Numbered from the stretch's first letter, positions 1-64,000 are shown. The stretch is DNA of 64,000 nt from Balanoglossus misakiensis (GCA_040954595.2 CM082579.2:12711834-12775833), one strand, 5' to 3'. Numbers and translations: made by a program. Notes: generated from the sequence alone by a model not told the origin.

Positions 1-867
1 CTAATATGACACGTACGATGTATCCTAAATAGCGAAAAAGAAGAAAAAGCACAACAAGTGACAATTTCGAGGAATTTACTTGGAATTTGAAGTATCACAG
101 AGAGGTGTTCATGAAGCCTAAAAGATGCCAACTGATACAGCCGGAACGCAGGTTGCTCTCATAGAGGGCGCGCATTAAGCAGAGGTCACGTGATAAATTT
201 CAAAATGTCAGCCTTCAATCATGAAAACAACACCGTCAGAAATCAGGCCGTGTATCTTCGGATATCCTCGTGTGTTTTTTAAAACGACGATTTGATTGAG
301 GAAAGTGGTCCTCCAACTGTATCGAGTTCAATTTTTGTGTCTTCATAAGGTCAGATAATTACGCTAGTAGTTTTTTACGAGATCGTAGTGTTGTTTGTTT
401 AATCGTAAAAATTGCCATTTTCAATGTTTCGAGGCGAATATTTCGGTACACACACAAAAATGTGTTCGAACCCTAGATTGTTTACTTAGCTGTAATACTG
501 GAAAATGTTACCTTCCTTGGAGCTTTTATAAAAATTTGCTGCACATCTTAGTGAACCATATACATTATGTGTAAATGTAGGTCAAATGTTAGCCAAGTAG
601 ACCTTGCTTGTCTACATCGTGTAAGACAAAAAACATTACTGATCATGTAAGTATTACATCCTAACTTGCTAAATAAATGCTTGGATCATATTTTACATGC
701 TGAATTATTGTCATAATTTCGTAATTTTGTTTCACAACACAGCATCCAGATAATGTTCATGTAATTTCCCAGTAATAGTATACTGTGCTGTACAATTTGA
801 ATATCATTGTTGATTTATTGATATATATCATATGAGCTTATACTATACAATCATGATCATTGCAACA

Positions 868-2149
868 TTATTCCTCAGGGTTCCAATCTGAGCTGCAGTC
901 TATTTCAGATTCACCCAAAGTTTCCACAGACTGTTCATCGGCCACTTCCACATTACCAACTAATGAATCTGTGTCATCATCAACAATTACATCCTCATTT
1001 CTGTCATAAGTAACCTCTTCAAAATTTTCATCATCTTCCTCAGCCTCGTCTAAAGCAATCAGATATTCATCACTTGTAGTATCTATTGTCATGGGCTTAT
1101 TTGGTAGGTTTTCGCATGACAGACACTTACATCCAGGTCCACAAACATTTCCAGATTTCACACATTTGCAGCACCTGTTTACACATTTAGATTTTTTACA
1201 TTTGCATCCAGTGGTCCAAAATTCAACATTTTTCTGAACCTTTTCAAAGTTCTCATTAGAGTCCCAAATGACTTCTAATTTTCCATCCACTACTTTCCAT
1301 CCAAACTCAGTTATGGGGGGTGTTTGTACATCATCTCCTTGTGCATTTGCCCATAGATGGGAAACCCAACATGACCTTATCCAGTGATATTTCAATGCCT
1401 CATTTGATGGTAAAAATCCAACTTCTGAATCTATCCTATCCCATATTCTATTTTGTATGTCATCAAGCCATTTGTGATGAATGTCCTCAGTTGTCAATTC
1501 GTCTCTGATGAATGATGCGAAATGTTGATCAGGTGTGTCATATCCAGGAAAAGCAGATGAATGTTTCCTGTAAAACACAGAGCCAACCAACCTATAAAAA
1601 GCCAATAACCCTTGATTCATTGAATCATGTGTATCACTAAGCATACCAGCCATGTGGTCATTTCCTCTTCCTGTTATAAATTTTGCATTCTTAAAAAATG
1701 CATCTAAGAAAGCCTTCTTGCCATAACCACGAAAGTAAGAAATATAGTCACACCCAGAGCAGATAAATAAGGTTTGAAAAACTGTACCTAGCTCAGTTGG
1801 TGGTACTGAAGTCAATGAAAGGTCATGCTTCATACAGGTCAAAAGTGTTGGCATGTCAAGGTAAACATTATCAAATGGTACTGCTCTCAACTGTATCAAA
1901 ACATTCTTGTCAACAGTCTCTAGCAATGGCAAACCAATGTGATAAACATCAGTATCAGGAGAATAGATAAGAATATTCTGAGCCTGTGATTGGAGTGCAT
2001 GATACCATACTCTTGAGTCACTCTCTTCATGGTTTGATTTGTACAAAGAACTGATGGATATAACACCATTTACATCCATTTGTTTAGCCTTGTCTGTGTC
2101 ATCTCCATCAAAGCCACCAGCAGTGACAAGTTTCTGATTTCCAGAAATG

Positions 2150-2188
<39 letters not shown>

Positions 2189-5100
2189 TTATTTGTATAG
2201 CGTCAGTATCCACAAAAAAATGTGATCAATGACGCTTAAAGCAAAAGTACAATACAACAAATGGCTAAAAAACAGATTTAAAAAGTAAAGTTTTAACATT
2301 TGATTTAAAAACAGATAAGTCTGGTGCCTGGCGAATGGTGAGTGGAAGATTATTCCAAAGAATTGGAGCAGCAACAGTAAAAGCGCGATCACCATAACTC
2401 TTGGTGCGTGATCGAACAGGGCAGAGTTTGAACTGATCAGCTGACCTTAAATTGCGACATGGAACATATAGATTAGTCATGCTAGAAAGATAGATTGGAC
2501 CAAGTTTATGAATGGATTTAAAAATGAGAACTAACATCTTAAAAACAATACGCTCTGTAACAGGTAGCCAGTGCAACTGATACAAAATTGGAGTGATGTG
2601 ACAGGTGATTTTAGAACGAGTTACAATTCTAGCAGCAATATTCTGAACGCGTTGGATACGGTTGATTGAATACTTCGGGAGCCCAAATAAAAGTGAATTA
2701 CATGAATCAATTCGAGACGTAATGAATGCATGAACTAATTGCTCTGTAGCTGAATGAGATAAATATTTGCGGATAAGCGCAATGCGACGTAAATGAAAAG
2801 TGGCAGAGCGGCAGATCTGTCCAATATGTGGCTTCATTGTCAGACAAGAGTCAAGGATCACTCCAAGGCTCTTAGCCTGACAATGGACGGGAATCAGAGA
2901 ATCGCCAACACGAATTTCTGAAATCCCTCTAGCAGACAGATCACCCAAAATACCAGAGAAAATAACAAATTCAGTCTTATCATCGTTTAAGCACAAGAAG
3001 TTTTCAGACATCCAAAACCTAACATCAGAAATACAAAGTTCAAGATTTGAAACAGTTCTTGCTGCGTTGTCTTTACTAAAAGACATATAAAGTGAAGAGT
3101 CATCTGCATAAAAACTATAAAGACAACCATGACTTTGAACTAATTCACCTAATGGAGACGTGTACATATTGAAAAGTATGGGACCAAGAACTGATCCCTG
3201 TGGTACCCCAGTGTCGAGCGGATAAAAAGGTGATTGGGTGGAATTTACAAGTACACACTGACTACGATTGGAAAGGTATGACTTAAACCACATGAGAACA
3301 GTATCTGAGAGACCGAAGCGGTCTCTTAAGCGATTGAGTAAAATGGTATGGTTCACAGTGTCAAATGCTGCGGAAAGATCGAGTAATACCAAGAAAACAT
3401 CTCTTTTTTCATCAAGAGCAAGCAAAATGTCATTTGTTACTTTGAGGAGAGCAGTCTCAGTACTGTGTCCTGGCTTGTAAGCAGATTGCAAAGGCTCGTC
3501 CAATGAATGGTTGACAATGTGAGAAGTCAGTCTCTTGGCAACAATACGTTCCAGGATCTTCGACAAAAACGGCAGGTTGGATACAGGACGGAAATTTTTG
3601 AGAACTTCATGATCAAGAGATGGCTTTTTAAGTAGAGGTTTAACGATGGCTTCCTTGAAATGAGGAGGTACAGCACCATACTGCAGAGAGTTATTGAAGA
3701 TTTCTGTGATATGTGGTAACAAAACTTGTAAAATGTCAGAATGTTTGAAGATCTTGGTAGGAATCGGATCAAGGCGACAAGTAGATGAAGGCGATGCACG
3801 AATAACCTTGTCAATTTCATCAGCTGTTGTAGGCTCAAAGGCATTAAGGCGACAATCGGATTTCAATTCAGTTTGTGGTTGTGAATGATGTCGAATGGAA
3901 TTGCCCATATTTATAGTTAGTGATTTTACGCGATTAATGAAGAATTTTGCAAAACGATTTGCTAATTCCAGAGAATCATCATGTTTTGGTAGTACAGTGG
4001 ATGTGTTATTGTGACCAAGCAGTCCCTTTACGACCTTGAATAATTGTTTTTGGTTACCTGAGCACTCGTCAACAAGGCCGACATAATGGTTCTTTTTAGC
4101 AGCATCCACAAGGCGAACGACGTCGGTCCGACAGGCCCTGTAAATCTGGCGATGTACTTCCAACCTAGATTTTCTCCACATTTTTTCTGCCTTGGCTTTG
4201 TATGGCTTTGACAATGTCAACATGGTATCACATAGTAGGTTGACCAATAGCCGTTTGTGTGTACTCACTCCTAGGAATTTTCTCCAATTTGTGGGAAGAA
4301 CTTGCTCAAGCGTCAGTGTTTCAAATACTACATCACCCTCTTTACCTGTATCTCGCCTTGCCCTTTCGATATCTTTAGGACTAACTCCATGACGTTGAGG
4401 GTGATCAAAAACAATGTGTATTTCATTGATGCTTTGTTTACTGAAATATGGCTTCACCCACCTTCTACATAGAAATGACACATAGTCTTTGAATGTGTGA
4501 TGAAATGCAAGTGGTGTTGTGTTTATCAGAAACATTCCCTCTAAGATGACACATTCTGGGGAAAATGTTCTGGGCAATTCTGAATGAAAAGCAGATCTGC
4601 CTTTCAAGATTTTACCAACACTAACTTTTTGTCCTTTTTCTGGCAGACCATCTACAGTGGCTATAGCTCTTGGAAGTTGAATGAACTGACTGAGGTCATC
4701 TACTGGAACACCTGTAGCTTTGGAATATGATATCTTTTTGCGCAGAATTGAATTAACCAACTTTTGGTCTCTAATTTGCATCTGTTGTTTAATGACATTT
4801 GGTGGCTTTACAGCAAATGTTTTCAAGTTCTTGCGCCGAAGAGGTGGTAGCTTTGTATTTGGGGTGAAAAGTATCACACAGGAGATGTAATCTTCCATTG
4901 ATTTTTTCCCCACAGCCCTGAATGTCAACAAGTCCTCTGCATCTTTAACATACAGTGTTTTGTTAGAGAAAAGATGAGTGAGACAGTCAGGAGAGTTAGC
5001 TGCAGTGTCAAAAAGAACCTCTGATGTTTTCAATTTGTCAATGTATGATCTTACATTCATTTCTGTGTTTCTCATTTCAGGCACTGACTCATGAATAGCT

Positions 5101-8100
5101 TAGGATTGTATTGCTCCATTAAATATTTGTTTTTTGACGTTCTTTTGTAGTATTGCTCTGTGTGGGAGATAGAACGTCAGCCTTGAAAGTGCTTCCCTTT
5201 CAGTTGAACGCATTGCATCTTTGACGTCTTTATTTATACACATCTCATGACATTCATCCAAAGCAACACACTTCCATTTTCTACCAGATAGACTGGCAGA
5301 AAAACCACCATTACAGAGATTGTTTATGACAGACTTTGGAAATCATTTTAGATCAGCAAGGTGTTGTGGTACAAGCCTGAGGTAATTCATTCTGTCAAAA
5401 CTGTGAAATAACGGTGTCATTTCTTTCAGGGCAGCTGTACGTAACTGAAAATTCCTGTTCCTGATAGCAATGTACAATGCAATGTAGCTCATCATATCTT
5501 TGTGTAGGAATTCATGCCAGAATTTCCAGGTATTGCTATTGTCTGTCATCCTTTTTGCATATTTGTCAAAGTCCTCCTCAAGGCCTGAAATTTTAGATTT
5601 CAATTTTGCTCTTATGTCAGGAAAACAGGAAGGGTCATCAAGAAGACTGTAATGGTCAGGTTCACTCTGCATGCTAGAGACACATGCCTCATAAATTTCT
5701 GCCTCAGAAAGTGGACACAATTCATGACAGTCTCCTGATCTGTTTGTCAAGAACTTCTGAATTTCTAGTCTATAAATGGCTTCCCACACCTGCATAAGAC
5801 ATCTATGTGTTCTGTCAAAGTTAGTAGCTTGGATAACAGAAGTACCTGTTTTGCCAAAATGGAAAAGATGTACAAGTTCTTTCAGTCCTGCATCAGCATA
5901 TACTTTCATAATTACAGACTGAAAGTTTTTCAGTATGTGCCAACCTCCAGGATATGGCAAAAGCCATAATAACTCCATTCCATACTGTTTCTTCAGTTTC
6001 AGCAAGTAATCGTATGTTTTGCCATATCCAACAACTACTAAGTAGTTGATGTACTTGCCTACACCAAACTGAACATAAATCTTATTTAGGACAGCTTTCA
6101 TGGTTTCAATGTTATCTGCAGGTAAGTCAAGTACATCAAGATAAACAACATTTGACACTTCTGTTTCATCTGTTACAAACATAGATATTCTTTCTTTCAG
6201 ACCAGGAATGTTCTTTTCTAGATTTTCCTGATGGAGAGCATGGTTTTCAAGGGTGTAGAGAAAGCACTCTGACTGCAATTTTGTCAATTCTATTTTCTCC
6301 TCAGTTGAAACTTGGAAATCCTGAAGAGAAAGATTTGCAGAGAGACTATGTTGACTGCTTTCTTCATCCATCCCTGTCAAAGTACTGTAGTAATTTTCAA
6401 TGAGAACTGGAGCAATTGTGCGCTGGGAAGACTTTAATGTACTTACATTATTTGCCATCACTGTATATGTTGGACAGAGAAGTTCATTGAATGAAGCGAT
6501 AGTCTCACTTGCTATATTCATTTCTTTCCAGGAAGACAAGCTACTTTCTTCAGTAAGGACTGAAGTACAATCAAAGTACAAACTTTCATTTAACAAGGGC
6601 ATGTATACCTCTGTGCCCTCATGATACAGAAGTAAAAGATTTACTGGATCAGAGTTAGCTAGTATATCAGCCCCATATTTGCAAACCTCAATGTACTGAC
6701 CATCACTCTCCTTGTATATAGTTACCGGCTGGGATATGCAGAAACACAGTGATAAAATTTCTGGAACACCACAACCAGCACCTTTCCTGACTTCATAACA
6801 TCTGTGTTCAAAATCAATATATTTATCACAGCTATTGCTTTTCAGGAGAAATGATTCATACTGAGAGGTGCTAAGACGTTCAACGTCTTCTTTGTTATTT
6901 TCGAGGTTATCAACAATTTCATTTCTAACTTTTAACATAAGTTTGTTTTCAAGAGTCAGTAATGCTGCTGATTTTGGTTTTCCAGACTCATTACGAACAC
7001 AGTGTCTTAGAGAGTAATTTCCCTGTACTGCAAGAGCCCTACAGAAAGAATCATCATAAGTGGTTCGAACAACAGTCAAGTATTCACCCAAAGTAGTCTT
7101 TAGTGACATTCGTCGAAATTGTGTAATGTCTTCATCAGTGAGAGTTAGTGAAGGCTTGCTCTCTACTGCCTGAATAGAGGTTCCATTGAACCCTCTTCCC
7201 AGTTGATGAGATTTCACTGTAGCATACGAGCTAAGTTTATCAACATTATCGATGGAAACTGTAGTGAAACACTGATTGCTAAGTTGAGGTCCTTCCTTTA
7301 TAGTCTTTTCACAAATGGCAACTTTATATCTTTGGAGACTATCTTTTGATGCAACAGCACCAAATCGATTGAGAATTTTCAAACACTCTGATGATGAGTT
7401 GCTAAACTTATTTACAATATCAGCAAGTGCCATGTGTAAAGGAAAGTGACATTCTGGATTGTATGAATACATTAAACATGACACAATGAATAGTCTTTTC
7501 ATTACACGGCCAATGTGATAGCTTTGTGTTTTGTCATTCATGTTATGTGTGTAGCACTCATTCCATTCAAAAGAGTCAATTTCTCTCTGACTAAAGTAGC
7601 TACTCTCAGAATTATTCATCATTAATTTCAAAATGAAATTCTAAACAAATGGATCAACATGATGTGAAATAAAGTCATTTAAGCATACTGTTGTAAGGTC
7701 AAGTTCACCTTTCTGTTCTGCTGTCACCAATTTCTCTGACATCTCCTTGATTTTTGATTTGAGAAATTCACAAGATATTCGGAGATGTGCATGAATATCA
7801 TGGCTTGAAATAGAGGCCATCAGAGAAGTATTCAGTGTTTGCAGAGACTGTGCATGTTTTTCATAACTATGAAGTTTACTATTTTTTGCATGCAATGTAA
7901 AGAGCAAACAGTCCTCCAGAGATGAACCACAGTGCCTCAACAGTGTTCCAAGTTTTCTGTATGCAGGATTGGAATATGACACCATGCAATCTCCAAATAC
8001 ACTCTGAAGTTTAACCATAAGCCACCTCATAGATTTTTTCAGTGAATCAAGTGTTTCACTTGACTTCCCATAATTATCCACATTTCTTTGCAATGTTGCC

Positions 8101-9327
8101 AAATACACATCATAAACCGTGGATAACATTACCACCCTATCCTCCTCAAACTCCTGAGCTACAGTTAGTACAGCAGATGCCACTGCATGATCTGATGCAG
8201 TGTGTATATCAATACACTTAACATCCCTGTAACTACTGTACAGAGACCTCATATGATCTTTTGATGCAGATTTCACTGTTTTCACATCATATTCTGCTCT
8301 TACATATTTAGAGGAGGCTATCCTGCATGACCCACAAATTGTGCTGTTTTTGTCCACACAGCCCCCATCAAAATTAATATGATTTAGGTACTCTTTTGTC
8401 CATTCCAGGTCTATTATTTGCCTTTTCCTGGACTTTACTGGAATTAAAGTTGTACAAATTGCACAGGTAACTGGAATGTTACCTTTGACAAAATTATTAA
8501 GTACACAATAATGTTGATGGCATAGGGGCATACTTTCAGGTAAACCATCAAAACTGGCTGCCATCTTGTGGCAATTGAATAGTTGTTCATATGTGGCGAT
8601 ACTGCAGCCTTTATGATTAGCTGAGGAAGAACACAAACTGTAATTTGAGAGTTTCGCTTGCAGTCTGTGCAACTCTCTTACTATCACTTTCCGTCTCTGG
8701 GTTTTTGAATTTGCGTGTCAATTTTCTGTCACAGCTGCTACAAATACAGTCTGTTTTGGATATAGGTGTATTTGATGATGATTTGAAATTTGTCAGTACA
8801 TACTGAACAAGCTCTCCATCTTTTTTTGAACATAGATGATAATATCTTTTTTCGGAGTCACTTCCACATACAATACAGGGACCACACGATCTATTTGGAT
8901 GAATTAAATCATGCAGTGGCTTTCCCCCACCATACCCACTAATATTAACAGACAAAGTACCATGTAGGCTGTGCTCAATCTGTCCATTGCTTATCAATGG
9001 TTTACCTCCAGAAATTAATCTATACATAGAGTTGTGAATGCCTAATTTCTCGGATAAAAAGTCATAGATAAGAGTAGTGGGTATTACAGGTTTGGAAGTA
9101 TCATACAAAAGAGTTGAATGATCAGGTAAACTCAGATGATATTGATAGATCCGAGTATTTTGGGAGACAAAGGCAACCCGCAATAGAACCACAACTGCAA
9201 CTGCTCCGAGCACAGTTAACAATGGGATACCAACCACTATTAAAATCACTGATAAAATTACCAAAAACAACACAGTAACCTTCGAAAGTGGAAGGCAAAT
9301 GCCAAGAAAACCCATAATAGATAGCAA
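868..9327 (-). mobile_element. Decayed AcademX-like DNA transposon ORF (transposase + XPG/PIN nuclease + Cys-rich C-terminus), ~2,100 codons once the LINE insert is removed
   Basis: ORF pieces 8617-9327, 7641-8687, 5343-7631, 4199-5084 and 868-2152 are collinear. Transposase motifs: SIDNVD, PGGWH, VALDECHEMCINKD (5085-5342, in frame). XPG/FEN1 motifs: LEGMF, VFD, HEESD, SPDTDV, GCDYISYFRGYGKK. C-terminal Cys8/CXC (CKCKKSKC...CGPGCKC). In-frame stops at 7641, 5343 and ~5100 plus a frameshift near 8620-8690. Termini not identified. Confidence 0.75.
2153..4198 (-). mobile_element. 5'-truncated L2-clade (CR1 group) LINE: RT domain to (TTA)n tail
   Basis: RT motifs FLSKILER, GHSTETALLKV, LDLSAAFDTV, GVPQGSVLGP, YADDS; L2-type C-terminus HITPILYQLHWLPV, GDRAFTVAAPILWNNLP. 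(TAA)n tail at 2153-2187 on the + strand. TGTAT is duplicated at 2148-2152 and 4199-4203 (5-bp TSD). Removing the insert restores Academ KPY|ISGNQK. Confidence 0.9.
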
Positions 9328-9366
9328 GTCTTGAAAAAATCGAAATCGAAATCAGAATATACCCTA

Positions 9367-9706
9367 GAAGAAACCTCAACCCACAGGGTCTGTGCTCAAA
9401 CAGAAGAGGTAGCCCACAGACCACGTGTGACCAGACACACGATGGAACTTCCACTAGTCCCGGACACCAATATGACAAATAGACAATTGAAGACCACAAA
9501 GAAAATATGAAGAAACCTCAACCCACAGGGTCTGTGCTCAAACAGAAGAGGTAGCACACAGAATAGCTCTGCGTAGCAGACACAGCCCTGCCACGCAGAT
9601 CTCGAGCTACACACAGACCACGTGTGACCAGACACGCGATGGAACTTCCCCTAGTCCCGGACACCAATATGACAAATAGACAATTGAAGACCACAAAGAA
9701 AATATG
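9367..9706. repeat. Two imperfect direct repeat units (~143 bp and ~197 bp, the second with an internal insertion)
   Basis: gaagaaacctcaacccacagggtctgtgctcaaacagaagaggtagc and ctagtcccggacaccaatatgacaaatagacaattgaagaccacaaagaaaatatg each occur twice. Confidence 0.85.
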
Positions 9707-11196
9707 TCTTTCAGTCAGAACTGTAGTAAAAGTAAGTCTTCGAGGTATGAAAAGCGATATCACATCAAAATGTGACGAAAATTCAGTTCACGCCACGTAC
9801 TGCATCGTACGGACGTTCAGGAGCTATGCACTAGTTGCGCGTGTGCAGACAGGAATTGTTGGACTTGAAATCAGGGGCAATTATGCAAAGGCCCATGGGG
9901 GTACACATTTTATTTTTCTTACATCGTCAAAATAAATATTGAAATTACCAAAAATCGTTTCAAAATCTTAAAATTATTTTTTATAAAAAAGTGCTGCACA
10001 TCTTAAAACACTAAAAATTTGATGTTTATTTTTTTCCAAGTTCCGGGTCACTGTAAGTTTGATAAGTTTTCCGTGCGGGTTTTCAAGATATTTTGGTAAA
10101 AATGTGTCATTTAGTAGCTTAAACTACAAACTATCGATAAATGGTGAAAATGACCGGTAAAATACGATTATTACGACGTAAATAAGCTTAGAAAATTACG
10201 CGGGAAATAAGCACGCCACTTCCGCATTTGAAAACATGATAACGTTGGGGGCGCTGCAAAGTTTAGAAAACACCGTGATTAACGGTCATTTGACGAGCTA
10301 GCGTTCGCACAGATACAGTCACGCACATTGTCATTGATCAGGTAATTCTGGTTTGTACACATTATCGGCGCAATTTCATATTGGATATTTATACAGACAG
10401 AAGCCAATTTAAGGTATATTTTTCACAAATTACTGGAACCACTGCGTATGAGTCTGAAACATAGCCACAATGTGTCACAATGACATAAGCGTAAGTATGT
10501 AGGACTCTGAAAATTGATGAATCTTCAACAGTCGTGAATAATACGTCTTCCTTTTTTTCGATAAGTCACCAGTGAAAATGAGTTGCCTGCCAGTAGATAT
10601 AACTTTACAGCAAAACTTTGAGCAAATGCCCCAAAGGTTTGGAATATTTTCAATCAGCACGAATGATTTTACGGTAAGATGTGAACAAAAATATATGAAC
10701 AGGTATATGATTTGTACATTTTCTTTTTTACAGTCAAGGCTAAAAACATTTACTTCGTAGACTATGACTCTTCACGATCTACATTATAGTTGCAATAAAA
10801 GACACGCTTACCAAAAATAGAATGACCAGCAATAGCGTTTTCATGTTGTTGATCTTGGATTGCACCTTCACCAGTCGGACAAGCAGTAGGCCTACGGTCT
10901 TCATCATCACCTATGAAAAAGTGGGAACAGGTGTCAATTTAGTAAGCCAAAATATTCTCACTGTTTTGCAGAGAAATACTTACCAAGAGACCAGCGGAAC
11001 AATTTTAAAAACTACTTTTAACAAAAACATGCCATTTTCGGTACTGTGGTTCAGAATAATTAAACTTTGTCGGTCGATGTTCGTTTTCAAGGCCTTCATC
11101 TCAAAATAATGTATAGCTCGTATAAAAGGGTAATTTTGTTTATTGCTAGCGAATCTATACATTCTTAGGAGTAATGTCTAACGAACTTTCATCATT

Positions 11197-11919
11197 CTAG
11201 TTAAAAAAAACGTTTACATGGTACGTACCTGTCAACTCGAACTGTCCATAGCACTGGTAACATGACTTAGCAACGTCTTTGATGTGCGTGACCCACAAAG
11301 ACATTGAAGCAACTACTTTACCGGGCCAGCTGGGGTTGCAATAGGGTGTTTCGGCTGGCCACCATACTGGCTTCATGTCTGGTCTGGCCCACAAAGGTTG
11401 GGCACGATTTTCAGTGCATTTTACCAATGCTGGTAAAAATTCTCTTACATCATAGAAAGTGAACAAAGAGAGTTTCTTCTAATGGTGGTTTCTAAGATCT
11501 GGCAGTATGCTTTCTGGGGGTTGTTGGTTATCATCACTAGGATGCGCTGGTATAGTTAGAAATGTTGAAACGTTTGCTTCAATGTTTCTAGAAAGTGGCC
11601 GGGTGCCATGGATGACAAAACGCTGTTTATTGGTGACGGGGTCGAAAAATGTTGCAACAACTGCAGCTTCAATCTGGGTTTTCGCGTGAAATTTGTCAAA
11701 GTTTGTAGGCAGTGACTGCCACAGTTGCCTTTGGTGCTTCTTGGGGAACTGCGTCATGACAGAGTGAATATCGGACACTTCATCTCCAAATATATAGTCA
11801 GGTAACAAAGGGACATGTGAATTAGGTGACAATGATCTGCTTAAGGTAAATTTGAGGAGCTGAAACGCCTTATCAATTATGGGATTGTGAAAGCCAAAGC
11901 GTGAATTGGGGGTCTTCAT
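11197..11919 (-). pseudogene. Intronless NRF1/Ewg-like DNA-binding-domain pseudogene
   Basis: ORFs 11479-11919 and 11197-11466 are in the same frame, separated by one TAG. VREFLPALVK..RAQPLWARPDMKPVWWPAETPYCN..WVTHIKDVAKSCYQCYG parallels NRF1 LRAFIPEMLK..RGKPGWGKESCKPIWWPEDIPWAN..WTQALRTIVKNCYKQHG. Confidence 0.65.
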
Positions 11920-12718
11920 TTCTTCTGTTTACACCTTCATAACAATTGTGTATTGTATACCAGACATATATACCTATTCTGACAAATGTTGTATTTTCCT
12001 TTACAGTAGGACACCCCTGGGAAAAAGACAAAAGACTATGTGGTATGTATTGTCCAGAAATGAACATATCACTACTATTTTCCTAACAAAGAATCTACGT
12101 ATATACAGCTAAGTAATGTAATTGGGGCGCATTATCAGTGTGCATATCACAGTCCTATGTGATGAAACCTTGTTCTGTTTGACCAGGAATCTGTCATTTA
12201 TGATTGCGCTTACGATTGCTCTCATAGTAAATGCACAGTCAGCAGTTTATTACATTTTTTCTGAAACATTTTAGTACGGCACATAGATGCATATGTATAC
12301 CATGACTGTTATGGCAACAACTACAGTTCTGCTGTGATTTTACAGTTGTGAAAGTGAATGTGTATATATGTACTAACAACTATTACTACATATTTCTTTC
12401 CAGGGCTCCTCATTCTCCAGCTGCTCCACAGATTGACCCAAAAGTAATTTTGAATCGGCAGCACCAGTGATAGCTAACCAGTGCACAGCCAACCCAAATA
12501 ATCAAATGAGGTAACTATTTACTGAATAACTGGATCCATTCCATGTTCATAACTGAAGATCCCAAGTGTTGATTTCTCTCAAAAGGCTACAAATATTCTA
12601 CATATTTTACTTAGAAAGTAAGTCAGGTTATTTTGTCATGAAAATAATAACTCTTGTGGAAAATGAACGCATCACCCAAAATAGCCAAGGGCACCATTTA
12701 TTAACTTCATTATAATAT

Positions 12719-14576
12719 AACTCTCCCCGATCCCTATATATGGAAGTGCTCATTAATATTCATATAGGGTCAAAGGTTCCCAAAGTTTACTGAAGTGACC
12801 AATCAGATGCGTGCGCATATTAATGAGTAGTCAGATGACCTGATTCAGGAAAGCGATTATCATTGTTATTTTATTGTCTTTGATCAAGCCCTCATTGGCA
12901 ATTTTAGATAAATGTTAGCTGTTAATAACAAGCAACGTTTTCACGCACGGAGCGGCACCCAACATTCTGTGTCGATACACGTCTAGTAGTCTAGATCAAC
13001 ATCATGGACATGAAGCAAAACTGTGTACGATCGATGTATACAAGATTAACGCATGTACAACGGAGGAGAAACGGAAAAGCTTGTACTTCATAAAATTCTC
13101 GTCGATATTTTCCATTGGTTTATATAGTTCGTCAATTGGGTTTATTCAGTATGATGTCGACATCATTGACACTTGATCGATCAGTACCTGGTTTGCATGG
13201 CTTAATGACTACACCCCCTAGACCAGTATCCGGTCACTTTTGTTAAAAACGATACTCGCGCTTCATCGGCAACTCCGATACTACAACAACGCCATGTATT
13301 TTTAGCACTGGAGGACTGACAATAGAAAAAAAATACAAATCCGGGTCAAGTTGACAAAGGTCAAGGTAAAAGAGATTCCCAAACGATCGGTGTCGCTAGA
13401 CCTGTATGCGGTCACTTGGACCAGTACTCCGGTCACGTAGCATCAATTGCACAGACACAGATTCAAATAGAATGCATATTCTCATAAAGTATTTGGCTCC
13501 TTATCAGTAGAACCATGAATATACGGACTTTCATTCAAAGAAAAAAGCTACGAAGTCGACCCCTCTTCGACCTGGAAGTCGCGACTTACTAGCCCACAGT
13601 GCACGTCTTTTCTATGACAAGTCCACATGACTGGCTTACCGGTCTAAAGCATACCTCCCGATCTACGGGAAAGGCGCGTAAATGTTTGCGCCAATTTTGA
13701 AATCTGATACATGAACTTGTTCATGATGACTCAACAAGTACTAGAACAGCAATTTTGGTGGAAAAGCTCAAAAATATTGACGACAGACCGACTTTTAAAG
13801 TGCGGCTCTTGCGTAGCTACCGTGAAATGCGTAGTATGTATTGAAGGAAATGATCGATTGTGTGCATTTCTTGTTTTCGGGCGATTCCGCTCAAGTTCAA
13901 CCCGTACGACGTCGAAACTTCTACCGATTACTAATGAGTATACCCATCAAATACTGCGACTCTTGAATTTCGCGTAGATATCGCGACTATCACTATATCG
14001 CGTCTTTTCCGCAAAGTGACCGGGTAATGGTACCGAGCGGATACTGGTCTAGAGGTGTATTCCTTCCTTCCAAAAACATATCTGTGCAGTAAGCGCAGAT
14101 GCCCTGTCCATGCTTCATGGTACGGATTGGCGCACTTGTGTGTATATCGTCCACCCATGTTCCGATGTCCGACGCCTATCACCGCAATGACTAACAAAAT
14201 TGACGCCAAAAGTCCCCATTTTGCGGTATCACTTCCTGATGTGATTTCTGGAGAAATGTCTTCATGCTTGGCTGGACCCATGGCCACGCTGTGAGTCACG
14301 ACGGCCTCAAACCTAAAAAAAACGGTGAAAATCCAATCACAATGGTAAACTTGTTGCCTTAAGGTCAAAGAATCGATATGCCAGCGGGCAAGGTTTTTAG
14401 CCGACTGAATTTCGTTTTACAGAGTGAGAAACATGGGGTATATAAAAAGACAAAGTACTTGTACACTATGAGCGTAATAGCTGCTTTCTGATTGGTCAAA
14501 AACTTGTCTGACCTCGAGGGCGCTTTCATTATTAAATATTAATGAGCACTTTCATATATAGGGATCGGGGAGAGTG
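12719..14576. mobile_element. Non-autonomous TIR DNA element (~41-bp TIRs, possible 5-bp TSD AATAT)
   Basis: actctccccgatccctatatatggaagtgctcattaatatt (12720-12760) is the reverse complement of 14535-14575 with one mismatch. AATAT lies at 12714-12718 and 14577-14581. Confidence 0.8.
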
Positions 14577-14947
14577 AATATTGATAGTGTTTGATAAAAA
14601 AGAACAATGCAACGTTTGGTTGGAGCAAATAAAGCAAAATCAGGAGCCTCGCTATTGTTTAGTCTAGATTGGTGATTTTTCTGTCATTGACATGTGTGTA
14701 ATTCAAAATTATTAATATATTTATTTATATATTATTTAATTCAGGATTTAATTAAAGTACATTCCATAGAACAGCTAAAATGTAATCAGCAATACGGTAT
14801 TGACAGAAAATACAACAGCAAAAAACACAAGACAAACAGACACAAACAACGATTCTAATAAAGATAAATAAAAGAACAAAGATAAAAAGACAGTCAAGAA
14901 GAAGAAAAAAAACAATCCGCTGTACAGTGTACATGCACTATTCGAGA

Positions 14948-15473
14948 CATATAGCACGAGCCGTCAGGCGAGTGCTATATGGAGCGAATTGTACCCAAAT
15001 CGAGTGTATACCCGACTGAGGCGGGGGTTATTGCTATTATATTATATCAACAACTGTTTTTGTGGCATATCAGTGTCATTTTCTTACCGAAATGGCGTCA
15101 GAAAGAGAAATTACGATCGTGAACCAACATGGCGACGATGAATGTAAACACGAGCGGCCGCGATCCAGCCGGGATCGAGCATTAAACATGAAGCAGACGA
15201 CAAAAAGTTACAGGACGGGCATCGCGCGTGGCAAAGCGACAAATATATCCACAGAGCAGTCCAAAATAAAACGTCCATTAATTCAACATTATTTTTGTTT
15301 TATTTATTTGGTTTAAACACGCGCGACTGTGGTTTAACCGCACATTTTGCTGCTGTATGTTAGTTCAGGGGCCCGTTTTACCACTGCTAGCGATGGTAAA
15401 ACAGTATTTTACCATGGCTGGATTGAGCTCTCGTCCAATCAGAATCGCGGACGGTAGCATGATATAATATAAT
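14948..15473. mobile_element. Hairpin-headed non-autonomous element (Crypton-like architecture), probably 5'-truncated
   Basis: Hairpin catatagcac/gtgctatatg with loop gagccgtcaggcga (14948-14981). Second inverted pair attatattatatca (15036-15049) / tgatataatataat (15460-15473). Same layout as 52802-53245. Confidence 0.5.
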
Positions 15474-15485
15474 CATTGACTTTCT

Positions 15486-15815
15486 TTAGAGCTGTTGAAA
15501 TTTTGACAGGACAAATACATCAGAGTTCACTAATTTGTTCAAAATGCTATTGCCACTGTTGTAAATTCTGACATAGAATTTGTAAAGTAATTTTCGCCTC
15601 AAAGAGTATAAGAATGGAGCATTGTTAGATACACACATCCCATTAGCACTGCAATCTCGTGGCAGACGCAACAGAATACGAAAGACTTTGTTGTATGCCA
15701 CTCTGAGACTGTTCATGTTTTTCGTGCTGTACTGCCACCATACATGTGAACAGTACATATTAGTACAATAGGTGCGAAATAAACTGACCTTTACATGAAA
15801 ATTACGCCCACACAT
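15486..15815 (-). mobile_element. 3' fragment of an RTE-X-like LINE ORF2
   Basis: VKVSLFRTYC..Y...W..LRVAYNKVFRILLRLP..SA..LRRKLLYKF..RI..S.N resembles the post-RT C-terminus of RTE-X LINEs. Confidence 0.55.
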
Positions 15816-16512
15816 AGACCTTTAAAGGAAATTACAACACACAATATTAGCACTTGCACCCGAAATCGGAATTACTACAATATTACTCCCGAAATTAGAT
15901 TGGTTTTGCTACCAGATCCCGACTTATAAAATTATTCGAATCTAAACGGCCTGTGCCTGATCTTCATTTCATTCAAATTTCAAAAAATGCCACCAAATAC
16001 GTGACTACACAACAAAAAGTAACAACGCCATTAGATAAAAATATAAAGTACCTTAGTCGGATGCTTGGAAACCAGATTTAAATTTTCTTCCCGTCCCTCC
16101 TTCACCATTTGGTAATTGGCTGTTGTCTGCAGAACGACATTGCTTACATCACTAAAGATGACATCGTCAAATGTGTATATTGTTAGTAGGGTTTTATTGC
16201 ACCAGGCAAGACGTTAAGGGGCGATTTACTTAACGAATCGTCTGGCAGTATTTGGTTTTCAGTTTTTCGTTACATACATACATACGCTCGCACCACCACA
16301 ACATACCCGGTATATGTAGGGCGTATTTATTCTTTGAACGTTTTATGCCGGTTGATGAACTTACATCAACAAAATCTTCTGGCTGCCTATATACAACACT
16401 TCGTCAGCAGTTATTTTGCAACCTGGCTCTCCATGACTCGAAATGTTGGTTCATACACTCCGCTTCGACAGCTCCAGTCTGTGTGGCACCCTGTGTGGTC
16501 ATCCTTGTAAAT

Positions 16513-17613
16513 AAAAATAGCGTCAAGGACACTGTGGTCCCATTTGAGGATTATGCGGAAACAATGACACACCAGAATAAAAATTACAGGTGACATTGCA
16601 AGCAGATCTGCAAGCAGCAATATCAGGCCCAAGCCAACATAGCAACATAGCAATAAGCATATCTGCTCTGGATGCCAAGATATGGAAAAGTAGGTCAAAG
16701 GTCACCTGAGGTTATGCAAAATTTGGGCAAGAAATTTTGACCCTATACTGGTCCATGTTCAACAAAAACCAAACCTATAGCCCTATTGGTTAGCCTGGAA
16801 TTAGGTATGCACATAATTAATGAGATATGCAGGTGTCACAGGTGACCAATATTTTGGCTTTTCAATTTTAGTCCCAACCCTCCAAACGCCAAGTCTGTAC
16901 CTGCTCTGGATGCCGAGATATAGGAAAGTTGGTCAAAGGTCACCTGAGGTCACCCAAAATTTGGGCAAGAAATTTTGACCCTATACTGGTCCATGTCCCA
17001 CAAGAACGAAACCTCTAGCTCTATTAGTTAGCCCGGAATTAGGTGTGCACATAATTAATGTGTTAAGCAGGTGTTACAGGTGAGCCCAAAATTTTGCCTT
17101 TTATTTTGGCCCCATTGTGCTCACTGACCAATAGACAGTCACTGTACAGGACTATTGCACAGACCAGAATTCCACAATAAGACGTGGACATAGCTTAACC
17201 ATAGAGGTATAAGTAAAGGTATAAATTTAATAAAAAGACTAAAAAATTCATAAAAAATAAAACATCGATGATATTAATTTAACACTTACAGGTCGATGTG
17301 AGGTTGACATTATGGTACATGCATACCAATTTTTAAAGCAATCTGACAAGTAGTTGTTGACTTTCAGAGTTTTGATAAATTTCACATTTTTCCAGCTAAT
17401 TTGCATATTTTTGGGCCTGGCAACTTCGTTTGGACAAACTCCCATCTACAGCCCAGCCTGCACCTACACACCAAATATTGAGGTGATACGCGCAGCGGTT
17501 TTCAAGTTTTTGATGTGGACGGACATACAGACATACATCCATACATACATACAGACGCAACCGATCCCATAAGGTCCCATGGTATATATGCCTATACCAA
17601 TGGGACCTAAAAA
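16513..17613 (+). mobile_element. HINE/DINE-1-like (Helentron-associated) non-autonomous element
   Basis: The 5' box gcgtcaaggacactgtggtccca and the 3' block are shared with the 55009-55589 copy. Two ~238-bp internal tandem units (16663, 16901), a CATA/CAGA microsatellite (17520-17555) and a terminal stem-loop aggtcccatggtata/tataccaatgggacct (17572-17608). Confidence 0.7.
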
Positions 17614-18644
17614 TATGATCATTGTCAACAGACTATTATGTACCTCTTACATATTGTGTCATATCTGTTTCATATCTCAATTATGTATCATATCTACGTC
17701 ACATCTACTTTCGATGACCAGACAAAAATACAAATTTTACACCTTACCTGATAATGATTGACGATATTGTCAAGTCGTTGCCTCAAAAGCTGACCCCTCT
17801 CTATGATGTACGATTTGGTATTCTTCATATACCAGTACATGTGTGTTTTGATGGAGGCCCCTGAAAATATAGATAAAAAGAAGGCAAAGAATAAAACTAT
17901 TGTTTTCATTCTTACAAAGTTAATGCCTCTTATTGAAAAGTGATAAAACATGTTACAGAGATGAGAATACATTACAGTTGGTGTTATTTACACTTCAACT
18001 CAGTTTACAGAAGAGGTGGCAGTAGGAAAACGATTTATGACAGTGGGAAATTCATGCTAGGCCTATTTTTGGTCAGTGTGTTGTCGAGAACGTTTTCTTG
18101 CATCTGTAACATAATGATATTTTGGCCCATCCGGACGTGGGGGCGCTAATTAATGACACACCTGGTACACCTGGGTACACTCTTTGCGCCAATAGAACTG
18201 CCGTATTCATCCGCACCACAGTATTTAAGTCTGGTGTGAAGGGTCGGGGGGAAGTCTTCCTGGGGCAGCAGCGGAGCTGAACGGAATTTCTGTGAGTGCT
18301 TCCCGACTTCGGACATTGCCAGCGGAGCTGAACTGAATTGTGTGAGTGCTTTCTGAATTCGGACATTGGCAGCGGAACTGAACGGAATTTCTGTGAGTGC
18401 TTCCCGACTTCGGACATTGCCAGCGGAGCTGAACTGAATTGTGTGAGTGCTTTCTGAATTCGGACATTGGCAGCGGAACTGAACAGAATTTCTGTGAGTG
18501 CTTCCCGACTTCGGACATTGCCAGCGGAGCTGAACTGAATTGTGTGAGTGCTTTCTGAATTCGGACATTGGCAGCGGAACTGAACGGAATTTCTGTGAGT
18601 GCTTCCCGACTTCGGACATTGCCAGCGGAGCTGAACTGAATTGT
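17544..18644 (+). repeat. Left copy of a ~1.1-kb direct duplication (right copy 39456-40557)
   Basis: HINE 3' end, spacer and the first 540 bp of LTR-B recur 21,912 bp downstream. The only difference seen is a G5 vs G6 run near 18140/40051. Confidence 0.95.
18105..18644 (+). mobile_element. Partial LTR of Gypsy element B (5' part with 7 complete ~50-bp repeat units)
   Basis: Starts CATC|TGTAACATAATG exactly like 40017 and breaks off into element A sequence at a GT microhomology (18643-18644). Confidence 0.9.
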
Positions 18645-19650
18645 TTTCAACACTTGCACCAAGAAACCGTCTTCATTAGTTTTTCTGGTGGGAGACAGAG
18701 AACTAGTGGAAGTCGAGAGAAAACTGGGAACGAATCTCCAGTTGTTCCGGTAAAGCTTGTAATATTTATTGAAGTTCGGACAGCTGGGGCCAAGTTCAAG
18801 AAATTCAGTGAGAGGAATTTTCCGCTACACTGTGCCGTTTTCTTTCTGTGCACGTTTCAAGGAAAAGTTTCACAACTTATTTCTGTGTTGTTTTACGTGT
18901 ACTTTGTCTTACCGTATTTTTTGTGTGTACGGGCGAACTTCCGAACACGGCAAGGTAAGATTTGCAGTTATACTTCCTAGCCCGTTATACTGCCGTTGTG
19001 TGTGTACGGGTAGCTTGGAAAGTAACTTTCTGCTAATATTGGTGCCACCATTGCATTGACGAGGAAGCCATTTCGTCAAAGAAGCCATTTTTTGTGGCAG
19101 TTCTGTACACCGCACCTTTCGTCATAATTTTACGTACTTTTTGTGCGGACAAGTTCCAGCTTTCGGACTTGTCTTTTATCTGTTGTTTTACTTCTGAAAA
19201 GTTTCGCTTTAACAAATTCCGCTTTGTTTCGCATTTTTACTAGTTGTACCACACAGTATCAGTACAGAACTGTAATACCTCAGCAATTGGTAAGTGTTGA
19301 AACTGTTCAATTATTCGCTATATCAATAATATTTGGTGTCGCATTGTATTACTCAGTATTATTGCGAGTTTTATTATTGTGAGCCATTCCAATTATTGTA
19401 TTGTTGATATCAGTCGTACTTATTATCACATTATATTACTCTGTATAATTGCGGGTTCTATTATTGTTGTGATATAATTGATTGGTCATTGTCATTGATT
19501 ATTCTTGTGACAAACTGATCAATTTGGGTATTGCTCAGTAAATATTACGAGTAATATCACTTTGTTAAATATTACTCTGTCCTTGTGTGGGTAATATTTT
19601 CCGACAACGGTATCTGCAACTTCCATCTCAATAATATCTAACGCGCCATC

Positions 19651-21324
19651 ATGAAAATCAACGTCAACACCAGTACTCTAGGAACTCTTCAATGTCTACC
19701 TGGAGTGGGGCGGAAAATAGCCAAGGCGATTCTGCGATTACGTGAACGACATGGCTATGTAACATATGAGATGGTATGCAGTATTCCTAGGTTCAAAGCA
19801 TCCGAAGAATTCACGGAGATGGCCGACTTCGACCCACCAGGTGCTTCAGCCAAACCATCCATGAACACAACTACCCATCTCGCCCCGTTCTGGGAAGATG
19901 AGGAAGACAGCGGGAAGGATAGTGATGAAGATAGCATGAAGGAATGGATGGAAAGGATTGACAAGGTCACCAAAGAACGCGAAAGCAGACATGTTCAACG
20001 ACCTTCACGACATCAACAACCCAAAGCACCTATTCGATCGAGGCGATTTGACGAACCAGACTATACGCAGGATAGGGTAAGTCAACATCATACCGACTCT
20101 CGGGGGTATGATAGTTCATTCCATCCTGCGTACAGGCCAGATGCTCCTGCGTATGGTAGACCATATCCACGAAGTGTTCGCGATGAACAGCGATATGCGA
20201 CCTGGCCTGAAGATGAGCAGAATTATCGTCCATCACGGGTGAATGTGTCCAGACCACGAGCGGGTGCATCACCGGATTATTATGATGGCCATTATCCAAC
20301 AGAATTCGCTCCTCCCAGAACTCAACCCTACTACCAGCATGATAACCGGATGGACAGATCAAGTCATCGTCACATCCCAATGTCAGTTCCCAGGACGCTA
20401 ATCTACGATGGCTCCGGAAACTGGCAGGCATATCAGGTAAAATTCACGAAATTTGCCGAGATGCAGGACATGTCATTCAATGAATGCAAAAATTATCTGT
20501 GCTGGTGTTTAGAGGGGAAAGCAAGTGAAGTTTATACCAGGATCCTCCAGAAAAACGCAGACGTCAGCTATCACGAGCTGCTCAAAAAACTGGAGAAACG
20601 ATTTGGCTTGAAAGAGATTCCAGAATCCAGTCAGCTTCAGTTCGCCCAGATCCGACAAAACACCGAGGAGAAATTAGAAGAATGGGCGGACAGGGTTTAT
20701 TCACTTGCGATGCAGGCATTTCAAGAAAGCAGCGATGCCACCATAGAGCTTCAAGCTGTGATGCGCTTTTGCCAAGGATGTTGTGATCGAGAAGCAGGCC
20801 AATGGGCAGCAAATCAGCGTCCAACTTCCATCGAAGCAGCGATCGATACTGTCAAAAGATTCCAGTATAATCATCAAGCAATCTATGGCATCCGATCGCA
20901 GAGGCGGGAAGTACGATTTGTAAGTCCTGATCCGGAATACCCGAAAACCAACATCGAAGCACGATCTGTCTCCAGGTACGAGCGAAAACAATCACCCTCT
21001 CCTGAAAGAGCTCCCATCCGCCCGAGAGGCAAAGACGGAGGAACTGAGATGCAGGGGAGGATGTCGAGGCTGGAGACGCAGATGTCGGCAATCAGCGCAA
21101 CTTTGCAGACTGTCACCACCCAACTGGCCGAATTAACCAAAGTGGTGACAACGCAGCAGACATCAAGGTACCGATCCCCATCTCCGAGAAGCCGTGGTTG
21201 CTATGGGTGCGGCGAGATAGGCCATTTTAAGAGGGAATGTCCCCATGGAACATCAGAAAAGAAGGAAACAGCGCCGGCCAGTCCATTAAACACCAAAGGG
21301 TCAAGCCCAGAGGCCAAAGTTTGA
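19651..21324 (+). CDS. gag: Gag with N-terminal helix-hairpin-helix domain and C-terminal CCHC zinc knuckle (copy 1)
   Basis: KINVNTS..TLQCLPGVGRKIAKAILRLRERHG (ComEA/HHH_3-like); capsid-like YDGSGNWQAY..QNTEEKLEEWADRV; CYGCGEIGHFKREC. Confidence 0.9.
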   Translation: MKINVNTSTLGTLQCLPGVGRKIAKAILRLRERHGYVTYEMVCSIPRFKASEEFTEMADFDPPGASAKPSMNTTTHLAPFWEDEEDSGKDSDEDSMKEWMERIDKVTKERESRHVQRPSRHQQPKAPIRSRRFDEPDYTQDRVSQHHTDSRGYDSSFHPAYRPDAPAYGRPYPRSVRDEQRYATWPEDEQNYRPSRVNVSRPRAGASPDYYDGHYPTEFAPPRTQPYYQHDNRMDRSSHRHIPMSVPRTLIYDGSGNWQAYQVKFTKFAEMQDMSFNECKNYLCWCLEGKASEVYTRILQKNADVSYHELLKKLEKRFGLKEIPESSQLQFAQIRQNTEEKLEEWADRVYSLAMQAFQESSDATIELQAVMRFCQGCCDREAGQWAANQRPTSIEAAIDTVKRFQYNHQAIYGIRSQRREVRFVSPDPEYPKTNIEARSVSRYERKQSPSPERAPIRPRGKDGGTEMQGRMSRLETQMSAISATLQTVTTQLAELTKVVTTQQTSRYRSPSPRSRGCYGCGEIGHFKRECPHGTSEKKETAPASPLNTKGSSPEAKV

Positions 21325-24300
21325 CCCAACAACCCATAACCTATGGCCTCAACGCTTCCACGGAGGGCGATCGCAACTGTAATATTGACGTGCCATCGCC
21401 ATCATCTGAATCGGTAACACTTGATGTCAATACACATTGTGCAGATGTGTATACAACGACTATACCAACTCCAACTGATGATGGTACACATTGCGCAGAT
21501 GTGACCAACTCAACAGTGGAAGAGACAAAATCGTCAAAGACCAGTATGGCAACATCCGAAGCTAATGACATGCCTATGGTTGTCATTAACCAACTTGTGT
21601 CCAGTTCAATGTATAGCATCCCAGCAAAAATTGGAGACCAGTCCGCTACCGCTATCATCGATACCGCCGCAGAAGTCACTATTATCTCTGACCAACTGTA
21701 CAACAGTCTGCGAGTAAAACCTCCAATATTGCGGGAAGTTACCATGCAAACAGCTGGAAGACAGTTAACCATGAAAGCCAACCTGGTCGGACCCGTTGAC
21801 ATCCAGCTAGGACGTGCCGTCTTCAATGCCGATATATACGTAGCCCCAATAGGCGACGAAATGCTACTGGGAGTTGATTTCCTACAAGCAAATGGAGCAA
21901 CCATCAACATGAGTAACAACTGGCTCCATTTGGGGGAGGAAAACATACCTATGACCCTTGGACAGAGGGATCATTCACCAAAAGTGGCAAAGGTAACTTT
22001 GAAGCGACGGACAATCATCCCACCGAATAGTGTGGTCAGAATATCCTGTTTACTCGATACGGATCTAACCGACTATTTGGTAGAACCGACCCAGGGATTG
22101 AAAGTAATGATGCCCAGGACACTTCACTCGGGGGAACAATCACCTAAGGTTTGTTTAGTCAACCCGACGGAGAATTATATAACTCTGAACAGCAAGGATC
22201 CTATCGCATCAGCTACAGAAGTGGAGGTGATCACCGTCCCATCACCTGACAACCAACAGAGGACTGAAGTACGCCCTCAGCCGGTAGGCGGGCTACCTTC
22301 ACATTTAGGAAATCTGTTTGAAAGATCCTGCAGTCATCTTCAAGCAGATGAACAAACCCAACTACATAAACTTCTGTTCGATTACGAAGATGTTTTCGCC
22401 AAGGACGAATTTGATCTGGGAAATTTCACTGCAATCACACATAGCGTCGACACGAAAGACAATCCACCAATAAAGCAACGGCTACGGCGCACTCCAATGT
22501 GTTTTGCAGGGGAAGAAGAAGCCCACTTAAAGAAAATGCTGAATGCCGGAGTTATAAGGCCATCAATCTCCGAATGGGCTTCGGCACCAGTTCTAGTGCG
22601 AAAACGAGATGCAAGCGTGCGTTGGTGTGTGGATTATCGAGCCCTAAACAACATCACCGTAAAGGACGTTTTTCCGCTGCCATTGGTGGAGGATTGTATG
22701 GACACTCTATCAGGATGTCTATGGTTCTCCAAGTTGGACGCCAACTCGGCATACTGGCAGATAAGTATTAATCCACCCGACTGCAAGAAAACGGCTTTCA
22801 CCACCAAATACGGTTTGTACGAATTTACCCGAATGCCGTTTGGTCTGTGCAACGCACCTGCTACTTTCTCCAGAGTGATGAACCTAGTACTAAGGGGCCT
22901 AACTTGGGACATCGTACTGGCATTTCTGGATGATATAATGGTGCTCGGATCAAGCTTCGAAGAACACCTTAAAAATCTCCGGGAAGTCTTCAAACGACTA
23001 CGGAAGTACCAACTGAAACTCAAGCCAAGAAAGTGTGAGTTATTCCAACAGGAAGTAAGTTTCCTGGGTAGGAAAGTTGGTAGAAACAGAATATCTCTTG
23101 AAGATCAATCTATTCGGATGATCCAAGAATGGCCAATCCCTATCAACACGAAGGACGTGGAAAAATTTGCAGGATTTGCGAACTACCATCGCGCCTTCAT
23201 CAAGGATTATGCCAAGTTAGCGGTACCTCTGTACAGTGTAACCGGGAAGAAACCATTCGCCTGGGGGTATGAGCAACATCAAGCTTTTGAGGACATCAAG
23301 AAAGCACTCACCGCTGCCCCTGTTCTGACCTTGCCCAATACAAAGGATAACTTCATTCTAGACACGGATGCCTCAGACTTTGCCATCGGAGCTGAGTTAT
23401 CCCAGATACAGAACGGCAAGGAGAGGACAATTTCTTATGGAAGTTATGCCCTGACCCCTGAACAGAGACGGTACTGCACCACAAGAAAAGAATTGCTGGC
23501 AGTCGTAAGGTTCACCCGGCAGTTTCGATACTACTTGCTTGGTAATAAATTTCTGGTACGGACAGATCATCACAGTTTGCTATGGCTAATACGATTCAAA
23601 GAACCACAAGGCCAATTAGCTCGCTGGCTAGAAGAACTAAGCCAGTACAACTTTACTGTGCAACACCGACCAGGAAAACAACACATCAACGCCGACGCCC
23701 TGTCAAGATTACCCGAGCAAAGTGCCTGCACCAATTTTGAGCATGGAACAAAATTGGAATCCTTACCTTGCGGGGGATGCAACTATTGCAGCAGAGCACA
23801 TCGAAACTGGAGCCCGTTCATCAATGAGGTGGATGATGTAATTCCCCTTACCATGGCTGAACCCAGAAGCGAACACGGGAACAGCCAACTCCACCAAACC
23901 GAAGGGCCATATGGGGTGAACCAATGTACCGGTATCATGGACCCACAAATACAACCAGCAATTCAAGATGAAGAGACCTGGCCATGGGACCCTGGAGGTA
24001 ACTTGGGTCTATTAACTTGCTGCGGAATCACCCGTGACACAGTCCAGGACGAACTAATCGACGTGCCTCATTCGAACCTCGAAATTTCCCACTTTCCGGA
24101 TCCTGTACAAGTCTGCATACTATCCAGAGAGGATTCCACTAAACTGGGAACAGCCATCCTAGGATATTCTCACAAAGAATACCAACAGGCACAGCAGACT
24201 GATAAAACACTGGGGATTCTCATCACATGGCTTGAAACTGGGAAAGTTCCTGAGGAAGGAGAGCTGAGACTCTCCAGCCCTGCAGCAAAGAATTATTGGA

Positions 24301-25682
24301 TCAACCGTGACCTATACTTCATTGAGGAGGGAGTACTGTGGAGAAAGTCGGCCACAGATGAAAACACCAAACAACTAGTCATCCCTAATACCGTGAAAAA
24401 TGAAGTTATACGGTTGAATCATGATATTCCATCTTGTGGGCACCAGGGAATACAGCGCACTCAAGCCAGAATCAGGACCAAATACCATTGGTATAGGATG
24501 TCCCACGACATCCGCAAGTATGTCACAATGTGTGCAATTTGCAATCACAACAAGAAAGCACACAGACACCACCGACATCAGCTGACCCTATTTCATGCGG
24601 GGGCAGCGATGGAACGAGTTCACTTGGATTTCCTAGGGCCGTTACCCAAGACACCTCGGGGTAATGAGTATATCCTGGTAATGGTAGATCAATTCACCAA
24701 GTGGGTAGAATGTATACCGCTGCCAACACAAAATGCTGAGGAAACAGCACACGCCGCAGTAGCTGAATTCTTTACCAGGTTCGGGTATCCATTTGAAATT
24801 CACACTGACCAGGGAAGAAACTTTGAAAGTCAGTTATTTTCAGCGATTTGTGAGATTCTTCATATCCATAAAACAAGAACCACTTCTTACAGACCATCTG
24901 CTAATGGCCAGGCGGAACGGCAGAATCGCACTTTGATGAACGCAATCAGATGCTACATCAAGTCACAGAAAGAATGGGATAAATTTCTCTCACAGATCGC
25001 CGGAGCTCTCCGCTCTTCAGTCAACCGCAGCACTGGTTTTACGCCCAACCGGATGATGTTAGGTAGGGAAATAAACCAGCCCGCTGATCTTGTATTCCGG
25101 CCTCCCAGGACAAACACTGACCAATCTCATGAGGGGTATGTGTACGAATTGGAGGAGGCCATAATGAATTCTCATGAGACAGCGCGGGAAATACTGAAGA
25201 CCACGCAAGAAAGAATGAAACGTGATTACGACCTCCGAGTGAACAAGCAGTCCTTCAAGGTCGGGGATCCAGTATATCTGTTGGATACCGGATCCACGAA
25301 AGGCAAATGCCGAAAACTGTGCCCACCTTGGAAAGGACCAGGGGTCATCATCACCAAAATCACACCCTATCTCTTCCGCATCAAATTGCGAAGAGAGGTT
25401 TGGACCGCCCATCACGATCGGCTAAAGCTTTGCCAGGATAAAGAGCTTCCTCGCTGGATAGTAACCTTTAGGAAGACCTTACTTAAGGACAGCGCAGGAA
25501 TGGGTGAAGTATATTGCCTTTGCAGGAAACCTGATGATGGGAAACTTATGATCCAGTGTGATTATTGCTATGAATGGTTTCATGGAGCGTGTGTGAATGT
25601 TACACCAACCGAAATTAAGAAAAAAGCACTGTTTTCTTGTCCCAACTGCAAACCAAGCGAAATAAGCACAGTTTCAGTGTAA
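21237..25682 (+). CDS. pol: Intact Pol (protease, RT, RNase H, integrase, C-terminal PHD finger), copy 1
   Basis: IIDTAAEVT protease; WCVDYRALN, MPFGLCNAPATF, FLDD RT; DTDASD, TDHHSL, NADALSR RNase H; H-H-C-C, HLDFLGP, HTDQGRNFES, NGQAER integrase; YCLCRKP..MIQCDYCYEWFHGAC..CPNC PHD. Confidence 0.95.
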   Translation: MSPWNIRKEGNSAGQSIKHQRVKPRGQSLTQQPITYGLNASTEGDRNCNIDVPSPSSESVTLDVNTHCADVYTTTIPTPTDDGTHCADVTNSTVEETKSSKTSMATSEANDMPMVVINQLVSSSMYSIPAKIGDQSATAIIDTAAEVTIISDQLYNSLRVKPPILREVTMQTAGRQLTMKANLVGPVDIQLGRAVFNADIYVAPIGDEMLLGVDFLQANGATINMSNNWLHLGEENIPMTLGQRDHSPKVAKVTLKRRTIIPPNSVVRISCLLDTDLTDYLVEPTQGLKVMMPRTLHSGEQSPKVCLVNPTENYITLNSKDPIASATEVEVITVPSPDNQQRTEVRPQPVGGLPSHLGNLFERSCSHLQADEQTQLHKLLFDYEDVFAKDEFDLGNFTAITHSVDTKDNPPIKQRLRRTPMCFAGEEEAHLKKMLNAGVIRPSISEWASAPVLVRKRDASVRWCVDYRALNNITVKDVFPLPLVEDCMDTLSGCLWFSKLDANSAYWQISINPPDCKKTAFTTKYGLYEFTRMPFGLCNAPATFSRVMNLVLRGLTWDIVLAFLDDIMVLGSSFEEHLKNLREVFKRLRKYQLKLKPRKCELFQQEVSFLGRKVGRNRISLEDQSIRMIQEWPIPINTKDVEKFAGFANYHRAFIKDYAKLAVPLYSVTGKKPFAWGYEQHQAFEDIKKALTAAPVLTLPNTKDNFILDTDASDFAIGAELSQIQNGKERTISYGSYALTPEQRRYCTTRKELLAVVRFTRQFRYYLLGNKFLVRTDHHSLLWLIRFKEPQGQLARWLEELSQYNFTVQHRPGKQHINADALSRLPEQSACTNFEHGTKLESLPCGGCNYCSRAHRNWSPFINEVDDVIPLTMAEPRSEHGNSQLHQTEGPYGVNQCTGIMDPQIQPAIQDEETWPWDPGGNLGLLTCCGITRDTVQDELIDVPHSNLEISHFPDPVQVCILSREDSTKLGTAILGYSHKEYQQAQQTDKTLGILITWLETGKVPEEGELRLSSPAAKNYWINRDLYFIEEGVLWRKSATDENTKQLVIPNTVKNEVIRLNHDIPSCGHQGIQRTQARIRTKYHWYRMSHDIRKYVTMCAICNHNKKAHRHHRHQLTLFHAGAAMERVHLDFLGPLPKTPRGNEYILVMVDQFTKWVECIPLPTQNAEETAHAAVAEFFTRFGYPFEIHTDQGRNFESQLFSAICEILHIHKTRTTSYRPSANGQAERQNRTLMNAIRCYIKSQKEWDKFLSQIAGALRSSVNRSTGFTPNRMMLGREINQPADLVFRPPRTNTDQSHEGYVYELEEAIMNSHETAREILKTTQERMKRDYDLRVNKQSFKVGDPVYLLDTGSTKGKCRKLCPPWKGPGVIITKITPYLFRIKLRREVWTAHHDRLKLCQDKELPRWIVTFRKTLLKDSAGMGEVYCLCRKPDDGKLMIQCDYCYEWFHGACVNVTPTEIKKKALFSCPNCKPSEISTVSV
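21285..21350 (+). promoter_or_regulatory. Putative -1 programmed ribosomal frameshift signal (A_TTA_AAC + H-type pseudoknot); repeated at 31777-31842
   Basis: pol is in the -1 frame of gag. Heptamer 21285-21291, 6-nt spacer, stem1 gggtcaa/ttgaccc (21298-21304/21321-21327), stem2 gaggcca/tggcctc (21310-21316/21344-21350). Confidence 0.7.
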
Positions 25683-25717
25683 CCTCATCATGTCTCTTAT
25701 TCTTTCTTGTACAGATC

Positions 25718-28588
25718 ATGGACTCCCAGCGGTATCGCGGGGGACCTCGCCCTAAGAAGCAGCATATGACCTGGCAAGAAGTGGTGGAGGCAGACCGGAA
25801 ACGGATTCTGCTTCCACCACTCGACCTCACCTACGGCATCGGGCTGGCCAAGGTCACGCTCCCTGAAAAGGAGAGGATGCTGTTACGCCAGTATCAACTA
25901 GCATCTCGGAGAGGCCATTGGCATTGGGTGGAGACTACACGCCGCGAAGCCGATGTGATCTTCTCCGAGGAATGGCTGTACAAGCATCTTCTCCATCGGG
26001 ATCCGCATAAGAACAGGATCCCGCAACGGAAGTCCCGTCCCAGCAGTACCGTCACGTCTGGACCCTGCCGTGATGTTCGCCTACAGACGCAGCCCGATCT
26101 CCCGACTGTCAAGCACCTGCTGAAGAAGTCGGGGGAGACGGTTGTAGTAGAAGACACCATGCAAGGCAGGGACCCAGTCACCTCCATCGCCTCAACATCG
26201 CGGGCATCCTCACCCCGAAGAACATCGACACAACCATCTTCTGCAGCGCCCCGTGAATTGTACTCAGCAGTAGCTGCGCGGCGACCCCTGGCAGAGCCAC
26301 GGAGAAGTACCCCCCGTGAGCCACCACGAAAGACATCAAGTACAGCAGTGCTGTACAGTACCGCAGTAGCTGCGCGGCGACCCCTGGCAGAGCCACGGAG
26401 AAGTACCCCCCGTGAGCCACCACGAAAGACATCAAGCCAGCCACGGAGAGGAACGCAGAAGATGGCGGCCACTAAACCAAAGAAGCGAGAGCGGGGTGAG
26501 GAATCTCGTTTGGAGGTGACCATACAGCGTGACGGGAAGCGGCGGCGACGCTCCGTTGTATGGATGGCACAGGAGCCGAAGGGGGTGCCGAAGTCAAAGA
26601 CCACCACGACTGCGGCGACCAATTCCTGTAGGGGTAGAAGAAGCAGAATATCTACCAACAGCCGCTCATGTACCTGCCCTATTCCAGGATGTGGGCAGAC
26701 CTCCAAACGTCTCAAACGGCACTGCTTCTTCTACCATATCGACCCCCGTCTACAGGAAAACCCCCTTATCATGCAGACAGCTGATGTTACTCATGCCCTG
26801 CTGAAGCTGGCGGGCTGGGTTTTGGGCCCCAGAGGAACTGTGACCAAGCTGCTGGAGTACTTCCTGCAACATCACTTGGAAGAAGTCCCAGCATCCTCTG
26901 CGCTCACCGAAGCCAACTGTCTGATGATGAAGCGACTGTGCCAGACCAGCGGATGGGCCGTACCACGACGATTCTCGCTGCACCCACCGAATTCACCAGC
27001 CGTCCTGCTGCATTGGAGGATTCTCGTCATCCTCCTTTCGCACCTGACTGAGGAGCAGCGGGAAGCCTTCCAACCCGTGGTACCCCCAAGGGAGCATGGT
27101 GAGTCCCGGTCTCCCACCCCAGTGGCGGAGATCACCTCGCATTCACCATGTCATCCGATGCCGGAACTGGAAGGCCCCGAGGCAGAGCACGGAGATCCTC
27201 AGTCACCTACCCTTACGGGGGAGACTGTCTCCTGCTCGCCAAGTGCAGACCAGGAAATGGTAACAGAGAATCCTGAGGCAGATCACGGCGAGCCGCGGTC
27301 ACCTACCCCTAGGGGGGAGACTGGCTCCTGTGTCGACCAGGAAATGGTTTCCGAAAATGAAGGTGAGTTCCAATCTCCAACTCATGCGAGGGAGATCACA
27401 TATTCACCTGTAGCCTCAGGAAATAGTCCGATCCATGTGGAGGACGCACACCAAGACTTGGCAATGATTATAGGTATGGGAGAAATGGAACAACCTGTTG
27501 AATCCGTGATACAGGACTCCACGTCCCAGGGAATCTCATGGGGTGATCAAGTAGAGAAAGAAATTCCATTAGACTGTACTGAAAGGATCCCACAGGCTGA
27601 GCAACCTGTTGATCACGTGATACAGGACTCAGTCCCGATCCCACCATCAGAAATTGAGCTCCCGGTTGAATACGTGATACTGGACTCAATTACAATAGAA
27701 TCCCAAGCTGACCAACCTATTGAGCAAGAGTTACAGGGGACAGCACAGGATTATCTACAATCAGACAGTCTATTGGAAGCCATGGATTCCCACTTTCATC
27801 TTGACCGAACACTGGCTCGATTTCGCGGTAGGGACTGCCCTGCAACATCAGTAGCTTTGGTTAACTGGCATAATGGCCCAAGGGCGAATTTTCCTGTCAA
27901 CATCATTGGGGGCGTCGAGGTCTTTTGCGATCCGGAGTACTACCCCATGGATTTGAACCGGCCCAAAGGTTGGAGTATCGCCATCGGGATCCATCCAAGG
28001 AAAGCTCCAAGAGCCGACGAAAGGACCTTTAAAGCCCTCAAGCGGTTTGTCACGAGCACACAGGTAGCCGCCCTTGGGGAGGTGGGTCTCGACCGCACAG
28101 AGCCAAGTAAATACTGGAGCGCCCAAGACAGGGTTCTCTCTCGAGCACTTGCCATGTGTGTGCCTGAGAAACCCTTAGTCCTGCACATTAGAGGGCCATA
28201 TGGGGACCAGTATGGGTCAGATGTGCATTGCCAAGCATTGCAATTAGTACAGGAATGGTGTTCGCCACGGCAGAAAATACATATCCACAATTTTACTGGT
28301 ACGGTCAACACTGTTCAAAGGTGGTCGAAGCGCTTCAAGAATTGTTACTTCGGTTTCTCCATCACGACCACCAAATTTGACCGTTGCCAGATTCGAGCTT
28401 TGAAGGAGGTGCCCATCGAGCGTCTGTTAATCGAAACAGATTCGCCGTATCTTGGGGGCCCTCGTGATGTAACCAGTACTCCAGCTCTTATAGGGGATGT
28501 GGCCGTGGCTGTTGCTAACTCAAGGGGGACTGATCTAGTGCACCTTCTTGAAGCAACTGTCCGTAACACCAGACGTCTATATCACTAG
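25718..28588 (+). CDS. ORF3 (~956 aa): basic repeats, CCHH-like motif, acidic linker, C-terminal TatD DNase domain (copy 1)
   Basis: TatD motifs DSHFH, IGIHP, ALGEVGLD, PLVLH, IHIHNF, LLIETDSPY at ~27780-28588. The ORF lies between pol and the PPT/LTR. ATG 25718 follows a pyrimidine tract and AG. Confidence 0.88.
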   Translation: MDSQRYRGGPRPKKQHMTWQEVVEADRKRILLPPLDLTYGIGLAKVTLPEKERMLLRQYQLASRRGHWHWVETTRREADVIFSEEWLYKHLLHRDPHKNRIPQRKSRPSSTVTSGPCRDVRLQTQPDLPTVKHLLKKSGETVVVEDTMQGRDPVTSIASTSRASSPRRTSTQPSSAAPRELYSAVAARRPLAEPRRSTPREPPRKTSSTAVLYSTAVAARRPLAEPRRSTPREPPRKTSSQPRRGTQKMAATKPKKRERGEESRLEVTIQRDGKRRRRSVVWMAQEPKGVPKSKTTTTAATNSCRGRRSRISTNSRSCTCPIPGCGQTSKRLKRHCFFYHIDPRLQENPLIMQTADVTHALLKLAGWVLGPRGTVTKLLEYFLQHHLEEVPASSALTEANCLMMKRLCQTSGWAVPRRFSLHPPNSPAVLLHWRILVILLSHLTEEQREAFQPVVPPREHGESRSPTPVAEITSHSPCHPMPELEGPEAEHGDPQSPTLTGETVSCSPSADQEMVTENPEADHGEPRSPTPRGETGSCVDQEMVSENEGEFQSPTHAREITYSPVASGNSPIHVEDAHQDLAMIIGMGEMEQPVESVIQDSTSQGISWGDQVEKEIPLDCTERIPQAEQPVDHVIQDSVPIPPSEIELPVEYVILDSITIESQADQPIEQELQGTAQDYLQSDSLLEAMDSHFHLDRTLARFRGRDCPATSVALVNWHNGPRANFPVNIIGGVEVFCDPEYYPMDLNRPKGWSIAIGIHPRKAPRADERTFKALKRFVTSTQVAALGEVGLDRTEPSKYWSAQDRVLSRALAMCVPEKPLVLHIRGPYGDQYGSDVHCQALQLVQEWCSPRQKIHIHNFTGTVNTVQRWSKRFKNCYFGFSITTTKFDRCQIRALKEVPIERLLIETDSPYLGGPRDVTSTPALIGDVAVAVANSRGTDLVHLLEATVRNTRRLYH

Positions 28589-28710
28589 GGATCAATCTCG
28601 CCAAGACCATGAGGTTGGCAGATTGCAGGGGTGGGAAAAATACGTTAACTTCTCTAGCCTTTTGAGATCCCTAGGTTGACCATCCTGCCAAAAAAGAAAA
28701 GTGGGAAGAG

Positions 28711-28964
28711 TGTAGTAATTTGTGGGCTTCTGGCCGTTGGTGGCGCCCTGCTGTACAGGTGGGACGCCTCTGACGTAATTGCACTACGGAATGCCCTGCA
28801 CCTGTGCTACTGGTTTTTACCCACGTTTCTCAACTATCAGAACCAGAACGACCCGGACCAGCAGCAGAGCAACACGCGGACTGACGACCAGCCGAAACCT
28901 CTGTGGCCCGGAATATAAAGACAACCCGTAGTACCTACCAGGTTAGTAACCGGTATCTACTACA
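28711..28964 (+). repeat. LTR-A (254 bp), central shared copy, with PPT upstream and PBS downstream
   Basis: TGTAGTA...TACTACA termini; PPT aaaaaagaaaagtgggaagag ends at 28710; PBS TGGCGCTGCGA from 28967 (tRNA-Ser-like, tentative). No difference seen from 39202-39455. Confidence 0.95.
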
Positions 28965-30142
28965 ATTGGCGCTGCGACTTTTCAACCCTAGTGGGGAAAA
29001 GGTGAAAAAACTCCGTTGGTAACTTTTTGCCAATTTTTGAGGATAAGTAGTCGGAGTACTCGCTATCGTTAAAGTTGCGTCGCGGCTTTCCGCTTGAAAC
29101 TTATAGGAGTAGTGCGGACGCCCAAGTGCTTTCAGTTTTCAACACTTGCACCAAGAAACCGTCTTCATTAGTTTTTCTGGTGGGAGACAGAGAACTAGTG
29201 GAAGTCGAGAGAAAACTGGGAACGAATCTCCAGTTGTTCCGGTAAAGCTTGTAATATTTATTGAAGTTCGGACAGCTGGGGCCAAGTTCAAGAAATTCAG
29301 TGAGAGGAATTTTCCGCTACACTGTGCCGTTTTCTTTCTGTGCACGTTTCAAGGAAAAGTTTCACAACTTATTTCTGTGTTGTTTTACGTGTACTTTGTC
29401 TTACCGTATTTTTTGTGTGTACGGGCGAACTTCCGAACACGGCAAGGTAAGATTTGCAGTTATACTTCCTAGCCCGTTATACTGCCGTTGTGTGTGTACG
29501 GGTAGCTTGGAAAGTAACTTTCTGCTAATATTGGTGCCACCATTGCATTGACGAGGAAGCCATTTCGTCAAAGAAGCCATTTTTTGTGGCAGTTCTGTAC
29601 ACCGCACCTTTCGTCATAATTTTACGTACTTTTTGTGCGGACAAGTTCCAGCTTTCGGACTTGTCTTTTATCTGTTGTTTTACTTCTGAAAAGTTTCGCT
29701 TTAACAAATTCCGCTTTGTTTCGCATTTTTACTAGTTGTACCACACAGTATCAGTACAGAACTGTAATACCTCAGCAATTGGTAAGTGTTGAAACTGTTC
29801 AATTATTCGCTATATCAATAATATTTGGTGTCGCATTGTATTACTCAGTATTATTGCGAGTTTTATTATTGTGAGCCATTCCAATTATTGTATTGTTGAT
29901 ATCAGTCGTACTTATTATCACATTATATTACTCTGTATAATTGCGGGTTCTATTATTGTTGTGATATAATTGATTGGTCATTGTCATTGATTATTCTTGT
30001 GACAAACTGATCAATTTGGGTATTGCTCAGTAAATATTACGAGTAATATCACTTTGTTAAATATTACTCTGTCCTTGTGTGGGTAATATTTTCCGACAAC
30101 GGTATCTGCAACTTCCATCTCAATAATATCTAACGCGCCATC

Positions 30143-31816
30143 ATGAAAATCAACGTCAACACCAGTACTCTAGGAACTCTTCAATGTCTACCTGGAGTGG
30201 GGCGGAAAATAGCCAAGGCGATTCTGCGATTACGTGAACGACATGGCTATGTAACATATGAGATGGTATGCAGTATTCCTAGGTTCAAAGCATCCGAAGA
30301 ATTCACGGAGATGGCCGACTTCGACCCACCAGGTGCTTCAGCCAAACCATCCATGAACACAACTACCCATCTCGCCCCGTTCTGGGAAGATGAGGAAGAC
30401 AGCGGGAAGGATAGTGATGAAGATAGCATGAAGGAATGGATGGAAAGGATTGACAAGGTCACCAAAGAACGCGAAAGCAGACATGTTCAACGACCTTCAC
30501 GACATCAACAACCCAAAGCACCTATTCGATCGAGGCGATTTGACGAACCAGACTATACGCAGGATAGGGTAAGTCAACATCATACCGACTCTCGGGGGTA
30601 TGATAGTTCATTCCATCCTGCGTACAGGCCAGATGCTCCTGCGTATGGTAGACCATATCCACGAAGTGTTCGCGATGAACAGCGATATGCGACCTGGCCT
30701 GAAGATGAGCAGAATTATCGTCCATCACGGGTGAATGTGTCCAGACCACGAGCGGGTGCATCACCGGATTATTATGATGGCCATTATCCAACAGAATTCG
30801 CTCCTCCCAGAACTCAACCCTACTACCAGCATGATAACCGGATGGACAGATCAAGTCATCGTCACATCCCAATGTCAGTTCCCAGGACGCTAATCTACGA
30901 TGGCTCCGGAAACTGGCAGGCATATCAGGTAAAATTCACGAAATTTGCCGAGATGCAGGACATGTCATTCAATGAATGCAAAAATTATCTGTGCTGGTGT
31001 TTAGAGGGGAAAGCAAGTGAAGTTTATACCAGGATCCTCCAGAAAAACGCAGACGTCAGCTATCACGAGCTGCTCAAAAAACTGGAGAAACGATTTGGCT
31101 TGAAAGAGATTCCAGAATCCAGTCAGCTTCAGTTCGCCCAGATCCGACAAAACACCGAGGAGAAATTAGAAGAATGGGCGGACAGGGTTTATTCACTTGC
31201 GATGCAGGCATTTCAAGAAAGCAGCGATGCCACCATAGAGCTTCAAGCTGTGATGCGCTTTTGCCAAGGATGTTGTGATCGAGAAGCAGGCCAATGGGCA
31301 GCAAATCAGCGTCCAACTTCCATCGAAGCAGCGATCGATACTGTCAAAAGATTCCAGTATAATCATCAAGCAATCTATGGCATCCGATCGCAGAGGCGGG
31401 AAGTACGATTTGTAAGTCCTGATCCGGAATACCCGAAAACCAACATCGAAGCACGATCTGTCTCCAGGTACGAGCGAAAACAATCACCCTCTCCTGAAAG
31501 AGCTCCCATCCGCCCGAGAGGCAAAGACGGAGGAACTGAGATGCAGGGGAGGATGTCGAGGCTGGAGACGCAGATGTCGGCAATCAGCGCAACTTTGCAG
31601 ACTGTCACCACCCAACTGGCCGAATTAACCAAAGTGGTGACAACGCAGCAGACATCAAGGTACCGATCCCCATCTCCGAGAAGCCGTGGTTGCTATGGGT
31701 GCGGCGAGATAGGCCATTTTAAGAGGGAATGTCCCCATGGAACATCAGAAAAGAAGGAAACAGCGCCGGCCAGTCCATTAAACACCAAAGGGTCAAGCCC
31801 AGAGGCCAAAGTTTGA
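30143..31816 (+). CDS. gag: Gag with HhH and CCHC knuckle (copy 2)
   Basis: Protein identical to 19651-21324. Confidence 0.9.
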   Translation: MKINVNTSTLGTLQCLPGVGRKIAKAILRLRERHGYVTYEMVCSIPRFKASEEFTEMADFDPPGASAKPSMNTTTHLAPFWEDEEDSGKDSDEDSMKEWMERIDKVTKERESRHVQRPSRHQQPKAPIRSRRFDEPDYTQDRVSQHHTDSRGYDSSFHPAYRPDAPAYGRPYPRSVRDEQRYATWPEDEQNYRPSRVNVSRPRAGASPDYYDGHYPTEFAPPRTQPYYQHDNRMDRSSHRHIPMSVPRTLIYDGSGNWQAYQVKFTKFAEMQDMSFNECKNYLCWCLEGKASEVYTRILQKNADVSYHELLKKLEKRFGLKEIPESSQLQFAQIRQNTEEKLEEWADRVYSLAMQAFQESSDATIELQAVMRFCQGCCDREAGQWAANQRPTSIEAAIDTVKRFQYNHQAIYGIRSQRREVRFVSPDPEYPKTNIEARSVSRYERKQSPSPERAPIRPRGKDGGTEMQGRMSRLETQMSAISATLQTVTTQLAELTKVVTTQQTSRYRSPSPRSRGCYGCGEIGHFKRECPHGTSEKKETAPASPLNTKGSSPEAKV

Positions 31817-34800
31817 CCCAACAACCCATAACCTATGGCCTCAACGCTTCCACGGAGGGCGATCGCAACTGTAATATTGACGTGCCATCGCCATCATCTG
31901 AATCGGTAACACTTGATGTCAATACACATTGTGCAGATGTGTATACAACGACTATACCAACTCCAACTGATGATGGTACACATTGCGCAGATGTGACCAA
32001 CTCAACAGTGGAAGAGACAAAATCGTCAAAGACCAGTATGGCAACATCCGAAGCTAATGACATGCCTATGGTTGTCATTAACCAACTTGTGTCCAGTTCA
32101 ATGTATAGCATCCCAGCAAAAATTGGAGACCAGTCCGCTACCGCTATCATCGATACCGCCGCAGAAGTCACTATTATCTCTGACCAACTGTACAACAGTC
32201 TGCGAGTAAAACCTCCAATATTGCGGGAAGTTACCATGCAAACAGCTGGAAGACAGTTAACCATGAAAGCCAACCTGGTCGGACCCGTTGACATCCAGCT
32301 AGGACGTGCCGTCTTCAATGCCGATATATACGTAGCCCCAATAGGCGACGAAATGCTACTGGGAGTTGATTTCCTACAAGCAAATGGAGCAACCATCAAC
32401 ATGAGTAACAACTGGCTCCATTTGGGGGAGGAAAACATACCTATGACCCTTGGACAGAGGGATCATTCACCAAAAGTGGCAAAGGTACTCTGAAGCGACG
32501 GACAATCATCCCACCGAATAGTGTGGTCAGAATATCCTGTTTACTCGATACGGATCTAACCGACTATTTGGTAGAACCAACCCAGGGATTGAAAGTAATG
32601 ATGCCCAGGACACTTCACTCGGGGGAACAATCACCTAAGGTTTGTTTAGTCAACCCGACGGAGAATTATATAACTCTGAACAGCAAGGATCCTATCGCAT
32701 CAGCTACAGAAGTGGAGGTGATCACCGTCCCATCACCTGACAACCAACAGAGGACTGAAGTACGCCCTCAGCCGGTAGGCGGGCTACCTTCACATTTAGG
32801 AAATCTGTTTGAAAGATCCTGCAGTCATCTTCAAGCAGATGAACAAACCCAACTACATAAACTTCTGTTCGATTACGAAGATGTTTTCGCCAAGGACGAA
32901 TTTGATCTGGGAAATTTCACTGCAATCACACATAGCGTCGACACGAAAGACAATCCACCAATAAAGCAACGGCTACGGCGCACTCCAATGTGTTTTGCAG
33001 GGGAAGAAGAAGCCCACTTAAAGAAAATGCTGAATGCCGGAGTTATAAGGCCATCAATCTCCGAATGGGCTTCGGCACCAGTTCTAGTGCGAAAACGAGA
33101 TGCAAGCGTGCGTTGGTGTGTGGATTATCGAGCCCTAAACAACATCACCGTAAAGGACGTTTTTCCGCTGCCATTGGTGGAGGATTGTATGGACACTCTA
33201 TCAGGATGTCTATGGTTCTCCAAGTTGGACGCCAACTCGGCATACTGGCAGATAAGTATTAATCCACCCGACTGCAAGAAAACGGCTTTCACCACCAAAT
33301 ACGGTTTGTACGAATTTACCCGAATGCCGTTTGGTCTGTGCAACGCACCTGCTACTTTCTCCAGAGTGATGAACCTAGTACTAAGGGGCCTAACTTGGGA
33401 CATCGTACTGGCATTTCTGGATGATATAATGGTGCTCGGATCAAGCTTCGAAGAACACCTTAAAAATCTCCGGGAAGTCTTCAAACGACTACGGAAGTAC
33501 CAACTGAAACTCAAGCCAAGAAAGTGTGAGTTATTCCAACAGGAAGTAAGTTTCCTGGGTAGGAAAGTTGGTAGAAACAGAATATCTCTTGAAGATCAAT
33601 CTATTCGGATGATCCAAGAATGGCCAATCCCTATCAACACGAAGGACGTGGAAAAATTTGCAGGATTTGCGAACTACCATCGCGCCTTCATCAATGATTA
33701 TGCCAAGTTAGCGGTACCTCTGTACAGTGTAACCGGGAAGAAACCATTCGCCTGGGGGTATGAGCAACATCAAGCTTTTGAGGACATCAAGAAAGCACTC
33801 ACCGCTGCCCCTGTTCTGACCTTGCCCAATACAAAGGATAACTTCATTCTAGACACGGATGCCTCAGACTTTGCCATCGGAGCTGAGTTATCCCAGATAC
33901 AGAACGGCAAGGAGAGGACAATTTCTTATGGAAGTTATGCCCTGACCCCTGAACAGAGACGGTACTGCACCACAAGAAAAGAATTGCTGGCAGTCGTAAG
34001 GTTCACCCGGCAGTTTCGATACTACTTGCTTGGTAATAAATTTCTGGTACGGACAGATCATCACAGTTTGCTATGGCTAATACGATTCAAAGAACCACAA
34101 GGCCAATTAGCTCGCTGGCTAGAAGAACTAAGCCAGTACAACTTTACTGTGCAACACCGACCAGGAAAACAACACATCAACGCCGACGCCCTGTCAAGAT
34201 TACCCGAGCAAAGTGCCTGCACCAATTTTGAGCATGGAACAAAATTGGAATCCTTACCTTGCGGGGGATGCAACTATTGCAGCAGAGCACATCGAAACTG
34301 GAGCCCGTTCATCAATGAGGTGGATGATGTAATTCCCCTTACCATGGCTGAACCCAGAAGCGAACACGGGAACAGCCAACTCCACCAAACCGAAGGGCCA
34401 TATGGGGTGAACCAATGTACCGGTATCATGGACCCACAAATACAACCAGCAATTCAAGATGAAGAGACCTGGCCATGGGACCCTGGAGGTAACTTGGGTC
34501 TATTAACTTGCTGCGGAATCACCCGTGACACAGTCCAGGACGAACTAATCGACGTGCCTCATTCGAACCTCGAAATTTCCCACTTTCCGGATCCTGTACA
34601 AGTCTGCATACTATCCAGAGAGGATTCCACTAAACTGGGAACAGCCATCCTAGGATATTCTCACAAAGAATACCAACAGGCACAGCAGACTGATAAAACA
34701 CTGGGGATTCTCATCACATGGCTTGAAACTGGGAAAGTTCCTGAGGAAGGAGAGCTGAGACTCTCCAGCCCTGCAGCAAAGAATTATTGGATCAACCGTG

Positions 34801-36173
34801 ACCTATACTTCATTGAGGAGGGAGTACTGTGGAGAAAGTCGGCCACAGATGAAAACACCAAACAACTAGTCATCCCTAATACCATGAAAAATGAAGTTAT
34901 ACGGTTGAATCATGATATTCCATCTTGTGGGCACCAGGGAATACAGCGCACTCAAGCCAGAATCAGGACCAAATACCATTGGTATAGGATGTCCCACGAC
35001 ATCCGCAAGTATGTCACAATGTGTGCAATTTGCAATCACAACAAGAAAGCACACAGACACCACCGACATCAGCTGACCCTATTTCATGCGGGGGCAGCGA
35101 TGGAACGAGTTCACTTGGATTTCCTAGGGCCGTTACCCAAGACACCTCGGGGTAATGAGTATATCCTGGTAATGGTAGATCAATTCACCAAGTGGGTAGA
35201 ATGTATACCGCTGCCAACACAAAATGCTGAGGAAACAGCACACGCCGCAGTAGCTGAATTCTTTACCAGGTTCGGGTATCCATTTGAAATTCACACTGAC
35301 CAGGGAAGAAACTTTGAAAGTCAGTTATTTTCAGCGATTTGTGAGATTCTTCATATCCATAAAACAAGAACCACTTCTTACAGACCATCTGCTAATGGCC
35401 AGGCGGAACGGCAGAATCGCACTTTGATGAACGCAATCAGATGCTACATCAAGTCACAGAAAGAATGGGATAAATTTCTCTCACAGATCGCCGGAGCTCT
35501 CCGCTCTTCAGTCAACCGCAGCACTGGTTTTACGCCCAACCGGATGATGTTAGGTAGGGAAATAAACCAGCCCGCTGATCTTGTATTCCGGCCTCCCAGG
35601 ACAAACACTGACCAATCTCATGAGGGGTATGTGTACGAATTGGAGGAGGCCATAATGAATTCTCATGAGACAGCGCGGGAAATACTGAAGACCACGCAAG
35701 AAAGAATGAAACGTGATTACGACCTCCGAGTGAACAAGCAGTCCTTCAAGGTCGGGGATCCAGTATATCTGTTGGATACCGGATCCACGAAAGGCAAATG
35801 CCGAAAACTGTGCCCACCTTGGAAAGGACCAGGGGTCATCATCACCAAAATCACACCCTATCTCTTCCGCATCAAATTGCGAAGAGAGGTTTGGACCGCC
35901 CATCACGATCGGCTAAAGCTTTGCCAGGATAAAGAGCTTCCTCGCTGGATAGTAACCTTTAGGAAGACCTTACTTAAGGACAGCGCAGGAATGGGTGAAG
36001 TATATTGCCTTTGCAGGAAACCTGATGATGGGAAACTTATGATCCAGTGTGATTATTGCTATGAATGGTTTCATGGAGCGTGTGTGAATGTTACACCAAC
36101 CGAAATTAAGAAAAAAGCACTGTTTTCTTGTCCCAACTGCAAACCAAGCGAAATAAGCACAGTTTCAGTGTAA
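31729..36173 (+). pseudogene. pol: Pol copy 2, frameshifted just after the protease
   Basis: aaggtactctgaag (~32487) vs aaggtaactttgaag in copy 1: a 1-bp loss gives a stop at 32493. The rest (32523-36173) is open, with K>N and V>M changes. Confidence 0.9.
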
Positions 36174-36208
36174 CCTCATCATGTCTCTTATTCTTTCTTG
36201 TACAGATC

Positions 36209-39079
36209 ATGGACTCCCAGCGGTATCGCGGGGGACCTCGCCCTAAGAAGCAGCATATGACCTGGCAAGAAGTGGTGGAGGCAGACCGGAAACGGATTCT
36301 GCTTCCACCACTCGACCTCACCTACGGCATCGGGCTGGCCAAGGTCACGCTCCCTGAAAAGGAGAGGATGCTGTTACGCCAGTATCAACTAGCATCTCGG
36401 AGAGGCCATTGGCATTGGGTGGAGACTACACGCCGCGAAGCCGATGTGATCTTCTCCGAGGAATGGCTGTACAAGCATCTTCTCCATCGGGATCCGCATA
36501 AGAACAGGATCCCGCAACGGAAGTCCCGTCCCAGCAGTACCGTCACGTCTGGACCCTGCCGTGATGTTCGCCTACAGACGCAGCCCGATCTCCCGACTGT
36601 CAAGCACCTGCTGAAGAAGTCGGGGGAGACGGTTGTAGTAGAAGACACCATGCAAGGCAGGGACCCAGTCACCTCCATCGCCTCAACATCGCGGGCATCC
36701 TCACCCCGAAGAACATCGACACAACCATCTTCTGCAGCGCCCCGTGAATTGTACTCAGCAGTAGCTGCGCGGCGACCCCTGGCAGAGCCACGGAGAAGTA
36801 CCCCCCGTGAGCCACCACGAAAGACATCAAGTACAGCAGTGCTGTACAGTACCGCAGTAGCTGCGCGGCGACCCCTGGCAGAGCCACGGAGAAGTACCCC
36901 CCGTGAGCCACCACGAAAGACATCAAGCCAGCCACGGAGAGGAACGCAGAAGATGGCGGCCACTAAACCAAAGAAGCGAGAGCGGGGTGAGGAATCTCGT
37001 TTGGAGGTGACCATACAGCGTGACGGGAAGCGGCGGCGACGCTCCGTTGTATGGATGGCACAGGAGCCGAAGGGGGTGCCGAAGTCAAAGACCACCACGA
37101 CTGCGGCGACCAATTCCTGTAGGGGTAGAAGAAGCAGAATATCTACCAACAGCCGCTCATGTACCTGCCCTATTCCAGGATGTGGGCAGACCTCCAAACG
37201 TCTCAAACGGCACTGCTTCTTCTACCATATCGACCCCCGTCTACAGGAAAACCCCCTTATCATGCAGACAGCTGATGTTACTCATGCCCTGCTGAAGCTG
37301 GCGGGCTGGGTTTTGGGCCCCAGAGGAACTGTGACCAAGCTGCTGGAGTACTTCCTGCAACATCACTTGGAAGAAGTCCCAGCATCCTCTGCGCTCACCG
37401 AAGCCAACTGTCTGATGATGAAGCGACTGTGCCAGACCAGCGGATGGGCCGTACCACGACGATTCTCGCTGCACCCACCGAATTCACCAGCCGTCCTGCT
37501 GCATTGGAGGATTCTCGTCATCCTCCTTTCGCACCTGACTGAGGAGCAGCGGGAAGCCTTCCAACCCGTGGTACCCCCAAGGGAGCATGGTGAGTCCCGG
37601 TCTCCCACCCCAGTGGCGGAGATCACCTCGCATTCACCATGTCATCCGATGCCGGAACTGGAAGGCCCCGAGGCAGAGCACGGAGATCCTCAGTCACCTA
37701 CCCTTACGGGGGAGACTGTCTCCTGCTCGCCAAGTGCAGACCAGGAAATGGTAACAGAGAATCCTGAGGCAGATCACGGCGAGCCGCGGTCACCTACCCC
37801 TAGGGGGGAGACTGGCTCCTGTGTCGACCAGGAAATGGTTTCCGAAAATGAAGGTGAGTTCCAATCTCCAACTCATGCGAGGGAGATCACATATTCACCT
37901 GTAGCCTCAGGAAATAGTCCGATCCATGTGGAGGACGCACACCAAGACTTGGCAATGATTATAGGTATGGGAGAAATGGAACAACCTGTTGAATCCGTGA
38001 TACAGGACTCCACGTCCCAGGGAATCTCATGGGGTGATCAAGTAGAGAAAGAAATTCCATTAGACTGTACTGAAAGGATCCCACAGGCTGAGCAACCTGT
38101 TGATCACGTGATACAGGACTCAGTCCCGATCCCACCATCAGAAATTGAGCTCCCGGTTGAATACGTGATACTGGACTCAATTACAATAGAATCCCAAGCT
38201 GACCAACCTATTGAGCAAGAGTTACAGGGGACAGCACAGGATTATCTACAATCAGACAGTCTATTGGAAGCCATGGATTCCCACTTTCATCTTGACCGAA
38301 CACTGGCTCGATTTCGCGGTAGGGACTGCCCTGCAACATCAGTAGCTTTGGTTAACTGGCATAATGGCCCAAGGGCGAATTTTCCTGTCAACATCATTGG
38401 GGGCGTCGAGGTCTTTTGCGATCCGGAGTACTACCCCATGGATTTGAACCGGCCCAAAGGTTGGAGTATCGCCATCGGGATCCATCCAAGGAAAGCTCCA
38501 AGAGCCGACGAAAGGACCTTTAAAGCCCTCAAGCGGTTTGTCACGAGCACACAGGTAGCCGCCCTTGGGGAGGTGGGTCTCGACCGCACAGAGCCAAGTA
38601 AATACTGGAGCGCCCAAGACAGGGTTCTCTCTCGAGCACTTGCCATGTGTGTGCCTGAGAAACCCTTAGTCCTGCACATTAGAGGGCCATATGGGGACCA
38701 GTATGGGTCAGATGTGCATTGCCAAGCATTGCAATTAGTACAGGAATGGTGTTCGCCACGGCAGAAAATACATATCCACAATTTTACTGGTACGGTCAAC
38801 ACTGTTCAAAGGTGGTCGAAGCGCTTCAAGAATTGTTACTTCGGTTTCTCCATCACGACCACCAAATTTGACCGTTGCCAGATTCGAGCTTTGAAGGAGG
38901 TGCCCATCGAGCGTCTGTTAATCGAAACAGATTCGCCGTATCTTGGGGGCCCTCGTGATGTAACCAGTACTCCAGCTCTTATAGGGGATGTGGCCGTGGC
39001 TGTTGCTAACTCAAGGGGGACTGATCTAGTGCACCTTCTTGAAGCAACTGTCCGTAACACCAGACGTCTATATCACTAG
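36209..39079 (+). CDS. ORF3 with C-terminal TatD domain (copy 2)
   Basis: Protein identical to copy 1. Confidence 0.88.
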   Translation: MDSQRYRGGPRPKKQHMTWQEVVEADRKRILLPPLDLTYGIGLAKVTLPEKERMLLRQYQLASRRGHWHWVETTRREADVIFSEEWLYKHLLHRDPHKNRIPQRKSRPSSTVTSGPCRDVRLQTQPDLPTVKHLLKKSGETVVVEDTMQGRDPVTSIASTSRASSPRRTSTQPSSAAPRELYSAVAARRPLAEPRRSTPREPPRKTSSTAVLYSTAVAARRPLAEPRRSTPREPPRKTSSQPRRGTQKMAATKPKKRERGEESRLEVTIQRDGKRRRRSVVWMAQEPKGVPKSKTTTTAATNSCRGRRSRISTNSRSCTCPIPGCGQTSKRLKRHCFFYHIDPRLQENPLIMQTADVTHALLKLAGWVLGPRGTVTKLLEYFLQHHLEEVPASSALTEANCLMMKRLCQTSGWAVPRRFSLHPPNSPAVLLHWRILVILLSHLTEEQREAFQPVVPPREHGESRSPTPVAEITSHSPCHPMPELEGPEAEHGDPQSPTLTGETVSCSPSADQEMVTENPEADHGEPRSPTPRGETGSCVDQEMVSENEGEFQSPTHAREITYSPVASGNSPIHVEDAHQDLAMIIGMGEMEQPVESVIQDSTSQGISWGDQVEKEIPLDCTERIPQAEQPVDHVIQDSVPIPPSEIELPVEYVILDSITIESQADQPIEQELQGTAQDYLQSDSLLEAMDSHFHLDRTLARFRGRDCPATSVALVNWHNGPRANFPVNIIGGVEVFCDPEYYPMDLNRPKGWSIAIGIHPRKAPRADERTFKALKRFVTSTQVAALGEVGLDRTEPSKYWSAQDRVLSRALAMCVPEKPLVLHIRGPYGDQYGSDVHCQALQLVQEWCSPRQKIHIHNFTGTVNTVQRWSKRFKNCYFGFSITTTKFDRCQIRALKEVPIERLLIETDSPYLGGPRDVTSTPALIGDVAVAVANSRGTDLVHLLEATVRNTRRLYH

Positions 39080-39201
39080 GGATCAATCTCGCCAAGACCA
39101 TGAGGTTGGCAGATTGCAGGGGTGGGAAAAATACGTTAACTTCTCTAGCCTTTTGAGATCCCTAGGTTGACCATCCTGCCAAAAAAGAAAAGTGGGAAGA
39201 G

Positions 39202-39455
39202 TGTAGTAATTTGTGGGCTTCTGGCCGTTGGTGGCGCCCTGCTGTACAGGTGGGACGCCTCTGACGTAATTGCACTACGGAATGCCCTGCACCTGTGCTA
39301 CTGGTTTTTACCCACGTTTCTCAACTATCAGAACCAGAACGACCCGGACCAGCAGCAGAGCAACACGCGGACTGACGACCAGCCGAAACCTCTGTGGCCC
39401 GGAATATAAAGACAACCCGTAGTACCTACCAGGTTAGTAACCGGTATCTACTACA
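39202..39455 (+). repeat. LTR-A, 3' copy
   Basis: Follows the PPT and ends TACTACA, joined directly to the HINE microsatellite catacatacagacgc. Confidence 0.95.
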
Positions 39456-40016
39456 CATACATACAGACGCAACCGATCCCATAAGGTCCCATGGTATATA
39501 TGCCTATACCAATGGGACCTAAAAATATGATCATTGTCAACAGACTATTATGTACCTCTTACATATTGTGTCATATCTGTTTCATATCTCAATTATGTAT
39601 CATATCTACGTCACATCTACTTTCGATGACCAGACAAAAATACAAATTTTACACCTTACCTGATAATGATTGACGATATTGTCAAGTCGTTGCCTCAAAA
39701 GCTGACCCCTCTCTATGATGTACGATTTGGTATTCTTCATATACCAGTACATGTGTGTTTTGATGGAGGCCCCTGAAAATATAGATAAAAAGAAGGCAAA
39801 GAATAAAACTATTGTTTTCATTCTTACAAAGTTAATGCCTCTTATTGAAAAGTGATAAAACATGTTACAGAGATGAGAATACATTACAGTTGGTGTTATT
39901 TACACTTCAACTCAGTTTACAGAAGAGGTGGCAGTAGGAAAACGATTTATGACAGTGGGAAATTCATGCTAGGCCTATTTTTGGTCAGTGTGTTGTCGAG
40001 AACGTTTTCTTGCATC

Positions 40017-41504
40017 TGTAACATAATGATATTTTGGCCCATCCGGACGTGGGGGGCGCTAATTAATGACACACCTGGTACACCTGGGTACACTCTTTGC
40101 GCCAATAGAACTGCCGTATTCATCCGCACCACAGTATTTAAGTCTGGTGTGAAGGGTCGGGGGGAAGTCTTCCTGGGGCAGCAGCGGAGCTGAACGGAAT
40201 TTCTGTGAGTGCTTCCCGACTTCGGACATTGCCAGCGGAGCTGAACTGAATTGTGTGAGTGCTTTCTGAATTCGGACATTGGCAGCGGAACTGAACGGAA
40301 TTTCTGTGAGTGCTTCCCGACTTCGGACATTGCCAGCGGAGCTGAACTGAATTGTGTGAGTGCTTTCTGAATTCGGACATTGGCAGCGGAACTGAACAGA
40401 ATTTCTGTGAGTGCTTCCCGACTTCGGACATTGCCAGCGGAGCTGAACTGAATTGTGTGAGTGCTTTCTGAATTCGGACATTGGCAGCGGAACTGAACGG
40501 AATTTCTGTGAGTGCTTCCCGACTTCGGACATTGCCAGCGGAGCTGAACTGAATTGTGTGAGTGCTTTCTGAATTCGGACATTGCCAGCGGAACTGAACG
40601 GAATTTCTGTGAGTGCTTCCCGACTTCGGACATTGCCAGCGGAGCTGAACTGAATTGTGTGAGTGCTTTCTGAATTCGGACATTGGCAGCGGAACTGAAC
40701 GGAATTTCTGTGAGTGCTTCCCGACTTCGGACATTGCCAGCGGAGCTGAACTGAATTGTGTGAGTGCTTTCTGAATTCGGACATTGGCAGCGGAACTGAA
40801 CGGAATTTCTGTGAGTGCTTCCCGACTTCGGACATTGCCAGCGGAACTGAACGAAATTTTTTGTGAGTGCTTCGTGAATTCGAACTGCCAGCAGAACGGA
40901 ACGTAATTGTCAATTGTGTTTGTCTTTCATATTTTTTGGACAACTTTATTTGGATAGATTTAAGGACGTCAGCAGAACTGAACGTTGACCGTTAATTATC
41001 AATTGTGTTTGTCTTTCATATTTTTTTGACAACTTTATTTGGATAGAATTAAGGACGTCAGCAGAACTGAACGTTGACCGTTAATTATCAATTGTGTTTG
41101 TCTTTCATATTTTTTGACAACGTTATTTGGATAGATTTAATGACGTCAGCAGCACTGAACGTTGACCGTTAATTATCAATTGTGTTTGTCTTTCATATTT
41201 TTTGACAACGTTATTTGGATAGATTTAATTACGTCAGCAGAACTGAACGTGGACCATTAATTAGCAATTGTGTTTGTCCTTCATATTTTTTGACAACTTT
41301 ATTTGGATAGATTTAATGACGTAATATATCTTCATAAGAAGAAAAACCTATCGTGTATTGTCTTTTCTGCTTTCTGCCCCCCACCCACCTATAATTCATA
41401 TGTACCGGAAAATTGTCAATCACCGAACCCCAGACTGACTGCCCGTAGAAATATTTTATGTTTTCATGCTCATTCCAACGTTAGCCGGAACGAAAGTGGC
41501 TACA
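40017..41504 (+). repeat. 5' LTR-B (1,488 bp) with a ~50/51-bp array (13 units + 1 degenerate) and an ~88-bp array (5 units)
   Basis: Units counted on the ggacatt and caattgtgtttgtc anchors. Confidence 0.92.
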
Positions 41505-41637
41505 TAAATGGCGCCCAACGTGGGGCCTTGGGGTCGGTAATACTTTGTGTTGGTTGGCTATGTATGTGTGGTGTGTCGGGAAATTGGGCAGAATAAGGCA
41601 GAGAATTTTTGTACAATTCTGATTTTTGATATTCGAT

Positions 41638-44600
41638 ATGGCAACGCATTTAGATATTGACAGTATTTTGAAGGAGGAGATGGCTACCCCTAATACCGGA
41701 ACTATTCCTCGACGCCGAGAACTTTCACAGTCAGTGGGTGGAATACGACAGGCCAGAGGTCGTGGTGCATTCCGTTCTCCAGTAACTCCACCAGAAGACA
41801 GGATGCAACCCTTGCAGAATTTGTTGGAAGCAGAGAAAGCCACAAAAGCCAGACTGGATGATTTCCAGCAGACATTACGGCAGAGAGAAATCGAAATCGA
41901 GAGAATGAAACTGCTGCTTAGAAGACAACAAGAATTGAAAGAGGAGGAAGACAATATTAGAGCTGAACTACAAGGTGGGTCAGTGTGTGGAAATGAAGCC
42001 CTAATTGATATGTCAGTCAATCAACAGAAAACTACCACTAGAAGAAGAGACAGTCATGGTTTTGCAGTTAATAACACAAGTGGTGCTGTGCCAATATCCC
42101 CAAGTGGTGCTGTGCCGTTGGCTCTGTATCAACCTCCAAGGCTGTCCACCTTTTCTGGAGATGCTGACCGGAAAACTGATGCTGATTTCGAGTTGTGGAA
42201 GTACGAAGTGGAGTGTTTGCTGCAAGATCAAACCCACAGCCCCAGAGCAGTTGTACAGGCAGTGCGCAAGTCGTTGCGAGGATCTGCAAGCCGGTTAGTA
42301 ATGAATTTGGATCAAAATGCAACTTTGGATCACATTTTACACAAATTAGACACCAGTTTTGGGGAAATTGAGTCCGGAGCTATGCTGTTGGAGAGATTTT
42401 ATCGGAATAACCGACAGAGAGATGATGAGAGTGTGTCACGGTATGCGAATCGATTAGAAGGGGAAATTCATGCAGTCCGAAGACGAGGTGGTATAACACA
42501 GGGGGCAATAGAAGAAACCTTGAAAACGGTATTTTGGAGAGGATTGCAATCCGATCGTATATTTGATGTTCTGCGCCCAGAAATTAGTCGAAACACTAAC
42601 TTTGAACAGCTGATTCACCTAGCCCGGAATGTGGAGCAAGAAGCCAAAGAAAGAACCAATGACAATAGAGGGAAGGTAGCAGTCAGAGGCAGAACTCAAC
42701 TGATGACACCAACTGTTGAGGAGGTGAAGGGTACGGGACAAACAGACAGCTAAGACCGTCCAGATGGCTGTGAAGGAAATCCATGATCTTACAGAGGTGG
42801 TCAGAAGGCAAGCGGAAAGTATGAAGCACCTGGAAGATGAACTGCGACAAACTAAACAACAGTGGGATGAATTGAGAACCTCAGTTGGAATGTCGTCGCG
42901 GCCTGTGGTGTCTGGAACCTGTCCGGTAAGAAAATCCCAGAGAGATTTATCACAACCCTCATCCTTGAATTCCATAGTCTGTTACAATTGCAGAGAGCAG
43001 GGACATTTTGCCCAGAACTGCCCAAAACCCAAGAACGTTGAAAACCGATCCTGTTACAACTGTGGAGAAGTGGGACATTTGGCCAGGCAGTGTAGACAGA
43101 GACGTGTCGAAACACCCAAAACCTCGTCCAGATTGAACATGTGCAAGTTACACAAAGCTCGTGTTGGAAGAAAACCAATCCAGATTCAACCGAAGCGAGT
43201 TGGACTTATTGGTGGAGCCATGGAAGGAACTGTATTGGTGGAAGGGAAAGACGTGACATGTTTGATTGACACAGGGTCCCAAGTTACTACTATTGGTTCG
43301 GACTTCTACCACGAATGGTTATCCGACTGACCAATCCAGTCAACAGAAGATGCGCTTGAGATCAAAGGTGCCAATGATCAACCCATACCTTTTCTTGGTA
43401 TCGTAGAAGTGGGGATGTCATTTCCAATTGAAGTTTTCGGAGATAACAGTGAGTACTCTATTCCTGCCTTAGTAGTGCCAACAACGGAGTATAATACAAA
43501 CGTACCAATATTAATAGGAACCAACCTACTAGAGCTGTTGCCGAGGGGGTTCTTTGATTCCAAGCATCAGAAAGGGGTACGGGCGATGAGAATATCTGCA
43601 ATAGGAAAAGGAGTATTTAAAAAACTTGAGGCCAGAGACAGATTTGTTGGACCGAAAGGGGACCTGGGATGTATCAAAGCATTACTACGCTATCCGATGA
43701 AGTTGGAACCTGGATGTATGACAACGATTTGGGGCCGTGCTAGAAAAGGACCCACTGGTGATCAGTATGTAGTTGCGGTAGAGCCCACTGGTGAGATGAC
43801 AGGCCAGTTTACCACGAGTCCGGCAGTTGCTGTCCTGAAGTGCCAACAGACGAAATCAAAGGTACCTATCCGTGTACAAAATGTTTTAAGTTCCCCAGTA
43901 ATCATTCGACCAGGTGAAGTGGTAGCTCGAGCGTATGCCGTCACCTGGCTTGGACGTCCCGATGAACGACCACAAGACAGTAATCTGCAAAGTGATGTAG
44001 ACCAACCCACAATTCCACATGAAGTGAAACCACCAGAAGCACGGAAGATTACCTTAGGGGATGGTGTGGAATTCGATATGTCTGACTCGCCAACCAGTGA
44101 ATCCCAGCTACAACAAGTTCGTGACCTCCTGCAGCGGAAACTTACTGCATTTTCATTACATGAAAATGATCTGGGGTATTGTTCGGTGGAGAAGCATCGC
44201 ATACGGTTAACAGATGACCAGCCTATCAAAGAAAGATACAGACAGATACCGCCAGCTATGTACGAAGAAGTCCGACAAGTTATAAAAGGGATGTTGGAAA
44301 GTGGTGTCATCAGAGAATCGTATAGTCCATGGGCAGCGCTGATAGTGTTGGTGCAGAAGAAAGATGGACATACCAGATTGTGTATAGATTATAGGAAACT
44401 CAACGCTCGTACCATCCGAGATTCGTATGCATTACCAAGAATTGACGAAAGTCTTGATGCACTAGGAGGCGCAAAATGGTTTTCGTCCCTAGATTTGAAG
44501 TCCGGATATTGGCAAATAGGTATGGCAGAGGAAGACATAGAGAAAACAGCATTTGTTACTCCTGTTGGATTCTGGGAATGTACCACTATGCCTATGGGTT

Positions 44601-47600
44601 TAACAGGAAGTCCAGCTACTTTCCAAAGATGTATGGAGAAATGCTTGGGGGACTTACATTTGAATATTTGTTTGGTATACCTGGATGACATCATAATCTT
44701 CTCCCGTACTTTCGAAGAACATCTAGAGCGGTTAGCCCAGGTCCTGGATAGATTAAAGGAAAAGGGACTGAAACTTAAACCCAGCAAGTGTCAGTTGCTA
44801 AGATGTCGAGTGAAGTACTTGGGACATGTAGTATCAGAAGGAGGAATCGAAACAGATCCAGATAAGACAGCAGCGTTGAAGAAATGGAAAGTACCTACGA
44901 CCGCCAAAGAAGTAAAACAGTTCCTTGGGTTTGCTGGTTACTACCGCCGATTTGTGGAGGGATATGCTAAGTTAGTGAAGCCCCTGAATGAACTGACAGT
45001 TGGTCTACCCACAAAACGGAAACACCAGGCTGAGAACCGAAGACGTGTCCCGGAATTCAAGTGGACTGATGAACATCAACAGGCATTTGATGCCGTAATT
45101 GACAGACTAACGAATCCTCCTGTGTTGGCCTATGCAGATTATACGAAGCCCTTCGAGTTACACATAGATGCAAGTTCCATTGGCCTGGGTGCTGTGCTAT
45201 ACCAAGGAGAAGGGAAAGAGAAGCGAGTTATCATGTATGCAAGCCGGTCACTTTCAAGGAGCGAGAGGAACTATCCATCCCATAAATTGGAGTTTCTGGC
45301 CTTAAAGTGGGCAGTATCTGAGAAGTTCCACGACTATCTCTATGGGCATAAATTCGTTGTGGTAACTGATAATAATCCCCTGACTTACGTGAACACAACC
45401 GCAAAACTGGATGCCACTGGCCATCGGTGGTTAGCAGCACTAGCGACCTACAATTTTGAGTTGATGTACAGACCTGGACGAAAAAACCAAGATGCTGATG
45501 GACTTTCCCGACAAGGATGTGTTGGAGAAATGGATGTGGATGAAACTTAATGAACAAGGAACCAGTACGAGTGTCACCTGATGAAGTAAAAGCCATGAGC
45601 CAACATGTGTCCAACAGTCCCTGGGTAGAAGCTATAAAACATGTATGCAGACAGCAATTCCAGAGAGTTTGGGTGAACCTCCTGTAGCTCCAGGAATGAT
45701 TTCCTTACCAGCAGTAACCATGCAAGAGTGGAAACAATTACAACAAACGGACCCTGAAATTGGACCGCTATATCGATTCTGTGAACGGAAACGGCCTCCT
45801 ACAAAAGTGGAAAGAAGCCAAGAAACCAATGGTGTGAAAGCAGGACTGAGGGAGTGGAGCAGATTATGTTTCAGACAGGAGGTGTTACACAGAAAGCGTA
45901 CTGGAATGGATGGAAAAACGAAGTATCAGCTGGTATTACCTACAAAATATCGTGGGACGGCTTTGGAAGGTGTACATGACGATGTTGGACACTTGGGTCA
46001 AGAACGCACCCTGGAACTACTCAGAGCGAGGTTTTACTGGCCCTTCATGAGCCGAGATGTCGAACAGAAAATAAAGACGTGTGAAAGATGCACCCGACGG
46101 AAACTGCAAAGCAACCAGCAAGAAGTCGCTCCACTTACCAGCATCAAAACAACCCAACCGCTTGAATTACTATGTATGGATTACTTAACCATTGAAGACG
46201 GAAAAGGAGGAGTAGCCAGTGTCCTCGTAATAACTGACCATTTCACCAGATATGCAGTAGCAATTCCAACTCCAAACCAAAAGGCCAAAACAACAGCAGA
46301 GTATTTATATACACACTTCCTCCTTCACTATGGATTCCCCGGGAAATTACATTCGGATCAAGGCAGAGAGTTCGAATCTCGGGTCATCAGACAACTCTGT
46401 GATTTGGTGGGAATTGAAAAGAGTAGAACGACGCCATATCATCCGCAGGGGAATGGACAATGCGAACGATTCAACAGAACCCTTCTTGACATGCTGGGAA
46501 CATTACCAAGACACAAGAAAGCAGAATGGAAGAAGCACATTACTGCTGTAGTCCATGCCTATAATTGTACCCGAAATGACAGCACCGGATTTGCTCCTTA
46601 TTATCTGATGTATGGTAGGCACCCCAAACTGGCCATCGACGTATATATGGGTCTACAATCGGAGGAAGCGGAAGACAACAACTATGACGAGTATGTTAGT
46701 AAGATGCGGAACCGATTGGCGGAAGCTTACAAGTTGGCAGTGACCAAGGCGGGTGAGCTGGCCGATCAGAATAAACAGCGTTATGATAGGAAAACTACAG
46801 AAGCCCTACTAGAACCGGGAGATGTAGTACTGGTGAAGAACGTGAACCTACGAGGCAAACAAAAGATAGCCGATAGATGGGAAGCACAACGTTACCGGGT
46901 GGTAAAAAGAGTGAATCCAGATATCCCTGTGTATGTTGTAAAATCAGAGGGACCAAATGGAAAGGAAAGAACACTCCACAGAAATCTTTTGTTACCATGC
47001 AGTTCGTTACCTATACCCTATCCGGACAGACCATTGAAACAAAGCCAACAAGAAAACACAAGTCCGAAGGAACTAAGAACTCAACGACAAAAGAAGGAGG
47101 AAGACGACAGAGACCTGTATGAGACAGAAGAAGAAGAATTTTGGGAACTCCTCATTCCTGCCCAACAAACTGATAGTAAAGGTTTAGTGCCAAAGTCAGT
47201 ACCAGAGAGATGTCTGAATTCAACCAACACTACATCGACAACAGTGCAGAAAATCGCAGAGGTGACTTCCAGTGGTGTAGAATCAGCCACAGAAGAAAAT
47301 TCATCCAATCAACTGATGCAGAAAACAGCCGATGTGACTTTCACCAGTTCCAATATAACCACAGCCACAGAGGAAGATCTACCAGATCAACTGAGGCAGA
47401 ATTACACTGCCGTGGATGAAATAGCCGATACTATATCTACCGAAGTTGGTGGGGAGGACGAAGAAACCGTTGACCCGAATGCAGTGAGTGAACAAGAGAC
47501 TGAAGTGAGTGACAGAACCTTGCCGAGACGATCGAGTAGAATCCGCAAACCTCCAGACAGATTTAGTTATGCACATATCTTCAATGAAGATTCCAACCGC

Positions 47601-47696
47601 AGAGACCCAACCAGTACGCTGTTACCCATGTTCTTGCAAGTGATGGAAAGTCTACTACGCCATGACAACGGGAAATTGGCCAATGGGCACCATTGA
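41638..47696 (+). pseudogene. gag-pol of element B (PNMA-like capsid, 2 CCHC knuckles, PR, RT, RH, IN), disrupted
   Basis: PPRLSTFSG..FELWKYEV; CYNCREQGH and CYNCGEVGH; LIDTGSQVT; YLDD; HIDASSIG; HSDQGREFES. Frame change ~42750, in-frame TGA at 43328, frame change ~45550. Confidence 0.9.
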
Positions 47697-47788
47697 CAAC
47701 AAATGGATGTTCTACCCGCAGACAGTACGGATATGATGCCAGTTTGACCGCAAAGGTCGGGACGACCTTTTGATAAACGGGGGGAGTA

Positions 47789-49288
47789 TGTAACATAATG
47801 ATATTTTGGCCCATCCGGACGTGGGGGGCGCTAATTAATGACACACCTGGTACACCTGGGTACACTCTTTGCGCCAATAGAACTGCCGTATTCATCCGCA
47901 CCACAGTATTTAAGTCTGGTGTGAAGGGTCGGGGGGAAGTCTTCCTGGGGCAGCAGCGGAGCTGAACGGAATTTCTGTGAGTGCTTCCCGACTTCGGACA
48001 TTGCCAGCGGAGCTGAACTGAATTGTGTGAGTGCTTTCTGAATTCGGACATTGGCAGCGGAACTGAACAGAATTTCTGTGAGTGCTTCCCGACTTCGGAC
48101 ATTGCCAGCGGAGCTGAACTGAATTGTGTGAGTGCTTTCTGAATTCGGACATTGCCAGCGGAACTGAACGGAATTTCTGTGAGTGCTTCCCGACTTCGGA
48201 CATTGCCAGCGGAGCTGAACTGAATTGTGTGAGTGCTTTCTGAATTCGGACATTGCCAGCGGAACTGAATGGAATTTCTGTGAGTGCTTCCCGACTTCGG
48301 ACATTGCCAGCGGAACTGAACGGAATTTGGTGAGTGCTTTCTGAACTCGGACATTGCCAGCGGAACTGAACGGAATTTCTGTGAGTGCTTCCCGACTTCG
48401 GACATTGCCAGCGGAGCTGAACTGAATTGTGTGAGTGCTTTCTGAATTCGGACATTGCCAGCGGAACTGAACGGAATTTCTGTGAGTGCTTCCCGACTTC
48501 GGACATTGCCAGCGGAGCTGAACTGAATTGTGTGAGTGCTTTCTGAATTCGGACATTGCCAGCGGAACTGAACGGAATTTCTGTGAGTGCTTCCCGACTT
48601 CGGACATTGCCAGCGGAACTGAACGGAATTTGGTGAGTGCTTTCTGAACTCGGACATTGCCAGCGGAACTGAACGGAATTTCTGTGAGTGCTTCCCGACT
48701 TCGGACATTGCCAGCGGAACTGAACGAAATTTTTTGTGAGTGCTTCGTGAATTCGAACTGCCAGCAGAACGGAACGTAATTGTCAATTGTGTTTGTCTTT
48801 CATATTTTTTTGACAACTTTATTTGGATAGAATTAAGGACGTCAGCAGAACTGAACGTTGACCGTTAATTATCAATTGTGTTTGTCTTTCATATTTTTTG
48901 ACAACGTTATTTGGATAGATTTAATGACGTCAGCAGCACTGAACGTTGACCGTTAATTATCAATTGTGTTTGTCTTTCATATTTTTTGACAACGTTATTT
49001 GGATAGATTTAATTACGTCAGCAGAACTGAACGTGGACCATTAATTAGCAATTGTGTTTGTCCTTCATATTTTTTGACAACTTTATTTGGATAGATTTAA
49101 TGACGTAATATATCTTCATAAGAAGAAAAACCTATAGTGTATTGTCTTTTCTGCTTTCTGCCCCCCACCCACCTATAATTCATATGTACCGGAAAATTGT
49201 CAATCACCGAACCCCAGACTGACTGCCCGTAGAAATATTTTATGTTTTCATGCTCATTCCAACGTTAGCCGGAACGAAAGTGGCTACA
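47789..49288 (+). repeat. 3' LTR-B (1,500 bp) with a ~50/51-bp array (15 units + 1 degenerate) and an ~88-bp array (4 units)
   Basis: Same anchors as the 5' LTR; the unique parts are near-identical. Confidence 0.92.
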
Positions 49289-52200
49289 CATCGTAATAAT
49301 CATACGGGTGGACGTTATAACTGCCTACATGTAGATCTACCTCATGGGAGCACTCTTTGCTTTTTATTAATGAATTGATAACAGATTATTTTAACTTTTC
49401 ATCCTCAAATCACATGCAATGACATTTATCAAAATATTAAACCTTTATCGGACAGATCAGTGTGCCATGTCTTGGCGTGATTCCTCAATGCCCCAGGCGT
49501 AATGTTCTTCACCTCTCTTCCAATTTGTTTGGTCACTGTAATGAAGCAGAAATCGACAAGTTGGAAAATATGCATAAAACATTTTTAGTATGTGGAAATA
49601 TTTAATATACACAAAATCTGGGGAAATGTGCTACATAGTGTATACATTTTACTGATATGTTTATTTAATTTATTGATGAATTAAAGTGTCGTTTGAGTTG
49701 CCGGTCTCTGGACGATCTCCTCTCAGAAATTTGTTCATAGATGCATTTCTGTCTTGTGCATGGATTTTGACTGTTACATCTGTGGAAAACGCGACGCATT
49801 ATTTCCAAATAATAATATTTGTCTGCTTTGTGCCACAATAAACATTTCATGAAGACTTATGGTCCATCAACATAACTGAACCACTCACCACGTTCGTCCG
49901 CCCAGTCATAGAAGCGATGCACACCTATAATATCATGACGTTGTGTACACAGGGGTCATCATCTCTAGTGATACAGGCTTTGTGCAAACATTTATGAGTT
50001 CTGGTTCATAAAAGAGAGAAAAATGCAATGTCACTTTCGGAATATAATACTATGTGACAATTCACTTAAACAAACCTACAGAAAATCAAACGCTCGTAAT
50101 TTATTTCACTGTGCATTGACACAAATGAAAAGTTTTCATAAAATAAATATTTGTTCCCATTTTCCTAGATTTTATTCACTTGTTTAACCCATTCAAAGTG
50201 TTTGTTTGTGCAAACTTGCTTAGTACGAGTTCTCTGTGTTGAAGTTTGAATGAATTGTATCAAACGTTGCCCATGTGTATGCCTTGTCCAAAATTGATGT
50301 TTACATAAATTATGTTCAATATAGTGTCTAGTAGAATGTTGATAAAAGGAGAGAAAAAGGGTAGTTGGCACTAATTGGCTGTACTTACCTGTCACCGAGA
50401 AACACAATATCACTCTGTTTGGCATTTTTCCGAGTCACATGCCGAGCATCAGACATTATTTCAATGGCACCTGGTCTTTCCGTATCATAAGATGCTATCT
50501 CCTAGAAAAAATTGAGTACAAAATATGATTATTTCAAACCACCCTGTAGCCGTCATGGTAAACTCCAAACCTGGTGACGCTATAATTATCATAATATGTT
50601 GTCAACGATACACACAGAGATTGCCAAGAAATACAATGTTCATCTTTTGGTTTCAAATTTTTCAGTTATGGTGGGTTTGCCACAGAGAAATCTACTGTCT
50701 ATGGTTCTACAAGTAACGTACAAAGTTATATTTCAAAACATCTTATATCGTATGGATACATGTAACGCCTGTTTACCTCGAGCAAAGCATCGTTTCTTGA
50801 CTCTTCAGCAGCTTGTTCAACTAGTGGGCCATAACCACATAAGAGTGAAAGAGAATCGGGGAAAGTACAAGAAAGTTAGTGGTGAACAGGGCATAAATGG
50901 GAGATCTGTATTGGAAAAGGCAGTAACTGTTTGTAAAATAAGTGTTAAAGGATTTTCACGATCAATGTTATACTCGCATGTCTTCCTGTAAGGCAGTTGA
51001 AGGATGCCCAAGTTAGTAGTCTTGCAAATGGCTTCGTATTGTGTTTTCAGGACACCACTGGTTACCACTGCATGGAGCATCCTTTCAAGAAGTAAAAAAA
51101 ACCAACATTAGTATATTTTAGTGACTAGAATACGAAACGAATAAAAAACAGTTAAATATTTTGACCGGTCACTTTATACAATATATCACCATGGACTGAT
51201 TTGCATGTTTTTCATCAAATCTGCATCAAATTGGCAATATAATGTACTACTAGTACACGAAACACGGGTTTGGCAAAATCTACAGTAACTTTATGACTAG
51301 AAAGTGGCGTGTTACAAGTATACTAACCTGTAATTGACCTACAACCTGCTGTTCGGTAGCGTCGATGAAGAATACCATGTCCATCAATGCTTTATACTTT
51401 GGCTGCTACGACGACCGGCATGGCCAATCACGTTGGTCCGCACACACTTCAGACTGCCATCACAGCATCGTCTATGCTCCCCAATACGCGCAACGAGATT
51501 ATTAACTGATGTCGCAGTACACAGAAACATGTTCTCTCCTGTCTTATTCCTGGCTGTCTCTTGGTAACAAATACTGACGTTGTCTTCAAGGGTGGATGCT
51601 TCACACCTACGGCCGGGACTATTCTTCGTCAGAAAGAGGTTGGTAATCTCAACCAGAGCGTCATAATTGGAAAATTGCCAGCTATGTTCCCCAAGAAGCT
51701 CGCCTATTCGAGTGAATGTCGTTTGGAGTTCTGTCTTCGCGGCCGCAGTTGGTGCCGAAAACTCTATAGATCCACGCTTGTTGTTGTCACGTGTTCGGCG
51801 TTGATTTCGTTCTCGGATTGCCTCACGTGTCTCGGAAGGTCGAACGCGTGAAACTTCTCTCTCCATCTCTAAGCTCACAATTTTAGATTGAAAAATACTC
51901 AAACATTTACCTAAAAGTATGTAAGCTAAGAAAAATAAATGACTATCTGAATTTTGAACAATACACGAAAACAATAATATACCAATTGAAATAAATTTCC
52001 CGATGAAAAAAACAAACTTTAAAGGTTAAAAGTAAGACTATCGTACTAAAAATATAAAAAATATCAAGGAAAACAGTATTGATTTGAACTTGAGCTAAAC
52101 TATAAAATACAAAAAGGCTTAGTCGAACTACTATCAGAATAAAAAAAGATAAATAAATAGTATGTATAACGATATGAAAATAAAACGATGTGGAAATTTA

Positions 52201-52801
52201 CCTAACTAAAACGACAGCGGAAGCAAAACTCTTCAGGCGAGGCGAATCAGCGTAAGAAAACAAAATCAGAAACGGTATGATAATGTGTGAGAAATCTCGT
52301 TTTATTTATACTGTATGAAGGAAGCCATGGACGCTAAAACGGTAAACTTAGTCACTGGCTTGTCTGGGATAGAACAAAACGTGGGAAGAGGGGCGAATTT
52401 AGGCACGGAACTTCTACAGGTGTCTGACAAGGCTGTCATTCTCACCTCACAGCCTTGCCAGGCCATACACATCCTGTTGTTACCAGTGGACCAAATGCCA
52501 ATTCAAACTTCAACATGGAAACCTCAGCAATAGGGTCCATGACACTTGGACATTTCAAAAATAAAATCACAAAGTAAATAGTGTTTTCCTGTTATCAAAT
52601 GATTAGAAAAGAAAAGGAATTGATTTATGACAGCTGCAGACAAGGGAGCCATTGTCACGTGCTTGGTTTTTGAAATGTAGAACAAGTAACTTCGTATTAG
52701 TAAGACTCCAAATCATGGCGATATATTTCATTTACATAATTGTGAAAGAAAATTGATCTAGACCGCGATACAGAGAATATCAGGTTGATATTATTCTATT
52801 G

Positions 52802-53245
52802 AACACCTATTGCCTGGCCATGAGGGCCATAGCAGCCGTTTATTACACCCGAGGGGCTGTGAGTTACCAGAATCATATGCTATTTCCCGAGGCCGCAGGC
52901 CGAGGGAAATAGCATATGATTCTGGTAACTCACAGTCACGAGGGGGTAAAAACGGCTGCTATGGCCCGAATATAGGCCAGGCTATAGGTGTTTTATAATA
53001 AACCTCATGCTAACAGCTGGGAAAATCTTGCAATTTTCTCTTGAGGTTGGCAGACGACATCTTCCGCGGTGGCCATTGTGTCAGACGACGCGACGCTGAT
53101 TGACGTGACCGAGTCTGCGCACTCACGCTGGTCACGTGACCGGTTTATATTTTTTCTGCTATTGCCCTGTAGGGTTCATAGTCGATTCTATTTTCCTATC
53201 ACGTGACGGATTCACGGCACAGTATTAGCATGAGGTATATTATAA
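52802..53245. mobile_element. Palindromic non-autonomous element (Crypton-like architecture)
   Basis: ~190-bp imperfect palindrome 52802-52992 with perfect 32-bp arms (52857-52888/52904-52935) around loop gaggccgcaggccga. Second 21-bp inverted pair 52993-53013/53225-53245 (one mismatch). Confidence 0.6.
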
Positions 53246-53669
53246 ATGTGGATATATACTGAATCAACGTTCAACCACACACAACTTCTATCCAACTTGT
53301 AGACACAATAGTGAAAAACTCGCCAAAATGAATAATCAGTGTTTACCATTTATTCATTTTGGCGGGATTTTTACTCTCCTATCCTACAAACGGGATAGAA
53401 GTTGTGTGTTGTTGAATGTGTATTCACTATATATCCACATGAAGAATAACATAAATTGTGTCTTGTGTGAAACATAATTAATGAAAAAAGAGCAGCGAGA
53501 GAGAGACTTATTTCAGAAAGAAGAACAAGCAAAGGAATTATTTGATAATCATACCTCAGCCACATATGACATCTTTCTTTTTCACGGGTGAAAGAATTGT
53601 TTTAAAACCCTGTTAAATTTCCCAGTACTTCCTTGCTACAAGCTTTTATTCCTTTCCATAAACACAGGG

Positions 53670-54410
53670 AATTTGGTGTGGTGTCATACACCATATTGTC
53701 AACGAACACTCGTGGGTTTGGGCATTTGGTCAGGACGTCAGTGAATCCTATCATGGACCATTGACAGAAAGTGAGGACAGTGATAAGGAGTGGCTGGTTA
53801 AGGGGAGTGCAGCTCACAAGGCACTTGTAAACATATCACTGAACAAGCGATTATTGACAATTCAAGGGTGGAATAGTACATCAATTTCATGTACATTGCA
53901 AGCTTCAAGCGGTGACACTGTAGTGCTATTATCCATGGTTTTATCAAACCAAAATATACATGCACATGTGAATCATCAAACTTCACTTGTACGTGACATA
54001 TTCGCAAATGACATAACATGATTTTAAATTGATTGACTTTCCTTGTTTGTCAAAAAATCATTCATTCCACAATGTACAGGAGAATATGCATTTTGCTACA
54101 TTTTTCTTTTGTCAGACAACACAACGCTGGTTCAACATTTTTACAAATCAGAGGGTTGACATTATTCATTTGTATTACTTCTGGGCTACAACCAAAGTAA
54201 AGTACAGATGTAACTAATGGTAAATTTTATGTCTATTTCCAGGAGTACAGCGGAACTTGAAACATTTCAGCAGCATATGCTGATGTACGCTGGAAACAGA
54301 TTTGCACACTTGCCACCTGTTTACAGAGCACGGAACCTGCTGGCTGCACTAGACCACACCGTTCATAATGGCGGAGCTTTTAGACGAAGTACACGCGATG
54401 AAATTATGCA
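53670..54410 (+). mobile_element. C-terminal remnant of a Kolobok(P)-like transposase
   Basis: W.GVIHHIVNEHSW..HGPLTE..KEWLVKGSAAHKAL, then STAELETFQQHMLMYAGNRF..YRARNLLAALDH. Confidence 0.55.
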
Positions 54411-54638
54411 AGTAGATTTTTGTCCTATTGCATTTATTTTAAGATCTTATCATGGGTGTATAAGATAAAAACAATTGATCCACAATACCAGAGGTTTCTT
54501 CAAGAGAAACAGAGACATTTCTTTATTGATTTCATGTTACTCTATATTTTAGATCCACTGTCAACAATATAATGCATAGCAGATTCTGCCACTTTACTGT
54601 GGACAGGAAAACCCTACCTTTGTCATCTTCACATCTCA

Positions 54639-55000
54639 TTATTTTCCATGTCCCAGCCAATTCAAGCTTTCACTTACCACACTTTCAACCTCAGTTAAAG
54701 GGGCATTCTTCAACTTTGTCAACTCATTTTTAACATAACTATCCTGTGGGACGTCATCCAATGTAGGTTTTGCACTGTCTGGCCCAAATACAACAGCATC
54801 AAAAAAGTGCTCAGCAAAACAATGTGGTAGAGGACCCAATGAATTAAAGACATGGCAATCACTTGCCCAGCATAGAAGTATTCATTCTCTTCAATACATT
54901 TTGCTCACACACTGACAGGAAATGTATTTCTGATGTTCATCACCATCAAACAACCCCCTCTGAGGAACCCACATCATCAGTAAATTTGCCAGAGATGTTA
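54639..55000 (-). pseudogene. Fragment resembling a G2E3-like HECT-domain N-lobe
   Basis: GLFDGD...YFYAGQVIAMSL..GPLPHCFA..F pattern across stops/frameshifts; cut off by the HINE at 55009. Confidence 0.4.
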
Positions 55001-55008
55001 TTGCTATG

Positions 55009-55589
55009 TTTTTAGGTCCCATTGGTTTATACCATGGGACTTATGGGATCGGTTTCGTCTGTATGTATGTATGGATGGATGGATGTATGTCTGTATGTCC
55101 GTCCACATCAAAAACTTGAAAACCGTTGCGTGTATCACCTTGATATTTGGTGTGCTGATGCAGGCTGGACTGTAGATGGGAGTTTGTTCAAATGAAGTTG
55201 TCATTGCCAAAATATGCAAATTAGCTGGAAAAGTGTGAATTTGGTCAAAACTTAGTAACTCAAGAAATACTGGTAAGATTGCTTTACAACGTGGTGTGTA
55301 TTTACTTTATTGAGTTGTTTTAATTAGGCAGGAACCCCATCCTGTGATATTTATATACACAGCAAATTCCTGAATGATTACATAACTGGCTAAGTTTTAA
55401 AGAGGCCAGCTGTTCTATTTAGTATATGTACAGTAAATATGCCATTGGCAGCTTATGGGTCAGTCAGTGTTTGCCCATTGATCTCTCGCTATGTGTGTGT
55501 GTGTGTCTGTATATGGCCATGTACTCTGGTGTAGACTTTTTCTTATGTTAGCCCTCAATGGGACCACTGTGTCCTTGACGCGATTTTTT
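55009..55589 (-). mobile_element. Second, shorter HINE/DINE-1-like copy
   Basis: Reverse-complement match to both ends of 16513-17613 (5' box, 3' block, microsatellite, stem-loop) with a different interior. Confidence 0.75.
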
Positions 55590-56640
55590 GTATTTGTTAC
55601 CTGAGATGTATTCAACCGTTTGCCTTTTGGTGTTTTTGCTGCATGGGTAAATGGGGGGATATTTAGTGTTGCCTTTCTTTCAGTTAACTGTTTTCTGATT
55701 GTGAAACCTCGGTCTGCCATTATATCATCCCCCTCTTTAACTAAATCTAAAACTCCACTGTATTTAGTGATGTAGCAATCAGAAGCATTGCCACCCCATA
55801 AATTTGACACAAACGTAAATACACCAGAAGGACTGATTGCAACTAGGAACTTATAAGCATTGTGAGTTTTATAATTGCTCCATGTGCATGCTTGAGCTGT
55901 TGGAGTTGCAGGTTTCTGTACGAATAACTCTGAACAATCTATTATTGCTCTGGTTTTAGGATATTTTCTTCTGAACACTGCAGACATATATTTTTTCACA
56001 AGCTGACGAGATGGCCACTTCAAAAGTGGACCAAGCACCAAATACATATAATTAATCCATGTGGCAAAATTTTGTGACACCCTTGGCTCTGACACCCCAA
56101 ATATATCTGCAACAAAGAACCCAACAGACCCACCTGAAATCGAACAAGAGTTAATAAATATTCCTCATACTTAGATAATTTCCTTGATGGCCCTGTTTTT
56201 TGCACCCTTTTTTGTTTGATATGATTTAGTTTTTGCACTATCTTTTCCCCGCCAATATATAATTTCATTATCTCCAGCACTTAGAATATTAAAAACACCA
56301 TTAAGAATAGAGTGACTGGGCATCCCAGTATATTTGTACACAGATTGATCATCAGATAAGACAGTTTCAAAAAAAAATTCTTTTCTCATTTTTTTGTCTT
56401 CAAGTTTCATTTTAAATTTACTGACTTCACATTTTAGGACATGATTTCCTTGTTTTAATGTTTCCACTTGCTCTCTCATCCTCTGCAGCTCATTCTGTGT
56501 CTCTGCCATCTCTTCTGGTGAAATAATATTTCCCGTGACATCACTTAAGCAGGCAATTTCATCAACAGTGTCAGTAACAGCATCAGATGGCACTTTTTGA
56601 CAGCAGTAAGTGTGGTCGCTGGTGGGAACTGCACACACTT
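55590..56640 (-). mobile_element. ISL2EU/Harbinger-type (DDE_Tnp_4) transposase remnant
   Basis: YKYTGMPS, RKLSKYEEYLLTLVR, RAIIDCSELFVQKP, WSNYKTHN, LWGGNASD, IMADRGF; frameshifted and truncated by the HINE. Confidence 0.8.
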
Positions 56641-56889
56641 CAACACCTGTAACACAAAAACATTAAAAATTAAGTTAAATATAATATGCCTGAACTACTA
56701 ATATGATACCTAAACAGTAGATGTTTGAATTGAGTCAGTATGACATATAGACCAGTTTTCATAGGATCAAACACAACGTAGCAGAAATATTTTTAACCGA
56801 AACAAGATATTGATATAGGTATGTATGTATCTGACGCTGTTGCAAAAATGCCGTCTTTGGTCGAAATAATCCTAGTAACGACAAAATAG

Positions 56890-57730
56890 TGTGGTATGAT
56901 GTGTATTCCCGTAGGATTTTTGTGCTATAATTGATTTTTTTGCTGTTTTGGCTTCTATGGGGACCCAACTACCCGAAATTGATGGGGTGCAATTGAACGG
57001 GCCCCTCCATCATATTTTTCTGGGGGGGGGGGTACTTCCGTTTTGTGGTATGATGTGTATTCCCGTAGGATTGTTGTGCTAAAATAGATTTTTTTGCTGT
57101 TTTGGCTTCAATGGGGACCCAACGACCCAAAAATCATAGCGTGCAATTTTTAGGGCCCCTCCATCATTTTTGTTCGGGGGTCTCTTCTGTTTTGATCACT
57201 CGAGGATATTTGTTCACCTATTTACTCTATTATCATGGGAATTTGGGCTACACTTCCTTTGTTTTTGTTTTTTATTGCTTTGGAGGGGACCCACCTGGCC
57301 AAAAATAATCGGGTGCAAATTATAGGGGCCCTCCACCATTTTTTATTCGGGGGGGGGGGGGCACTCCATTTTGGCCACTCCGAAGTTGTTTGTTGGCCTA
57401 TTTACTCCCTTCTCATAGAATATTCTGCTAAAAATATTATTTTTCTTTGATGTTTTGGTTTCAATGGGGCTCCACCAGAACTAATATGATGGGGTTCAAA
57501 TTTTTGGAACCTTTCATCTTGTCTTGGGGGGGGGGGGGTAATCGTTTCTGTTTTGGCCAATCTGAAGATACTTGTTCACCTATTTACTATACGGTTAGTA
57601 TTGTCGTGGTATTTCTTGCAATTTGGTTTGCTCCTTTGGCTTGAATGCAGACTGACTGCCGAAAAGTGATGATGTGCAAATTGTTGGACCCCTTTACCAC
57701 ATTTTTTGGTGTGTGTGGGGGGGGGGGGGT
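56890..57730. repeat. Degenerate tandem array of ~150-190-bp units with poly-G runs (~5 units)
   Basis: Recurrent ..ggggaccca..tgcaa..gggccc.tcca.cat.tttt..gggggg blocks. Confidence 0.6.
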
Positions 57731-58078
57731 TCTCTATATTTGTTTTCGCCAACCCGTTGTAACAGTTGTTTTTTAAACATAGATTTTTTCGTTTATTTTA
57801 AATTTAGTATACTAACGTAAATTAAAACTCCTTTATATTTATAATAAAGTACATAATGTGTATTTTAGTTTATTTTCCGAGCTACAGTCCCATCTCATAA
57901 AATGGACCCTTGAGGCACCCTCCCTTCCACGGAAGGTGCAATAAACAACCCAAGAAGCATAACGATTCTTTTCTGATATCTTGGTATTCTCAATCATCAT
58001 TTTCACAAAAGCATGTTCTGTTTGATCTACTCATTGTCAGTGTCGTTATCTTCAAGAACATTTTCCCTTAATTGGTTT

Positions 58079-58320
58079 TCAGTCTCCACCATAGCATTTG
58101 CAGAGGGGAGTACATGGTAAATCATTCTTTGAGCAACTGCAACGTCCCCTACAACCTGCTTTGCAGACACATTTGATAAGCTCTAGTTCTGCCTTTGGTG
58201 CAGGGAGAGCAAGACATTTTACTGGATAAAACATGCCATTCTCCGATTTCCACCCATTCTTTTCGATTGGTGGAAGTTCAGGACAATTTGTTGCGTATGA
58301 TTTATCCCTCATTGTGATGA
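58079..58320 (-). mobile_element. C-terminal fragment of a second Academ-like ORF (Cys-rich tail)
   Basis: PELPPIEKNGWK..PAPKAELELIKCVCKAGC.GRCSCSKNDLPCTPLCKC; same tail type as 868-1330. Confidence 0.65.
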
Positions 58321-61300
58321 AGGGGTGGCACCCTTTCCACAGATCATGCAAATCTTGTTTTTATCTGACATATTAATTCCGTAGTTTATTGCAAAATGTC
58401 CAAATAGCTAGCGATCTGTAAAGTTAAACGCATCTTACGGTGCCAAGAAAATAGCCATTATGTATTTAGTAATAAAACTGAGATGTAGTTCACAGACATG
58501 TTTTATTTTCAGTACTATTGAGCTTCAAAATGAGCCAATTATGATATTGTTAATGTTTACCAAAAACAAGTTTTAGAAGTACGACATAGTTCAAGGGCTT
58601 TTTACAGCACTATTACGCTATTGACAATATAGACAATACTTGAACTGATATGTACTTCACAGGCTTTATTTTACGACAGTATTTAACTTTGAAATGAGTT
58701 CAACTGAATATCGCTTTAATACCCCAAAAAACAAGTGTTGAACTAAAACGTACTTCAGAGTTTTTGCACAGACCGATATCGGTGAGAATTTTAGTACAAT
58801 GGTAAATATCTCAGACATTGATTGTGCTACGAAAGAAGTTCACATCTACACAGACTTTCACTAATTGCCCCGGAAAAGAGAAAAAAGAGTAACCCTAATA
58901 TATTATACTATTTGGTATAGCCTAGTATACTATACTTTTATAAACCATAGAAAACATAAGTGTGGTGATGAGTTGGGTGGCGGTCCAAGGTGAGGGGAGG
59001 TATCTTATGCCAAGTCCAAACCAGGCACTTGGGCCCCTTCTGTTATTGCTGGAGTTTTTCTTCTTTCTTCTTGAGTCGTTTTTTTCCCCACACTTTTCTC
59101 ATAAACCCCTGCACCTGCGCTTATCAAACTTGGCACGGTGGTTGGGGCCCATGAGTACTGGTGCACCTGCCCTTTGAAATTGTAATTAGTCACGTGACTT
59201 GGTGGCTATAATCAAGTGAAATGTTCAAATTGACCTAATTTGCACGTTAAAGTCTATGTCCTGTCACATTTTGCTCCGTTTTGTTGTCATTACTCATTTG
59301 TATCCGAGATATCGCTCTCTCTATTATTGTTACAGAGAAATAAAATATTACAATACAAACTAGTATATATATTGGTATTAAATATCAAATATGGATGTAA
59401 ATATATTGCGCCAATCTTGAAAAAACACACGAAAAGTTGTAGTGTGTGCAGAAAATCAGCGCGAATTTTCCGGAAATTGTAGAGTACGCGCCGTTTTCAC
59501 CCCATACACCTGTGACGTCACTAGCGGAACACATAAACAAACATGTCTGCCATTCGTACGGTGCAGTGCCTGCGGTGGTGCACGATTTTGAAAGTGAAAC
59601 CGATGACTGTGGCTGCATGACTTGTGATGCCAGAAGTGACAGCGAAGGTGGTGATATTAACCAACTTGTAGAGGCTATCATAATGTCTAGCCAATATCAT
59701 TACACAGTTTCTAGAGCATCGACACATCACTATGTTCGAGGTGCTAGTGCTACACAGCTGAGCAATATTGGGTCGCATCAAACAGTGCACACACACTAAA
59801 ATTTCAAATTGTGTGCATATTTAGTTAGAATGGAAATTACTCTGCAAAATGTTGATAGTTATACAGCAGCAATTTAATGGATGTTGGCGATGTGTACTGT
59901 ATCGTGCTGTCGTGACTTGCCGTGACGTTTTTGTTTATCAGTTGACAACATTTTCCACCCAATCCCATGGCCATGCCGTATTATGCACATGGGCGACATG
60001 GCGAAAGTCAAATCGTTGCGAGAGAAAGGTAAATAGACCAACAAATATCTAGACAGTATTAAATTGGTTGTGTCAATATGGCAAATATTTCATCTAGTGA
60101 CGATTGGCAAATTAAAAATCATAGATTCGGCACCGTTAGCAACGGAACGCATCCATAGCACAGCCAAGGCCTCAATGGAGTTTGTTGGAAGCAAGCGTTT
60201 TCACCAGCGATCTTGCATTGACCATGCATAAACCAATGGAGGAGGTAAATTAAAACACAAAGAACCAAAACCCACATACATGTAATTATTTTTTAATAAA
60301 TAAATTTAATAAAATGTCTTAGCACGGTTGTTGTTGCTGTTATACGTATCCTACATACGAACAACGTCCGAGCAGCTAGCAGTTGACCTAGTGGGGTTCA
60401 CCCGTAGACATGGCTGACATTTCTGAAATCGACGACGTAGTAGTAGCTTCCAAACACGACCACGTTTGGAATTTGGAAGCGGCATTTGTGGGGAAAATAA
60501 ATCGTTGATATTTACTGTTATGTGATTTTAAGGAGGGTACGGCACCTGGATCTAAATCCAGCCTCGTCCTATAACCTGTTTACCATTGTATGTATCAAAC
60601 GAATTGATCTGGCGCATGCAAGTGAGCACCACAAATGATACCTGTCTCGCATTTTACCCAGTCAGTAACCCATTTCAAAGCTACTCCTGGGTCACTGGGA
60701 AAGCTCTGCATCGATATACCGTCGTTAAATTCATGCTGCTACACCAACCAACAACACTGTATTTCACAATTTTTGAAGCAGACGATGGCGTTCAATGCAC
60801 AACGCAAATCATGTTAATCTTTTGTGTTCCACTAGTGACATCATTTTCCCATTAGGTACGCGCGAAATCCGAAACTTCACGATCAGGAGCATACCACAAA
60901 AGTCACCCCAAAATTACGTTTTTTCTGTTTAAAAACACATTTTTTAAATATTTTTTTGCCCTTTTCCAGGAAAAATAGTATGCTTGAACATGACATCGTT
61001 TATTCCCGTTTAAATTAATGCAAACATTTTGACAGGACCTGGACTTTAATGTGGGCATGTACATTCTTTTTGCGATTTTTGTAGACCATGTGGCCAAAAT
61101 CCCCTGTGCCAAATTTCAAGGTCATAGGCCACGTTAATTTTGAGAAGAAGATTTTTGTAATATTTCTTGCATTTCTTGGTGGGCTGAGGACGAAAACTGG
61201 GGCATCGGACTTTGACCCTCATTCGGTAATGTTGTGGAGGTCTCATTAGCAGGGTACTCACTTCTGGCGGGTTGCTGCAGTCCTTGGAAAACCGGCTGAA

Positions 61301-62129
61301 ATACGTAAACAAACTAGTGATTATTTTCCACAGAATAAATTTTGGGACAACACATTATCGGAGTTCAGGCTGTGTTAGGGCGTTTTATTGAATTACGCTG
61401 AGTTTGTTAGCTGTTGCCATTCAAATGTTTCTATCCAGACCCGCACATTGCGGCAGCGGACTTTGAGCCTCAGTCGCTAATGTTTTGGGGGGTTTCATTA
61501 GCATGGTAGTCACATGTAGTGGGTAGTAGTTGGGGAAATCGTCCAAAATACGTAAGCAGACCAGTGATTTTCTTGCACGAAGGGAGTATGGTACCAGCAA
61601 TAATCAGAGATCAGGCTTCGCTGCCGTTCAAAATATCCTACTTCAGTCGTGACGTTGCAACTGGACGTTCAATATGGGAGTCGGTCCGCAGGTGGCCGTG
61701 GGGGTTATCAGGTCGCTCTACTGGCACACAGCTTCATGCAGCTGTATGGGACCAAAATAATACGCACGATTCAGGGGTCACCTGACACCTGCGTAACTCA
61801 ATTATGTGCAAGCGTAATTGTGGGGTCAATGAAATAGATGCTAGCATGGTATTTGTTGCACATTGATCAAGTATGCATGCAGCTTTGGTTACTTGAGCGA
61901 AATGATCCGCCCTACATTAGGGAGGGTGGGTGGGTGTTTGTGCATTCAGTTTTCCCCAACTACAAATTATCTACTACCTGGACAATGGCCTTCCATTTCC
62001 CACTCCTCCTGGCGTGGCCAAGGTAGTAAACTGTTTAGCATATGCGTCTAGGGGTATATCCTGTCCTTATGAATATTCATTACTAATGCGGAATAATCTC
62101 GCTGTGTGCTATTAGGCTTTTAATAATGT

Positions 62130-62497
62130 GGTCGTTGAACTGATGACAAGGCTGACAATTTCATGTAATGGTTAGCAGTTGCCTCTCTTTTCCATCCGAC
62201 ATTATCCATAACATCCTGTGTACTAGCTCCCCCTAAAGCCATGGAAATGGCACACGCAGACCGTATGCTATGAGGAGTCGGACCCCTTCATCAATATTTA
62301 ACTGTTGAAGATAGTCTTTTAATCTCTGATACACCACCTGAGAGGACATCGGTTTGTTATCTACCTTTCCCGTCGGGGTTGTCGGCCTAAAGAGATACCC
62401 TGTACGTATATGAATACCAAAATAACTTGATAGTAAAATATATTGTTCCAAAGTGTTCACTACACATGGGCGTCTATCCTCGCACCGCTTAATACAG
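62130..62497 (-). mobile_element. Tyrosine recombinase C-terminal remnant (DIRS/Ngaro/Crypton-type)
   Basis: GYLFRP..LKDYL..IDEG then TPHSIR..CAISMAL..VMDNVGWK..ANHY (H-x-x-R, W, Y motifs across frameshifts). Confidence 0.7.
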
Positions 62498-62641
62498 AGG
62501 GCAGATTTCGGAAATATAAAACAAGAAGAAAACCAGTCTCATCCCCTTTGTGATACCATACCAACACTGTAACGTCACTCCTGATTTTCAACCCTAAAAA
62601 CTACCGTAACGCAACGAAGTATCCCCTCCTAAAGAAACCAA

Positions 62642-63483
62642 ATGAAGTGTAATGACTGCGGAAGCACAAGGGGAGTACGTCTATGCCAGGGAGATCTCGA
62701 GCTTTGCAGAAAATGTGAAAGAGGACGATTTGGAAGCTCAAGTCCGACCACCAAAGGTGAGAACAAAGGCAAGATGGCCGACAACGCCAACGAACCAAAC
62801 CAGCTTGCAGAAATCCTCAGAAAGTTAACATCACTAGAACAGAAAATGGACAAGATACCAGCTGTTGAAAGAAAAATAAACGATCTCCAGGAATCCGTAG
62901 AATTTGTGAGTAATTATTTTGAGGAATACAAACGTCAAATGCAAACAATCGAAGACGACAACAAGCATTTGAAAAACGAACTTGAAACCATGCGTAACAG
63001 ATATACCGACACTCAACGACAACTCGAGGATTTGCAGCAATACACCAGAAGAAATAATCTAGAAATACATGGAGTGCCCGAAAGACCAAATGAGGACGTT
63101 ACAGAGATAATGGTGAAAGTTGCTGAGACTATAGGTGTGCACATAACCAGGCATGACGTGGACACTGCAACCGAATTCCTTCCCAATCAGCCGAAGTAAG
63201 ATTTGTCAGAAGATCCACTAGAGATAATATTTACAGTATACGGAAAAACCTCAGAAACAAATCGATGTTTGATATGAACATTGACCAAGACAGGACAAGC
63301 AGAGTCTTCATCAATGAAAACTTGAGCCCGGTAAATAAACAACTGTTCTATAAAACCAACATGAAGAGGAAGGCGTTGCAGTGGAAATTCATATGGACAA
63401 ACAACGGGAAGATTTTCATTAGGAAGGAACAAGGAGAAAGAGCCATCGCGATCTCGTCGATGAGTGATATTGACCACCTGTAA
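62642..63483 (+). pseudogene. LINE ORF1 (Cys motif, coiled coil, RRM-like and C-terminal domain), frameshifted
   Basis: LQQYTRRNNLEIHGVPE, RVFINENLS, WKFIWTNNGKIFIRK split over 62642-63199 and 63265-63483. Confidence 0.8.
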
Positions 63484-63518
63484 CTTCTCCTCAACAGAAC
63501 TATCTACTAACGGTACAC

Positions 63519-64000
63519 ATGGAACCGGACACTGAAACTTTACAAGCGCACTATCAGTGCAACGAATATTCAGTAGACCAGCTACACCCAGGTAGTAATA
63601 ATTCTCCCTTAAAAGCTAATCATTCTTCATTTTCTGTTCTCCATGTCAACGTGAGATCGATCCAAAATCACTTTGATGACATGGTTTCCTTTTTGAGTGT
63701 TTTACAGTACAACTTTCCCATTATAGCTTTGACTGAAACTTGGTTACATAATGAATTGGATTGTTCTCTGGACAAATTACCCTATTACTCACTAGTCACC
63801 TCCAATCGTAATTATTCCCAAGGTGGTGGAGCTGCTATGTACGTTCATGATTCCGTCGCATATACACCTGTCACAGCGCTTGAAATAGCTCACTGTGAGT
63901 CGTTATTCATTGAGACGAGCTCGTTGAGAAGGAAACTGATAATTGGTGTTGTCTACAGGAAGCCTAATACCTCAACCCATGATTTTCTAGAGAGTTTTGA
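63519..64000 (+). CDS. LINE ORF2 start (APE endonuclease), CR1/L2/Crack group; runs off the window
   Basis: Open frame from ATG 63519: SVLHVNVRSI, IIALTETWL, QGGGAAMYV, CESLFIE, IIGVVYRKPN. Confidence 0.85.
   Translation, partial: MEPDTETLQAHYQCNEYSVDQLHPGSNNSPLKANHSSFSVLHVNVRSIQNHFDDMVSFLSVLQYNFPIIALTETWLHNELDCSLDKLPYYSLVTSNRNYSQGGGAAMYVHDSVAYTPVTALEIAHCESLFIETSSLRRKLIIGVVYRKPNTSTHDFLESF

Follow-up and report, generated by a model that had tools for sequence, protein, structure and literature searches.

Errantiviruses and retroviruses carry, between pol and the 3' LTR, an env gene that is expressed from a spliced subgenomic mRNA and encodes a protein with a signal peptide and a membrane anchor. 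The gene described here lies in the same slot and is predicted to use the same kind of spliced mRNA, but its product has neither signal peptide nor anchor, and an enzyme domain instead: a TatD nuclease. [quoted passage not shown] Both kinds of ORF3 belong to 3'-5' exonuclease families, and that text assigns no function to the rotifer proteins. The enzymes themselves are different: the ORF3 of Juno and Vesta is of the DEDDy type (RNase D-like, DnaQ-like), whereas ours is a TatD TIM barrel with no DEDDy match. The DEDDy ORF3, again according to that text, is specific to families and was gained at least twice, whereas the TatD ORF3 is inherited with Pol across a clade; and the latter holds two extra conserved domains that the rotifer ORF3, as described there, does not have.

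Comparisons with cellular TatD proteins are limited to the portions of PMC10711561 and PMC10085689 that we consulted. Human TATDN2 resembles the element protein in its class II HxH motif, its FCDP strand, an FPN insertion that most relatives have, a long disordered N-terminus and a C-terminal TatD domain. It differs in being a cellular gene, for which these portions describe no zinc-finger domain like the domain B presented below, and any orthology to the element TatD is putative. The enzyme prefers the RNA of R-loops, cuts hairpin RNA, acts only minimally on plain RNA:DNA duplexes, shows little DNase or AP-endonuclease activity, and requires its disordered N-terminus for binding (PMC10711561). 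TATDN1, TATDN3 and the TatD, YcfH and YjjV proteins of E. coli share the fold and the two-metal site, but are short, single-domain cellular proteins with DNA exonuclease or AP-endonuclease activity (PMC10085689), and lack the CDP motif discussed below.

Among retrotransposons, the chromoviruses also end their integrase with a chromatin reader, a chromodomain there and a PHD finger here (main text of PMC12440569). Membership in Troyka was rejected: the same text requires CG...CG termini, and the element ends in TG...CA. Our search of the literature, which left Repbase, Dfam, GyDB and most supplements outside its scope, found no report of a TatD gene in an LTR retrotransposon; the word TatD is absent from the main texts of PMC12440569, PMC5408684, PMC6238403, PMC13524379 and PMC6431247.

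The window, that is, the whole stretch of 64,000 nucleotides of Balanoglossus misakiensis DNA that was analysed, holds two tandem copies of the element, with the following features.

19651..21324, + strand: gag of copy 1, with HhH motif, capsid-like domain and CCHC knuckle (Pfam HHH_3, PNMA, Retrotrans_gag, zf-CCHC)
21237..25682, + strand: pol of copy 1, open, with protease, reverse transcriptase (RT), RNase H, integrase and C-terminal PHD finger (Pfam)
25690..25714, + strand: predicted splice acceptor (pyrimidine tract and CAG), 3 nt ahead of the ORF3 ATG
25718..28588, + strand: ORF3 of copy 1, 956 aa (ORF call and Pfam)
25775..26122, + strand: domain A of ORF3, residues ~20-135 (BLAST to homologues)
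26675..27073, + strand: domain B of ORF3, residues ~320-452, a C-C-H-H zinc-finger pattern and a helical part
27773..28585, + strand: TatD domain of ORF3, residues 686-956, class II (HxH), with TATDN2-type motifs (Pfam, model, Foldseek, motifs)
28691..28710, + strand: polypurine tract (sequence)
28711..28964, + strand: LTR common to both tandem copies, 254 bp, TG...CA
28967..28977, + strand: primer-binding site TGGCGCTGCGA, also in contigs L001, L168, L175 and L176
29444..29787, + strand: two candidate GGTAAG splice donors (near 29446 and 29781) within the 5' leader of copy 2, presumed to pair with the acceptor, which in this copy ends at 36205
30143..31816, + strand: gag of copy 2
31729..36173, + strand: pol of copy 2, with a frameshift near 32,490
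36209..39079, + strand: ORF3 of copy 2, same sequence as in copy 1
39202..39455, + strand: 3' LTR of copy 2, with the same sequence as the LTR at 28711-28964

The order of the coding regions, gag and then pol as protease, RT, RNase H and integrase (Pfam), is that of Gypsy elements, and the hallmarks of the Metaviridae are present: TG...CA LTRs (termini TGTAGTA...TACTACA), a polypurine tract and a tRNA primer site, which we take to be of the tRNA-Ser type. The RNase H and integrase motifs of Pol are intact. The C-terminal PHD finger of Pol has its best matches in PHF2, PHF8, CXXC1 and SPP1, which read H3K4me3 at R-loop-rich promoters.

A single LTR separates the two copies, which are 99.95% identical. 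Copy 1 has no 5' LTR within the window, and the 1.1 kb upstream of it repeat the 1.1 kb downstream of copy 2: the two copies are a single recent insertion or an assembly join, and count as one event. The identity of the LTRs indicates a very recent insertion or duplication. As for a target-site duplication of 4-6 bp, the outer 5' LTR is missing from the window, and the flank is a (CATA)n repeat. An earlier note on this sequence had described an ORF of about 956 codons, located between pol and the polypurine tract and identical in both copies. Both statements are correct, but the copies are not independent evidence: because they stem from one recent insertion or assembly join, their identity is uninformative on selection, and we rejected it as an argument. 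Contigs from two DNA sequencing runs of one sample, possibly the source sample, also cover the element.

ORF3 starts 35 nt past the pol stop (25682), ends about 100 nt ahead of the polypurine tract, and consists of three conserved parts, domain A, domain B and TatD, with low-complexity stretches between them. In all, 685 residues precede the TatD domain, including basic and acidic low-complexity stretches: the segment from A to B is basic (41 K/R versus 14 D/E), the segment from B to TatD is acidic, and basic clusters ahead of domain B reach a median of 7 K/R per 30 residues in 14 elements. Pfam recognizes only TatD in ORF3. Domain A, which has no Pfam match, is present in 17 related contigs by profile search; in 5 of these 17, ORF3 is interrupted between domain A and TatD. 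The C, C, H and H of domain B are invariant across 72 aligned rows, and its model has a pLDDT of 90.8. It has no structural match in BFVD, none in the PDB by Foldseek and none among 48,161 chains by VIA-align (best Z 3.2), and it belongs to no named Atlas family. Domain B is modelled as a zinc-finger and helical fold for which these searches found no structural match; a new fold is not thereby established. A search for longer fused proteins found none, which is weak evidence. ORF3 shows no sign of a membrane segment or a signal peptide: its maximum hydropathy over 19 residues is 1.38, and 1.25 among the first 40 such segments. With this and with a TatD enzyme domain, an env identity is rejected, as the earlier note had proposed.

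The same note had recognized the metal-binding motifs of a TatD nuclease in the last 270 or so residues, and had suggested a profile search and a structure prediction as checks. Both agree with its reading: Pfam TatD_DNase (PF01026) matches residues 752-956 with E 9.7e-36 and 123.9 bits (cut-off 27), and the model of residues 680-956 is a TIM barrel with a pLDDT of 94.4, for which Foldseek ranks TatD structures first (1j6o, E 4.8e-16, TM 0.77). All the motifs named are there, and all eight core residues are present: H692, H694, H759, E788, H823, H857, E906 and D908. They comprise the HxH, E, H, H and D metal ligands and the substrate histidine of the class II set, with roles as given in the consulted portion of PMC10085689. 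ORF3 encodes a TatD-family nuclease with a complete catalytic site, the note's "apparently active" resting on these residues and on the selection described below. After H857, the window TatD has N where C is usual. Since the element domains are only 17-24% identical to solved TatDs, and so are far from any characterised one, their substrate could have changed.

Which kind of TatD this is can be approached through short motifs. Among the 8 TatDs of a supplement alignment of PMC10085689, in our own reading of a PDF whose text splits the columns, DFCDP and YFPN occur in human TATDN2 only. The window TatD has VFCDP at residue 735. More generally, 21 of the 25 element-borne domains have the CDP motif, as do 155 of the 210 element-type domains that protein searches yielded (a class that we set by profile score or by presence of domain B), versus none of 215 bacterial domains; the L190-L193 lineage has VFP instead. 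At the FPN insertion before the GF strand, the window reads FKN, and 20 of the 25 element-borne domains fit a looser pattern.

A TatD tree separates the element domains, together with three TATDN2-like eukaryotic proteins, from bacteria with support 100/98, over 58 rows of which 24 are bacterial; from the underlying 88-row set, three rows with long branches and some of the others were omitted. The label TATDN2-like of the three proteins (P0229, P0230, P0300) is ours, and they sit at the base of the group without resolved order. A single origin of all element TatD rows is compatible with the tree (p-AU 0.25). A protein search aimed at proteins named TATDN2 retrieved none. On motifs and tree, a TATDN2-type origin of the element TatD appears likely, the comparators of that tree being unnamed TATDN2-like rows and bacteria, without named TATDN2 or eukaryotic TATDN1 and TATDN3.

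Relatives of the TatD domain are numerous. A word-based search yields 98, the named ones being from bivalves, gastropods and sea urchins, and 188 representatives of clusters at 50% identity match at E 1e-30 or better. Four of the clusters, when inspected, comprised 52-209 members spread over many contigs and often truncated, a pattern expected of transposon copies. The genomic context was read in L001 and in retrotransposon contigs of three genome entries, out of 380 genomes searched; most element contigs come from one entry, so it is the named proteins that indicate the host range. L001, an independent contig, contains an HhH-gag, a pol ending in PHD and an ORF3 with TatD; its Pol is 52% and its TatD 39% identical to those of the window. 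Scanning metagenome, genome and viral contigs by pattern yielded bacterial TatDs for the most part, along with this one element, and no integrase relative in the viral contigs.

The association between the PHD finger and TatD is best seen with an integrase query, which ranks contigs blindly with respect to TatD. In each of the 15 contigs whose integrase match reaches the PHD finger, and in L001, a TatD gene follows downstream on the same strand, so that homologues do lie within Gypsy elements, past pol, as the earlier note had asked. None of 40 further Gypsy contigs, mostly the best-ranked of 139 integrase matches, has TatD; among the 39 of these that were measured (L208 left out), 14 run at least 1.8 kb past pol, again with none carrying TatD. 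Conversely, 19 contigs carry an element-type TatD at E below 1e-40; pol lies upstream in 15 of them, and the remaining four are 1.8-3.7 kb long.

In Pol trees built on unnamed contigs, without reference elements of named Gypsy clades (MolGy and others, PMC6238403), the Pol proteins of 13 elements with both TatD and PHD, window included, form one clade with support 100/100 among 30 rows; a quick version of the tree has 50 rows. The PHD-ended integrase and this clade bear out the distinct Gypsy lineage that the earlier note had proposed, but its markers are not exclusive: HhH-Gag also occurs in the TatD-less element L196, and TatD also occurs in the more distant L191, which has no PHD finger and whose ORF3 is a shorter domain B followed by TatD.

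The comparison of TatD and Pol trees, also suggested in the note, was made on 14 elements with both genes. The two trees have 7 of 11 splits in common, and every conflict involves the long-branched L191. All five TatD splits with bootstrap of at least 90 are also in the Pol tree, with none conflicting, a match attained by 0 of 10,000 shuffles. The Mantel correlation is 0.77 for the 14 elements, and 0.67 without L191 (p 1e-4).

During this common descent, the catalytic site was maintained: the eight core residues are kept in all 25 element-borne TatD domains, at a mean amino-acid divergence of 62%. They are also kept in 171 of the 210 element-type domains from protein searches; in the other 39, where truncated domains were scored as misses, at least one is absent, some by truncation, and some domains have lost several. 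The dN/dS of TatD was computed between relatives and not within the window's own family. Two close pairs give 0.13 (Fisher p 2e-12 and 1e-8); of six unsaturated pairs, five fall at 0.13-0.15 and the sixth, which is near saturation, at 0.05. The ratio is far from the value near 1 that would have spoken against the note's reading. By region of ORF3, dN/dS is 0.13-0.19 in the conserved domains versus 0.3-0.7 in the linkers. Taking together position, fold, catalytic residues, co-descent with Pol and purifying selection, ORF3 is almost certainly a functional gene of the element.

How is this gene expressed? Of the element's 304 YAG sites, the predicted acceptor ahead of ORF3 ranks highest in pyrimidine content. 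Moreover, a YAG lies at most 4 nt upstream of the first ORF3 ATG in 12 of 16 elements, versus 471 of 2645 background ATGs (17.8%, p 1e-6). This conserved YAG, together with the donors of the leader, predicts an env-like spliced mRNA, and on these predicted sites we consider such expression quite probable.

It is tempting to conjecture what the nuclease does for the element. ORF3, made from its own spliced mRNA, would enter the nucleus by means of its basic clusters; the basic disordered segment and domain B would grip nucleic acid in the way that TATDN2 does with its N-terminal region; and the TatD domain, by analogy with TATDN2, would degrade the RNA strand of R-loops at transcribed copies of the element or at its target sites. 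As a whole, this mechanism, in which a nuclear TATDN2-type nuclease degrades the RNA of RNA:DNA hybrids on behalf of the element, seems to us a serious possibility, somewhat short of probable. A PHD finger of this kind fits action at R-loop-rich promoters, but this targeting link is not required, because L191 has TatD without PHD. A helper role in reverse transcription is disfavoured by the minimal activity of TATDN2 on plain duplexes, and since Pol retains its RNase H motifs, ORF3 is no stand-in for a dead RNase H, a replacement that we rejected.

Other roles have to be weighed against this one. Rather unlikely, in our opinion, is a counter-defence nuclease that would degrade small RNAs, their precursors, or immunostimulatory RNA or cDNA of the element, and thereby weaken silencing or innate sensing. 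It would suit a separate, regulable gene that is not a domain of Pol, and fast-evolving regions of variable length around conserved domains, as the dN/dS values of the linkers reveal; TATDN2 does cleave hairpin RNA, and the main text of PMC5408684 raises a silencing-related role for the rotifer DEDDy ORF3s. Selection on TatD, however, is purifying and not diversifying. If the target is a hybrid of nascent RNA, this role overlaps with the removal of R-loops. The roles that the earlier note listed first were in DNA processing. An enzyme of this sort, similar to TATDN1, TATDN3 and E. coli TatD, would be an AP endonuclease or a 3'-5' exonuclease on ssDNA, and would trim cDNA ends, open damaged sites or process integration gaps. 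All class II metal ligands are kept, and most characterised TatDs in the consulted portion of PMC10085689 have such activities. The captured nuclease of the note thus stands as an intact TatD domain in the env slot, but its DNA-processing roles are less likely than RNA-directed ones, because the motifs are of the TATDN2 type and TATDN2, in the portion of PMC10711561 consulted, has little activity of this kind and prefers R-loop RNA. The gene is moreover outside Pol, which keeps both its integrase and its RNase H motifs, and other Gypsy lineages do without it, as the 14 long TatD-less contigs illustrate; we judge DNA processing unlikely.

A TatD fold kept for nucleic-acid binding only, or a recent passenger that has not yet decayed, would be in line with the catalytic residues missing from some database relatives, and with window copies too young to reveal selection. 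Against it are the eight residues kept throughout the 25 element-borne domains at their high divergence, the low dN/dS and the co-descent with Pol: we hold it to be very unlikely, and its passenger form is rejected by selection and co-descent. Finally, a separately transcribed nuclease could act in trans, as a restriction factor or toxin directed at competing elements, viruses or element-free cells. The element holds no partner antidote gene, and many related families coexist, with 16 element-type TatD contigs in the single contig set G374, making such a role highly improbable.

Among the few accessory enzymes of LTR retrotransposons, TatD is a new class, and its gene is no one-off capture, having descended with Pol under purifying selection. 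It also calls for care in annotation: protein P0035, called a bacterial TatD hydrolase by its source, sits in the Gypsy element L173, and two bivalve gene models, Mytilus P0029 and Magallana P0056, fuse pieces of pol to an element TatD. The most far-reaching reading, which we regard as doubtful, is that molluscs and echinoderms harbour an ancient clade of Gypsy elements with its own TATDN2-type R-loop RNase and a zinc-finger domain of undescribed fold, used against silencing or to clear targets alongside an H3K4me3-reading integrase at active promoters, and that many genes annotated as TatD or TATDN2 in the genomes of marine invertebrates and in assemblies of symbionts are really this retrotransposon gene. 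If ORF3 is indeed an R-loop RNase, it would offer a compact system for testing the function of TATDN2-type enzymes, and would tie the success of a retrotransposon to the control of R-loops.

Domain B and the TatD nuclease are found together beyond the lineage to which copies 1 and 2 belong. In an adjoining Gypsy lineage (retrotransposon contigs L190, L191:7518-9032, L192 and L193), both the PHD finger and domain A are absent, and the third ORF is shorter, consisting of domain B followed by TatD, with the motif VFP in place of the TATDN2-type CDP; this shorter ORF is also under purifying selection. Domain B also occurs in two types of divergent TatD proteins (database proteins P0095-P0097; and P0098, P0226 and P0227): a zinc knuckle is present in one type, whose cluster numbers 209 members, and the other is placed close to the three eukaryotic rows of the TatD tree that we labeled TATDN2-like.

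Third ORFs are present in further Gypsy elements, with a weak C2H2-type finger at the start, or with a BTB domain or a baculovirus F protein within:
L203:6672-7589, L209:247-1386, L222:4603-5655, L225:1875-3380, L229:7326-9089 and L232:6439-8865, third ORFs

Three genome entries for prokaryotes, G374, G375 and G256, contain many eukaryotic retrotransposon contigs, with 123, 12 and 4 integrase matches, respectively.

In the window, the 1.1 kb upstream of copy 1 (17544-18644) are a repeat of the flank downstream of copy 2 (39456-40557), and copy 1 lacks its 5' LTR, its primer site and about 170 nt. The arrangement looks like an empty site joined onto a filled site, a junction that appears to be either a join of haplotypes in the assembly, or else a real rearrangement. 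The window holds other mobile elements, established or probable:
40017-49288, second Gypsy element, unrelated to the TatD element, ORFs broken
868-9351, minus strand, ORFs with matches to ZSWIM RNaseH-like (weak), DUF6589, RVT_1 and a CXC domain
The second Gypsy element contains no TatD; its LTRs, of 1.5 kb each, are 94% alike and contain 101-bp and 88-bp tandem arrays. The minus-strand ORFs are probably nested mobile elements.

A figure legend names a "putative TATDN2" as one of the transposon-like genes within the giant squid Hox cluster (PMC6962438); this gene might be an element-borne copy.

The integrase PHD finger of the window was compared with those of contigs L001 and L173-L189:
25488-25679, integrase PHD finger
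Three aromatic-cage positions keep Y/F, M and W in 17 of the 17 PHD fingers compared; at the fourth position, some fingers have W and others D or H. PHF2-type readers have their aromatic cage at these positions. H3K4me3 chromatin may be the target of the integrase PHD finger.
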